Shown here in pieces: positions 1-64,000 of a DNA stretch of 64,000 bases. Position numbers and translations under genes: made by a program. Below the pieces are notes generated by a model. The model did not search any database. It was not told where the DNA came from and worked only from the letters and a program-made list of their open reading frames with translations. The DNA is from Tubulanus polymorphus (lineage: Eukaryota; Animalia; Nemertea), in assembly GCF_964204645.1 (NCBI RefSeq), contig NC_134028.1, forward strand, positions 9,982,001 through 10,046,000, in the 5' to 3' direction. The number at the start of each line of letters is the position of its first letter. Within the stretch, counting starts at the first letter, position 1.

Positions 1-53
1 ATAGCATTAGATATTCTAGAAATCTTAGAAGGACTTATATAACTCCCACTCAT
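1..53 (-). CDS. Major capsid protein, 5' end only (copy A)
   Basis: MSGSYISPSKISRISNA matches the MCP N-terminus at 25230 and 48626; TAAATG start. Confidence 0.85.
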   Translation of the reverse strand, partial: MSGSYISPSKISRISNA

Positions 54-73
54 TTATTTAACAAAAAAATCAA

Positions 74-1486
74 TTATTTATTTTTAATCATATTCACTAA
101 CCCAAAAATAATAGCACTTACAACTGTAATTGAAAATAAAATAATATGTTCAGCAGCAAAGTTAATAATGTTTCCTGCAGATTTCAATATAAAACCAACA
201 ATTGATGCAATAATTCCTGGTAAAGCTGCGGCAGATTTTTTAGATAGTTCCCATAAATATTTTGCTAATTTCTTTAAACCATCCTTAACTTTATCTTGTA
301 TAGAATTATTATCATTCGGGGGTTTATCCGGTTTATTTGGAGTAGGAGTAGATTTTAAAGCATTTGATATTGCTAAACCAATTGTTGTAAATAACATAGT
401 TACAGCTGTTAGAATTGAAAGAATTGTTATTCCTTCTAATCTAAATAATAATCTTATTCTATCTTTCAATGATATTTCAGAATTTGGTTTTATTATTAAA
501 TCTTTAAAAATAACTTTTAATCTATTAATATTATAATCATATGATTTTAATAATGATTTAATTTCTACTTTTTGTACTTCTAAATTATCTTTTAAATTAT
601 TAATTTCTTTTTCTAAACGTAATTATTTTTTCCTATATTCTATTTCATCCATTACTTGACGATCAAGATCAGACTTAGTTAATTCTTTTTCTAAATTTCT
701 AATTTCAATATCTCTTATACTTTTATCATGCGCAATTTTATCAGATGCATGTCTTATACTTTCAATTGCTCTAATTGCTTCAACAGAAAATATATTATTT
801 AAATCTTCTAATTGTTGATCTGTTGCATCAATTAATCCATTCGGTAAAAGTTTTTCAATTGGAACTTTATTTGATTTAAGTTTACTAGTTTTGGAAGTTA
901 TATTCTGTTCAGAAGTTGTTTCTGTTTCTGATTTCTTTTTGATTATTTCAAATAATTCATTAATTCTTTGTTTAAATACGTCTATGTTATCATCTCTTTC
1001 TTTTTGTGTAACATCAGTTATTTCATTACTATTACTTATTCTCTTAATTCTAAATGTTTCTAACTTTTTCAAAGTTGATTCCGCTAATATTTTTTTTAGT
1101 TTTGTCCTTTGATTAGTGATATCAATATAATAATCACCTTTCAAACGATAATAACATTTACCATTATCTAAAAATTTTAATTTATGTGCTAAAGGTCCAA
1201 CGTCTTTATCATTTATGTTAAATTCAGAATTTTCAATCATATGTTTTTATTTAGGTATTTTGTTTAAATTATTTAAATCTTGTTTTACTAAATCTGGGTC
1301 TAAATTTTCAGGATTTAATTGTGATTCTGCATTTTTAATATAATCAGGCATATTTAAATTATTATTATATCCTGGCTCATTACCATCATTAAAACTTTTT
1401 TCACTAAAATCAGGTTGTTGTTCATCAGTTATGCCAGGTTCATCAAAATTATTTATTCCAATATCTTCTCCACCTTCTACATCCAT
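74..1486 (-). pseudogene. Large acidic/coiled-coil protein with C-terminal transmembrane helices (copy A, disrupted)
   Basis: ORF pieces 1247-1486, 623-1240 and 74-469 align in order to the intact 481-aa ORF 23764-25209. Confidence 0.85.
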
Positions 1487-1502
1487 TTATATAATAAAAA
1501 AA

Positions 1503-2828
1503 TTAAAATTAAAAATATAATATTCCTCCTAAAACAATTCCTATACAAGTTAAAGCTAATTTAGTATTTTCATGGAATTTATTATCATTATCAGTTTTAA
1601 TTATTTCATGTTGAATATTATCAGTTTTTATATTTTCTGATGTATTGTAATCTATTATTTTAGAATCATTATTTAATTTAATATTATTAGTTTTAGTTTC
1701 TGTTGATTGAATGTGTTTTTTATTTTTTTCACCTTCCATTAATTTTGGAGCAGTAATAATCTTTTTATTTATATCATTTAATCCAAATGAATTATTTATT
1801 GTTGCAGTTTTAATTAGATTATTATAACCAATTATATTTTCCATCTTTAATACTAAATCATTAGAAATAATAAATAGATTAGGGCCTATACAATAATTTA
1901 ATCTAATATGTTATTTATCTAAATAATTTTGATATCTTACAATGTTTTCTGGAATCGATCTATTTTTATCATTATGAATTGAATCTTCAAATAGTACTTT
2001 GAATTGTTTCTGCGCATCGAATGAAGTGTTATCATTTCCAATTATTGGTGATCTTGTTTCAACTTGCGCACCTAAAATACATATCAAATAAGTTCTAATA
2101 GATTGATTTATTCTTTGTATACCAGCATTAGTAAAACCTTCACTATTTTCTAAAATGAAATAAACCCAACCATTATTATTTTGTTGTTGTATATTATAAT
2201 AATATTTTAGTAATTCATTCCAATTTAGTGTTCTTATATCTGAATTTGTTATTATTTTTCCAAATTCTTTAGTATACAATATTCCTAATCCACCCATTGT
2301 TCCAATTTTTGCTCTAAAATCTTTATTTCAATTAATATTAAATTCATTACATATTTTATAAAACTTAGAAAAATTAATATTATTATTCAATTCTTCAAAA
2401 TATTTTGAACCTGGTAAAGGACATTCTAAACCATCTAATATTAATCTTATTTGAAAATAAGTATGAAATCTAAAAAGTGATAACATCAATGGTAAACTTG
2501 GTTTGTTTAAATGATCATTCCAACTAATTCCACAACCTGTTGTTGCACAATAAACAGCAAAATTTAATTGGTTCTGCCAATACTTCATATTAGATTTCAA
2601 TAACCATTGTTTTGCCTCATTTAAATTATTAAAATTAATTGTATACACATTGAATATATTTTCCATCTTTACATGAAAATTGTTACTTTCAGTAACATAA
2701 ATATATAAATCAATTAATGAATTTAAAACTTCATTTCTATATGAAATAACTTTATTAAAATCTATTGCAGGAATATTATATTTAATTGATTTATTATATT
2801 GGAAAGCTTTTGGAAAACTATCTGCCAT
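1503..2828 (-). pseudogene. Conserved ~440-aa element protein with C-terminal TM anchor (copy A, disrupted)
   Basis: Fragments 2328-2828, 1911-2297 and 1509-1844 match the intact ORF 22422-23747. Confidence 0.85.
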
Positions 2829-2844
2829 TTATATAACTAAAAAA

Positions 2845-3279
2845 TTAATAATTTATTAATTCTTTTAATAATTTATCTTGTTCTTCAACTGTTATATGAC
2901 CATTTAAACTTATTATATAATCTAGTGTATTCTTTAATTTATTAATTTCTTTTATATTAGTTTTAATTTTTTCTTTATTACTTTTTATATTTAATTTTGA
3001 ACTTATACCAGTTAAAACACTTGAACTTAATCCTAATACACCAATTGATATAGCTAAAGGTGTTAATGGACTGAATATTGCTAGAAATGTTATTACAGAA
3101 CTAATTGTAACCGAACCACTAATAATAAGATAATATATAATTTTACTTTTTAAATATTTTTTCTTTTTTATCTTTAAGTCACTTTCAAATTCTAATATTT
3201 GTTTTTCTAAATATATTTTTAATTTAGTTTTATTTATATCATGAGGAATAATATCAATACTATCAACTTTATCTTCCAT
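2845..3279 (-). CDS. 144-aa two-TM membrane protein with coiled-coil flanks
   Basis: Intact ORF with hydrophobic IIYYLIISGSVTISSVITFLAIF and LAISIGVLGLSSSVL; disrupted homologues at 21970 and 45067. Confidence 0.8.
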   Translation of the reverse strand: MEDKVDSIDIIPHDINKTKLKIYLEKQILEFESDLKIKKKKYLKSKIIYYLIISGSVTISSVITFLAIFSPLTPLAISIGVLGLSSSVLTGISSKLNIKSNKEKIKTNIKEINKLKNTLDYIISLNGHITVEEQDKLLKELINY

Positions 3280-3299
3280 TTATTTAGAAAAAAAAATTA

Positions 3300-3719
3300 C
3301 TAATTAGTAAATTTATACGCTACAAATATAACAATAACAGTTCCACCTAAAATCCATATTATTTCATATTTCTGTTGTTCTTTACTTGGGGTATAATAAT
3401 CTGATAATTTAGGTTTGTATAGATGTAATTTTTCTTTGGTTACTGCGTTATATAAACTCATTGCATCATCAACTGATTGAAAATCTCTATGTGAAATCTT
3501 CTGATCATATAATTCCTTGTTAATATAATCCATATAGTTTTGCCTCTTTTCTCTATATTCTTCTGCTGCTTTATTATATTTCACTAATGCTAAGTTATGC
3601 CTTTTTTGTTCTGTTAATGATCCACTTTTATCAATATGTTTAAATAAATAACCACCACCAGTAAATGCTAAAGCGTTAACAATTGCCGATCCTATAATAG
3701 TTATAACTGCAGAAGCCAT
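3300..3719 (-). CDS. 139-aa membrane protein (N- and C-terminal hydrophobic segments)
   Basis: MASAVITIIGSAIVNALAFTGGGYLF...IIWILGGTVIVIFVAY; homologues at 21511 and 44632. Confidence 0.8.
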   Translation of the reverse strand: MASAVITIIGSAIVNALAFTGGGYLFKHIDKSGSLTEQKRHNLALVKYNKAAEEYREKRQNYMDYINKELYDQKISHRDFQSVDDAMSLYNAVTKEKLHLYKPKLSDYYTPSKEQQKYEIIWILGGTVIVIFVAYKFTN

Positions 3720-3743
3720 TTATTTAGTAAAATAATTATGCAT

Positions 3744-3965
3744 TTATATGGGAGGAATATATTTTTGTTTTTCTAAATAATCAATAGTTAAATTAGATAA
3801 AGTAACTGCTTATGTTAATATTAAAATATCATTTATATCAAATCTATCAACATTAACACTTCCCATTTTGAATACTTTTTTTAATACCATTGAATAACCA
3901 ACAGTTCCAACTGATAATAATGCTCCATTATATAAACCAGTTATTATCCACTTATTATCACTCAT
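3744..3965 (-). pseudogene. 73-aa small hydrophobic protein (internal stop in copy A)
   Basis: Nucleotide match to the intact ORFs 21265-21486 and 44386-44607. Confidence 0.75.
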
Positions 3966-3972
3966 TTATTAA

Positions 3973-4326
3973 TCAAAAAAAATTACTATCTTCAAAATAT
4001 TTAGTTATCTTAGTGATGATTAATTCAACATTTATTTCATTACTACTTTTATGATTATCATATATTTTGGTTAATATGTTTTTAATATCATCTATGATAA
4101 AATCTTCATCTAATTCATAAAATCGTAAAGATTCTCTAATTAAATTAGTAATCTTTTCTACATTTAAAGTTTCTTTATCTATTGTTGTTTCATACTCAAA
4201 TGTTGTTTCATTAGAAAATGCAATATTTTTGATATGTGTAATTACATCATTAATGTTAAATTTCATTTCTTTCTCACGTTTAAAATCAAATCCAAAACAT
4301 ATACTCGGTCCAACAGTTATATTCAT
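3973..4326 (-). CDS. 117-aa hypothetical element protein
   Basis: Intact ORF conserved in copies B (20907) and C (44029); TAAATG start. Confidence 0.75.
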   Translation of the reverse strand: MNITVGPSICFGFDFKREKEMKFNINDVITHIKNIAFSNETTFEYETTIDKETLNVEKITNLIRESLRFYELDEDFIIDDIKNILTKIYDNHKSSNEINVELIITKITKYFEDSNFF

Positions 4327-4341
4327 TTATATAGTGAAAAA

Positions 4342-5079
4342 TTACTCTTTACATCTTATAACTAATTCATATATTACAGGAAAATTATTCAAATCAATTA
4401 AATAACCATTATGATTTCTTATTTCTAATTTAAAATTATTGAAATGTGGAATACAAGGTTTAAAATCACATTCAGCTAAATTATAATTTATTTGCGTTCC
4501 AAATTGTTTAACATTTTTTAAAGGTAAAATATTTAATATACTAGAATTACAAATTGAATCTTTAGTTGCTTCAAATGTTTTTGTTGGGTCAATTAAATTG
4601 CAATAAATATAAAAATGTGTAAAAGGTATTATATTTGAATTACCGTCTACGTTTCCTGTAACAGTTTGTGGTTTAATTCCTAACAGTTTAGCTAAAGGTT
4701 TCCTTTCATCATCTAACTTTATTTTAGTTTTATCAGAACTATCACTTTTTATAAATCTAATTGAAAATTTATCTTCACTTTCAAGTTTTAATTGTGCTTT
4801 CCGATTAATTTCTTGGGCTAATGTTTCTAAATTATATAACCCTGGTTTTAACATTAGATAAAACCATTTATTTTTATTTTTCATATGAATTGCAAAACCT
4901 CTATGTTCGAAAGTTTTATCCGATATATTATAAAAAGAATTACATAAACTTATATTTACTAATTTTAAATCAACACAATTCTTAAATTCTCTATCTAATT
5001 GAACTATTAAATTATGTGATTTATAATTTGTAAGTTTTCTAGAATCAACAAATATTCTGTATTCTTTTAATTCTACCAT
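4342..5079 (-). CDS. Minor capsid protein (penton, single jelly-roll)
   Basis: IFVDSR...LxLVNISLCNSFYNI, PGLYN, FYIYCNLI and C-terminal LEIRNHNGYLIDLNNFPVIYEL are typical of Polinton/virophage pentons. Confidence 0.8.
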   Translation of the reverse strand: MVELKEYRIFVDSRKLTNYKSHNLIVQLDREFKNCVDLKLVNISLCNSFYNISDKTFEHRGFAIHMKNKNKWFYLMLKPGLYNLETLAQEINRKAQLKLESEDKFSIRFIKSDSSDKTKIKLDDERKPLAKLLGIKPQTVTGNVDGNSNIIPFTHFYIYCNLIDPTKTFEATKDSICNSSILNILPLKNVKQFGTQINYNLAECDFKPCIPHFNNFKLEIRNHNGYLIDLNNFPVIYELVIRCKE

Positions 5080-5147
5080 TATTTATAACATACAAAAATT
5101 ACCGCTCATCACTAAAAATTAATTTTAATAAAATTTTTCCTTAATAA

Positions 5148-6450
5148 ATAGATGAGAAGATACCATGCGAAATTTGTGGTGAACTTCTAAGAAAAACTAA
5201 TATGGCTCGACATATGAAAAAACATGATGAAAATTATAAACCCCCTAAACTAAACCGTCCAAAATGTTAAAAAACATTCAGAGAAGTGTAAAATTAATGG
5301 CGCAACGGCTAATGTTGATAGTAATGGAAGTAATTGTAATTCTGTTGAAGTTGAACCTGAAATTATTTGGAAAAGACCTTTCTTATTCTATGATAAGGAT
5401 AATATAAAAGATCATTTCTGTGAGCCTTGTCGAATAAAATATAGCCCTGAAAATATAGAAGATTGGGAGAATCATCAATTTCGTAAAGTACATATAGATA
5501 AAATTTCTAATAAAGTTGAAGCAGAATTCAATGAAAGAAAAAATATTTTATTAGAAAAAATAAAATATGAGAAAACGTTACCAGATAATAAAGAAACAGT
5601 TGAAAAGTTAGAAAAACAATAAAATGAATTAACAAGAAAAACATTTTATTGTAAATATTGTAAATTGATTATTACAACAAGTAATTCAAATCTACATAAT
5701 AGAACAATAAAACATAAAGAAAACGTAAGAAAATACCAAGAGCTTAATGAAGATCTATTACCAATAAATTATAAACGAAAATGTCCACAATGTAGTTATG
5801 CGACCTTAAGGCAAGAAGGTACTGTGTTATCTTGTAATGAATGTGGATGGCAAAAGAATTTATGGGGTGAAGAAAAAACTAGAGATTTTCTCATAGAACC
5901 AAAATTAAATTATCTAGATGAAATTTTTAAAATATTTTCTATAGAAGATCATACACCAGAATATATGCAATGGCTTGAAAAAATGAAAATAATAGAAAAT
6001 AAAAATGGTGAAATAACTAAAAAAGATATTATAAAAACAATTATTCCATCAACATTTAACACAAAACAAAAGAAAATGTATTTATATTTATTTTTTAACG
6101 ATTATTATGAAAAACCTAAATTAACAGAAGAAGATATGGAAAATATAAAAAAAATATTCAAACAAATATTAATGTATCATTTGAAAAATAGAATAACAGA
6201 TTCAATAAATTATGAATTCTTTTTAAATAAGATTGTAAATTATTTAAACATAGATATTATAATTCCATTTGATGAATTAACAAACAAAAAGAAACAAAGA
6301 GAGCGAGATGAAATGTGGTACAAGATAGAACTATATTTAAATGAGAAAAATGAAATGGAAGAACCTAAACAAATTATACAAGAACAATTAAATGAAAATG
6401 AAGAAGCCAATAGTGATTTCGAGTATGATGATATTGATTTTATGTTTTAA
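5148..6450 (+). pseudogene. C2H2 zinc-finger / VLTF3-like late transcription factor fusion (copy A; 5' half disrupted, 3' ORF 5665-6450 intact)
   Basis: CPQC-x12-CNECG zinc ribbon plus C-terminal INYEFFLNKIVNYL...K..ERDEMWYKI resemble poxvirus A2/VLTF3. The start ATG is mutated to ATA relative to copy B. Confidence 0.65.
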
Positions 6451-9400
6451 TAACCATAAGGTAATGTTTTTATACCATCATCTAAAATATGCCTTTTATC
6501 ATCAAATGGATTCAAACTAGTTTTTTCAACTTCATTAATGTACATCTCGTGATCTTCTGATCTTAAACAATTCATTTTGTGTTTCATTACAATTGATTTA
6601 TATAAACACTTTATATAATCTTGAAATTCTATATGTTTATCAACCACATGTTTTGTTATTCCGTTTAACTTTTTAGCTTCACGATCTTTTGTTCTATAAC
6701 TATACATTTTACTTCTTATCCCAACAAATTCAATCATTTCATCACCCCCTAATTCATCTTTAAATTTACCAGGAATCTTTTTATTATCATTGCTAAATAG
6801 TTCATGATCTTTAGGATAATTGCTAAAATCAAAATGATGTTTTAATGTTTTTAAGTCTTTTGTTATGTCGTTTGTCTTGATTTCTAGTAAGTAGGCATCG
6901 GTATTTTTTGGATTAATGGGAACCCAGAATTGAATGTTCCATCATCTGTTGATAAATCATAAACATAGTCAGTTGGGTTATATATTTCAAATAAATCTTT
7001 AACTTCTTCTGTTAACTCATTTTCTACATGGCTTAAATTAAAGCAATTTGGTTTAGATTTAATCAATCCAATATTCGTATTAAATCCTAATGGACTGCAT
7101 AATATATTCAATCCTGATATAGCAACTTTTCCTTTTTGAGCTAAAGATATTGTTTTGCGGTTTTGGAAACTTTTTGAACCATCTGCAGCATAGAATCCAA
7201 TGAAGAACCATTTTCTTAAATTATTTTTTGCATTTAATACATTATCTGGAACTATCTTTTCTTTTGTTGAAGTATTACTTTTAACTATTGCATGAATATA
7301 GAATTCATCATTATATTTTATAGCAAAATCCTTAGGATTATTTACAAGTATTCTATAAACTGCTGTTGATTTCATAACATCCATGATACTAAATGTTTTA
7401 TTTGGATAAACTTCTTCACAGAATTTCTTTATTCTTTCTAATAATTTTAAGTCTTGATTGCATAAATACCAGCAATATTGAGTGCGATTAACATAATTAT
7501 ACACACCTGCTGAACCATCACCCATGAAAAATCCTTTGATAAAATATTCTTTTTCTTCCAATGTTTCGGGTTCTATATTATAAATATTATCAATTATTTC
7601 ATCAAATGACATATGATTCATTCTTTGGAAAAATCTTTTATGTAATAATTTATCTCCAATTTTTATATCAGTTGGTTTTATTTCATCGCCATTTCGTTTA
7701 ATTAAACTATGATCTTCTGTAACATCTACAAATCCTAATTTAGTTCTAACTCTATAGATTTTCTTATTTGTTTTATGTCTAATAATATTCTTTAATTTTT
7801 TCCATCCATTTCTTGTCCAAACATCCATTAATCCATTTATTTGTATTAATTCTTTTTTACCATATGAAATATAACATTCATTTTGTTTTGGAATTATTTC
7901 TGAAATTCTTCTTATCAATATTTTATCATTACATTTTAATAATATTGGGGTGTCAGCTGTTACAGAATCAACGTATAATATTTCAATATGCTTTTCCCCA
8001 AAAAGTGGTTGTAAAACATTATAACAAAAATCATACATTAATAATTTTGATACTTCTAAAACAGTTGAACCAATGAATATAGGTTTATTAAATTTCATTG
8101 ACGTTCTTTTTAATTTAACTGCGGTTAAATAATCTTCAAATCTTTTATTACCTAAATGTCTAGGACTTGATTGTAAATGTCTTAATCTTTCAGAATTATT
8201 TACTAATTCAATATCATTTCTATTTCTAATATTTTCACATGTTTTACCATAAAAACTATTATTCATTAATTTGAAGAAATCTTTTTCAAAATCTGTTTTT
8301 GATATGGTTCTCTGTTGAGTATTGAAATCTATATATTTTTCTAACCACTTCGATTGATTAAATTCAATATATCTATGTACTTTCTTTAATTTCATTCCTT
8401 GTTTTAGATGAAATTTTAACATTCTATAATGAACAATATAATTGTATTTATTATTTTGAGTAAGTATTAATTTTTCTGTAAAAACATGATATTTCGGTTT
8501 TATTTTCTTCTGGTATTCATTTAAATAACTATCATCTACAGTTAAATGTTCTGGGCAATAAGGTAAGTTTCTTGTTTTAAACTTTATATTTTCAGGTTAT
8601 TCTAAATCAACTACAAAGAAATAACCAATTGGTGCTTCATCTTCTAAACTCATAATTGCGCTTTCCCAATTAGTTTTATCATCATTTTCTGTTAATATAA
8701 AATTTTTATATGGTTTAGGTTGCATCATTGCCCAACCATATAAATTATTGGCGTCAATATATAATAATTTATATTCATCATTTGCTTTAAAATATCTATC
8801 TCCCATAACACCACTAATTCCACCTCTAATTGATTTTTCAAATAATAAAACCATATCTGGTTCTTTCAATAAATCTAATTCTACATTTGTATATTTTAAA
8901 CCACATTGCCAGGTTAAACCAGGACTAGAGTAGCAATAACAAGGATCAACATTAAAATGATTCAAATAAACTTCTCTAAATTTTTCAAATATGTCAGCCA
9001 ATATCATAACATCTGATTTTAAATATAAATCAACTAATTCACCATGATTTTTCATCTTAAAATGGCTCCAAATATTTAATGTTCTATTAAACACTTCGTC
9101 TTTCACATACTCCTCTTTTAATTGATCATAAAAATTGATCTTTTAATAATTCTGTTACATTAAAATCATTGTGTGTTTTATAAAATGAATAAGGAATTGC
9201 GCCTTTATATCTCAATAATTTAAAATCTTGGTCATTTGGATAATAATATCGAGTTATTATAAAATAATTATCAACTAAACTTTTTGATAAATTATCTAAT
9301 GAACTTGCTAGAAATCTATAAGAATCTAAAAATCTAATGCAACCAAATTGAAATGAAATATAATTTTCAGATGTTTTAGCTAATAGTTTAAAATCATATT

Positions 9401-11501
9401 TTCTTACATTTACACCATTCATAGCATTATATTCTTCTATTTCTTGATTAATTGCGCCCAATTTTCCCGATAATTGTTTTGTAAATAGATGGGTATCATA
9501 GCCTGATAAATTATGAAATAATATTGGTACGAAATTAACTTTCTTAGCTTGTAAATTACAATCTTCATGAGCAGCTCCACGATATTTTGAATTTAAATGA
9601 TCATGATCTCTAACTTTTTTATCAAATGAATAAAAACGTTTTTCACAATAACAACAAAGAGTTGCATAATTAAAATCAATTTCATCTTCTTTTGTCATAA
9701 CTATTCTTTTATTTTTGTTTAATAATTTTGCAAAATCACTTTCTAATTCAATCATTTAATCACAAAAAATCATTAACTACATTTTCACCTCTAAAAGAAA
9801 TATATTGACTTTCATATAATTCAGGATAATTTGATTTTATATAAATTCCATAAGCAGCAGCTCTTTGATGAACTTTTTTAATTGTATTTATAATTGGTGG
9901 GTCTTGTATTGTGTCTTCATTTAATTCATTTCCTTTATCCATTGATTTTAATAATTGCTTTTTGTTATATATTTCTTTTCTATCTTGATCAGTTAATTCT
10001 TTATTCAACGATTCAAAATCCCCATAAATTACAAATGGAACAATATTCTTAAATTTATGATTAGTAAATTTCAATTTATAATCTTTTTCTGTTGGCATTA
10101 TTAATTTACAAAAATCTTTATTATCACATAATTCTTTATGTTTTAATAATGTATTCTCAGTTATAAATTTAGATAAACATTTCCTACATAGATAAATTTT
10201 ATGATGATGATCACTTTCTGTTCTAAAGAATAAATCAATTTGTTTTAACCACATATAATGTTCATTTTCATCTTTTTTATAATATAACAAATCTATAGCA
10301 TTTTCATCATCATAATATTCTGTTAAATATAAAGCTTCCAATGTATAATCTTTAATATTTTCACCTTTTGTCTTTGGTAATTGCATTAATTCGAATACAT
10401 TTAATTTTAAATTATTAACTTTTTCTATTTTAGAAATCATTTTTATAGTTACCGGATATTGATCAATTTTATATAATGTTTCATATTTCCGGTAATTTGT
10501 TATTCTACAAACATTTTCCTGTGTTGGATGTAAGCAACTGATAATTGACCATAGAAAACATTTATTATCTTCATTTTGAATATTTATTACTGCTTTTGTT
10601 GTAAATGGTAATTTAAGATGATGCTTTAATATCCTTTTCTGTTGTAAAGTTTGAATCATTTTTAAACATTTTATTATTTTTTGATGTTTTATTCCTTTTT
10701 GTATTATAAACATTTAAATCTAAATATATAATTTCATTCAATGTTAAGCCAGAACCCTCAAAATATCTTTCTTCAATATGACGTTTAAATTCATTAAATA
10801 TTTTTTCGAACTTCTCTTTTATTTGTGTTTTTGAAATTATTTCTTCAGAGTGTGTTTGAATATTATAATTCATTTTTTCTTCTGACTTTATAAAACTTAC
10901 TTTCCCAGAGATACTTATTTTTGGATATTCAACATCTGTTATCAAATCTAGTATTTTTTCTATTATTTCATTAAATGTACTATAATCTTCTATTGTTGTA
11001 CCTTTAAAAAATCTAAATATAATAGCTGCAGGACCAATTTTACTATGTAATGTTTCTAAAAATTTCAATTGTACCTTTTATTTCTAGTGAATCAATATAA
11101 TTTCTAACATTTTCCATGTAAGGTTTATTTGAAATGGATTTAGTTTTTGAAGTTGGTTTTTTTACTTTTTGAGGTTTATCGTCAAAATAATCTTTTCCTA
11201 AAACATTATTACTCAAATTTTGATGGTGTTTTTGTGATTCGAGATGTCTATTATAATTCCTTTTTACTATAAATTCATTACAAACTTCACATTTTATTTC
11301 ATCCACATTCATATTTTCTAATCGTTCTTTTCTTTCATTGGAATTTTCTGGAGTTTCAAAATCTATTACATTTTTTATATGATTTGATGATTTTTCATAT
11401 TTAGATTTATTAGATTTATCGATGTATTTTTTACAATATTGGCAATAATATTGATTTTTATTAACATTATTATTTTCTGGCATGTGTTCATTCTCCCCCA
11501 T
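6447..11501 (-). pseudogene. pPolB: Protein-primed family B DNA polymerase with intein (copy A, frameshifted)
   Basis: ExoI IYGDFES, ExoII FHNLSGYD, FLDSYRF, ExoIII YLKSDV, RGG, motif A YIDANNLYG, motif B KLMNNSFYGK, split motif C YVD/TD, KMY. Confidence 0.95.
6903..7966 (-). mobile_element. Intein with LAGLIDADG homing endonuclease in pPolB motif C (copy A)
   Basis: Block A SVTADTPIL, block B VDVTEDHSL, block C FIKGFFMGDGS, block E FFIGFYAADGS, block F YVYDLST. The terminal N|TD is restored by one missing nucleotide in an A-run. Confidence 0.93.
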
Positions 11502-11514
11502 TTATTAGGAAAAA

Positions 11515-11586
11515 AAATTACTTGTGGTGATGAGTGGTGTCTCGTACTCTCGTACTCTGATCTGAAACCCACATCTTCCAATTACT
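11515..11586 (-). repeat. Terminal inverted repeat of Polinton copy A
   Basis: Near-identical to the copy B termini at 13643 and 30463; starts with 5'-AG as Polintons do. Confidence 0.9.
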
Positions 11587-12013
11587 ATCACAGTGCAAGG
11601 AAGTTCTATGAAGTGCTTATTATATGAATACAAATAATTGATTCAGTCATTTGAAATCGTATCCCCGGGAATATACAAAGGATTGGATTGAGAATATACT
11701 AGTTTTATTGTTCCACTGAGATATATAAATAAATTGCCCATGGGCAAAGTGTGGTTTACCCTGAAAGCTAGAGGTTGTTTGGAACAAGGGCATTGCTTGA
11801 AAAATCTTTTTAATTCGTGACTTCAAAGTTTCACAAGTTTATATTGTATTTTATCTTTCTTAAAGAATCATTTCGTAGTCAAATAAGACCAAAGATCTAC
11901 ATTTGTTTACGGTCCACGTCCAAAATTTTGTAGGGTAAAGGTAGGCGCGGCAGGAAAACTATTTTATATTTTCAAAGAAATACGTTTCACAATATGAAAA
12001 AATATTCAAATAA

Positions 12014-13071
12014 GGCCATCCAAAAATAATTGTCTGTTTGCCGTAACACCGACTCAACTTTTCAGGATGAGTCGGTAGGTAGGTAGAAATGTTTTTTGCA
12101 AAACTTTTGGGCAAAAAAAACCCCAAATCTTTTCTACATGGAAACAATATCGCAAAAAATCATCTACGTTGTGCACGGGAAATTTGTCTAAAAGCGTAGA
12201 TTTGAAGAATTATTCTAAAATTATAACTTCGTCCAGAGCGTCATCTCTGTGCTAAAATGAAAAAGTACATTGAATATGTGCGCGCTTTTACGTTTGTCAC
12301 CCTGATATAAAATGCAAATTTTATAATCATATAGATCTACAATGCCATATCGAACAGTTCATAATATTTCATAGCTCTACTACATATTAATAATAATAAT
12401 GACAATAATAGTAATAATAATATAATGTAATATAACTTATGACCATAGTGTCAATATGTGCTTTATCGTTTTCAACAAGTCAGACTACTCAATATGTATT
12501 CAAAGTAATTAGCTATAGTCAGTGGTCATCGATAATTAATTAATGTCTCTCAAACATGTCACTAGGTGTTTATTTGTGAGTCCTGATGTCTACAACTTGT
12601 CTGACACCTAGTTCTCACATTATACTTATGATTCTGTATATAAAGACAACGTTAAGTTATGATAACCATTCTCATTCCGGGATGCAATAAAGATTGTACA
12701 TATAAGGGTTAACTGCCTTGTTGTTCCCGATGGATGGAATCCTGTACCGCTGGTGTAAATGCTAGTTCCCCAGCCAGCCTGCCGATACAACAACCAGCTG
12801 GTTACACGTTACCAGCTTTAATATAGTCAATATTATTAGAATGAATGGCAGCTTATTGGAACACTGCCAGTTTCCTGGAAAACTTTTTTATCAAAAATTA
12901 AATTTTTTTCAATGAATCCCAGAAAAACGTTTTCACTCGGTACCTTTGAAGTCGGGTCGGTCGGGTTACGGCAAACTGACCATTATTTTGGGATGAAGAA
13001 CGTTTTCACTCGGTACCTTTGAAGTCGGGTCGGTCGGGTTACGACAAACAGACCATTATTTTGGGATGGCC
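12014..13071. mobile_element. Non-autonomous PIF/Harbinger-type TIR element (MITE-like)
   Basis: ~40-bp imperfect TIRs (ggccatccaaaaataat... / ...attattttgggatggcc) with TAA on both sides. The right end is tandemly duplicated (~74 bp, 12924-13071). Confidence 0.7.
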
Positions 13072-13642
13072 TAAAATTCATATGATGTCACATATCAGAG
13101 GGTGGCTGAATATTGTCCAATGTTGGCCGCGGAAGCTAAAATACTGGTACAGAAGAAAACGGCTATTAGATCGTTTTAAATCCTGGAAATTACCACTACA
13201 ATAATAAGACCTCGACAGACCTCATAGTTTGCTGCCTAGTATTTTCACAGTCACAAGAAATTACAATTTATTGAAAATTCTATCGAACAGAAAACACAGT
13301 GCTCATCTGCTACGATTATTCAGCCTATTTTCATGTCAAACATGCACGCGTTACAGCATCACCCTTAGTAGTGTACTGTACGAGCTTGTGTGTCGTGTAG
13401 CACTCCGCGCGCACGTGTAGGCCTCGTGTAAGTGAATATTCGCTTACACCTCAATGTCAATCAAAACAATCACTGGGTATTAAAATGAAACAATACATAT
13501 GGCGGATGTGTGAAATAATTACATCCTCACCAGCAATGAGCATTTGAAATTCGCACGTATACGGCACTTAGTCCAATGAAACGTACGTCATTCTATGGCT
13601 TTCCCATAATTATTTTAGTTGCGCCGGGATTCCCCGTATATC

Positions 13643-13712
13643 AGTAATTGGAAGATGTGGGTTTCAGATGAAAGGGCGAGAGGGCGAGACACCACTCATC
13701 ACCACAAGTAAT
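13643..13712 (+). repeat. Left TIR of copy B
   Basis: agtaattggaagatgtgggtttcagat...gagacaccactcatcaccacaag; inverse of 30396-30463. Confidence 0.9.
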
Positions 13713-13727
13713 TTTTTTTCCTAATAA

Positions 13728-16700
13728 ATGGGGGAGAATGAACACCAACCAGAAAATAATAATGTTAATAAAAATCAATATTATTGCACATATTGTAAAA
13801 GATACATCGATACATCTCATAAAACACGACATGAAAAAACTGCAAATCATATAAAAAATGTAATAGATTTTTAAACTCCAGAAAATTCCAATGAAAGAAA
13901 TGAAAGATTAGAAAATATGAATGTGGATGAAATAAAATGTGAAGTTTGTATTGAATTTATAGTAAAAAGGAATTATATTAGACATCTCGAATCACAAAAA
14001 CACCATCAAAATTTGAGTAATAATGTTTTAGGAAAAGATTATTTTGATGATAAACCTCAAAAAGTAAAAAAAAAACCAACTTCAAAAACTAAATCCATTT
14101 CAAATAAACCTTACATGGAAAATGTTAGAAATTATATTGATTCACTAGAAATAAAAGATACAATTGAAATTTTAGAAACATTACATAGTAAAATTGGTCC
14201 TGCAGCTATTATATTTAGATTTTTTAAAGGTACAACAATAGAAGATTATAGTAAATTTAATGAAATAATAGAAAAAATACTAGATTTGATAACAGATGTT
14301 GAATATCCAAAAATTAGAATCTCTGGGAAAGTAAGTTTTATAAAGTCAGAAGAAAAATGAATTATAATATTCAAACACTTTCTGAAGAAATAATTTCAAA
14401 AACACAAATAAAAGAGAAGTTCGAAAAAATATTTAATGAATTTAAACGTCATATTGAAGAAAGGTATTTTGAGGGTTCTGACTTAACATTGAACGAAATT
14501 ATATATTTAGATTTAAATGTTTATAATACAAAAAGGAATAAAACATCAAAAAGTAATAAATTGTTTAAAGATAATTCAAACTTTACAACAGAAAAGGATA
14601 TTAAAGCATCATCTTATATTAAATTACCATTTACAACAAAAGCAGTAATAAATGTTCAAAATGAAGATAATAAATGTTTTCTATGGTCAATTATTAGTTG
14701 CTTACATCCAACACAGGAAAATGTTTGTAGAATAACAGATTATCGGAAATATGAAACATTATATAGAATTGATCAATATCCAGTAACTATAAAAATGATT
14801 CCTAAAATAGAAAAAGTTAATAATTTAAAAATAAATATTAAAGATTATACATTGGAAGCTTTATATTTAACAGAATATTATGATGATGAAAATGCTATAG
14901 ATTTGTTATATTATAAAAAAGATGAAAATGAACATTATATGTGGTTAAAACAAATTGATTTACTCTTTAGAACAGAAAGTGATCATCATCGTAAAAATTT
15001 ATCTATGCAGAAAATGTTTATCTAAATTTATGACTGAGAATACATTATTAAAACATAAAGAATTATGTGATAATAAAGATTTTTGTAAATTAATAATGCC
15101 AACAAAAAAGATTGTAAGTTGAAATTTACTAATCATAAATTTAAGAATATTGTTCCATTTGTAATTTATGGGGATTTCGAATCGTTGAATAAAGAATTAA
15201 CTGATCAAGATAGAAAAGAAATATATAACAAAAAGCAATTATTAAAATCAATGGATAAAGGAAATGAATTAAATGAAGACACAACACAAGACCCACCAAT
15301 TATAAATACAATTAAAAAAGTTCACCAAAGAGCTGCTGCTTATGGAATTTACATTAAATCAAATTATCCTGAATTATATGAAAGTCAATATATTTCTTTT
15401 AGAGGTGAAAATGTAGTTAATGCTTTTTGTAACAAAATGATTGAATTAGAAAGTGATTTTGCAAAATTATTAAACAAAAATAAAAGAATAGTTATGACAA
15501 AAGAAGATGAAATTGATTTTAATTATGCAACTCATTGTTTTTATTGTGAAAAACGTTTTTATTCATTTGATAAAAAAGTTAGAGATCATGATCATTTAAA
15601 TTCATAAATATCGTGGAGCTGCTCATGAAGATTGCAATTTACAAGCTAAGAAAGTTAATTTCGTACCAATATTATTTCATAATTTATCAGGCTATGATAC
15701 CCATCTATTTATAAAACAATTATCGGCAAAATTTGGCGCAATTAATCAAGAAATGGGAGAATATTATGCTATGAATGGTGTAAATGTAAGAAAATATGAT
15801 TTTAAACTATTAGCTAAAACATCTGAAAATTATATTTCATTTCAATTTGGTTGCATTAGATTTTTAGATTCTTATAGATTTCTAGCAAGTTCATTAGATA
15901 ATTTATCAAAAAGTTTAGTTGATAATGATGTTGTTATAACTCGATATTATTATCCAAATGAACAAGATTTTAAATTATTGAGATAGAAAGGTGCAATTCC
16001 TTATTCATTTTATAAAACACACAATGATTTTAATGTAACAGAATTATTAAAAGATCAATTTTATGATCAATTAAAAGAGGAGTATGTGAAAGATGAAGTG
16101 TTTAATGGAACATTAAATATTTGGAACCATTTTAAGATGAAAAATCATGTTGAATTAGTTGATTTATATTTAAAATCAGATGTTATGATATTGGCTGACA
16201 TATTTGAAAAATTTAGAGAAGTTAATTTGAATCATTTCAATGTTGATCCTTGTTATTGTTATTCAAGTCCTTGTTTAACCTGGCAATGTGGTTTAAAATA
16301 TACAAATGTAGAATTGGATTTATTAAAAGAACCGGACATGGTTTTATTATTTGAAAAATCAATTAGAGGTGGAATTAGTGTTATGGGAGATAGATATTTT
16401 AAAGCAAATGGTGAATATAAATTATTATATATTGACGCTAATAATTTACATGGTTGGGCAATGATGCAACCTCAACCATATAAAAATTTTATATTAACAG
16501 AAGTTGAAAATGATGATAAAACTAATTGGGAAAGCGCAATTATGAGTTTAGAAGATGAAGCACCAATTGGTTATTTCTTTGTAGTTGATTTAGAATATCC
16601 TGAAAATATAAAGTTTAAAACAAGAAACTTACCTTATTGCCCAGAACATTTAACTGTAGATGATAGTTATTTAAGTGAATACCAGAAGAAAATAAAACCG

Positions 16701-18749
16701 AAAGATCATGTTTTTACAGAAAAATTAATACTTACTCAAAATAATAAATACAATTATATTGTTCATTATAGAATGTTAAAATTTCATCTAAAACAAAGAA
16801 TGAAATTAAAGAAAGTACATAGATATATTGAATTTAATCAATCGAAGTGGTTAGAAAAATACATAGATTTCAATACTCAACAGAGAACCATATCAAAAAC
16901 AGATTTCGAAAAAGATTTTTTTAAATTAATGAACAATAGTTTTTATGGTAAAACATGTGAAAATATTAGAAATAGAAATGATATTGAATTAGTAAATAAT
17001 TCTGAACGATTAAGGCATTTACAATCAAGCCCTAGACATTTAGGAAATAAAAGATTCGAAGATTATTTAGCAGCAGTTCAATTAAAAAGAACGTCAATGA
17101 AATTTAATAAACCTATATTCATTGGTTCAACTGTTTTAGAAGTATCCAAATTATTAATGTATGATTTTTATTATAATGTTTTACAACCACTTTTTGGGGA
17201 AAAGCATATTGAAATATTATATTTTGATTCTGTAACAGCTGACACCCCAATATTATTAAAATGTAATGATAACATATTGATAAGAAGAATTTCAGAAATA
17301 ATTCCAAAACAAAATGAATGGTGAGATTTCATATGGTGAAATAAAATTAATACAAATAAATGGATAAATGGATGTATGGACAAGAAATGGATGGATAAAA
17401 TTAAAGAATATTATTAGGCATAAAACAAATAAGAAAATCTATAGAGTTAGAACTAAATTAGGGTTCGTTGATGTTACAGAAGATCATAGTTTAATTAAAC
17501 GAAATGGCGATGAAATAAAACCAACTGATATAAAAATTGGAGACGAATTATTACATAAAAGATTTTTCCAAAGAATGAATCATATGTCATTTGATGAAAT
17601 AATTGATAATATTTATAACATAGAACCCGAAACATAAGCAGAAAAAGAATATTTTATCAAAGGATTTGTCATGGGAGATGGTTCAGCAGGTGTGTATAAA
17701 TATGTTTGGGGTAATAAATATTGTTGGTATTTATGCAATCAAGATTTGATATTATTAGAAAGAATAAAGAAATATTGTGAAGAAGTTTATCCAAATAAAA
17801 CATTTAAAATCATGGATGTTATGAAATCATCAGCAGTTTATAGAATACTTGTAAATAATCCAAAAGATTTTGCTATAAAATATAATGATGAATTCTATAT
17901 TCATGCAATAGTGAAAAGTAATACTTCAACAAAAGAAAAGATAGTTCCAGATTATGTATTAAATGCAAAAAATAATTTAAGAAAATGGTTCTTCATTGGA
18001 TTCTATGCAGCAGATGGTGCTAAACAATTTACAAAGGATAAAACGATAACCTTTGCACAGAAAGGAAAAGTTGCTATATCAGGGTTAAATATATTATGTA
18101 ATTCATTAGGCTTCAATATGAATATTGGATTTATTAAATCTAAACCAAATTGTTTTAATCTAAGCCACACAGAAAAAGATTTAACTGAAGAAGTTAAAGA
18201 TTTATTTGAAATACATAACCCATCAGATTATGTTTATGATTTATCAACTGAAGATGGTACAATTAACAGTGGATTTCCATTAATTTGCTTCAATACTGAC
18301 AGTTACATACTAAAAATCAAGACAAATGACATAACGAAAGACTTAAAAACATTAAAACATCATTTTGATTTTAGCAATTATCCCAAAGATCATGAACTAT
18401 TTAGCAATGATAATAAAAAGATTCGTGGTAAGTTTAAAGATGAATTAGGGGGTGATGAAATGATTGAATTTGTTGGGATAAGAAGTAAAATGTATAGTTA
18501 TAGAACAAAAGATCATGAAGCTAAAAAGTTAAAAGGAATAACAAAACATGTGGTTGATAAACATATAGAATTTCAAGATTATATAAAGGTTTATATAAAT
18601 CAATTGTAATGAAACACAAAATGAATTGTTTAAGATCAGAAGATCACGAGATGTACATTAATGAAGTTGGAAAAACTAGTTTGAATCCATTTGATGATAA
18701 AAGGCATATTTTAGATGATGGTATAAAAACATTACCTTATGGTCATTAA
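13728..18749 (+). pseudogene. pPolB: Protein-primed PolB with N-terminal zinc fingers, vOTU-like and EndoVII-like domains, and intein (copy B, disrupted)
   Basis: Same Exo/Pol motifs as copy A; DNKCFLWS...HYMW; CFYC...RDHDH...YRGAAHEDCN; YFD-[intein]-TDS. Confidence 0.95.
17229..18294 (+). mobile_element. Intein with LAGLIDADG homing endonuclease (copy B, disrupted)
   Basis: YFD|SVTADTP...VTEDH...GFVMGDGS...GFYAADG...YVYDLST...FPLICFN|TDS; excision restores YFDTDS. Confidence 0.95.
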
Positions 18750-20062
18750 AACATAAAATCAATATCATCATACTCGAAATCACTATTGGCTTCTTCATTT
18801 TCATTTAATTGTTTAGGTTCTTCTTCCATTTCATTTTCTCATTTAAATAAAGTTCTATCTTGTTCCACATTTCATCTCGCTCTCTTTGTTTCTTTTTGTT
18901 TGTTAATTCATCAAATGGAATTATAATATCTATGTTTAAATAATTTACAATCTTATTTAAAAATAATTCATAATTTATTGAATCTGTTATTCTATTTCCC
19001 AAATGATACATTAATATTTGTTTGAATATTTTTTAAAATATTTTTCATATCTTCTTCTGTTAATTTAGGTTTTTCATAATAATCGTTAAATAATAAATAT
19101 AAATACATTTTCTTTTGTTTTGTGTTAAATGTTGATGGAATAATTGTTTTTATAATATCTTTTTTAGTTATTTCACCATTTTTATTTTCTATTATTTTCA
19201 TTTTTTCAAGCCATTGCATATATTCTGGTGTATGATCTTCTATAGAAAATATTTTAAAAATTTCATCTAGATAATTCAATTTTGGATCTGTGAGAAAATT
19301 TCTAGTTTTTTCTTCACCCAAAAAATTCTTTTGCCATCCACATTCATTACAAAATAACACAGTACCTTCTTGTCTTAAGGTCGCATAACTACATTGTGGA
19401 CATTTTCGTTTATGATTTATTGGTAATAGATCTTAACTAAGCTCTTGGTATTTTCTTACGTTTTCTTTATGTTTTATTGTTCTATTATGTAGATTTGAAT
19501 TACTTGTTGTAATAATCAATTTACAATATTTACAATAATATGTTTTTCTTGTTAATTCATTATATTGTTTTTCTAACTTTTCAACTGTTTCTTTATTATC
19601 TGGTAACGTTTTCTCATATTTTATTTTTTCTAATAAATTATTTTTTCTTTCATTGAATTCAGTTTCAAATTTATTAGAAATTTTATCTATATGTGCTTTA
19701 CGAAATTGATGATTTTCCCAATCTTCTATATTTTCAGGGCTATATTTTACTTGACAAGGCTCACAGATATGATCTTTTATATTATCCTTATCATAGAATA
19801 AGAAAGGTCTTTTCCAAATAACTTCAGGTTCAACTTCAGCAGAATTACTATTACTTTCATTACTATCAACATTAGCCGTTGTGTCGTTAATTTTACACTT
19901 CTCTGAATGTTTTTTAACATAATTTCTTGAGAATAATTTATTACATTTTGGGCAGTTTAGTTTAGGGGGTTTATAATTTTCTTCATGTTTTTTCATATGT
20001 CGAGCCATATAACTTTTTCTTAGAAGTTCACCACAAATTTCGCATGCTATCTTCTCATCCAT
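18746..20062 (-). pseudogene. C2H2 zinc-finger / VLTF3-like fusion (copy B, disrupted)
   Basis: ORF 19433-20062 (four CxxC..H fingers) continues past a GAA>TAA stop into the zinc-ribbon/VLTF3-like part. Its stop overlaps the pPolB stop (TTAA). Confidence 0.65.
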
Positions 20063-20130
20063 TTATTAAGGAAAAATTTTATTAAAATTAATTTTTAGTG
20101 ATGAGCGGTAATTTTTTTATGTTATAAATA
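20063..20130. promoter_or_regulatory. Divergent promoter region between the ZnF-VLTF3 gene and penton
   Basis: T-run then TAAATG on the minus strand; T-run then TAAATAATG on the plus strand; conserved in copy A (5080-5150). Confidence 0.55.
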
Positions 20131-20890
20131 ATGGTAGAATTAAAAGAATACAGAATATTTGTTGATTCTAGAAAACTTACAAATCATAAATCTTATAATT
20201 TACTAGTACAATTAGATAGAGAATTCAAGAATTGTGTTGATTTAAAATTAGTAAATATAAGTTTATGTAATTCTTTTTATAATATATCAGATAAAACTAT
20301 TGAAGATAATACTGTTTTAATTCATATTAGAAATGTAGATAAATGGTTTCATCTAATTTTAAAACCAGGATTATATAATTTAGAAACATTAGCTCAAGAA
20401 AGTAATAGAAGAGCACGGTTGAAAATTAGAAGTGAAGATAAATTTTTAATTAGATTTATAAAAAATGATAGCACAAATAAAATTAAAATAAAGTTACATG
20501 ATGAAAGTCAACATGCATTTATGGTAAAAAAAAACCCATAGCTAAACTGTTAGGAATAGTACCAGATACTGTTACAGGAAACGTAGATGGTAATTCAAAT
20601 ATAATACCTTTTACACACTTTTATATTTATTGCAATTTAATCGAGCCTACAAAAACTTTCGAAGCAACTAAAGATACAATTTGTAATTCTAGTATATTAA
20701 ATATTTTACCATTAAAAATGTTAAACAATTTGGAACGCAAATAACTTATAATTTAGCTGAATGTGATTTTAAACCTTGTATTCCTCAATTTCATAATTTT
20801 GAATTAGAAATAAGAAATCACAATGGATACTTAATTGATTTGAATAACTTTCCTGTAATTTATGAGTTAGTTATAAGATGTAAAGAGTAA
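20131..20890 (+). pseudogene. Minor capsid protein (penton), frameshifted
   Basis: Homologue of 4342-5079; frameshift in the A-run near 20530. Confidence 0.8.
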
Positions 20891-20906
20891 TTTTTTCACT
20901 ATATAA

Positions 20907-21264
20907 ATGAATATAACTGTTGGGCCGAGTATATGTTTTGGGTTTGATTTTAAACATGAGAAAGAAATGAAATTTAACATTAATGATGTAATTACACATA
21001 TCAAAAATATTACATTTTCTAATGAAACAACATTTGAGTATGAAAAAACAATAGATAAAGAAACTTTTAATGTAGAAAAGATTACTAATTTAATTAGAGA
21101 ATCTTTAAGATTTTATGAATTAGATGAAGATTTTATCATCGATGATATTAAAAAAAATAATAATTGAAATATATACAAATGAAACTAGTAATGAAATAAA
21201 TGTTGATTTAATCATCACTAAGATAACTAAATATTTTGATGATAGTAATTTTTTTGATAAATAA
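20907..21264 (+). pseudogene. ~118-aa hypothetical protein, frameshifted
   Basis: Matches the intact ORF 44029-44385. Confidence 0.75.
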
Positions 21265-21486
21265 ATGAGTGATAATAAGTGGATAATGACTGGATTATAT
21301 AATGGCGCATTACTATCAGTTGGAACAGTTGGTTATTCAATGGTATTAAAAAAAGTATTCAAAATGGGAAGTGTTAATGTTGATAGATTTGATATAAATG
21401 ATATCTTAAAATTAACGTTAGCAGTAACTTTATCTAATTTAACTATTGATTATTTAGAAAAACAAAAATATATTCCTCCCATATAA
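21265..21486 (+). CDS. 73-aa small hydrophobic (membrane) protein
   Basis: Intact and conserved in three copies; two hydrophobic stretches. Confidence 0.75.
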   Translation: MSDNKWIMTGLYNGALLSVGTVGYSMVLKKVFKMGSVNVDRFDINDILKLTLAVTLSNLTIDYLEKQKYIPPI

Positions 21487-21510
21487 ATGCGTAATTATTT
21501 TACTAAATAA

Positions 21511-21949
21511 ATGGCTTCTGCAGTTATAACTATTATAGGATCAGCAATTGTTAACGCTTTAGCATTTACTGGTGGTGGATATTTATTTAAACATATTGAT
21601 AAAAATGGATCATTAACAGAACAAAAAAGACTTAAGCATTAGAGAATATAATAAAGCATTAGAGAAATATAATTAAGCAGCAGAAGAATATAGAGAAAAG
21701 AGGCAAAACTATATGGATTATATTAACAAGGAATTATATGATCAGAAGATTTCACATAGAGATTTTCAATCAGTTGATGATGCAATGAGTTTATATAACG
21801 CGGTAACAAATAAAGAAAAATTACATCTACATAAACCTACAATATCAGATTATTATACCCCAAGTAATGAACAGAAGAAATATGAAATGATATGGATTTT
21901 AGGCGGAACTGTTATTGTTATATTTGTAGCATATAGATTTACTAATTAG
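21511..21949 (+). pseudogene. 139-aa membrane protein homologue, disrupted
   Basis: Matches 3300-3719; small local duplication near 21635-21675. Confidence 0.75.
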
Positions 21950-21969
21950 TAATTTTTTTTGCTAAATAA

Positions 21970-22405
21970 ATGGAAGATAAAGTAGTTGATAATATTGATA
22001 TTATTCCTCATGATATAAATAAAACTAAATTAAAAATATATTTAGAAAAACAAATATTAGAATTTGAAAGTGATTAAAAGTTAAAAAGAAAAAATATTTA
22101 AAATCTAAAATTATATATTATTTGATTATAAGTGGTTCGGTTACAATTAGTTCTGTAATAACATTTTTAGCAATATTCAGTCCATTAACACCTTTAGCTA
22201 TATCAATTGGTGTGTTAGGATTAAGTTCAAGTGTTTTAACTGGTATAAGTTCAAAATTGAATATAAAAAGTAATAAAGAAAAATTAAAACTAATATAAAA
22301 GAAATTAATAAATTAAAGAATACACTAGATTATATAATAAGTTTAAATGGTCATATAACAGTTGAAGAACAAGATAAATTATAAAAAGAATTAATAAATT
22401 ATTAA
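21970..22405 (+). pseudogene. 144-aa two-TM protein homologue, disrupted
   Basis: Matches 2845-3279 with stops/frameshifts. Confidence 0.75.
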
Positions 22406-22421
22406 TTTTTTAGTTATATAA

Positions 22422-23747
22422 ATGGTAGATAGTTTTCCAAAAGCTTTCCAATATAATAAATCAATTAAATATAATATTCCAGCAATAGATTTTAATAAAG
22501 ATATTACATATAGAAATGAAGTTTTAAATTCATTAATTGATTTATATATTTATGTTACTGAAAGTAATAATTTTCATGTTAAGATGGAAAATATATTTCA
22601 TGTGTATACAATTAATTTCAAAAATTTAAATGAGGCAAAACAGTGGTTATTAAAATCTAATATGAAGAATTGGCAGAACCAATTAAATTTTGCTGTTTAT
22701 TGCGCAACAAGAGGATGTGGAATTAGTTGGAATGATCATTTAAACAAACCAAGTTTACCATTGATGTTATCACTTTTTAGATTTCATACATATTTTCAAA
22801 TAAAATTAATATTAGATGAATTAGAATGTCCTTTACCAGGTTCAAAATATTTTAAAGAATTGAATAATAATGTTAATTCTTCTAAGTTTTATGAAATATG
22901 TAATGAATTTAATATTAATTCAAATAATGATTTTAGAGCAAAAATTGGAACAATGGGTGGATTAGGAATATTGTATACTAAAGAATTTGGAAAAATAATG
23001 ACAAATTCAGATATAAGAACACTAAATTGGAATGAATTACCAAAATATTATAATAATATACAACAAGAAAACAATAATGGTTGGGTTAGTTTCATTTTAG
23101 AAAATAGTGAAGGTTTTACAAAATCAGGTATACAAAGAATAAATCAATCTATTAGAACTTATTTGATATGTATTCTAGGTGCGCAAGTTGAAACAAGATC
23201 CCCAATAATTGGAAATGATAACACTTCATTTGATGCGCAGAAACAATTCAAAGTATTATTTGAAGATTCCATTCATAATGATAAAAATAGATCGATTCCA
23301 GAAAACATAGTTAGGTACCAAAATTATTTAGATAAATCACATATTAGATTAAATTATTGTATAGGCCCTAATCTATTTATTATTTCTAATGATTTAGTAT
23401 TAAAGATGGGAAATATAATTGGTTATAATAATCTAATTAAAACTGCAACAATAAATAATTCATTTGGGTTAAATGATATAAATAAAAAGATTATCACTGC
23501 TCCAAAATTAATGGAAGGTGAAAAAAATAAAAAACATATTCAATCAACTGAAACTAAAACTAAAAATATTAAATTAAATAATGATTCCAAAATAAAAGAT
23601 TACAATACTACAGAAAATATTAAAACTGATAATATTCAACATGATATAATCAAACTAAATGATGATAATAAATCCCATGAAAATACTAAATTAGCTTTAA
23701 CTTGTATAGGAATTGTTATAGGAGGAATATTATATTTTAAATTTTAA
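22422..23747 (+). CDS. 441-aa conserved element protein with C-terminal TM anchor (function unknown)
   Basis: Intact ORF; WQNQLNFAVYCATxGCGISW and RINQSIRTYLICILGAQ are conserved in all copies. Confidence 0.85.
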   Translation: MVDSFPKAFQYNKSIKYNIPAIDFNKDITYRNEVLNSLIDLYIYVTESNNFHVKMENIFHVYTINFKNLNEAKQWLLKSNMKNWQNQLNFAVYCATRGCGISWNDHLNKPSLPLMLSLFRFHTYFQIKLILDELECPLPGSKYFKELNNNVNSSKFYEICNEFNINSNNDFRAKIGTMGGLGILYTKEFGKIMTNSDIRTLNWNELPKYYNNIQQENNNGWVSFILENSEGFTKSGIQRINQSIRTYLICILGAQVETRSPIIGNDNTSFDAQKQFKVLFEDSIHNDKNRSIPENIVRYQNYLDKSHIRLNYCIGPNLFIISNDLVLKMGNIIGYNNLIKTATINNSFGLNDINKKIITAPKLMEGEKNKKHIQSTETKTKNIKLNNDSKIKDYNTTENIKTDNIQHDIIKLNDDNKSHENTKLALTCIGIVIGGILYFKF

Positions 23748-23763
23748 TTTTTTTATTATATAA

Positions 23764-25209
23764 ATGGATGTAGAAGATTATGAAATGGAAGGCATGGGAA
23801 ATAATGATGATGCCAATACTAACAATGATGATTATATGACTGCTGATACTAATATTGATGATGATAATGATACAACATATAATTCTAATTTAGCAGATAG
23901 TGGTTCTAAAGGCCAATCAACAGATGAATTTGATAGAAGAACTAGATCGAGAATAAATCCTGAAAATGAAAATCAAGGTTTAGTAAAGAAAAATTTAGAA
24001 TATAATGGATATATTTATAATTTCAAACCTATATTTGAAAAATCTGGATATAATATAAATGCCAGAGGCGCCAGACTTTTAGTACAAGAATTAAAATCTT
24101 TAGATGGTGAATATTATTATCGTTTGAAAGATGATTATTATATTGATATCTCTTATAAAAAACAAGACAAAATATTAGCAGAATCAACTTTGCTTAAGTT
24201 AGACCTATCTAGAATTAAAAGAATAAGAAATAGTAATGAAATAGAAGATGTAACACAAGAAGAAATAAATCAAAATGAAAGAGTATTTAAACAAAGAATT
24301 AATGAATTATTTAAAACAATCGATAATAATTTAGAAACAGAAACAACTTCTGAACAGAATATAACTTCCAAAACTAGTAAACTTAAATCAAATAAAGTTC
24401 CAATTGAAAAACTTTTACCAAATGGATTACTTGATGCAACAGATCAAGAATTAGAAGATTTAGATATATTTTCTGATAAAGCAATTAGAGAAATTATTAG
24501 TATAAGACTTGCATCTGATAAAATTGCACATGATAAAAGTATAAGAGATTTTAAAATTAGATTTTTAGAAAAAGAATTAACTAATGCAAATGAAGAAATA
24601 GAACAATTAAAGTCTGATTTAGATCATCAGGTAATTGATGAAATAGAATATAGGCAAAAAGAATTACGTTTAGAAAAAGAAATTGATAATTTAAAAGATA
24701 ATTTAGAAGTACAAAAAGGTGAAAGAGATATATTATTAAAAGAATTTGGTAATAATTTTAAAAGATTAAAAGATGTTTTTAAAAGATATCTAATAAAACC
24801 AGATTCTAAAATATCATTGAAAGATAGAATAAAATTATTATTTAAGTTTGAAGGAATAACAATTCTTTCAATTCTAACAGCAGTAACTATGTTATTTACA
24901 ACAATTGGTTTAGCAATATCAAATACTTTAAAAACTACTCCTACTCCAAATAAACCGGATAAGCCCCCAGGTAATAATTCTATACAAGATAAAGTTAAAG
25001 ATGGTTTAAAGAAATTAGCAAAATATTTATGGGAACTATCTAAAAGATCTGCTGCAGCATTGCCAGGAGTTATTGCATCAATTGTTGGTTTTATATTGAA
25101 ATCTGCAGGAAACATTATTAACTTTGCTGCTGAACATATTATTTTATTTTCAATTACAGTTGTAAGTGCAATTATTTTTGGGTTAGTGAATATGATAAAA
25201 AATAAATAA
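23764..25209 (+). CDS. 481-aa acidic/coiled-coil protein with C-terminal TM helices
   Basis: Intact ORF with a heptad-rich middle and three hydrophobic segments at the C-terminus. Confidence 0.85.
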   Translation: MDVEDYEMEGMGNNDDANTNNDDYMTADTNIDDDNDTTYNSNLADSGSKGQSTDEFDRRTRSRINPENENQGLVKKNLEYNGYIYNFKPIFEKSGYNINARGARLLVQELKSLDGEYYYRLKDDYYIDISYKKQDKILAESTLLKLDLSRIKRIRNSNEIEDVTQEEINQNERVFKQRINELFKTIDNNLETETTSEQNITSKTSKLKSNKVPIEKLLPNGLLDATDQELEDLDIFSDKAIREIISIRLASDKIAHDKSIRDFKIRFLEKELTNANEEIEQLKSDLDHQVIDEIEYRQKELRLEKEIDNLKDNLEVQKGERDILLKEFGNNFKRLKDVFKRYLIKPDSKISLKDRIKLLFKFEGITILSILTAVTMLFTTIGLAISNTLKTTPTPNKPDKPPGNNSIQDKVKDGLKKLAKYLWELSKRSAAALPGVIASIVGFILKSAGNIINFAAEHIILFSITVVSAIIFGLVNMIKNK

Positions 25210-25229
25210 TTAATTTTTTTGTTAAATAA

Positions 25230-26477
25230 ATGAGTGGGATTTATATAAGTCCTTCTAAGATTTCTAGAATATCTAATGCTATTAAAGCAGAAAGATCACA
25301 TCATATAATTACTCATAATCTTTCAAATATTAATCCCGATGAAACTTTGTATGTTAGAATTCCTAGATTAACACAAAATACTTTTTATGTTCCAAATAGT
25401 ATTTATTTATCAGCCGATATAAAAGTAACTGGTAATAATAATAATTATGTTGTTGATAATGTTGGAAGATATTTGATTAAAAAATTAACTATAAAGATTG
25501 GTCCAGAAACAGTTTTCTCATTAGATGATTATAATTTATTTATGCATTATAAAGATTTATGGTTAACTAAAGAAAATAGAAATAATATGATATTTCAGGG
25601 TATTAAATCGGAAAACCATAATAAATTAAGATCTGAAGCCAATAATGCAGTAGTAACTAATGCTGTAGATAATTTGATAAAAAAGATTTATGGAAGCAAA
25701 TATAAAATTCCATTAGACTTTGAATTGATAAATAATAATGCACCTTTATATAAATACGCAATTCAAGAAGATATTATATTTGAGATAACATTTGCTCTTG
25801 TAAATGAAATTGTATAATCTAGCGTTGTTAAAGATATGGGTTATAAATTATCAAATATATGTTTAGAATATGACACAGTAACTAATGAAAATATTGCTAG
25901 CACAATTCAAACTCAATACAATCAAGGATTTTCATTATTATATGATTATATTGATAAATTTAAAACTGTAACTATTAATGCAAATGATGAAATTATTAAT
26001 GAGAATATTAACTTCCCAAGGAGATCTATTAAAGGTATATTAATATTTTTTACCATTGCAACATATACTAATGGCGCAATAAATGTTGATAATTATTATA
26101 ATCCTGAAATAACAAAAGTAGAAATAACTATCGAAGGAATAGCAAATAAAATATTTTGTCAAGGAATGAGAATGATAGATCAGTGTCCAGAAATTAGAAA
26201 ACATTTTATGAATGAAAAAGTGAAATCATCTGAAAATTGTAACATTAATCAAATTGATTATTATACCGGTAATAAATATGCATTATGGTTAGATTTTAGA
26301 ACAACAGAGGATAATTCATTACATGGTTCTGGGAAAAAACTACAGAACACTAAAGATGGAATACAATTATTCATGGCGAAGAAAAGAGGAGACAAAAATT
26401 TCAAAATGCACATTTATATTATATCTGACGCACAATTAAATATTGTAAATTCACAATTAGATAGTATTCAATATTAG
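25230..26477 (+). pseudogene. Major capsid protein (double jelly-roll), one in-frame stop at 25815-25817
   Basis: ~415 aa; NVGRYLIKKLTIKIG resembles the DJR-MCP signature; YKIPLDF, LSNICLEYD, IFFT and ALWLDF beta strands; located next to integrase/ATPase. Confidence 0.8.
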
Positions 26478-26507
26478 AAATATAAAGTTAAAATTAAGGA
26501 TATATAA

Positions 26508-27635
26508 ATGGGCGGTAAAAAAAACTCCTAATACTAAAGATCAATATTTAAGAAATTTATATTACAACCCTGAGAGTTCGGTTGCTTATTCTTCTACTAA
26601 AAATATATGGCGTCAAGTAAAACAAGATAAATTAGATAAGATAATCCCACAAAATTTAGTTAAATATAAAGATATAAATGAATTTATGTTAGAACAACAA
26701 CATACACAACACATAAAAAAATTGTTAGAAAATATAAAACTCGTAAAACTATAGTAAGTTATGTAGATCAACAGTGGCAAGGAGATTTAATTGATATGAA
26801 AATGTTAAGAAAGATAATGATGATTATTGGTGGTTATTGAATATAATTGATATTTTTAGTCGTTATGTATGGAGCTTCCCACTTTATAGAAAAGATGCTG
26901 TACAAACATCAAATGTTTTAAGAAAATTTCTTTCGGATGATAAACTAAAACCAGAAAAAAATACAATTTGATGATGGAAAAGAATTTGATAATTCACTTG
27001 TTCATGTACTCTTAGGCAATCATAATATTAAATATTTTTCAACAAAATCAAATAAAAAAGCAGCAGTTGTTGAACGATTTAATAGAACATTAAGAACAAG
27101 AATGTGGAAATATTTTACAGCAAATAATACTACTAAATGGATTGATGTTTTACCAAAATTGATAGAAGGATATAATAATTCTTATCATTCTTCTATTGGA
27201 ATGAAACCTATTGATGCTAGAAAACCTGAAAATGCTGAAATTGTTTGGAATAATTTATATGGAGCATTTCTTGTAGATGAATTTGGTGAACCTAAATTTA
27301 AAGTTGGTCAAAATGTTAGAATTTCTAAGTATAAAAAGATATTTGACAAAGGATACGATCGAAATTTTACTAGGGAAATATATAAAATAAAAAAGGTAAT
27401 AACAACAAAACCATATGTCTATAAATTAGAAGATTTAGATGGTGAAGAAGTTGATGGCTACTTTTACGAAGAAGAATTAAGTTTAACTACTGAAAATCTA
27501 GAACAAGAATATAAAATTGAAAAAGTATTAAAAACAAAAACTGTTAAAAGAAAAAAATATTCTTTAGTAAAATGGGTTGGATGGCCAGATAAATTTAATG
27601 AATGGATATTATCAAGTAAAATTAAAAATATATAA
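26508..27635 (+). pseudogene. int: Retroviral-like (rve) integrase with C-terminal chromodomain, frameshifted
   Basis: QQWQGDLIDM, IDIFSRY, IQFDDGKEF, KAAVVERFNRTL, YNNSYHSSIGMKP; chromodomain YKIEKVL...LVKWVGWPDKFNEW. Confidence 0.93.
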
Positions 27636-28244
27636 ATGAATAAGGAATTATTTATATTTGAACCTCATAATATGTTAATTTCTGGTGTAACAAATTGTGG
27701 AAAAACTTATTTTATATTAAATTTATTAGAAACTGTTTATAAAAACTATTTTGATAATATAGTATTATTTTGTCCAACATATGAATTTAATCAAACTTAT
27801 GACAGAAATATTACTAGAAATAATAAATTTATTATATTAGATCCTAAAACAGTAAAAGAAAATTTAGATAATTGTATAAAAATAGCAATTGATATTTATA
27901 AAGGATCAAATACATTATTTATCATAGATGATTGCGCAAATTTACATGATTCAAAAGTTAGAGAAAGTGAGTTATGTTATTTAGCTTTCTCTGGAAGACA
28001 TTTTGGGATAACAACATGGGTTTTAAATCAAAAATATAATTCAATTGTTAAAGACTTTAGGGAGAATATAAGATTTTTAGTATTATTCTACAATAAAGAT
28101 AGAAAATCGATGAAAAATGCGCTTGAGGAAAATGATGTTATTCCACATGATTTACATTATGAATATATGGATAAATTGAAAAATAATAAAAGATCAAAAT
28201 TACTATTTAGATTACAACACCCATTTAAATATGAATTTATTTAA
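27636..28244 (+). CDS. A32/FtsK-like DNA packaging ATPase
   Basis: Walker A GVTNCGKT, Walker B LFIIDD, arginine finger GRH, TWVLNQ. Confidence 0.93.
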   Translation: MNKELFIFEPHNMLISGVTNCGKTYFILNLLETVYKNYFDNIVLFCPTYEFNQTYDRNITRNNKFIILDPKTVKENLDNCIKIAIDIYKGSNTLFIIDDCANLHDSKVRESELCYLAFSGRHFGITTWVLNQKYNSIVKDFRENIRFLVLFYNKDRKSMKNALEENDVIPHDLHYEYMDKLKNNKRSKLLFRLQHPFKYEFI

Positions 28245-28246
28245 AT

Positions 28247-28520
28247 TCAACTGGCTTGTTAATCTAGTTGAATTCTAGTTACATTCTAGTTGAATTCTAG
28301 TTATTGGTAGTTGTAACAAAAATCAACTAGATTTAACAATATTTTAACTAGCTGGTTAATCTAGTTTAATTCTAGTTACATTCTAGTTGAATTCTAGTTG
28401 TTAGTAGTTGAAACAAAAATCAACTAGATTTAACATGAAATAAACAAGAACAACAATATTTCAACTAGCTTGTTAATCTAGTAGAATTCTAGTTACATTC
28501 TAGTTGAATTCTAGTTGCAA
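28247..28520. repeat. Intergenic CTAG-rich repeat array (three ~55-bp blocks)
   Basis: ttaatctagttgaattctagttacattctagttgaattctagtt occurs three times, separated by aacaaaaatcaactagatttaaca. Confidence 0.85.
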
Positions 28521-28548
28521 CATCACAACTAATTTTTTTGTTATATAA

Positions 28549-29158
28549 ATGGTAGGTGAAAAGAAAGTAAAATCTAAAAATGTATGGTGATGTTCCAATT
28601 GAAAAAACTTTAGATGATTTAGGAATAACAGAAAACAAATTAATTCCAGATGATGGTGCTTTAAATAATGTTACAACAAATAATAATTATGAATATTATC
28701 TTTACTGTAAACATCAATTAGAAATATTAATAGCATCTGGAAAATGTAAAAATTTTTTCGGTAAAAATTTAACTTATAATGAATTAAACACAATGAAATC
28801 AGATGAAATTATTAGATTATTTAAGATTTATGAAGCCGCGAGAACAGCTAGAATTAATGACGCGATATCAGAAAATGTAGTAAAAGGTTATAGTAAATTA
28901 TGTAATTATATACTACCAATTGAAGATGAAAATAGATTATATTCCGATTTAAAAAATGACTATTTAGTTATGACTGAATTAAATAAATGGATTGGATATT
29001 TATCATTTCAATTAGGCGGATTTATGACATTATTATCAACTGGGGTTATAACATTTTCAAATATTGAAAGTAAAAATATTTCTATAATAAATGAGCGAGG
29101 TGGAAGAAGTGAAGGAATTAACTGTGAAGAAAAAACCGAGATCACAGAAACAAATTGA
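28549..29158 (+). pseudogene. ~200-aa conserved element protein (LYSDLKNDYLV family), 5' frameshift
   Basis: Homologue of the intact ORF 53135-53737; TAAATG start at 28549. Confidence 0.75.
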
Positions 29159-29459
29159 ATGGTCTCGGCAATTAGGAATTAAATCACAAGAATATAAAAA
29201 AGCTGTAAAAGGAAAAATAAGTAATAAAAATGTTAATAAAAATGGTGAAAATATTGTTATTTCTACTACTTCTGATAATAGAATATTTGATAAATATTTA
29301 TATTTTACAGTTGGATTTGTAATTGTATTCATTTTGATTGGGTGTAATTGGTATAAGAAATCAAATAAAATTCATGATATTAATAATTCTGAAACAACTG
29401 CTATTAAAAATGAAAATACTTCTGAAATTCCAAAATTGACAATAAAAAAAATGGATTAA
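29091..29459 (+). CDS. 122-aa basic single-TM protein
   Basis: KKPRSQKQIEWSRQLG motif and TM segment shared with 52783-53142. Confidence 0.75.
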   Translation: MSEVEEVKELTVKKKPRSQKQIEWSRQLGIKSQEYKKAVKGKISNKNVNKNGENIVISTTSDNRIFDKYLYFTVGFVIVFILIGCNWYKKSNKIHDINNSETTAIKNENTSEIPKLTIKKMD

Positions 29460-29868
29460 TATTTTAGAAAAAAAGCAAAAAAAATAATTGAATATCTCAC
29501 TACTTTCGTCTATCACTGTATGGGTGCCGTTTATGGCACCATCTATGCGGAGCAATTAAATTGTCCAGATAAGTCATTTCGGATTCTAGATATTCATTAT
29601 TTTTATTAATTTATTTTGTTTTTTTAATTTGAAGTTTTTACTTGAATATTGTATTACAGTCGTTTCTTATTATTAGTTTTTTCTTAAATTGAAAGATGGC
29701 AGCACTGGGCGGGGTGTGATGCTGAAATGAATATTTGAATTTGAATTTGTTAATCAATTAACATGGTAATCGATTACTAATTTGATTAAAAATTATATCA
29801 TAATTAAGTTAAAAATCCATAATTCATTTATCAGTTTTCATTCTTATATTCTTTTCATTCGGAATAAT

Positions 29869-30081
29869 TTATAAAAATACTTTAAATTCTCGTGTACTAA
29901 CATTACAGTTGCTTAAATTCGCTGATACTTTCTCTCCATATTTAGTTTTTATCTTTTCTAATTTCAATATTTTATATTCAATTTCTTTTGTAACATCAAC
30001 TAACTTTTTTATTTCGAATTGTTTTTTTGCTGGTTTTATTCTGTTATTTATTGTTGCTAAGAATGCTTTTCTATCTCCCAT
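29869..30081 (-). pseudogene. Small TKYG-motif protein (possible OB-fold), 3' decayed
   Basis: TAAATG start; KKL...YKI...TKYGEKV...FKVFL resembles the ORF at 42887-43239. Confidence 0.55.
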
Positions 30082-30395
30082 TTATAACGAAAACAAATTA
30101 CTTGTGGTGATGAGTGGGGATTACTTCCCCCTGTATATAACAAACACGCTATTAACCGTTCTCACCCAAGCCTCACAGCATCTATTTATCCGGGCACTGT
30201 TGACACGCAATCACTGTACTACTACAGTAATAGCACACGCGTTAATAACCGTTCTCAGTAGAGACTCACTGTATCGATCTATCCACGCGCAGATGTTGTT
30301 ACGCGCACTCACTGTATATGTGTATCACAGAGCAATCGTCCGTTCTCACTAGAGCCTAGCTGTGATGAGTGGTGTCCCATACTCAATTGAATTAT

Positions 30396-30463
30396 TGCTT
30401 GTGGTGATGAGTGGTGTCTCGCCCTCTCGCCCTCTGATCTGAAAGCCCACTTTTCCAATTACT
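30396..30463 (-). repeat. Right TIR of copy B
   Basis: cttgtggtgatgagtggtgtctcgccctctcgccctctgatctgaaagcccacttttccaattact is the inverse of 13643-13712 with several mismatches. Confidence 0.9.
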
Positions 30464-30937
30464 CTTGTCATTGTTATTCAAGTCCAGGTTTAACATGGGA
30501 TTGTGGATTAAAATTTACAGATATAAAAATGGATTTGTTAACAAATATAGATCAATTACTATTATTTGAAAAATCTATAAGAGGAGGAGTTTCAGGTGTA
30601 TTAGGTGATAGATATTTCAATGTAAATGATAACCCTGCATATAAGTTATTATATATAGATGCAAATAATTTGTATGGTTGGGCAATGATGGAACCACAAC
30701 CTTATGGAGTATTTGAATTAACTGAAGTTTTACAGAATGAAAATAATGATAAATTTGATTGGAAGAAAAGAATCCTAGATATTGCAGATGATTCAGATAC
30801 TGGTTACTTCTTTGTCTTTGTTGTAGATTTAGAATATCCTGAACATATTAAATTTAAATCTAGAAATCTAACTTACTGTCCCGAACATAAAACTGTAACT
30901 CATGAAGAATTATCAAATTACCAGAAAAAAAATTAAA
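30464..30937 (+). pseudogene. pPolB: pPolB fragment of copy C (RGG and motif A region)
   Basis: CHCYSSPGLTWDCGLKFT...SIRGGVSG...YIDANNLYGWAM...DLEYP. Confidence 0.92.
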
Positions 30938-31089
30938 AACACATTATTATTCGAAAATGGAATTATCAAATTCATGGAATCAATTGTAAAGCTGAAAAAA
31001 GAAAACGGTTATGCTTCGGTCAAATGAATGATGGATAATTTGTTACCTAGCAGTGCGGGTTTGCATAGAACGTGTGATTCAGCTGTTAG

Positions 31090-31195
31090 CACTGACCGAG
31101 GCTACAATATTGTAACCTAGGTCGGTTCACTGCACAACTTTTTTTGTAAACACTGACCGAGGCTACAATATTGTAGCCTAGATCGGTTCACTGCA
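31090..31195. repeat. Left subterminal palindromic repeats (2 copies, 61-bp period)
   Basis: cactgaccgaggctacaatattgta(a/g)cctag core, containing the palindrome aggctacaatattgtagcct. Confidence 0.85.
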
Positions 31196-33403
31196 TGACC
31201 TTTGCTTGCGATTACTGGCCCAACCCCAGTCGGTTGCTTTTACAGTATTTGAAGTACTGGCCAATTGGATGTTACTATAAATAAACAGTATTTTGAAGAT
31301 GTGGTGACAGAGAGAATCTGTTTTTATTTCGTCTTGTGAAGGTCCTACTGTTCGCTATTCTGTGTCAAAGTATGAATTGAAATATAAAGGATGGAGTTAG
31401 TTTCCTTTCCCGATACTGTATTTATGCTTTTAATCATGAAGGATAATTATGTTATAGCAATTATAGTGATAACCTACGACAGTTTCAAATTCACGTATTA
31501 GAAAACGACAATTATCTTTAGATTCCAAATTTCATTTGGAAAGCGGCGTTTATGCGCACAATTCCTAAAATGTCAGAATTCCGAAAACTAGGGATTCACA
31601 CGGTTAGAATGTTAACTAAATAAGTTTCGTCCGAGCAAATGATTACTATAAGAAACTAACGGCGAAACTTCACGGGTTGGTGCGCTCTGTGCGCTGCATG
31701 AATGGGTTTTTGGAATCAAATGTAAAATACCGGCCGTGTGCATGTTCGGATTTGTACCGATACATTGAGTTTAGTTCAATTTTTTGATCATTATAGTTTA
31801 GGAGCTCTGTGTGACGTCACTGAGCGCGCTGATCAAAAATAGTCTGCACACTGTGAGCATCACATGTTGCTTGGTTTTAAAGGACAGTGTGCTAATTGAC
31901 TATATGAATATGGGCTTGACCTAAATTTTCTTCCTGACAGAGGAATGTATAATCGCACTGATATAGCTGTCTTGCTAGCTTGAAGGGTGTTTGAACTTCG
32001 CCGAATTCAGTTAAAATTCAATTAAATACCATAATTAATAAAATCTTATTGACGGAAATTTACCACTATATTTAAGTAATTTTTCAGTGCGTTTTAAAAT
32101 TACATTGAATTCATCGTTCGAGGTCAATGATGGCGCAAAACAATTTAAATTGAATCCAGTTGGGAGAATATTCCCTTACTTTAGGGTGATTTAGTATTTT
32201 ATGAATCAAGAAATTATTTACAATGGACTTATTTTCCGCTAGCAGCAAAACAACACACTGCTATCTGAACTGTCAATCATTACGTCGTGTCTATTTTAAC
32301 AAGTAGATATAGACTAAAAAGGATGCGTGGTTCCCACGCGAGAACCAAACAAGACGGTTGTTAGTGGACATACTCAAGTTGGATGGTCAACAACGGTTTA
32401 AATAATTTATAAAAACAGATGTAAGCAGTTGTAAACTTGTGAACAGAGGAAATATCAACATATATACACAATTGTGTCTAACTTTCTCCTGTCTGGTTTT
32501 ATGTTAAATATATATTTTGTTTGAATCAATATTCAAATATCGATCCAGAAGAGCAATTCGGCCAACAACATTTTATCTTGAGTTTGAAAAAATGACCTGT
32601 TGACTCGGTAAGAAGGCTCGATTTACCGGGTGCGCACTACTATGTTTTAAATGGCTATGAAAACGGAGTCGAACCAAGAACAGCAATTAAGCTTGATGTC
32701 TCGTTTCCCTCACAGATGACATATATCAGAATCAGTTTTCTCAAAATCTGTTTCTTATCGAAGTCCTTGATTCGTGCTTGAATATGTACATAAGATTTTA
32801 CAAATGAACACAAAGATATAACAAGAATTGAGGTCTTGGTTATACGGTGACAAGTCGAATCGTTTGGAACTAAGAAAAATCCTCAGACTTAGAAAAGTCT
32901 GACTTAAGTTGAATTTCCGAAAAGTACGACTACTAATCGTTTTTGTTATCGGAAATTAAATCAACATCCTCTACATCTAATGTATCTATTGATACGAAAC
33001 GGTTTTTGGACCGTAGATAGATTGAAAGTTACGGAGAGGGAGGGGTAGCTCTATCGCATTAAAACATTATTGCTCAGTTATACATATGGCATTCATCCAT
33101 TTAGCTCAAACAACAAACACACTTCTGCGCAGAAAAATACCAAGGCTATTTATGCTTAATCATGTACTTTATTGATACAGACAATAAAATCGCTGTCCGC
33201 GTTGTGTCCCCTTGCTTAAGTCACGTTTGTTATCTAATACAAATTAATAATGGTCAGCAGAATTTAAGGGCTTTCACCGTTGAGTAGTAGCCTATCTGTC
33301 ATGAGGCCTGATCATGCACATGTGTTATATTAGAAATACAATATAGCTTTTCAATTTTTTAGGCGAAAAGTTGCTTTAAATATATTCGCCGCGTCTTGAT
33401 TTT

Positions 33404-34124
33404 CTTGAGGGATTTCTCTTGATTGTTAAAACAATATCAAATCATCCTGTCTCAAAAAGTATGAAACCTAGAAATATGTAGCCAATTTGGAATTGGATGA
33501 AATGTTCAAATTCAAAATTCAAATTCAAAGCCATTCGACCCTGTTATCAAACATATCAGTGTTCTTTAAAACACTTGTTAAATATCGGAGGATTTTTAAG
33601 CCGAGCTTCAAACATTTCGATTGCTGAACTAAAATGATTATGTGACATGTAATTATCCAAGACTATGAATATGTTTTAGGTGACCGTTTAAGGTGTTCCT
33701 TTTATCCGGGAAGGATTTGTTTCAATCTCAATTTTAAGATATCAACAGATCACTATGAAAAGTCCTTGAGGGATTTCTCTTGATTGTTAAAACAATATCA
33801 AATCATCCTGTCTCAAAAAGTATGAAACCTAGAAATATGTAGCCAATTTGGAATTGGATGAAATGTTCAAATTCAAAATTCAAATTCAAAGCCATTCGAC
33901 CCTGTTATCAAACATATCAGTGTTCTTTAAAACACTTGTTAAATATCGGAGGATTTTTAAGCCGAGCTTCAAACATTTCGATTGCTGAACTAAAATGATT
34001 ATGTGACATGTAATTATCCAAGACTATGAATATGTTTTAGGTGACCGTTTAAGGTGTTCCTTTTATCCGGGAAGGATTTGTTTCAATCTCAATTTTAAGA
34101 TATCAACAGATCACTATGAAAAGT
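33404..34124. repeat. Tandem duplication, 2 x 360 bp
   Basis: 33404-33763 and 33765-34124 read identical. Confidence 0.9.
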
Positions 34125-34639
34125 AACGCTATCGAGTGATCGCTGGCAGATTTAGCAGTTAAAATCGCCACACGTGTTCAATGTTTGCATTGATACAGGC
34201 GATTAGAGGGACACATGGCATCCACTGCATATAAAACAGTAGATAGATTTCTGGAGATTTAAAGTTTGGATGCTCTGATGAACTCTATCAGCTGTTGGTT
34301 GGTTAAAGCATAGCAGTGCTAAATTTCTATGGTTATAGTACATTGCAGGTGACCCAAATGATTCGCCTTCTGCCTGCATATTATAAACCTGGTACCTACG
34401 AGCATGGACTCTTTTAGATGGATGCCTGGACGTTATAGTACAGTGTTCATGACTATAGAACCGGGTGACCCGAATTCCCCACCTGACTGAAAATCTCATA
34501 GCGGAGGTAACGCGTATATCTTTGCTGCACACCGATCTCCTTGAAAGGTTAAAATGCTATTTTTGTGTCTATACTTTTAACACAGGGTACATGAATATTT
34601 AACTAATACTTTTAAACAAGATTTCTTCAGAATAAAAAC

Positions 34640-35906
34640 TACGTCCAAATATCTGGCTAAAGTACAGTACCCGCTCTGGGTACTTTTTCTGATTCTCACA
34701 TTCGGCACAATATGGATCTTTTAGACTAACTAAAAAATCTCAAACCTAATGGCCAGAAAGTTATATGTTTCGACGCTATATCGATCCTTGTTCACAAATA
34801 TACCATTGGAACCAGCTCTCAATTTATTAAGAAGAAAACTCCCGGACTCCAATCTTGATCTCCCGGTTCCTGTAGATTGCTTACTTGAACTTTTGGAGCT
34901 CTGTACAACCAATCTATACTTCCAATCCCAAGACAAAATCTATGAACAAATTTTCGGTTTCGCTATGGGCAACCCATTATCCCCCATTTTGGCTAATCTT
35001 TTCCTTGAACATTTTGAATGCGAAATTCTTCCGAAATTACACTGGCTCTAAACCTAACTTTTGTATTGGATGTGTTGATGACATTCTGTGCTTTAGTTTC
35101 TGATGATTTTGATCTTAACTCTTTTATTGACTTCATTCATCAACTCTCAATATCCATCTTTGAAATTCACATTTGAATGGGAACAAAATGACCAAATCCC
35201 GTTTTTAGATGTTCTAATTCACAATAAATACTCTCATTTGTTTTTTTCAAGGCCTCTTTCTCCGTGCACTGCGGATTTGCGATGAAACCTTCCTTTCGGA
35301 TGAATTTGACCACATATACAACTCTCTTAAAAAATTGGCTTACCCTGATCACATTTTGAAAATCGCTATTTCTAAGGCTAAACGTACTTTCTTTAATTCT
35401 AAACCTCAAGAAAATAAAAAAAAAACACATTTCAGAATTCATTGTAGTTCCGTATGTACCTGTTTTGGAAAAGTTTCGACTCTCTCTCTTTATTGGATAG
35501 ACAAATCATTTTCACGTATGAAAACCAAATTAGCAAGACTTTGGTAAAAAACAATCAATCTAAACCTTTGGAATGCGGAGTTTACAAAATTCCTCGTTTT
35601 GGCTGTGATAAAATGTACTTTGGAGAAACTGGTCGTGATTTAAAAACTCGATTTTCGGAACACAAAAAGGATATAATAAATCAAAAACCGGCTAGTGGTG
35701 TAGCCAATCATGTTTGGAACACTGGTCATCGTTTTAATTTTGATAAAGCCGAAATTATTTATACTTCCAGCAATTACACTAAACGCCACACAGTTGAGTC
35801 TGTCCTAATTACTCGTCACTCAGATAGTTCCAATTTAAATAATGGCTTTTCTCCTCATAATTCCCTTCTTTCTAAGTATATTACTTCATGCCTTGCCAAA
35901 CACTAA
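34640..35906 (+). pseudogene. Penelope-like retroelement, reverse transcriptase + GIY-YIG endonuclease, 5'-truncated and degenerate
   Basis: SLFTNIP, YEQIFGFAMGNPLSPILANLF, CVDDIL, IPFLDVLI; GIY-YIG GVYKIP...MYFGETGRDLKTRFSEH. Confidence 0.9.
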
Positions 35907-35984
35907 TTAGTTACTCACTCACCAATTTACTCAAATAACCTTAATTCTCCTCTTTATATATACCCTTGTTTTTAGTCAATATCT

Positions 35985-36032
35985 CACACCTGACGATGGT
36001 CTCTAGTGTGAGATCGAAACGCCATGTTCTTA
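35985..36032 (+). ncRNA. Minimal hammerhead ribozyme-like motif in the Penelope 3' region (possibly degenerate)
   Basis: CTGACGA, stem II ggtctc/gagatc, then GAAAC; Penelope pLTRs are known to carry minimal hammerheads. Stems I and III pair poorly. Confidence 0.55.
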
Positions 36033-36449
36033 CATTTTAGATTATTTCAATAAATAATTCTCGATTTTAGATTTCTTTTAATTTTTAAATAGTGGGTTTT
36101 ATCTTACATCTGATAATATCATCATTTTTTATGCATGTTGCTTGCTAAAAGTCACGAATTATGTCATCTTAAATGTAGGTACGCAGCTTAGTAAAAGTCA
36201 CAGATTATTCAAGATGAATATTGGGAAAGACAACACGGAAAATTTGAAATTTTTGAAACGATTTAAGCTTTATATATAGCAGAATATTGAAGTATTTTAT
36301 TAAATGTTGCTGTTAGCAAGGGGGACATTTACCTAGAGGAGATTTTTATATATTCATATATTTCACATCCTCAAAGAGCATATTCAGAATATTTTAACTG
36401 CCCTGAAAACTATATAGCGTTTGCATACAGTTTTGCACTACTGTTTATA

Positions 36450-37110
36450 CGCTGTTTATATTGTCACGTATCACTGCAAATCTGAAGCATATGTCGCTAT
36501 TTATAACAGGGAATCTGGCAAGCGAATCCAAACTGAAAAGAAGACGCTTTTGGAGAGTGGCATGATCGCGGGGGGGGGGCAGACTTGAAATAAATGCCAT
36601 TGAGTAATTCAGTAAAATGTTCCAGAATCTAGCTTTTGGAGAAAGGGCCACAGGTGCATAAGGCACAAAAGGGGTGTGGTCTTTGAAGAATGAGATGCGT
36701 TTAGGTGCTTTCTGAGCACTTTCTTAGTTGAAATTAGGAATGGTATATGCTCACAATTTCAGGCATGTTTTATGTGAAAAAGGATAATAACGATTACAAT
36801 AGATTCAATGAGGCTAAGATTATCTAAAGTATAAAATGAAGGTTAAAATCTATAAGCCCACGAACCGTTGAGGAATTTCAGAATGTAACGCTATGCAGAA
36901 ATACGACAATAACGGTTATACACTGGTATCCTTTAACAGCAGGCGATGAAAAAAATTATGTTCAAGCGTCAGAAAAATGGATGAGGGCCTGGCCCCATGT
37001 CTATGTATTGTTCTCTGAATCCAAGAACGTCTATCGCACATTTGAGCCTAAACGTCTACTTTTATTTAGTAGCCACTTAAGATTTGCGGTGATACGTGAC
37101 AACATGAACA
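36450..37110. mobile_element. Possible small TIR element (MITE)
   Basis: tgtcacgtatcactgcaaatct at ~36462 is inverted at ~37080-37101; a third copy lies at ~39373. TSD not resolved. Confidence 0.45.
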
Positions 37111-40100
37111 CATTGAGAAACTAGTGGAAAATTCTATACCCACGCTATAGTTTGGGATATAGTAGTATTTTGAGTGTCTCAGTTAAGCTCTGAAGATAGT
37201 CTAACCAATAAAAATCGAGATTGGAGTAAATTAGTTTACAAATTGTCATTGGTTATGGCGTTTTACGATGAATCGAAACTTCCTTCTTTTTATGGCGATA
37301 TTAGTGTAATGCAGAATTCGATTTTAACAAATGCAGCTATTTTCAAGCATGTCTGCATTCATATTTTGATTAAATTAGAAGCGTAATCATAAATTCAGGC
37401 TAACCTCTCATTATTGAAATGGTGGTTTATTTTCAACGGGGGTATGGATGTCTTTGCATCATAAATTTAGATGTGCATTTTGGAGTGTTCGAACCTCCCA
37501 TGATTTTATATTAATTTCGCTGAGATGTTGATTTAAAAAAATAAAATATGCTGTATCTTTAATAGATTTTTGTGGATCTATCAATGCATTCTAAAGAAAT
37601 CTTCCGAACTGAGGCCGAATTTAATAGAAATAAGAAATTTCGTATAGTATTCAAGATTTCATTTGGATTACAGTTACGGCCTATGGTGATCTTCACCGTG
37701 AGGTCATGAATGAAGAAATACCGTAATAGAACTCTTAATATGATAACATGTATTGAGATGAAACCGCAACGTTTTGACTGTTGACTAACAGCCATCATCA
37801 GGTGGAATGTAGACATTCCAGTGATTTGAGCTTTAAGTCAGATGGCAGTCACTGAAAATCCGAAAGTTGTTGCGGTTTAATTTTGATAATTAAATGTCAT
37901 CGTATAAAATTTTATTGCAGAATTTCTTCATTTATCGGATTAGTGTTCTATTCGACTACTTCGGGTCATGTAGTCGTTTAGATAGAAAATTATTACTTGT
38001 CGCCACGGAAGGTATATGCAACCGTGTCAGTCGCTACGGGAGAGATTCTCTGTATATCGGCATCTTAAATCGGCACCTTTGTTGGTCCTAGCCTACATTC
38101 ACTTCCAATCTAACGAATTGGTAATTTTATTCTTACCATGAATGCCTTTTTGTCGTAGAATATGGTGCCACTGATATAAAAGTAGTTTTTATTCTACGAT
38201 AATTTGAGAAAATGAGTTATATTGGAAAAAAAACTGATAAAGTACCTTAAAATTCAGCGATTCATTGGGATTTTATTTCATTGGCATCTTCAAATAGAGT
38301 TTTGAGGTGCTAAGTTTATTACTATTAAGAGGTCATTATTTTTGGTGGTCAGTGCAGTTTGTTTATTCGTTCATCAATCACTGTCTCGTTAGCCAGTGTA
38401 ATTCACCTGTTGACTGATAGCTGCTGCTGGGCTTTTGATAACCTATACAAACAATTTACTCAACAAAGTAGGAAAGCATGTGAAACTGAAATTTCAGCCT
38501 TGCATTCTTTTACTTAGACCAGAAGCGTTTTTTATCAAATTGGAATAACTGATTTCAAAACTACGTGAACACCTCAACTGAATTTATTTCAGTATTTATT
38601 CAATCAATAATGACAATTGTTAGGCTTATTCTCACTAGCATACCCTCAGTGAGTAATGGGTATTAGATTATAATATAATGCATTATTATTTTGATCTTAT
38701 ATTAGAAGTTGTAATATCATTTCAACCAAACTGTATAACTATGAAATGAAATTTCGGTTAAGGTATCAATTCTAACAAGCATTAAAGGGTTCAATATTCA
38801 TAAACGAACATTAAGCAGAGAACAGCGTGACAAAGTGAACATCACATGGATTACTTAAAAATTGATTGTATCGAAATAAACAATAATTGTAGGTTAATTC
38901 TAAGTATTTTAGATACATTTTTTGGGAAAATTTTTTGTAGTCTTTCATCCAAGTAAAGAGATCTAAAGACATAATCCATTTCATGAACATATGATTTTAT
39001 TTGTATTTTCGTCTCTCATATATCCTTGAAGACAAATGAAGCCAAATTCAAAAAAGACAAATTCATTTCTACAGAATCAAAGATTTATGACAGTATGAAT
39101 GCACCAGCATGTTTTATAATCGCAAATATAAAACAAAAATCATAAAATTCTAAATTAGATCTGGCACAATACTTGTTTTAACGGATTGAATCCATAATGA
39201 TGTTACATAAATCAATAGTTTTCCTATTGGTTATTCCCATTTTGTTGAGCGTGATATAATTTAGGGGGTTCTTAGCAACTCGGAAACTAGGATTTCTATT
39301 GACAGAACTGTATTCAAAGCATACAGAGTTCTGTATACAAAGCATATGGGGTTTAACAGTACCTTTGACCCTGTCACGTATCACTGCAAATCTTTAACAG
39401 ATGTGGCTATTTTGAACAAGAAATTACTGTGCCATCTCAAAATGGTCAATTTTTCACTAGCTGACTTTTAGAAACGATGTGTTTTGAGAGTAGCTATTGT
39501 GGTAGGAGTTACTATCACTAAGTCGCTGTTTACAATCGGTTGGTTACAGTCACATCTACTGCCAGTGTGCACTATCAAAATGCTAGCACACTAGCACATC
39601 AGATGTTTTACAACAGCCACTTTTCAGCAGTAGACTCTTTCAAAAAGCTACTGTGGAAAACCAACTGAATTGAAAGGTAGACTATTTCGGCGTCATTTAT
39701 TTGTTATTTGTGATTACATCCAGCAGTCAAATGAATTCATTTCAATCGTTGCCTCAACGTCACGATTTTTTGTATATTTTTCTGTCATATCTGAAACTCG
39801 GGTCCCCAGGGCGAATCACTATTAAAGCCGTGAGACTACATCGATGTACCAATGACGTAAGCCGAAAGCCGTTACCGCTCTCCGCAAAATACATTCGTTA
39901 CCGTAATCCAACTGAATTTTTATATAATATATGTAATGAAATTTATCAATGAATCGGTCAAATGAAACATTTTCTTAAGAATATGTAAAATGTGCATGGA
40001 TACAGCGTAAATTCAAATCAGCGAAATTAATATAATAATCAACGATTCAGTGATTCAGCGAAGTTCGGAACACCCCCAAAACAATGCACATCTGACTCCA

Positions 40101-40413
40101 ATTCTATATAAATTGTCATCCGATTCTAGAAACGTTTTCGTATCAATCATGGCAATTGCGCAATATAAGTATAAGGCTCGCACTTAAACTTCTTTTAAAC
40201 CCTTAATTTGGAATGTGTACGATGTACATTCCTAACTGTTCAAGTCATTCCTCAATGATAGGAGACGTTTGACTGAAACACTTTTGGATTCCTCGTTAGT
40301 CAAAACTACAAATCAACCGACTGATATCGGACCAGCAATAACTTCAAAAACTGATCAAGTTAACTGACTGATCTTAATCTTGGATTAGTGAATACTGCAA
40401 ATATAATGCAGTA

Positions 40414-40575
40414 AACCGACCTAGGTTACAATATTGTAGCCTCGGTCAGTGTATGCAGATAAATCCGCGCAGGTCAACCGACCTAGGTTACAATATTGTA
40501 GCCTCGGTCAGTGTATGCAGATAAATCCGCGCAACTCAACCGACCTAGGTTACAATATTGTAGCCTCGGTCAGTG
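40414..40575. repeat. Right subterminal palindromic repeats (3 copies, 62-bp period)
   Basis: aaccgacctaggttacaatattgtagcctcggtcagtg x3; inverse of 31090-31195. Confidence 0.88.
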
Positions 40576-40729
40576 TTCCACTGATGAATCATACATTTGC
40601 CTCAACCTAGTCTGCCAGGTTACTTATTGCTTTGTCTTTATCCTGACCCAATCATAACCGTATTTCTTTTTTCAGCTTTACAACTGATTCCACGAATTTA
40701 ATAATTCCATTTTCGAATAATAATGTGTT

Positions 40730-42857
40730 TAAACCCGAAAATCATATTCATACAGAAAAGTTAATGGTAACTCAAGAAGATAAATATAATTATGTAGTAC
40801 ATTATAGAATGTTAAAGTTTTATTTGAATCAAGGAATGATTCTAAAAAAGTACATAGATATATTTCATTCAGCCAATCTAAGTGGTTAGAAAAATATATA
40901 GATTTTAACACCAAACAGAGAACTGAAGCTAAAACTGATTTCGAGAAAGATTTCTTCAAGTTAATGAATAATGCATTCTATGGTAAGACTTGTGAAAATA
41001 TTAGAAATAGAAATGATATTGAGTTAGTTAGTAATGGTAAAAGAATTAGACATTTACAAACATATCCTAAATTTATGGGTAACAGAATATTTGATGAAAA
41101 TTTAGCCGCAGTTAAGATGAGAAGAACATCAATGAAATTAAATAAACCAATCTATGTTGGCGCTTCAGTTTTAGAATTATCAAAATTACTAATGTATGAA
41201 TTCTATTATAATGTATTACAACCACTTTTTGGAGAAAAACATATAGAAATATTATATTTTGATTCTGTTACAGCTGACACCCCAATATTTTTAAAATATA
41301 ATAATCAAATGTTAATTAGAAGAATTTCAGAAATAATTCCAAAACAAAATGAACTTTATATTTCGTATGGTGAAAAAGAATTAATACAAATAAATGGATT
41401 AATGGATGTTTGAACAAAAATGGATGGGTGAAATTAAAGAATATAATTAGACATAAAACGAATAAGAAAATCTATAGAGTTAGAACTAAATTAGGATTTG
41501 TTGATGTTACTGAAGATCATAGTTTAATTAAACAAAATGGTGATGAAATAAAACCAACTGATATAAAAATTGGAGACGAATTATTACATAAAAGATTTTT
41601 CCAAAGAATGAATCATATGTCATTTGATAAAATAATTGATAATGTTTATAATATAGAACCCGAAACATTGGAAGAAAAAGAATATTTTATCAAAGGATTT
41701 TTTATGGGCGATGGTTCAGCAGGTGTGTATAAATATGTTAGTGGAACTAAATATTGTTGGTATTTATGCAATCAAGATTTGAAATTATTAGAAAGAATTA
41801 AAAAATACTGTGAACAAGTTAATTCACATAAAACATTTAGAATCGGGGATTATATGAAATCATCACAATGTTATAGAATACATGTGAATAATCTAAAGAT
41901 TTTGCAATTAAATATAATGATGAATTCTATATTCATGCAATAGTGAAAAGTAATACTTCAACTAAAGAAAAGATAGTTCCAGATTATGTAATAAATGCAA
42001 AAGATAATTTTAGAAAATGGTTCTTCATTGGATTTTATGCTGCAGATGGTTCAAAAAACTATACAAAACAGACAACTATATCTTTGACACAAAAAGGAAA
42101 AGTTGCTATATCAGGATTAAATATATTATGCAATTCATTAGGATTTAATATGTTAGTTAATATTAGAAAAGATAAACCAAATGTATTTCAATTAACGCAT
42201 GTAGAAAATGAACTAACTGAAGAAGCTAGAGATTTATTTGAAATATCCAATCCTACAGAATATGTTTATGATTTAACAACTGAAGATGGTACATTTAATT
42301 GTGGATTTCCATTAATCATAAAAAATACAGATTCTTACATATTAAAGATAAAAACTGATAACATAACTGATGATTTAAAAAAATTAAAACATCATTTTGA
42401 TTTTAGTAACTATCCTAAAGATCATGAATTGTTTAGCAATGATAATAAAAAAGTTCCTGGTAAATTCAAAGATGAATTAGGTGGTGAAGGAATGATTGAA
42501 TTCATCGGTATTAGATCTAAAATGTATTCATATAAAACTAAAGAACATGAAGCTAAAAAGTTAAAAGGAATAACCAAAAGTGTAGTAGAAAAGAATATTC
42601 ATTTCAAAGATTACATCAATTGATTATTCAATGAAGAAGTTAGAAAACATAAGATGAGATGTTTAAGATCTGAGTACCACGAAATGTTTATTGAAGAAAT
42701 TGAAAAGATAAGTCTAAACCCATTTGATGATAAAAGATATATTCTGGATGATGGAATTCATACAGTTGCTTATGGTTGTAATTTAGATGAATACTTAAAA
42801 TTTAAAAGAGAAGAAACAAAAGAGAACGAGATAATGAAAAGAATTCTAACGTGTTAA
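40730..42857 (+). pseudogene. pPolB: pPolB C-terminal part with intein (copy C, frameshifted)
   Basis: KLMNNAFYGKT, KPIYVG, YFD-[intein]-TDS, GKFKDE, KMYSY, PFDDKRY. Confidence 0.94.
41264..42326 (+). mobile_element. Intein with LAGLIDADG homing endonuclease (copy C, two 1-nt frameshifts)
   Basis: YFD|SVTADTP...FPLIIKN|TDS with blocks B, C, E and F. Confidence 0.95.
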
Positions 42858-42886
42858 TCAAATTTTAATAAAAATATGTATTATAA

Positions 42887-43239
42887 ATGGAGAGTAAACA
42901 AACACACAGTGAGAAAAACAATTTATTTCTAGATAGAATTAAAGATATAACACATGGAAATCAGTAGATTATAAATTTAAGAAGTTAAAAGAATTAATAA
43001 TCCATAAGAAATATCTAATTACAAATATTGATACAGTTACTAACAAATATGGAGATAAATTAGTTATACACTTAGAATATGAAGGATTAAAAGGAAATAC
43101 ATATAAATTCAGAACATATTTACCAGATAGATTTCATAGATTATCAAGTGAAGATCTAGAAGAATTATGTTCTGGTGATTTCTATTTCGTATACAAAGGT
43201 AAGAATGAAAAAGGGCACCATGAAATAGATTTCGAATAA
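42887..43239 (+). pseudogene. Small TKYG/YLPxR-motif protein (possible OB-fold), one frameshift
   Basis: Manual translation: MESKQ...FLDRIKDI / YKFKKLKELIIHKKYLITNIDTVTNKYGDKLVIHLE...FRTYLPDRF...FVYKG...EIDFE; TAAATG start. Confidence 0.65.
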
Positions 43240-43256
43240 GAAAATATGTAAAATAA

Positions 43257-44069
43257 ATGGTAGAATTGAAAGAATACAGATTATTTGTTGATTCAAGAAA
43301 ACTTACAAATTATAAATCTCATAATTTACTAGTTCAATTAGATAGAGAATTTAAGAATTGTGTAGATTTAAAATTAGTTAATATAACTTTATGTAATTCT
43401 TATTATAATATATCAGATAAAACTTTTGAAAATAGAGGGTTTATGATTTATATGAGAAATAAAGATAAATGGTTTCATATATTTTTAAAACCAGGATTAT
43501 ATAATTTAGAATCATTAGCGCAGGAAATTAATAGAAGAGCTCGGTTGAAAATCGGGGGCACTTCTGTATTCCAAATTAAATTTAATAAAATTGATAGTAC
43601 TAATAAAATAAGAATAAAGATATCTAATGAACAACATAAATTTATGGTAAACAAACCACTGGCTAAAATGTTAGGAATTAAACCGCTTACAGTTACTGGA
43701 AACGCAGAGGGCAGCTCAAATATAATACCTTTTACACACTTTTATATTTATTGCAATTTAATCGAGCCTACAAAAACTTTCGAAGCAACTAAAGAAACAA
43801 TTTGTAGTTCTAGTATACTAAATATTTTACCGCTAAAAAATGTTAAACAATTTGGAACTCAAATAAATTATAATTTAACTGAATGTGATTTCAAACCTTG
43901 TATTCCACATTTCAATAATTTTAAATTAGAAATAAGAAATCATAATGGTTATTTAATTGATTTGAATAACTTTCCTGTAATATATGAATTAGTTATAAGA
44001 TGTAAAGAGAAATTTTTTCATTATATAAATGAATATAACTGTTGGGCCGAGTATATGTTTTGGGTTTGA
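43257..44069 (+). CDS. Minor capsid protein (penton), copy C; natural stop near 44012 lost
   Basis: Homologue of 4342-5079. Confidence 0.8.
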   Translation: MVELKEYRLFVDSRKLTNYKSHNLLVQLDREFKNCVDLKLVNITLCNSYYNISDKTFENRGFMIYMRNKDKWFHIFLKPGLYNLESLAQEINRRARLKIGGTSVFQIKFNKIDSTNKIRIKISNEQHKFMVNKPLAKMLGIKPLTVTGNAEGSSNIIPFTHFYIYCNLIEPTKTFEATKETICSSSILNILPLKNVKQFGTQINYNLTECDFKPCIPHFNNFKLEIRNHNGYLIDLNNFPVIYELVIRCKEKFFHYINEYNCWAEYMFWV

Positions 44070-44385
44070 TTTTAAACATGAGAAAGAAATGAAATTTAAC
44101 ATTAATGATGTAATTACACATATCAAAAATATTACATTTTCTAATGAAACAACATTTGAGTATGAAAAAACAATAGATAAAGAAACTCTGAATGTAGAAA
44201 AGATTACTAATTTAATTAGAGAATCTTTAAGATTTTATGAATTAGATGAAGATTTTATCATCGATGATATTAAAAAAATAATAATTGAAATATATACAAA
44301 TGAAACTAGTAATGAAATAAATGTTGATTTAATCATCACTAAGATAACTAAATATTTTGATGATAGTAATTTTTTTGATAAATAA
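44029..44385 (+). CDS. 118-aa hypothetical element protein
   Basis: Intact and conserved in three copies. Confidence 0.75.
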   Translation: MNITVGPSICFGFDFKHEKEMKFNINDVITHIKNITFSNETTFEYEKTIDKETLNVEKITNLIRESLRFYELDEDFIIDDIKKIIIEIYTNETSNEINVDLIITKITKYFDDSNFFDK

Positions 44386-44607
44386 ATGAGTGATAATAAG
44401 TGGATAATAACTGGATTATATAATGGCGCATTACTATCAGTTGGAACTGTTGGTTATTCAATGGTATTAAAAAAAGTATTCAAGATGGGAAGTGCTAATG
44501 TTGATAGATTTGATATAAATGATATTTTAAAATTAACATTAGCAGTTACTTTATCTAATTTAACTATTGATTATTTGGAAAAACAAAAATATATTCCTCC
44601 CATATAA
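44386..44607 (+). CDS. 73-aa small hydrophobic protein
   Basis: Intact homologue of 21265-21486. Confidence 0.75.
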   Translation: MSDNKWIITGLYNGALLSVGTVGYSMVLKKVFKMGSANVDRFDINDILKLTLAVTLSNLTIDYLEKQKYIPPI

Positions 44608-44631
44608 ATGCATAATTTTTTTGCTAAATAA

Positions 44632-45047
44632 ATGGCTTCTGCAATTATAACTATTATAGGATCGGCAATTGTTAACGCTTTAGCATTTACTGGTGGCGGT
44701 TTAAGCATATTGATGAAAATAGTTCATTAGGAGAACGAAGGAGACATAACTTAGCATTAGAGAAATACAATAAAGCAGCAGAAGAATATAGAGAAAAGAG
44801 ACAAAACTATATGGATTACATCAATAAAGAATTATATGATCAGAAGATTTCACATAGAGATTTTTTATCAGTTGATGATGCAATGAGTTTATATAACGCA
44901 GTAACAAATAAAGAAAAATTACATCTATACAAACGTAAATTATCAGATTATTATACCCCAAGTAATGAACAACAGAAATATGAAATAATTTGGATTTTAG
45001 GTGGAACAGTTATTGTTATATTTGTTGCTTATAAGTTTACTAATTAG
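44632..45047 (+). pseudogene. 139-aa membrane protein homologue, frameshifted
   Basis: Matches 3300-3719. Confidence 0.75.
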
Positions 45048-45066
45048 TATTTTTTTTTCTAAATAA

Positions 45067-45503
45067 ATGGAAGATAAAGTTGATAAATATTGATATTATT
45101 CCTCATGATATAAATAAAACTAAATTAAAAACATATTTAGAAAAAACAAATATTAGAATTTGAAAGTGACTTAAAGATAAAAAAGAAAAAATATTTGAAA
45201 AGTAAAATTATATATTATCTTATTATCAGTGGTTCGGTTACAATTAGTTCTGTAATAACATTTCTAGCAATATTCAGTCCATTAACACCTTAGGCTATAT
45301 CAATTGGTGTATTAGGATTAAGTTCAAGCGTTTTAACTGGTATAAGTTCAAAATTAAATATAAAAAGTAATAAAGAAAAAATTAAAACTAATATAAAAGA
45401 AATTAATAAATTGAAGAATACACTAGATTATATAATAAGTTTAAATGGTTATATAACAGTTGAAGAACAAGATAAATTATTAAAAGAATAAATAAATTAT
45501 TAA
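45067..45503 (+). pseudogene. 144-aa two-TM protein homologue, disrupted
   Basis: Matches 2845-3279. Confidence 0.75.
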
Positions 45504-45519
45504 TTTTTTAATTAAATAA

Positions 45520-46948
45520 ATGGTAGATAGTTTTCCAAAAGCTTTCCAATATAATAAATCAATTAAATATAATATTCCAGCAATAGATTTCAATAAAGAT
45601 ATTACATATAGAAATGAAGTTTTAGATTCATTAACTTATTTAGAAATTTATGTTACTGAAACTAATAATTTTAATGCAAAGATGGAAAATATATTTCATG
45701 TATATCTAATTAATTCTGAAAAATTGAAAGATGAAAACAATGGTTATTAAAATCTAATATGAAGTATTGGCAGAACCAATTAAATTTTGCTGTTTATTGC
45801 GCAACAACAGGATGCGGAATTAGTTGGAATGATCATTTGAATAATTCTAAATATAAATTAATTCAAAGTTTATTTAGATTTCATACATACTTTCAAATCA
45901 GAATAATATTAAATGAATTAGAGTGCGCTTTAACAGGATCTAGGTATTTTAAAGAATTAGATAATAATATTAATTTATCAAAGTTTTATAAAATTTGCAA
46001 TGAATTTAATATAGATATAAATAATTCTGATTTTAGAACAAAAATTGGAACAATAAGATCACTTCCTTGCCCTAAAAAGATTGCAGAATATTGTGCACTT
46101 CCCATACCATCTAATAGTTTTTATAATATCTATAGTAATAAATTAGGTTATGGTAAAATAGAAACTAAGGATTTAGAAACATTAAATTTCAATAAATTAC
46201 CGACATTTTATGATAATTTAAAACAAGAAAACAATAATGGTTGGGTTTATTTCATTTTAGAAAATAATGAAGGTTTTACAAAATCAGGTATACAAAGAAT
46301 AAATCAATCTATTAGAACTTATTTGATATATATTTTAGGTGCGCAAGTTGAAACAAGATCCCCAATAATTGGAAATTTAAATACATCTTTTATATACATC
46401 AAAATTTGATACACAGAAACAATTCAAAGTATTATTTGAAGATTCTATTCATAATGATAAAAATAGATCGATTCCGGAAAACATTGTAAGATATCAAAAT
46501 TATTTAGATAAATCACATATTAGATTAAATTATTGTATAGGCCCTAATCTATTAATTATTTCTAATGATTTAGTATTAAAGATGGGAAATATAATTGGTT
46601 ATAATAATCTAATTAAAACTGCAACAATAAATAATTCATTTGGATTGAATGATATAAATAAAAAGATTATTACTGCTCCAAAATCAATGGAAGGTGAAAA
46701 AAATAAAACATATTCAATCAACAGAAACTAAAACTAATAATATTAAATTAAATAATGATTCTAAAATAAAAGATTACAATACATCAGAAGATACAAAAAC
46801 TGATAATGGTGCCGTATGACACCCACACGGTGATATTCAACATGAAATAATTAAACTAAATGATGATAATAAATCCCATGAAAATACTAAATTAGCTATA
46901 ACTTGTATAGGAATTGTAATCGGAGGAATATTATATTTTAAATTTTAA
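45520..46948 (+). pseudogene. 441-aa protein homologue (copy C, disrupted, with variant central segment)
   Basis: Matches 22422-23747 with an insertion around SLPCPKKIAEYCALPIPS. Confidence 0.8.
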
Positions 46949-46964
46949 TTTTTTTATTATGTAA

Positions 46965-48591
46965 ATGGATGTAGAAGGTTGCGAAGATATTCCAATGGAT
47001 CCTTTAGATGAACCTGGTATAAGTGATGAACAACCACCTGATTTTGATGAAACAAGTTTTAGTAATGATAATAAAACAGAATATAATACTAATTTAGGTG
47101 AAGATGATGATTATGATGATGAAACGCGTAAAGAATTTAAAGAATATATGACAGCTACCGAAAGGATAGTTATTTGAACCGCAACATCTAGAAAGGATTT
47201 AATGAAAAGATTAGTAAATACAACTGATCCTCTTATGAAATCTCAATTAAAATTAATGAAAAATAGAGTAATATATACAATTGTTAACGTATTATTACCA
47301 AAAGATGTAATAGATGAAATTGGTTCAGAAGGTGTTGTAGAACAAATTTTAAAAGATGACCCATTTTTCATGAATAATTTAGAATTTAAAAATGATTCAT
47401 GGTATTATAATCTTGAATTAAATAGGAATACTGTATCAATTCAATTATCTAGAATGGGTCAAGAAAATATTTTTGAACCTGGAATGCGAGCATTATCTAC
47501 AATTGAACGTTCAAAAGGTGGTAGAGAATTTCTCAGAATTATATGGAATGCAATCGATAGAATAAATGAAGAAGAACCAATTCCTAGAATTGATATTAAC
47601 AAATATTCACCATTTAAAAATCCAAATTTAAATCCTAATGATGTTGATCCAGAAATGGAAGATCATAGAGATCGATTAGATAAATTAAGATCTTCAACGC
47701 CCGAAACATCGAGAAGAGACACTCAGCCAATTGATAATGATTCAAGTCAATTACAATTAGTATTAGAAAAACAAATTGATAGATTAAGAGATTCAGAAGA
47801 AGAGATGAATAGTACTGGAATAAATCGAATACAATCTTTACTAGAAAAAGGATTACTTGATTTAACTGATGATGAATTAGAAGCATTTCCTGAACAAACA
47901 CGTAGAGAAATTAAAGGTATGCAAGAATCATCTGGTGAAATTGCTAATATAAAGATGAGATTTTCTAAAATAACCATGTTAGAAAAAGAATTAACTAATG
48001 CAAATGAAGAATTAAAACAATTAGAATTAAATAGAGATCTTCAATTAATCGAGGAAGCTGATTATGAAAGCAGAAAGTTAGCTTTAGAAAAAGAAATAGA
48101 TGATTTAAAATATAACAAAGAATTACAGGAAAAAGAAAGAGATACATTATTAAAATCATATGATCTTAATCATATTAAAAAATTAAAAGTTATTTTTAAA
48201 GTTATTACTTAAATTAGAAGGAATAACAATTCTTTCAATTCTAACAGCTGTAACTATGTTATTTACAACAATTGGTTTAGCAATATCAAATGCTTTAAAA
48301 TCTACTCCTACTCCAAATAAACCGGATAAACCCCCGAATGATAATAATTCTATACAAGATAAAGTTAAAGATGGTTTAAAGAAATTAGCAAAATATTTAT
48401 GGGAACTATCTAAAAAATCTGCTGCAGCATTGCCAGGAATTATTGCATCAATTGTTGGTTTTATATTGAAATCTGCAGGAAACATTATTAACTTTGCTGC
48501 TGAACATATTATTTTATTTTTAATTACAGTTGTAAGTGCAATTATTTTTGGGTTAGTAAATATGATATCAAAAAATATCAAGCAAACATGA
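46965..48591 (+). pseudogene. Large coiled-coil/TM protein homologue (copy C, divergent N-terminal two thirds)
   Basis: C-terminal TM region is nearly identical to 74-469; N-terminus MDVEG.EDI...DEPGI is shared with copy A. Confidence 0.8.
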
Positions 48592-48625
48592 TAAAAAATA
48601 AATAATTAATTTTTTTGTTAAATAA

Positions 48626-49858
48626 ATGAGTGGGAGTTATATCAATCCTTCTAAGAATCATAGAATATCTAATGCTATTAAAGCAGAAAGATCACATCAT
48701 ATAATTACTCATAACCCTTCTAATATTAATCCCGATGAAACTTTATATGTTAGAATCCCTCGATTTACACAAAATACTTTTTATGTTCCAAATAGTATTT
48801 ATTTATCAGCCGATATAAAAGTAATCGGTAATAATAATAATTATGTTGTTGATAATGTTGGAAGATATTTGATTAAAAAGTTAACAATAAAGATTGGTCC
48901 AGAAACAGTTTTCTCATTCGATGATTATAATTTATTTATGCATTATAAAGATTTATGGTTAACTAAAGAAAATAGAAATAATATGATATTTCAAGGAATC
49001 CAATCAGAAAACCAAAATAAATTAAGATCAGAAGCACATAATGCAATATTAACTAATTCTGTAGATAAATTGATAAAAAGTATATATGGACGCAAATATA
49101 AAATTCCATTAGACTTTGAATTGATAAATATTAATGCGCCTTTATATAAATACGCAATTCAAGAAGACGTTATATTCGAAATAACATTTGCTCCTGTTAA
49201 TGAAATTGTAATAGCTAGCGTTAATAAAGATATGAGTTATAAATTATCGAATATATGTTTAGAATATGATACAGTAACTGATGAAAATATTTCAAGTATA
49301 ATTCAAACTAAATACAATCAAGGATTTTCATTATTATATGATTATATTGATAAATTTAAAACTGTAACTATTGATGCAAATGATGAAATAATTAATGAGA
49401 ATATTAACTTCCCAAGAAGATCTATTAAAGGTATATTAATATTTTTTACCATTGCAACATTTACTAATGGTGCAATAAATGTTGATAATTATTATAATCC
49501 TGAAATAACAAAAGTAGAAATAACTATCGAAGGAATAGCAAATAAAATATTTTGTCAAGGAATGAGAATGATTGATCAATGGCCAGAAATTAGAAAACAT
49601 TTTATGAATGAAAAAGTGAAATCATCTGAAAATTGTAATATTAATCAAATTGATTATTATACCGGCAATAAATATGCATTATGGTTAGATTTTAGAACAA
49701 CAGAGGATAATTCATTACATGGTTCTGGGAAAAAACTACAGAACACTAAAGATGGAATACAATTATTCATGACAAAGAATAAAGGAATCAAAAATTTTAA
49801 AATGCATATCTATATTATATCTGACGCACAATTAAATATTGTAAATTCTCTCTTGTAA
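48626..49858 (+). CDS. Major capsid protein (copy C), open frame with the last ~7 residues replaced
   Basis: 410 aa, homologue of 25230-26477; ends NIVNSLL instead of NIVNSQLDSIQY. Confidence 0.8.
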   Translation: MSGSYINPSKNHRISNAIKAERSHHIITHNPSNINPDETLYVRIPRFTQNTFYVPNSIYLSADIKVIGNNNNYVVDNVGRYLIKKLTIKIGPETVFSFDDYNLFMHYKDLWLTKENRNNMIFQGIQSENQNKLRSEAHNAILTNSVDKLIKSIYGRKYKIPLDFELININAPLYKYAIQEDVIFEITFAPVNEIVIASVNKDMSYKLSNICLEYDTVTDENISSIIQTKYNQGFSLLYDYIDKFKTVTIDANDEIINENINFPRRSIKGILIFFTIATFTNGAINVDNYYNPEITKVEITIEGIANKIFCQGMRMIDQWPEIRKHFMNEKVKSSENCNINQIDYYTGNKYALWLDFRTTEDNSLHGSGKKLQNTKDGIQLFMTKNKGIKNFKMHIYIISDAQLNIVNSLL

Positions 49859-49907
49859 ATAGTGTTATGTATTAAAATTTTAACTTTAATAAAAATTTAT
49901 ATAATAA

Positions 49908-50707
49908 ATGGAAGGAGGTAAAGTATATAAACATATTCCATACATCGATACACATGAAAATAATGATGGTTTATATTATGTAATACCTTGTAATATAGCT
50001 TTGATATTTGATCCTATTTTCAAAATTTATAAAACTAAACTAATAGAAATCGATAATAATAAAAGTGGTGTTGTTGATAATTTAATGTAATTGATAATAA
50101 TGTAATACCTTCTACATCTAATAATGTAATACCTACTACATCTAATAATGTAATACCTTCTACATCTAATAATGAAATAATATTAAATGTTAGTGAAAAT
50201 AGAAATTATTGTGGATATTGTAAAAGTGAATTTTCAAACGCTACATCAAATTGGAATAAACATATGAATACAAGGGTACATATAAATAATGTTATAGAAC
50301 GTGTTGGTTTAAAAGAATTTATAGAACACCCATTTAGATATGTTACAAAGTTTGTTTCAAATCAAAAAATAAATGGTGAAAAAATATATGAAGATTTATT
50401 ATTAGCAACACCTAATAAAGATGAATTAGATCTAACCGATGCTAATGAAATATTAGGATCAAACACTGTAAATGAAATATTAGGAGCAAACACTAATAAA
50501 GATTCTATGAAACATAAAGTAGAAAATAATGATAAATTTGATTGGATGAATAAGCATAACAATGAAACAACTATTGATGATGCGGTAAAAAAGGTGAAAA
50601 ATAAGTATAAAAATAATAGAGAATTTGAAGAAGAAAATTCGGTGGAGAATTTGAATAAATTGTTAGGGTCTGATAGTGAATTGGAGAGTGATGATGAAAT
50701 TGATTAA
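49908..50707 (+). pseudogene. Zinc-finger protein with 24-bp tandem repeats, frameshifted
   Basis: TAAATG start; NNVIPSTS-type repeats (50096-50170); YCGYCKSEFSNATSNWNKHMNTRVH finger; acidic tail. Confidence 0.55.
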
Positions 50708-50737
50708 GATATTAATTATATTTAACTCAAATAATAA

Positions 50738-51065
50738 TATTAGTTGAAAATTGTATAAAATAATAGTAAATAAAAAAGGGGGTTTTAAGTATTTAAGGTA
50801 TCTAATAGGGTATCTAATACATATCTAATACATATCTAATACATATTATTTGAAAATACCTTAAATTATATTTCTTTTTTAAATTTATATTGAAACATCA
50901 GTAATAATAAATAACCTTTATTATTTTCAAACTTATTCATATATTAGTTGAAAAAATAAAAATAAATTAGTTGAAAATTGTATAAATAATATTTATTTTA
51001 AAAAAGGGGGTTTTAAGTATTTAAGGTATCTAATTTGGTATCAGGTATTAGGGTATCTAATACAT
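50738..51065. repeat. Duplicated intergenic block with tatctaata microrepeats
   Basis: ttagttgaaaattgtataaa...aaaaaagggggttttaagtatttaaggtatctaat occurs at ~50740 and ~50967. Confidence 0.75.
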
Positions 51066-51079
51066 AGGTATACAAATAG

Positions 51080-51691
51080 TTATTTTATAAATTTATATTC
51101 ATAGGGAAATTGTAATCTCAGTAATAATTTTGAACTTTTATTATTCTTTAATTTATTCATATATTCATCATGTAATTCAGTAGGTATAATTTGATTTTCT
51201 TCCAATGATTGTTGCATAGATTTTTTATCTTTGTTATAAAATAAAACTAGAAATCTTATATTCTCCCTAAAGTCTTTAACAATTGAATTATATTTTTGAT
51301 TTAAAACCCATGTTGTTATCCCAAAATGTCCTCCAGAGAAAGCTAGATAACATAACTCCCTTTCTCTAACTTTTGAATCATGTAGATTAGCACAATCATC
51401 TATGATAAATAATGTATTTGATCCTTTATAAGTATCAATTGCTATTTTTATACAATTATCTAAATTTTCTTTTACTGTTTTAGGATTTAATATAATAACC
51501 TTTTTCATCTTAACTATATCTCTATTATATGTTTTATTCATTTCATAAGTAGGACAAAATAATATTATATTATCAAAATGATTCTTATAAATAGTTTCTA
51601 ACAAATCTAATATGAAATGTGTTTTACCACAATTGGTTACACCAGTAACTAACATATTATGCGGTTCGAATATAAATAAATCTTTATTCAT
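51080..51691 (-). CDS. Packaging ATPase (module D; arginine finger mutated GRH>GGH)
   Basis: GVTNCGKT, LFIIDD; homologue of 27636-28244. Confidence 0.92.
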   Translation of the reverse strand: MNKDLFIFEPHNMLVTGVTNCGKTHFILDLLETIYKNHFDNIILFCPTYEMNKTYNRDIVKMKKVIILNPKTVKENLDNCIKIAIDTYKGSNTLFIIDDCANLHDSKVRERELCYLAFSGGHFGITTWVLNQKYNSIVKDFRENIRFLVLFYNKDKKSMQQSLEENQIIPTELHDEYMNKLKNNKSSKLLLRLQFPYEYKFIK

Positions 51692-52776
51692 TTATTCTTT
51701 TAATTTTACTAGATAAAATCCATTCACTAAATTTATCATCATATCCTTTATATTTCACCAAAGAATACTTTTTTCCTTTAAGAGTTTTTGTTTTCAATAC
51801 TTTTTCTATTTTGTATTCTATTTCTTCTGGATTTGGTACAAATGATAATTCTTGTTCATAAAAATAACCTAATATTTCTTCATCTTTTAGATCTTCTAGT
51901 TTATAAACAAATGGTTTAGTTAATATTATCTTTTTAATCTTGAATAATTCTTCAGTAAAATTAGGGGTATAACCTTTATAAAATGTTTTTCGATATTTAG
52001 ATATTCTAACGTGTTGTCGTATTTTAAATTTAGGTTCTCCGAAATCATGTGTGACAAATGCGCCATATAAATTATTCCAAACTATTTCTGAATTATCTTC
52101 TTTTCTAGCTTGTATAGGTTTCATATTTATAGAACTATGTTTAGAATTATTATAACCTTTCACTAAATCATCTAACACATCGATATATTTATATGTTTCA
52201 TTAGCAGTAAAATATTTCCACATTCTAGTTTTCAATGTTTTATTAAACCTTTCTATAATAGATGCTTTTTTTATCTGAATGTGTTGAAAAATAATCTACA
52301 TCGTTATCAGATAATAGTTTTTTGAAATGTTTGTTATAAAATTCCTTACCTTCATAAAATTGTATCTTATCTGGAATAGCTTCTTTAAATATTTTCTTAA
52401 AAGCATTTGTAACTTCTATTCCAGTTTTATTTTTGATTGGAATTGACCATGCGTATCTACTGAATATGTCTATAACATTCAGTATCCAGAAATATCCTTT
52501 GTTGTATTCCTCTAAGTTCTTCATGTCAATTAAATCAGCTTGCCGTTGTTGATCAATATATGAAACCATAACTTTTCTTGTTAAATAAGTTTTATCCATT
52601 TTCTTATGGATTTGGTATGTTGGTTGATTTTGTAACCATAATCTTAGTTCACTATATTTTATATCACCATTTTCATTATCAGATTTAATTTCATTCCATA
52701 ATTCTGAAACGTTAGAATATGATACTTCACTCTCTGGGTTATGATACAACTCTCTTAAAAATTGTTCTTTTTTCAT
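51684..52776 (-). pseudogene. int: rve integrase with chromodomain (module D, frameshifted)
   Basis: QQRQADLIDM, IDIFSRYAW, IQFYEGKEF, IERFNKT, YNNSKHSSINMKP, chromodomain. Confidence 0.92.
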
Positions 52777-52782
52777 CTTCTT

Positions 52783-53142
52783 TTAATCCATTAATAATAA
52801 TTTAGATTTAGTTATAATGACTTTATGATTTGACTTATTTTCTGGTATGATAGGTTTATTGTCATTGGAATCATCTTTATCATCAGATTTGAATTTTGAT
52901 TTATATATTACACCGGATAATATAATAACTGTTACTAATCCAATTGTAATATATAATTTATAATTACTTCCAGCATTACAAGAATTAGATGGATTATTAT
53001 TTGAATCAATATCAGGTGATTCATTTATATCAGTTAATTTCTTTTTCTTAGCTTTTTTTAATTCTGAAGATCTTTTACCTAATTCTCTTGCCCATTTAAT
53101 TTGTTTTTCAGATCTAGCCTTTTTCTTAACGCTATCACTCAT
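52783..53142 (-). CDS. 119-aa basic single-TM protein
   Basis: KKARSEKQIKWARELG; homologue of 29091-29459. Confidence 0.75.
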   Translation of the reverse strand: MSDSVKKKARSEKQIKWARELGKRSSELKKAKKKKLTDINESPDIDSNNNPSNSCNAGSNYKLYITIGLVTVIILSGVIYKSKFKSDDKDDSNDNKPIIPENKSNHKVIITKSKLLLMD

Positions 53143-53737
53143 TTATTTTAGTTAATTTTTGTTCTGATTCATTTTCTGTTTCGCCGTTTGGTTGTAGTAC
53201 ATCTGTTTCGTTCTTACCTGATTTATATTCCATAGGCTTGATGTTCGAAAATGTTATGACGCCAGTAGAAATTAATGTCATAACCGATCCTAATTGAAAT
53301 GAAGCATATCCAACCCATTTTTGTAATTCAGTCATAACTAAATAGTCATTTTTCAAATCACTATATAATTTATTTTCATCATCAATTGGTATTAACTGGT
53401 TACATAACTTAGAATAACATTTGACAATACCATCTGAAATAGAATCATTTATTCGGGCTAATCTAGCTTCTTCATAAATCTTAAAATATTTTATTACTTT
53501 ATCTGGTTTCATAGCATCTAATTCTTGAAAAGTAATAATTCTATTTAAAAACTCTTTAGTTTTTCCACCGGCAATCAATAGTTCTAGATGATGCTTACAA
53601 TATAAATAGTATTCATAATCTATATTACAATTAACTTGAGCACAATTAGTTACAACTGTATCTTTATTATCACTTATACCTAAATCATCTAATGTTTTTT
53701 CAATATCAATACTATTGCTATTAGATTTCTTTGACAT
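53135..53737 (-). CDS. 200-aa conserved element protein
   Basis: YEYYLYCKH, ARINDSIS, LYSDLKNDYLVMTEL; homologue of 28549-29158. Confidence 0.78.
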   Translation of the reverse strand: MSKKSNSNSIDIEKTLDDLGISDNKDTVVTNCAQVNCNIDYEYYLYCKHHLELLIAGGKTKEFLNRIITFQELDAMKPDKVIKYFKIYEEARLARINDSISDGIVKCYSKLCNQLIPIDDENKLYSDLKNDYLVMTELQKWVGYASFQLGSVMTLISTGVITFSNIKPMEYKSGKNETDVLQPNGETENESEQKLTKINE

Positions 53738-53992
53738 TTATATTAGAGAAAAAAGCGAAAAAAAATATAAGTATTATAAAATGATACCAGTATCTCTTTA
53801 GATTAATACTAGCTTAGTTAAAGGTAAAGAATTTTAGTATTAGTTATTGTTTTTTTAGTATTTTTTATTTGTGATATAAAGTATTCTCTTTTGAAAAGAA
53901 TTGTAAAAGAAAATATCAAAAATTAAAATAGAAATAATGGCTAGTTGAAGGTATGTAATTTTTATTATATTTTATTTGAGATATATTAATCT

Positions 53993-54775
53993 TTAACCAC
54001 TCAATAAAGATTCAACATATTGTTCATTATTTGGATTATTGTTCCATAATTCAATGAATTTCTTTACTTTTGTTAACTGTTCTAAATATAACTGTAAATC
54101 TGGTTTGTCACCTTTAATCATATTTTCCTTCTTTTCAAGATGTCTCAGGTTTTTCCAATTCCAAATTAACTTTTTATCATATTCATCATTCATGTCAAAT
54201 TTAGATATTGGTAACACATGATCAATATGAAAATAATTGCCATAATTATTTATATTCATTTTATCATCGAATTGATATATTATCCATGATTTAAAAAATT
54301 TATCTGAACAATCCAATAAATGTGCTAGTGTAACTGAGTGGTTTTCTTTACTGAATAATTTTGATACTTTAGATCTTAAACATTTTTTCAATTTGTAATT
54401 AAAATCTGTTTGATATCTTTCTTTCTTATAATTATTTTGATACGCATTATAATATTCTCTATTATTATCCCTCCATTCTCTCATATATTCTGTTATATAA
54501 TCTGAGTGATTTTCTCTCCATTGTTTATTTCTAACTTTGAATTTTTCAATATTATCCATATAATATTGTGTTGAATAATTTGAATTATTTTCAAGAAATT
54601 TGTTATTGTATAGTTTAGTACAGCTTTTGCAATATTTTTGTTTGCCATCTTTTTTAGTTTTATTTTTTTGAAATTCTGTTAATGATTTATTCAATTCACA
54701 CTCATTACATTTCTTATAGCATATATTTATTACACCATTATTGTTTATATTTATAGCTTGTGATTGTTCCTCCAT
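53993..54775 (-). CDS. Free-standing HNH endonuclease with N-terminal CxxC..CxxC zinc module
   Basis: CNEC...EF...KDG...YCKSC; LRSKV; LLDCS...QF...M...NYG..FHIDHVLP...NWKNLRHL...ENMIKGDK. Confidence 0.85.
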   Translation of the reverse strand: MEEQSQAININNNGVINICYKKCNECELNKSLTEFQKNKTKKDGKQKYCKSCTKLYNNKFLENNSNYSTQYYMDNIEKFKVRNKQWRENHSDYITEYMREWRDNNREYYNAYQNNYKKERYQTDFNYKLKKCLRSKVSKLFSKENHSVTLAHLLDCSDKFFKSWIIYQFDDKMNINNYGNYFHIDHVLPISKFDMNDEYDKKLIWNWKNLRHLEKKENMIKGDKPDLQLYLEQLTKVKKFIELWNNNPNNEQYVESLLSG

Positions 54776-54803
54776 TTATAATATATATTTTTATTAAAAT
54801 TGA

Positions 54804-55128
54804 TTAACATTTTAGAATCCTCTTCCATTTCTTCGACTAACGTCATCCTTTTTCATTCCTTAAAATATCATTATTCATATTTCTAATATGACTTTTAGAT
54901 TTTAAATGTTCTTTATAATATCTTTTATCGCTGAATGATTGGTTACATGTATCACATTTATATGTTTCTTTTTCATTCTTTAATTCATCTAATTTAGCTT
55001 CTAATATATCATTTCTATACTAATTTCAATTTATTCTCTAAATGTTTTTTAGGTTTATTGTGTCTTGCTTTTTGGGATTTATCTATATTGATATTACATG
55101 TTGAACAGTAGTACTTATTTGCTTCCAT
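54804..55128 (-). pseudogene. Small two-zinc-finger protein, disrupted
   Basis: Manual translation MEANKYYCSTCNINIDKSQKARHNKPKKH and YKCDTCNQSFSDKRYYKEHLKSKSH. Confidence 0.55.
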
Positions 55129-55394
55129 TTTAATACTAATTTTTTTTTTTAAATTGATCTTAGAAGTTCAATGATTTATATCATGTATTATTTCAATCAC
55201 ACTTTACTAACACTTTTAATGTTTAAAAATCTAATCTAACTCATACAAATATGAATATTGAAATAATGTTTAAAATATATCTATATCTCTATTCTATAAG
55301 AGCTTACACTTTTATATTGAATAATCTGTCAATTTAAATGTTATTCATTTACATGATTATTTTAAGAGTAATAGGGGTAATAGGCTTTCAGGTT

Positions 55395-55526
55395 AAAGGT
55401 TGAAGGGGCGAGTGAGTAAAAAATGAAAATAACAATAATTTACAGTTGAATTAGGAGTGTGCGCGACTAATTCAACTGTAAATTATTGTTATTTTCATTT
55501 TTTACGAGCTCGACCCTTCGACCTTT
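55395..55526. repeat. Long palindrome / foldback
   Basis: Perfect 39-bp arms (55416-55454 and 55467-55505) with a 12-nt loop; imperfect extension aaaggttgaaggg/cccttcgaccttt. Confidence 0.9.
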
Positions 55527-55580
55527 GGTATGAATATATATAGGTATATATTCCTTCTCAACGAATACCCCGTATTTAGC

Positions 55581-56728
55581 CGGTGTTGTCATATCGCGGA
55601 AAGACGGAATCGCGGAATTTTCCAAAAACGCGGAATTTCTTCATTTTTACTTTAAATAGTAAACGGGTTTTCCCACGGGGATACCCACTGTCGGACAGGG
55701 CACCGGACCGATCGATGCAACGACTTAGGTTCGAATCCCATTATTTGCAGGCAGTTATGGAATTATTATATTACGATACCGTTGACTGGCTGCCACCTGT
55801 AGAAGAAGTCAGAATCAAGTGAGGTGAAAGAGACCAGGCACCTAATGTCTATTTCTATTAGGCAAACTTCGGTTATCGAAGTTCATCGACTTTTTGAGAA
55901 CTTCAGAAACGAATATTATCAGATAAATATTGAGCACGTTCGCGGTGTCGGACCGTAGTTGTTGATGGTTGCAAACATGAAATCCTACGACCAAACAAGT
56001 ACCGGTTCAAATTCCTTTGAAATTATTATAATTTTACGGCCGTCCAGTACCGGTACCAATAAGATTCTTTTGATCCAAATAATCAGCATAGGAACATATA
56101 TGTTATAGCAGTCACAAAGTAAACATTAAAAAAAACGAAACCATTTTATAATCTTTCATATCATTTAATTCTAAAAGATAAACCACATTATTTCGCTTAT
56201 AACAACAATGTAGACACACAACACGCATGAACAATCCTAAGCCAGAATGAAATATACATAATGTCTATTGATTTTCGTCTGACATCGATCCAGTTCCACA
56301 GTTGTGAGTTAACTATGAGTTACTTAGAATCAATTCATTTCCGATGTTTTAAATCCAGAGACCAGAGTCAAATCTTAACTCGGAAGTGAGTCCTGGAGAA
56401 TGACCCATGGTGTCATCACAAATCTTACGTTTACGTACCATCGATTTGTATTCCTTCAGTTAATGCAGCGATACTCTGTATCACTGAATTCGCAAAGCAC
56501 GTATTGCCTAGGTTCTCCATTATTTGGAACAGTATCGTTAAGTTGTTGACTGGCGATATGATAAATTATCAAATACTAATTCCCGGTGTTGAAAACCTGG
56601 GTCCGGTGCCCTGTCCGACAGTGGGTATCCCCGTGGGAAAACTCGTTTACTATCTATAGTAAAAATGAAGAAATTCCGCGTTTTTGGAAAATTCCGCGAT
56701 TCCGTCTTTCCGCGATATGACAACATCG
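55581..56728. mobile_element. Non-autonomous TIR element (MITE-like)
   Basis: 129-bp TIRs (55581-55709, 56600-56728) flanked by the direct repeat gtatttagc (55572-55580, 56729-56737). Confidence 0.88.
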
Positions 56729-56817
56729 GTATTTAGCGCCCCGTATAGGCCGAAAGTGAAAAATCCCAGAGTGGCAGACAAGTGTTACAAGTTGGCGGGA
56801 GTCTCACCGTATTATAA

Positions 56818-57073
56818 TTAGATCGCAAACCGCTGCTTGACATTGCGAATTGGAATTGCGAGGATCATTTATCCGTTAATTTTGCTGTATTATGATTAGA
56901 TCTCAGACCGCTGCTTGACATTGCGAATTGGAATTGCGAGGATCATTTATTCGTTAATTTTGCTGTATTATGATTGAATTTCAAACCGCTGCTTGGCATT
57001 GCGAATTCGAGTTGCGAGGATCATTTATTCGTTAACTTTGTTGTAATTTGGGTTAGATCTCAAACCGCTGCTT
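56818..57073. repeat. Tandem repeat, ~78-bp unit x3.3
   Basis: accgctgcttgacattgcgaattggaattgcgaggatcatttat repeated with few substitutions. Confidence 0.88.
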
Positions 57074-57861
57074 CAGATGGCGATTTCATTTTTTTAAAAT
57101 TTCATTTGTGCAATTTAAGACCTAGCTAGTTGTGGCTAGGTGGAGGAACTATTCCTATCATTTTAAAGTCGTTTAAGCTTTGTCAAAACCCTCAAAGCAG
57201 TTCTACAGTTGTGAGTTAAATTTTACCCAATGGCAATCGAACTCACAACAGTAAAACTGTTTGTTTTTTTATATTCAATAATAGTTTCTACTGGCGTGTT
57301 AGGTATAGGCCTAGACAATTGTACTGAAGCCAAATAAGTTGTTATTTCTTTCCGGTCAGTTGTAAAGTTGGGTTCTTTATGAATTATATTTTTGTATAGC
57401 TTTACTCAGTCCTGTTTACTCAGCTGCTTGAGATAATGTAAAACTATACAAAAATACAATTTATAAAGGACTCGACTCTATAAAGTTGACTCTCGACTCT
57501 TAAAGATTATGTGCTGCAGGCTTTGTTATTTTGAATAATTCAGTCTTAGGCCCAGTTTATACGTCGCACTTGGACAGGACGAGCTGAAATTTTCGTGTTA
57601 CGTCAAACTCAGCTCGTCTCTAGAGCGTCGTATTAATCAGTTCGGGTCGTCTTCTGTTGCCCCAGTTCGTCTCAGACGTACTACCCGTCTGAACCAGACG
57701 ATCCGACCGACCATAGCGCGTCGTCAAGTAATACGTCGTTCTACGGATGAACTTAGCCTGTGAAGTAAGTTCGAAATTCGTGGAACGCATGCGCACTACG
57801 CTACTTCTGAGCTCAAGGTTACGTGGAGACTCACTTGTCGGAGCTTTTCTTCACATTGAAA

Positions 57862-59294
57862 ATGTCGGATTTAGAGTCAGATATTAGGTGAGATATGTTT
57901 TAAATATATGTTTAATGTCATGTGCCTGTATGGTGGCTGCTGCTTTGCCCTGGATAACATACAAACGCCTTGCTAGATATCCATTTTTTACTTCTTCTCA
58001 CCACAACTTGCACAAGTCACATATGTCAGAATGCTGCTGGCAATTGTTTGCCCACAACAATTATCCTGGTTCCTGAATCCTTGCGTCTTCTGGTTTTATC
58101 GTTCTCGGTCTTCCCTAAATACGCCAGTCAAAAGTCAAATATATTTAATATACATTGGTATAGCTATAGTTCATGAAGCCGTTCTTGTTAATTGAATATA
58201 ATGTGTTTTTTTTAATTTTCAGTTTGTTAATGCGTGAAAGTGAATCCAGTGATTCTGAATTAGAGGAAAATGGAGCAAATAATGAGACTAAGAAATCAGA
58301 TATATGCCTAAGCGATGAAAGCGATGAAGTGACGTCTCCGCCTCCCTGTAAAAAACAGAAGAGGACGCACTGGTCGAATAACGATTTAGATGACATTGTG
58401 GATATAATCGTGAATGATGAGTACCTTAAAAAACGTTTAATATTCATGAATGCAAAAAAACACAGAATATTATGGAAAAGTTCGGGATGAAATGAAGAAG
58501 AGAAATAAGACATTTAAATATTCACCAGTTCAGATTCGTAATAAATTTAAAAAGATGGTTGCAGAATGTAAAAAAGTGAGTCTAAGGTTGAAGACGGCAA
58601 CTGGAATTGATCGATTTATCGGGGAGCGCAATTATGGACAATGGTTCAAGCAACTGTTTCCCGTTGTTAAGACAAGACATGCATGTCAACCAGAAATGGC
58701 TATTGAACCAAGCACAGCTCCTAAGACAGAGTCCAAAATGAAGACACCTGAAGAAAAAGATTCAACAAATTTAACTGAATCTAATAAAACCAGGGCAACA
58801 AGCCCTAAGTGTGAAATAGCAAAGTTTGCCCCATCAGCGGAAATGAGCGCGAAAAAAAGGAAAGTCAAAGAGGAAAAAAACATGAAATGATTGAAATGAT
58901 GAAAAAAATAGCAGACCCAAATGACCCAACTGAATCCTTATTGAAATTCTTTCAAAAGGATAAAGAAAAGGCACGGGAACATGAACTAAAATTATTTGCT
59001 CTGTTGCTTCAGGGTCCTGGTTCAGTTCAAGCTCATGCTCCAGATTCTAGAATCCCAATCCCTTCTGTTAATGTACCAGGTCCTAGTTCTGCTCCAATCT
59101 ATCCTGGTCAAGGTAATTATTCCCTGCCAAATCCAATTCCTGGGCCAAGTGGGTATCAGCCCGAGGTATACCAACCCAATCTGAATACTTACCGGCATGC
59201 CTTTTCCCAAGGCCAACTTGGAGCTAGAAACTTCTTCGAAGATTTTCATAGGTCTGATTCCCAGGAAACTGAGAAACATTATGAATCTCTGTAA
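57862..59294 (+). pseudogene. Harbinger Myb/SANT-like (trihelix) DNA-binding protein, with predicted intron 57888-58222
   Basis: RTHWSNNDLDDIVDII...YGKVRDEM...QIRNKFKKMVAEC...YGQWF. Exon 1 MSDLESDI splices in frame via GTGAGA...TTTTCAG. Confidence 0.8.
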
Positions 59295-59947
59295 TTTGTG
59301 AAAATGACGTGCAAGTACTTTCAAGTTACTTGTATTTGAAAAAAAAAACCCCGAAATATGCCTAAGTGGACTGTATGTGGAGTAAAGCCACTCCCGTGTG
59401 TAATTATGTTACTTTTTACCTTTAAAGGGGTAATTTACAGTACCTGCCTGCCACCCGGTCAGTTGCACTACACTAATTTTCTATTTGGTGAATCGATTAA
59501 TTGTATTTATCTTGATCAAAAAAGTTAAATTTAATTTTTAACCCAATTTCTGATTAATAAAATTCAGCGAGATTATTTATCTGTTTAGTGTATTGTCATT
59601 TCACTGAGTGGCAGCACAAGTCGTGTACATCGTCCCCCCAGTATTTTGTATCATCATTTCCTACCTGGCAGAGGTGTTAATCACTAGTGAAAATTTTATT
59701 CACGTGTTGTTTCAAGTTTTTTAGATTTTTATTAATCAATTACTTTACTTTCTTTTACGACCCTAAACTAATGGGATTTAATAAAACGAATTGTTGAAAT
59801 GTAATTGAAATTATTTTATTTTCATAATAATTTTACAAGAAAACTTTGTACTACAGAAGTAATTCATTTTAAACTCCACAATGAAAAATAAATTCTTAAA
59901 CTTTCATTGTATACAACGAGTTCAGTTAGTTATTTGTAGAAATACGA

Positions 59948-61240
59948 TTACGCATTCTCGTGTTCATCCCAGAGTTTATCAGTTAACTGTTGACGGATAA
60001 GACCTGCATTCCTTGATGAATCCCTGATAGGTGGGCCATTAATCAAATGGAGGATTTCTTCAATCTGTTCCCTAGGACGCCGCTCAATGGTGTTAACATC
60101 AAATGCAAGGTCAAGTTTTTTGGAAATTGTGTTCCCACGATCCATACAAATATTGTGTAGAATTATACAAGCAAGAGTTGTTATCCTGACGTTACAGGGT
60201 TCACATTCCGATTTCCTCATTAAAACCCTCCATCGTCCTTTAAGTTGGCCATAAGCCCCCTCGGTCACTATTCTACCGCGACTCAAACGAAAATTGAAGT
60301 TCCTCTGTTCAGGCGACAAAACAGCGTTAGTAAATGGTTTCATAAGCCAAGATTTAATGGGGAACGCAGAGTCACCCACAATAAGTGGGGGTATTCGCAC
60401 ACCATTCACATCAAAGTGGATATCAGGTAGAATGTCCCCATTAATAACATCATGCCAGAATTGAGTGGACTGAAATATTATCCCATCATGGGAATTTCCT
60501 GGGAACCCACATGAAGCCCACACAAACCGATACCTGGCATCTACTAGCGCCATGAGAATAACAGAATAAAAGTTTTTGAAGTTATGATAATCTTTCCTTG
60601 CAATGCCACCACCACGTGGGGACCTGATGGGGATGTGGCATCCATCAACGGCTGCCCAGGTGTAAGGAAACTGCCATAGTCCTCCATCTGTATTATTTTT
60701 TCTCTGAAGTCTTGCTCACTCTCAGGCATATGACGGCCAACACATTCTTCCCACATCTACAACATTTGTGACATCCCTGGTGATATTTCGGACGGTCGTT
60801 ACACCCAATCCCGTCATCTCGGATATTGTATAGAAATAATCACCGCGTGAGAGTCTATATAAAGCGATAGCTAATCTATGTTCTGGACTTATCGGCATTT
60901 CAGTCACAATTTCCTTTTCAAGACGGTGTTTAATTCGTTCTAATATATATGAGAATGTCCCTTTAGAAATTCTAAATGTTTTCTTAAACCGCTTCTCACT
61001 GTACTCCTCTGAAGCTAGACTAAACCAGCCTCTATTTCTGGGCAACCTTCGACAGGAACGTCCTCTCGGAATCTGTTGATTTTCTGCATAATTCGCGGCA
61101 ATTAAATTCAAAATCAATGCTCGTCGAATCCGGAACTGGTTTGCTTAAGCTATCATCATGCGTACCTTCAATGAACGTCTTCGACGTGCTTGGTCTAGAA
61201 TAATCTTGAGCAGTAACAGTCGTCTGTTTATAGCCGCCAT
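59948..61240 (-). pseudogene. Harbinger DDE transposase (HARBI1-like), disrupted
   Basis: FKKTFRISKGTF, ISPEHRLAIALYRL, AVDGCHI, LVDARYRF, GNSHD, GDSAFP, RIVTEGAYGQLKGRWRVL, CIILHN. Confidence 0.93.
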
Positions 61241-62413
61241 TTTGCATTGTATGGCGCGTGTGTAGCACATCCGTATAATTTGAATTACTCGGCTCGAGCT
61301 ATAGTCGTGCTGAACGTGTCGTCGTCGGCTCGTCTATTGGCGCGACTTATAAACTGGGCCTTCGTGTAATACATTTGTTTCTACAGACATGCATGTATTC
61401 ATTGCTCTATTTTAGATGTGGATTTTGTGCTGCTGTTAATTCATTCATTCTCGAAAAAGAATTTCTGATAAATGGATTTTAACGTTTTCTTCCCGAAAAA
61501 TCTGGCAACTAATGAACCAGGATTATCGGTGGCAAAACGGGAAATATTCTGTTCCTAAACAGTCAAATATAGTTATTCAACGGGTTTTTAAAACAGAATA
61601 TGCTGTTTTTCATACAGATTTTTTTTTGGTTCATTAGTTGCCAGAATTTTCTGTTTTTTACGGGATATATTTTTGACAGTGTAATGTCCATTTTTATTCA
61701 ATCATTTCAGACGATTTCAACCCCTAGTGGAAATGAACAGGCGGAAGCAGAGGTAATTAAAGTTTCTTATCTGTCAATATTTTTCCGCAGTCGATATAAG
61801 CTGTGCTGCTAACGGGGTCGCTCCCAGTTGCGTCGGTGTATGTGTCGCGTCGCATGTCGACCTAAGCCAGGCTTAAAGGCTGCAGTCGTATCCCAGCTTA
61901 TGTTTACTGCGCTCCGATTTCCAGCAACTGAACCCGACTAGCATGTGAGATACAGCCAGTTGCTGTATGGGAATATATAACAAGTAAGAAAGTTGGCCAT
62001 TTCGTAAAAGCGAAGTGGTGAAGATGTATCAACTGTCAACGATGATGAAATTGCCATATGTCTTCCAAATTCATTATCAGTTGGTGGTACGAAACGGGCC
62101 TCGGGTATCCTAAATTTCCTTTTGTCAATTTGACAAGTTATTATTGCCAATCAATATATTATTAGGATAATTAGGATAATTCCGATAGGTTACCATCAAT
62201 AAATCATTGCTTGCCAGGGTTTGATTGCCCCCGACCGAAGGTCACGCCTACACAAACTCTGGCTACAAACCTTGCATTGATCTATGCGATCGCCCTTGCG
62301 TGGATGAGTTCAACTCAGCTCTCTCCATTCTATGTATCTGGCCATTCAGATGAATGGTAATTGATAGAGCGAACCTTCCGATAAAAATCAACGCATCTAT
62401 GTGACTTGATATA

Positions 62414-62575
62414 GGGGTCATTCATTTATTACGTACGCATCAAGGTAAGGGGGAGGGGTCAGTGCAATTGCGTACTGTAAAACTTAATGTATATGAAAAA
62501 ATGGCCGATTTTGCGTACAGAGGGGGGGGGGGTGAAAATCCATATTTTCTGCGTACGTAATAAATGAATGATCCC
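62414..62575. mobile_element. Tourist/PIF-like MITE
   Basis: 26-bp TIRs ggggtcattcatttattacgtacgca / tgcgtacgtaataaatgaatgatccc with an ATA 3-bp TSD. Confidence 0.8.
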
Positions 62576-63096
62576 ATACAGAATAGTGGACGCTAAGTAC
62601 GAACCGATCCGTCCAAGAAATCTTTTAGACCAATGCAGGGTTTGCAGCCAGGGTTTGTGAGGCTTGAGCTTAGGCGGGCCGCAATCTGGCAAGTGAAGGT
62701 ACTACCCACCGTAAAATATGTTATGCGTTAATTGAATTTACCGTAGATTTTTAATCTCAAGCATGCAGCAATGTCATTGTTAATTATATAGATAGTTTAT
62801 GTCAAGTCCTTCGCTTATGCATTATGAGATATCAAATATTTCTGAGCTTATAGATAGCGTTAATGCATAAATTATTAATTATGTTATGTGTGTAGTTGCG
62901 TTTTTAATTTTATGACATTTATGTATTCGTACACTACGTACAGTTGATAATTTTCTTTCGGTATTTAATTATATTGTGCATGGACCTAATAGAACAGCCT
63001 TCTAATTCAGTCTATTCTTCAAGGTGGTTCACCGTGCCCCGCAGTGTGGTTCAATTAACAAAGGGACGGTTCCTTTATTAACAACATTAAGATCAA

Positions 63097-63660
63097 CCGG
63101 AGATGCTGACCTGTTAATAGCTGAATCTGCATGTGAAAACGCATCAGCGACATCTTTTGTAACCGTTTTAGGTGAAGATACTGATCTACTTATTTTGTAA
63201 CTGCGCCACTACACTGTAGGCAGGGAACCAATACACTTGCAGATTGCAAAGCAGACCAACTCAGTTGATGCCATGAAAGGTTAAACTGATGCCAAGTTTT
63301 TTTAGTTATCTTTTCTTCGTTCATAGTAAGGCAGGATGTAATAGAGCGCCAAGGCGTATACGGCGTAAGCAAGCAGAAAGCAATATCCCGGTACGAACAA
63401 GTGGAACCTAGAAGTTCCTTGATCCTAAAGCAACATCATTAGATATTGAAACTGATGATCAAGATTCTACAGCAGAACTATGTAACGTTGAGACCAATTT
63501 AAGCATGGCCAGGTCATCTAAGTTCAGTGAAAAGGTTTCCAAATCAACTCAACACATTTCACTCGAGAAACCTCTACCTGCACCAACATCTGCAAAGTTT
63601 CATTACTATCGTCTACAGGCTTGGTTGGGCAATGATCTTGCGCCAGAAGAATCGTATGTG
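63097..63660 (+). pseudogene. Degenerate XPG/PIN-like nuclease fragment of an Academ-like transposon
   Basis: Manual translation GDADLLIAESA...VTVLGEDTDLLIL and, downstream, LPAPTSAKFHYYRLQAWLGNDL. Confidence 0.45.
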
Positions 63661-64000
63661 ATGAACACCCATTGCCCATTTCAATCTATGTTGTATACAC
63701 ACCCTTCTCGTTAAGATGGCGACACCGATCAATAATTGAGCCGTGACGTCATACGGTGAAAAATACTTCCGTGCTATAATGGCGCTCTTTGCAAAAGTTG
63801 GTGAGTAAACAGGAGAAACATTTCATTGTTTTTCGTCATTAAAGCACTCAAATCATGGATGTAAACGAATGAGAGAATCGCTTAACCTGCCGTACCTATA
63901 ATAGATATCGAATCCTTTCAAATGGACGAATAAGTTCAACAAAATCCGGCTGCCCTTTCCTAGAATTTTACTCGTGTCGTGGGTCGTCACCGTCCAGTCA

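Follow-up and report, generated by a model that had tools for sequence, protein, structure and literature searches.

The window (the whole 64,000-nt stretch of DNA analysed) contains several decayed copies of a 16-kb Polinton, surrounded by more GC-rich host DNA. Two of these copies hold a broken gene of the VLTF3 family extended by four zinc fingers, and most genes of the element start at TAAATG behind one of two upstream layouts that resemble poxvirus promoters. The best explanation, to which we give a probability of about 0.45, is a virophage-like Polinton transcribed by the polymerase of a helper nucleocytovirus, with the element's own VLTF3 as an adaptor. The VLTF3 gene alone is not new, and the novelty implied for it in a previous inspection of the letters alone (hereafter the sequence-only reading) was too high: VLTF3 is reported in coral polintoviruses (PMC11131425, citing Krupovic and Koonin 2016) and in about 30% of two PLV clusters (10.64898/2026.06.19.733378), and it figures in the keys to illustrations in an adintovirus paper (PMC8502044) and in a study of Phaeocystis PLVs (10.1101/2022.07.28.501842). 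As in the coral polintoviruses, MELD viruses and PLVs (PMC11131425, PMC8502044, 10.64898/2026.06.19.733378), the gene is a patchy accessory of a small preplasmivirus; unlike here, the descriptions given in the parts of those sources compared mention no finger fusion or promoters. The stronger result is the start-signal context of the gene.

A finger-VLTF3 gene in decayed Polinton copies

Copies A (1-11586) and B (13643 to about 30120) are inverted relative to each other and 92% identical across 11.7 kb, while copy C (about 40730-50900) and fragment D (about 51080-54800) are less closely related to both. The ends of copy B are joined by a 41-nt inverted match: the inner part of its right terminal repeat (30077..30117, minus strand), which leads directly into a TAAATG start, is 93% identical over 41 nt to the left end. 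The element has the Polinton/Maverick gene set, namely a protein-primed PolB (pPolB), a retroviral-type integrase, a packaging ATPase and a major capsid protein. Pfam scans of element pieces placed DNA_pol_B_2 (E 3.9e-10; the pPolB scans used pieces of copy A, 6447-11501, minus strand) and Pox_A32 (E 3.6e-13) above the cut-off, and rve_3 (E 0.0085) and Chromo (E 4e-5) in the integrase and Capsid_N (E 9e-4) in the capsid protein below it. In copy B, a broken pPolB gene (13728..18749, plus strand) lies tail to tail with the VLTF3 gene. The plus strand then carries a block of seven genes (20131..25209; a likely minor capsid protein, five unnamed genes and one with a weak SLATT lead), the major capsid protein gene with one internal stop (25230..26477), and a broken integrase with a chromodomain followed by an A32-type packaging ATPase (26508..28244). 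The Pfam scan of 24 element pieces listed no adenain-type maturation protease, and no VLTF1 (G8), VLTF2 (A1) or multisubunit RNA polymerase, although small divergent factors could escape it; none of the unassigned ORFs of the element is big enough for the two large RNA polymerase subunits.

Other features of the locus were also recorded. The pPolB genes of copies A, B and C contain an intein with a LAGLIDADG domain (6884-8596, minus strand; 15987-18609 and 40808-42623, plus strand) inside the polymerase motif before TDS; a close pPolB relative in contig L003 lacks it. Inteins were noted earlier in Polinton pPolB (PMC11161782). In copy B, three 97-nt repeats separate the ATPase gene from the gene that follows it (28246-28556). 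Past its capsid gene, copy C has an extra broken gene (49908-50707, plus strand) that contains short repeats and a single zinc finger and lies behind an A-core start signal. In fragment D an endonuclease VII-like gene of 260 aa is intact (53993-54775, minus strand; PHROG 1035, E 1.5e-13), with an A-core start signal like that of the VLTF3 gene. An extra pPolB fragment about 70% identical to those of copies A and B (30391-30936, plus strand) starts at a terminal-repeat piece immediately after copy B, so several Polinton insertions are clustered at the locus. Two host-side pieces, 34734-35906 and 59948-61144, are presumably a Penelope-type retroelement and a Harbinger-type transposase, as judged from their appearance.

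The sequence-only reading had proposed one gene of about 435 aa with four fingers and a VLTF3-like part. Both copies of the gene in the window are broken, and the 435-aa product is a composite of the two. Copy A (5148..6450, plus strand) lacks a start codon at the position matching the start in copy B, changes frame near 5267 and has a stop at 5620-5622. Downstream of it, a single open frame (5623-6450) contains both CPQC..CNECG and SINYEFFLNKIVNYL...RDEMWYKI. This frame encodes a C4 zinc ribbon (CPQC...CNEC; 5782..5844, plus strand), seen as three short strands in the predicted model, and the helical VLTF3 domain (5890..6354, plus strand), followed only by an acidic tail of about 30 aa. Copy B (18746..20062, minus strand) has a stop at 19433-19435, a frame change near 19038 and indels near 18813-18837; its four fingers lie within the N-terminal 209 aa.

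A homolog search of 1.84 billion protein representatives (clusters at 50% identity) returned three proteins. P0001 (697 aa) and P0002 (446 aa) are 41-58% and 27-47% identical, respectively, to the window copies over the matched stretches; in both, a single ORF encodes the ribbon and helical domain as well as four fingers, and their alignment runs from the first finger to the C-terminal helix. Since these intact natural relatives align along the whole length, the pieces in the window belong to one gene, and that part of the proposal stands even with no intact copy in the window. In L003, the genes for P0001 and for an intact pPolB of 1,336 aa are arranged tail to tail, as in the window. P0003 (281 aa) has the ribbon and helical domain and no extra fingers; the size of its contig, 12,994 bases, as for that of the capsid relative P0030, hints, and no more, that it is also Polinton-derived. 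The ribbon motif is present in copy A, P0001, P0002 and P0003, its four cysteines being invariant in all four aligned sequences. The window gene, although broken, is a real member of the VLTF3 family with a conserved four-finger extension.

Other searches gave no relatives. A word-index search with a 275-aa piece retained 0 of 509 candidates, and one with the alignment, among longer proteins, 0 of 6,566. VLTF3, capsid, ATPase and pPolB queries of viral contigs found no true relative; INPHARED phages gave no match, nor did PHROGs for three pieces of the VLTF3 gene, and PDB sequences gave none below E 0.18. Contigs L001 and L002 were set aside, their match being a giant-virus TFIIB-like ORF (E 2e-4 on a pattern-selected set) whose relationship is unproven. 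In DNA contigs of run X1, the summed depth, which is not a copy number, was about 30,000 over the VLTF3 gene and 116,000-240,000 over the capsid block.

No VLTF3 gene was found in copies C and D. In copy C its slot is occupied by a different, broken small gene (42887..43239, plus strand) that shares its A-core start signal. The Atlas clusters closest to this small gene are unnamed arthropod proteins (0.95), and there is a weak lead to phi29-SSB (0.86); with mostly arthropod clusters nearest, the host is probably an animal. The finger-VLTF3 gene is an accessory that can be exchanged and that some family members do without. Between copies A and B, synonymous differences affect 7 of 186 sites in the VLTF3 gene and 80 of 579 in the flanking genes (p 6e-5). 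The flanking genes have a dS of 0.12-0.25 and a dN/dS of 0.16-0.38; for the VLTF3 gene the dS is 0.03-0.05 and the dN/dS about 0.9, a ratio that rests on 7 synonymous and 30 non-synonymous differences. These values fit a VLTF3 cassette that may have been shared recently between two diverged active lineages and have later decayed in place.

Patchy presence raises the question of whether the gene was captured as cargo, its role being minor or unrelated, and TAAATG then being a lineage-wide start word (a translation context, or the polyadenylation signal of the upstream gene) unrelated to VLTF3. Beyond the replaced slot in copy C, this would agree with the A/B dN/dS, with the likeness of ATAAA to a poly(A) signal and with the contrast between three VLTF3 clusters and the 922 relatives of the major capsid protein, counts that come from different libraries (clusters at 50% identity from 1.84 billion proteins, and a 90% library). 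We nevertheless consider it improbable. ORFs that remain intact and keep every finger, the ribbon and the helical motifs are still found at 27-50% identity, which implies long selection, and the few differences behind the A/B ratio fit decay after insertion. Further, TAAATG heads genes that have no upstream gene on the same strand (pPolB, VLTF3 and the terminal gene), and AATAAA occurred within 80 nt in 0 of 6 gene ends without a same-strand gene downstream.

Fold of the VLTF3 part and its four fingers

The VLTF3 homology put forward in the sequence-only reading was borne out, and membership of the family is supported by profile, structure and language-model features. Pfam Pox_VLTF3 (PF04947) passed its cut-off of 25 bits on the C-terminal piece 6070-6354 (29.1 bits, E 9.7e-7, profile positions 84-162 of 168) and scored 25.7 bits on 6130-6345. 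It was not listed for longer pieces or for the intact P0001-P0003, so routine annotation would overlook the gene. The predicted model of the ribbon plus helical domain (5770-6354; pLDDT 82.9) matched poxvirus and giant-virus VLTF3 models best in Foldseek, the targets being predicted, not solved, structures. The top match was cowpox VLTF3 (E 2.1e-6, TM 0.61, about 200 columns), and ranks 3 and 4 were entomopoxvirus VLTF3s, positions that may reflect the short length of the poxvirus models; many giant-virus VLTF3s were also matched. VLTF3 accounted for the majority of the named rows among the first 40, and 11 rows reached E 0.001, including one named exonuclease and three unnamed proteins. Identity to canonical VLTF3 in the structural alignments was 10-22%, and Foldseek against the PDB gave nothing at E 0.001 or better. 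Atlas language-model features placed 27 of 30 matches in Pox_VLTF3 clusters (best score 0.96), with a recognition value below the threshold of the tool; one of these clusters is mostly Preplasmiviricota.

Among 48,161 solved chains, cyclin-fold chains took ranks 1-13 (best Z 7.1, rmsd 4.0, 94 residues aligned), and a second structural comparison with a cyclin repeat gave Z 8.2 (rmsd 2.8, 88 aligned). The top ranks comprised initiation-complex chains, Orc and cyclins at Z 6-8, the best matches being chains of Pol II and Pol III initiation complexes, which we take to be TFIIB and Brf1. Values of Z 6-8 may arise by chance for helical proteins; the likeness to a cyclin repeat is argued from the consistency of the ranks, not from Z alone. 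Residues 35-195 of the model align to about 90 residues of one cyclin repeat. The TFIIB-like cyclin fold named in the sequence-only reading is supported for one repeat only, at a middling Z of 7-8; the second repeat of TFIIB is absent. The model suggests that VLTF3 may be a one-repeat TFIIB-like factor: with TFIIB and Brf1 it would share a zinc ribbon, a linker and a cyclin-like helical repeat (Z 6-8), and it differs from them in having one repeat, 6-14% identity and no sequence-level match.

Compared with poxvirus A2 and other nucleocytovirus VLTF3s (PF04947), the protein shares the C4 zinc ribbon and, after it, the helical domain, but adds the four N-terminal fingers and the acidic tail. Its gene also differs from theirs in lying on a 16-kb Polinton in which RNA polymerase, VLTF1 and VLTF2 were not detected. 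VLTF3 is used as a marker of Nucleocytoviricota, with homologs said not to be detectable outside the phylum (PMC11253617); divergent Polinton copies therefore matter for marker-based surveys.

Copy B, P0001 and P0002 have four fingers each, as had been expected for the window gene, yet these are not uniformly C2H2-like. One is a classical C2H2 finger, one is C2HC (C2H2 in P0002) and two are widely spaced with an H-x5-H end; the last scores as zf-U1. About 40-55 aa separate fingers 3 and 4 from the fingers next to them, and a TGEKP-type linker was found in none of the seven sequences examined. Because of this spacing, the lack of the linker and the C2HC type of finger 2 in copy B and P0001, the fingers are of mixed types and do not form a Krueppel DNA-reading array; sequence-specific DNA reading by them is possible but unsupported. 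Similar fingers head the element's own pPolB. The model of the finger region (pLDDT 67.6) is loose and matched generic finger proteins only, none at E 0.001, which gives no support to the idea of a fused VLTF2.

The extra fingers, together with the strong divergence from canonical VLTF3 (the low structural identity, and no match, at a probability of 0.4%, in a profile comparison with the VLTF3 of G001, a viral bin described below), could be read as those of a decoy. The protein would occupy the late-factor site of a helper virus, or sequester VLTF2 or TBP, and so reduce the helper's late transcription, from which the element or the host would benefit; virophage-type elements are reported to harm their helpers (PMC6723459). 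This has little likelihood, as the ribbon and the helical domain are both kept in three lineages and the element itself seems to rely on that late-type machinery for its own genes.

TAAATG start signals across the element

To count start signals, 26 presumptive gene starts were chosen from ORF tables before the upstream DNA was viewed. TAAATG was present at 21 of these starts, which come from element copies that are not independent, against 132 of 1,778 ATGs in element DNA (7.4%). It occurred in at least one copy of all 14 listed gene families; the starts that differ include those of the integrase of copy D and the minor-capsid genes of copies A and B. In copy B, 14 of 15 starts had it, a count that is partly circular since the starts of broken genes were assigned by eye. 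A mechanical count including fragments and antisense frames gave 20 of 48, compared with 19 of 191 in 13 AT-rich control loci.

Two upstream layouts were distinguished by eye on 18 genes. In the ten T-run genes of copy B, T was found at positions -13 to -8 from TAAAT in 10, 10, 9, 9, 10 and 10 of the ten, respectively, and the run ends 6-7 nt upstream. Six of the seven block genes, the major capsid protein gene and pPolB have this layout; the signal of pPolB in copy B (13709..13731, plus strand) adjoins the left terminal repeat. An A-rich core at -14 to -12 is found instead in eight genes of B, C and D, among them VLTF3, integrase and ATPase. The signal of the VLTF3 gene (20060..20086, minus strand) consists of TTTAATAAAA, a spacer and TAAATG, and P0001 and P0002 are also preceded by the A-core layout. 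T at -10 was present in 9 of the 10 T-run genes and in 3 of the 8 A-core genes. The window contains 11 occurrences of the T-run pattern and four of the A-core pattern; neither count was reached in any of 100 shuffles. A role of the T run as a splice acceptor was rejected, since AG follows in only one of ten genes, as was one as a terminator, since a T run also precedes pPolB at the element end.

Vaccinia late promoters are described as having TAAATG over the start codon and T at -10, with intermediate promoters A-richer upstream and A2L classed as an intermediate gene (PMC11980589). The T-run genes show these late features in TAAATG over the start codon, the upstream T run and the T at -10, and the two classes of start signal resemble, by analogy, the late and intermediate promoters of poxviruses (PMC11980589, PMC5294985), the A-richer class including the VLTF3 gene. 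Unlike in vaccinia, pPolB falls in the T-run class and the A-core class always ends in TAAATG; here the classes are known as sequence. Searches of openly available papers turned up no report of poxvirus-type promoters in Polintons.

In more distant Polinton relatives, starts were mostly TAAAATG-like (L005 and L006), and a GC-rich one (L007) had neither form. In all three cases the Polinton capsid genes lie on short contigs that were assigned to prokaryote genome bins, probably by contamination. Seventy-five control loci, namely those of 127 with at least 5 kb and five ORFs, most of them selected for one pattern match, had a median of 6% TAAATG starts. Four of the 75 had about 70%. These four (L081, L057, L016 and L085, bin G001) appear to be one lineage, in which 13 of 19 ORFs start at TAAATG, often after a T run. 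G001 encodes an RNA polymerase and a VLTF3 of its own, and seems to be a giant virus outside the poxviruses. With such a lineage starting about 70% of its ORFs at TAAATG, the helper of the Polinton need not be a poxvirus, and the signal would be a nucleocytovirus-type initiator.

Copies C and D keep the same starts, so the start signal is independent of the VLTF3 gene in cis. This bears on the possibility that the element is autonomous, with a nuclear VLTF3 that mimics TFIIB and brings host RNA polymerase II to TAAAT initiators for late genes. Beta- and gammaherpesviruses, by analogy, use a viral TBP mimic in recruiting host Pol II. The zinc ribbon and cyclin-like repeat, with their best solved matches in Pol II and Pol III initiation complexes, would suit such a mimic, and the nucleus is reached, since the element integrates. 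Nucleocytoviruses lacking an RNA polymerase are reported to retain VLTF3, Ariadnaviruses keeping it with VLTF2 (10.64898/2026.08.29.747986), so VLTF3 can apparently work without a viral polymerase of the same genome. On the other hand, family members without VLTF3 use the same starts, VLTF3 itself lies behind TAAATG, and an initiator overlapping the ATG would, judging from poxvirus biology, leave almost no leader unless the polymerase slips. Recruitment of host Pol II is, on these grounds, unlikely.

A helper virus as the proposed source of the polymerase

The preferred reading, a virophage-like Polinton dependent on a helper, would run as follows. The RNA polymerase of a co-infecting nucleocytovirus would transcribe the element, with TAAATG as the transcription initiator, and the element's VLTF3 would be a TFIIB-like adaptor steering this polymerase to the element's promoters. 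The zinc ribbon may dock on the polymerase while the helical repeat contacts promoter DNA or TBP, and the extra fingers could add nucleic-acid or protein contacts favouring the element's own template. A-core genes (VLTF3, integrase and ATPase) would be read first and T-run genes (the capsid block and pPolB) afterwards, as in the intermediate and late classes of poxviruses. Vaccinia A2L is reported to be required for transcription from late promoters (PMC11980589). Both pPolB and VLTF3 start at TAAATG themselves, and no gene offers a clearly different entry promoter. The use of a helper's late machinery, already suggested in the sequence-only reading, gains support from the TAAATG and T-run start signals; the retention of VLTF3 by viruses without an RNA polymerase counts against it.

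There are precedents for such dependence. Mavirus has its helper's late promoter before all genes (PMC6723459). Like Mavirus and Sputnik (PMC6723459), the window element combines pPolB and an integrase with a single late-type motif that precedes almost every gene, an arrangement suggestive of helper transcription. It differs from them in its Polinton-type capsid and polymerase, in a motif that is poxvirus-like where theirs is that of CroV or mimivirus, and in having its own late factor; it is known from DNA, and its helper is putative. Polinton-like viruses linked to entomopoxviruses are described (PMC11296320) and set a precedent for a polinton-like element tied to a poxvirus; the accessible main text of that paper, by contrast, does not contain 'promoter', 'VLTF' or 'transcription factor'.

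A broader proposal, tentative and on balance doubtful, is that an animal Polinton lineage consists of virophage-like parasites of poxvirus-like or related nucleocytoviruses, with all genes placed behind a helper initiator in an intermediate-then-late cascade and, in some members, a finger-extended VLTF3 that would seize the late polymerase. How Polinton genes are expressed in animals, and whether a helper is needed, is a question on which the start signals bear. A shared promoter tied Mavirus to its giant-virus host, and the start signals of the element offer a comparable handle on a Polinton that is probably of animal origin; as poxvirus-like signals spread genome-wide, they make helper dependence directly testable. 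If true, the virophage-like reading would identify the way in which Polintons of animals come to be expressed and awakened.

Follow-up and report, generated by a model that had tools for sequence, protein, structure and literature searches.

Nearly all genes in one lineage of Polintons start at a signal that matches the poxvirus late promoter. We suggest that, as in virophages, transcription of these elements probably relies on the RNA polymerase that a poxvirus-type helper brings to a co-infected cell. The expression and mobilisation of animal Polintons have long awaited an explanation; genome sequences are the sole evidence for most of these elements. A poxvirus-type late promoter on nearly every gene of the clade makes cheap and direct testing possible. 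Our reading predicts an unknown poxvirus in the hosts. It would also bring animals, alongside protists, under the mavirus-type provirophage model, which may include an antiviral role.

The window, the whole stretch of 64,000 nucleotides analysed here, contains decayed Polinton/Maverick copies, each with a whole or partial Polinton gene set (pPolB, integrase, A32 ATPase, and jelly-roll capsid). The element belongs to the Polintons/Mavericks (Polintoviricetes) by its pPolB, rve integrase, terminal inverted repeats (TIRs), double jelly-roll major capsid protein (MCP), and A32 ATPase. The central copy, copy B, spans 13643-30463 (~17 kb) and has TIRs of 70 bp at both ends. The features are as follows.

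1..11586, minus strand: copy A, inverted relative to B and 92% identical, truncated by the window edge, with the same promoter sites
13643..13712, plus strand: left TIR of copy B, beginning AGTA, a 92% inverted match to 30394-30463
13709..13730, plus strand: promoter-like sequence, TAA-T8-spacer-TAAATG, ahead of pPolB
13728..18749, plus strand: pPolB (protein-primed DNA polymerase B), split into several ORFs by stops and frameshifts
17229..18294 (ends approximate), plus strand: LAGLIDADG-endonuclease intein within PolB motif C, broken in copy B
18992..20062, minus strand: zinc-finger gene, broken (Pfam zf-U1, zf-C2H2), TAAATG start at 20062
20063..20130, unstranded: divergent intergenic region with two promoter-like sites, back to back
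20131..20890, plus strand: probable minor capsid (penton) gene, broken, start TAAATAATG
20907..21264, plus strand: gene of ~118 aa, broken, TAAATG start
21265..21486, plus strand: conserved 73-aa Polinton gene, TAAATG start
21511..21949, plus strand: conserved 139-aa Polinton gene, broken, TAAATG start
21970..22405, plus strand: 144-aa gene, broken, with a hydrophobic stretch, TAAATG start
22422..23747, plus strand: conserved 441-aa Polinton gene, TAAATG start
23764..25209, plus strand: conserved 481-aa Polinton gene, TAAATG start
25230..26477, plus strand: double jelly-roll major capsid gene, broken in B, TAAATG start
26508..27635, plus strand: rve integrase with chromodomain, broken, TAAATG start
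27636..28244, plus strand: intact A32-type packaging ATPase, TAAATG start preceded by an A-run
28549..29158, plus strand: conserved gene of ~200 aa with a break close to its TAAATG start
29091..29459, plus strand: 122-aa gene, TAAATG start
29869..30081, minus strand: truncated gene, TAAATG start, its promoter adjoining an internal copy of the inner TIR segment
30394..30463, minus strand: right TIR of copy B, adjoining the copy C PolB remnant
30464..55400 (right end approximate), unstranded: copy C, with TAAATG starts, many with an upstream A-run
30464-30936: PolB remnant of copy C
30937-40730: TIR-bounded insertion of ~10 kb within copy C

Gene identities draw on all three copies and on related loci. 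Weak, sub-cut-off Pfam matches to zf-U1, Endonuclease_7, and DNA_pol_B_2 lie on copy A fragments of pPolB, which has close Polinton-type PolB homologues and thousands of homologues in all, some annotated PF03175. The intein domains are seen on copy A (Pfam LAGLIDADG_3 and Intein_splicing; NCBIfam intein_Nterm), and the integrase domains (Pfam rve and Chromo) on copy C and on the clade member L003. The ATPase matches Pfam Pox_A32 (E 3.6e-13). The major capsid gene is near-intact in copy C (48626-49858), and its AlphaFold model (pLDDT 87.6) matches the PBCV-1 and iridovirus MCPs in Foldseek (E 1e-17). The penton is probable from gene position, with a weak DUF5901 match on copies A and C. A conserved 442-aa protein gave a single-sequence fold of pLDDT 32 and no usable match in an Atlas search.

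To the right of the insertion, copy C holds the remaining PolB, a capsid block on the plus strand, and an ATPase/integrase/HNH block on the minus strand. The left TIR of copy B stops where the PolB promoter begins, and a GTGATGAGYGG box found in the divergent intergenic region also occurs in the TIRs. Polintons/Mavericks feature a 6-bp target-site duplication. This is absent from the ends of copy B, where the flanking sequences differ; since the right end adjoins the PolB of another element, later rearrangement is likely. The repeats flanking the elements are Harbinger-type and GIY-YIG-bearing, which points to a probable animal host.

Gene starts in the window are marked by TAAATG. The initial annotation had listed 21 such starts, and every one of them carries TAAATG with its ATG at the coordinate given (21/21). 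Because the 15 copy B starts were picked with the motif already known, the test within this copy, in which TAAATG occurs at 14/15 gene starts and, with both strands counted, at 37/670 other ATGs (Fisher p 3.7e-16), is partly circular; tests on relatives are free of this circularity. The sole exception is the start at 20131. A T-run of at least 4, a gap of 4-9 nt, and TAAATG are found together at 11 of the 15 starts and at 4 of the 670 other ATGs. Considering only TAAATG sites in copy B, a T5 run lies upstream of 9/14 starts and 1/37 non-starts (p 5.9e-6). When the motif pattern was compared with the same pattern reversed, the counts were 15/0 in copy A, 15/1 in copy B, 9/1 in copy C, and 2/0 in the host flanks. 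At 26508 and 28549, breaks shortly after the start leave open frames of only 7 and 13 codons; these gene starts were placed by homology to the intact relatives L001 and L003.

The further claim that a T-run usually precedes TAAATG holds for copy B (11/14 listed sites) but fails between 42887 and 54775 (1/7), where an A-run mostly takes its place. The feature common upstream of the listed sites is instead a T at -12 (19/21). The A-run form is constant for the ATPase (7/7) and for genes of the type that starts at 49908. For the MCP and penton, it switches between orthologues, and the T at -12/-13 is mostly retained. The orthologue comparison did not establish a strict split into late and intermediate promoter classes.

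The motif is specific to one Polinton clade, is no artefact of AT richness, and tracks gene starts rather than gene ends. TAAATG stands at 49/55 ORF starts across 15 clade loci, and at 18/21 starts in the seven of these with a GC content of at least 30%. Outside the clade, it occurs at 0/20 starts in sister loci, 3/282 in the rest, and 1/44 in AT-rich outgroup loci. Among orthologue-matched starts, 31/36 in the clade have TAAATG vs. 1/185 in other Polintons. Together, these counts show enrichment over both AT-rich sequence and other Polintons. The same comparison gives a T at -12 in 32/36 clade starts vs. 73/185 outgroup starts; the T peak lies at -12/-13 (T at -12 in 25/27 and in 19/23). Clade genes with TAAATG include the polymerase, integrase, and capsid genes; sister clades do not show this pattern of starts. 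In a quick capsid tree, from which 14 of 83 loci were excluded as broken or short, the motif-bearing loci form one clade (14 rows, SH-aLRT 99), with TAAATG at the MCP start in 13 of the 14 rows.

These compact genomes raise the question of whether the motif is a by-product of packing, either a TAA-ATG stop-start overlap or the U-rich element and AATAAA of the upstream gene. Direct TAA|ATG occurs at 2/12 tandem junctions measured, AATAAATG is found in 21/50 clade starts, and the stop codon of the preceding gene often supplies the TAA at -19. However, the upstream stop is the TAA of TAAATG in only 1/50 clade starts. The motif also precedes first and divergent genes that have nothing upstream (13728, 20062, 20131, and 30081), and it is missing right after 5/6 gene ends checked; the integrase start comes after the sixth. 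Outgroup Polintons are equally compact, yet lack it. The motif therefore survives this challenge, and the packing explanation is largely refuted and very improbable.

The clade start signal matches the poxvirus late promoter in two sequence features: TAAAT(G) on the start codon and a T ~10 nt upstream. The match was judged against published consensus descriptions. In vaccinia late promoters, the 10th nucleotide before TAAAT is a conserved T (PMC11980589), and the late promoter form consists of T residues, 5-7 bp, and TAAAT(G/A) (PMC5294985). In a fish poxvirus, TAAATG is marked at conserved genes (PMC4542343). The likeness to vaccinia late promoters that the initial annotation had proposed is upheld: TAAATG overlaps the start codon, and T is most frequent 9-10 nt before TAAAT, with further T's alongside, as in the published vaccinia descriptions (PMC11980589, PMC5294985, and PMC12917281). 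Poxvirus intermediate promoters carry an AT/A-rich core 15-19 nt upstream and no late T element, a form fixed for each gene; the A-run variant may resemble this class. Unlike in vaccinia, the putative promoter stands at nearly every gene, polymerase included, in an element with no detected RNA polymerase of its own. The poxvirus early terminator TTTTTNT is found 12 times in clade coding sequence vs. 37 expected (outgroup 28 vs. 39), a deficit confounded by general homopolymer avoidance (mirror 0.66, A7 runs 0.44).

We infer that a pox/NCLDV polymerase, rather than Pol II, would transcribe these genes. Among window and clade ORFs scanned, no RNA polymerase, capping enzyme, or transcription factor family was found, and neither TBP nor TFIIB had a match. 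This lack of detected transcription machinery is a trait of the virophage lifestyle. It also bears on the improbable case that nuclear host Pol II reads the genes from a core promoter or initiator specific to the element, giving a very short leader and perhaps using an element-encoded factor, the poxvirus likeness being convergent. Such a case can draw on integration and high copy number in host DNA (17,058 contig records in host DNA run X1), on TATAAAT being a canonical TATA box, and on several ORFs without assigned function. However, transcription normally starts 25-30 nt downstream of a TATA box, so the box cannot serve an ATG that overlaps it. Protein N-termini align to the ATG of TAAATG. 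Position -3 is a T in 32/36 clade starts, whereas 143/185 outgroup starts have a purine there. Coding strands also contain 112 AATAAA in 20.5 kb; the observed/expected ratios in clade coding sequence (0.97 and 0.82, most outgroups 0.99) do not discriminate.

Transcription by a poxvirus-type helper would, by analogy with vaccinia biology, proceed as follows. In an infected cell, element DNA would reach the cytoplasmic factory, where the post-replicative machinery of the helper would read the T element and initiate within the AAA of TAAAT. A 5′ poly(A) leader would then arise by polymerase slippage, so that the unfavourable T at -3 would become an A in the mRNA. The element may itself supply the pPolB for its replication, the capsid for packaging, and the integrase for re-integration, and remain silent when the helper is absent. 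The window copies are broken and could not run this cycle alone.

The helper might instead be a non-poxvirus large DNA virus, whether one related to pox-, asfu-, or egoviruses but not yet described or a different nucleocytovirus, with a late promoter of T-element and TAAAT and the same borrowed cytoplasmic polymerase. We consider this unlikely. The intein relatives sit at YGD|TDS of large RNA-primed PolBs, and full-length relatives occur at the same motif in giant-virus PolBs (31-41% identity). Those that could be placed lie in giant-virus bins and, in the case of P0338, in a polymerase with phage-type best solved matches; a poxvirus origin was demonstrated for none of them, and the intein tree singled out no donor. 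Giant-virus loci have a mild preference for TAAATG (34/226 starts, 15%), the African swine fever virus (ASFV) late promoter is likewise bipartite with TATTT upstream, and yeast cytoplasmic virus-like elements also have a TAAAN initiator with slippage. Yet the T element is missing at distinct giant-virus TAAATG starts (upstream T-run 1/27; T at -12 13/27). Motif excess over a reversed control is at most 1.6-fold in four giant-virus bins and is not seen in the bin with the closest intein (78 vs. 74). TAAATG, rather than the ASFV TATATA, forms the invariant core, and TATAAATG occurs in only 19/50 clade starts.

No poxvirus-derived genes were found in the window or clade loci. IMG/VR yielded no relative of the MCP or ATPase, and an exact scan of it for the long motif gave 35 scattered matches, mostly off ORF starts, and no helper candidate. 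The PolB intein, together with a deoxynucleoside kinase that has a TAAATG start in L003, fits life beside a large DNA virus; a homologue search identified no donor of the kinase. More tentatively, the integrase-bearing animal Polinton clade may comprise endogenous virophages of an undiscovered poxvirus lineage, with late- and intermediate-type promoters. The start context (TAAATG here, TATATA-ATG elsewhere) would then barcode the large virus that each clade parasitised.

Helper-promoter sharing and poxvirus-associated Polinton-like viruses (PLVs) are already known separately. We found no paper joining the two for Polintons in a search that scarcely covers subscription journals or preprint supplements. 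Mavirus carries a pPolB and an rve integrase. The late promoter of its helper lies upstream of all mavirus genes (PMC6723459), as the initial annotation had held for virophages. Like mavirus and Sputnik, our element integrates, encodes a capsid, has no detected RNA polymerase, and has a single putative late-type promoter before essentially all genes. It differs in having a Polinton-type capsid rather than a virophage capsid, a probable animal host, and a poxvirus-type TAAATG in contrast to the CroV TCTA or mimivirus late motif.

PLVs in entomopoxvirus occlusion bodies (AHEV_PLV1/2 and CBEV_PLV1) have been proposed as poxvirus hyperparasites and are tied to poxviruses through co-occurrence (Barth et al. 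2024, PMC11296320). In the main text of that paper, “promoter” and “TAAAT” are absent. These PLVs are ~12 kb and have a cysteine protease and a phospholipase, and AHEV_PLV1 lacks an rve integrase; our element is ~17 kb, has an rve integrase, and has no detected protease. The PLV Gezel-14T (PgVV) was shown to depend on a large virus, with a promoter motif common to both (10.1101/2022.07.28.501842). Unlike our element, it has an algal host and shares the early AAAATTGA motif of its helper at a few genes.

Animal Polintons/Mavericks (“adintoviruses”, PMC8502044) likewise have pPolB, rve integrase, packaging ATPase, double jelly-roll capsid, and TIRs. Our element differs in its PolB intein, and no match to an adenain maturation protease was detected among the window and clade ORFs scanned. 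The outgroup Polintons sampled mostly have a purine at -3 and lack TAAATG at their gene starts. The element shares uncharacterised genes with outgroup Polinton loci.

The gene starts listed for the window read TAAATG. They belong to three related elements, which self-comparison of the window delimits as follows.

Elements in the window
Copy A: 1-11586, minus strand
Copy B: 13643-30463, with 70-bp terminal inverted repeats (TIRs)
Copy C: 30464 to about 55400, with an interrupted PolB

The three copies are Polintons/Mavericks: their ORFs include fragments of protein-primed DNA polymerase B (pPolB), an rve integrase with a chromodomain, an A32 ATPase and a double jelly-roll capsid (model pLDDT 87.6; Foldseek E 1e-17). 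Their GC content is 22-25%, compared with about 35% in the flanks. Stops or frameshifts disrupt most of the genes, and the family is very high-copy in the DNA runs that contain it (17,058 contig records from one run).

All 21 starts listed in the initial annotation have TAAATG at the given ATG. The T-run said to precede them stands in copy B (11 of 14 listed sites) but largely fails in copy C (1 of 7), where an A-run followed by T takes its place; T at -12, counted from the A of ATG, is common to 19 of the 21. In copy B, TAAATG occurs at 14/15 gene starts, picked with the motif already known, versus 37/670 other ATGs. The upstream register there is fixed, with TAA at -19 to -17, T's at -16 to -10 and A at -4 in 15/15 starts. 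Across the window copies, the pattern outnumbers its own backward control by 39 to 2.

The motif is specific to one clade of relatives. With 52 aligned capsid proteins as the query, 83 loci were fetched (L001-L083); of 211 metagenome matches the best 80 were kept, and ORF starts were called mechanically. Within this set of best matches, 49/55 ORF starts in the 15 closest loci are TAAATG (background 94/2188), as are 18/21 in closest loci with GC of at least 30%, compared with 0/20 in sister loci, 3/282 in the remaining loci and 1/44 in AT-rich outgroup loci. The expected enrichment over AT-rich background and other Polintons is borne out. The pattern also exceeds its backward control by 41 to 5 in clade loci, versus 8 to 10 in AT-rich outgroups. 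Among near-full-length orthologues of eight core genes, TAAATG is found at 31/36 clade and 1/185 outgroup starts, and T at -12 at 32/36 and 73/185, respectively; 143/185 outgroup starts have a purine at -3. In a quick-search capsid tree of 70 rows, with 14 loci dropped, motif carriers form one clade (14 rows, SH-aLRT 99), within which one locus, L013, reads TGAATG. The motif has one evolutionary origin, so its presence in many loci should not be counted as separate events. It has been retained among loci whose capsids are 50-77% identical, whose GC ranges over 20-44% and whose genes have been rearranged.

Some outgroup Polintons (L050, L052, L070, L073, L014 and L055) have TATATA-ATG or TATA-rich starts, like the late initiator of ASFV, and others have TATAAAAA-ATG starts. 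These contexts could represent a second helper-linked promoter code. A shared TCTAAAACG box precedes the capsid start in the GC-rich outgroup loci L018, L041, L042, L049 and L076; TCTA is the CroV late motif, but the sites are orthologous.

Simple explanations account poorly for the motif. Stop-start overlap is not the cause, as TAA is the upstream stop in only 1/50 clade starts (AATAAATG accounts for 21/50). The motif also stands before first and divergent genes, and it is absent behind free gene ends, so that a by-product of gene packing is highly improbable. Transcription by host Pol II is unlikely: a TATA box works from 25-30 nt before the point where transcription begins (PMC5294985) and would be unable to serve while overlapping the ATG, as this motif does.

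The motif matches the published consensus of vaccinia late promoters, as initially proposed. These carry TAAAT, which in most cases continues with a G and so overlaps the start codon; ten nucleotides upstream stands a conserved T amid further T's (PMC11980589; PMC5294985). The clade's T peak at -12/-13 lies 9-10 nt upstream of TAAAT. In salmon gill poxvirus, too, conserved genes are marked with TAAATG (PMC4542343). Initiator slippage yields 5' poly(A) leaders (PMC6211774), which would explain the combination of T at -3 with G at +4 seen in 25/36 clade core-gene starts. The A-run variant resembles the vaccinia intermediate promoter class; because it flips between orthologues, a two-stage programme is not established. 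At the level of sequence, the motif is genuine, conserved and particular to one clade, with poxvirus late promoter architecture.

The likeliest mechanism, which we hold with moderate confidence, is virophage-like use of poxvirus-type post-replicative machinery. Element genes would be read from late-type promoters, and slippage at the TAAAT initiator would add a 5' poly(A) leader to their mRNAs. The virophage precedent holds: every mavirus gene, and 12 of Sputnik's, has the late promoter of the helper in front of it (PMC6723459), and Gezel-14T has an early motif in common with its helper (bioRxiv 2022.07.28.501842). Polinton-like viruses (PLVs) have been described from entomopoxvirus occlusion bodies, in a main text and one supplement that contain no promoter analysis (PMC11296320); they differ from the window elements in size and gene set. 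The word "promoter" is absent from the available text of the adintovirus paper, the coral polintovirus paper, the egovirus preprint and a 2026 mosaicism preprint, and the literature searched contained no mention of Polinton genes with TAAATG promoters. Poxvirus-type transcription of this Polinton clade is a directly testable reading.

A helper from another group of large viruses is a lesser possibility. TAAATG occurs above chance in 38 giant-virus loci (34/226 starts), but only 1/27 distinct TAAATG starts has a T-run, and 13/27 have T at -12. Pattern and backward-control counts in four giant-virus bins were 78/74, 84/106, 109/69 and 135/121. 

No helper was found in IMG/VR, and ORFs scanned in the window and clade loci, several of which are unassigned, gave no match to RNA polymerase, capping enzyme or transcription factor. 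In coding sequence, AATAAA is about as frequent relative to expectation in the clade (0.97 and 0.82) as in most outgroups (0.99), and the low count of TTTTTNT in the clade (12 against 37 expected) is confounded by general homopolymer avoidance. One clade member encodes a deoxynucleoside kinase with its own T-run TAAATG start (L003:10340-10981, minus strand; Pfam dNK E 1.7e-31).

Motif C of pPolB holds a LAGLIDADG intein in each of the three copies.

Inteins in pPolB
17229-18294
6914-7966, minus strand
about 41260-42330

Full-length relatives occupy the same motif in giant-virus PolBs (31-41% identity), which suggests contact with a large DNA virus. Among the 150 best representatives, 113 have the intein after YGD, mostly in large RNA-primed PolBs. 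The closest two Polinton PolBs long enough to cover motif C lack the intein, and none was found in L001-L083 (best 80 of 211 matches), pointing to a recent cross-class acquisition. At least one carrier looks phage-like and none was placed as a poxvirus; both points speak against putting a name to the helper.

The copies also show structural features of their own. The PolB of copy C is interrupted by an insertion of roughly 10 kb (30937-40730). Its inverted ends are about 255 bp long, a 4-bp TAAA duplication is apparent, and it contains a GIY-YIG-bearing repeat and a tandem duplication of 360 bp (33404-34124). The 11-bp sequence GTGATGAGYGG occurs repeatedly, at 11527, 13702, 20098, 5112, 30107, 30362 and 30404, within the TIRs, in the subterminal region and at the central divergent promoter; it may be a binding site or what is left of a former terminus. 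Three 97-bp repeats of TTCTAGTT/AACTAG units separate the ATPase from the following gene (28246-28516), and the analogous place in copy C holds different repeats (50729-51165). A long palindrome (55400-55525) lies where copy C probably ends on the right; GGGGCGAG stands before it, as it does in the TIRs. The host flank at 58450-60756 contains a Harbinger-type transposase (DDE_Tnp_4) and Myb/SANT pair, and repeats in the flanks point to an animal host. Close homologues of the major capsid protein (P0046, 54%) and PolB (P0189, 60%) are filed under Bartonella sp. assemblies, and their source is probably co-sequenced eukaryote DNA.
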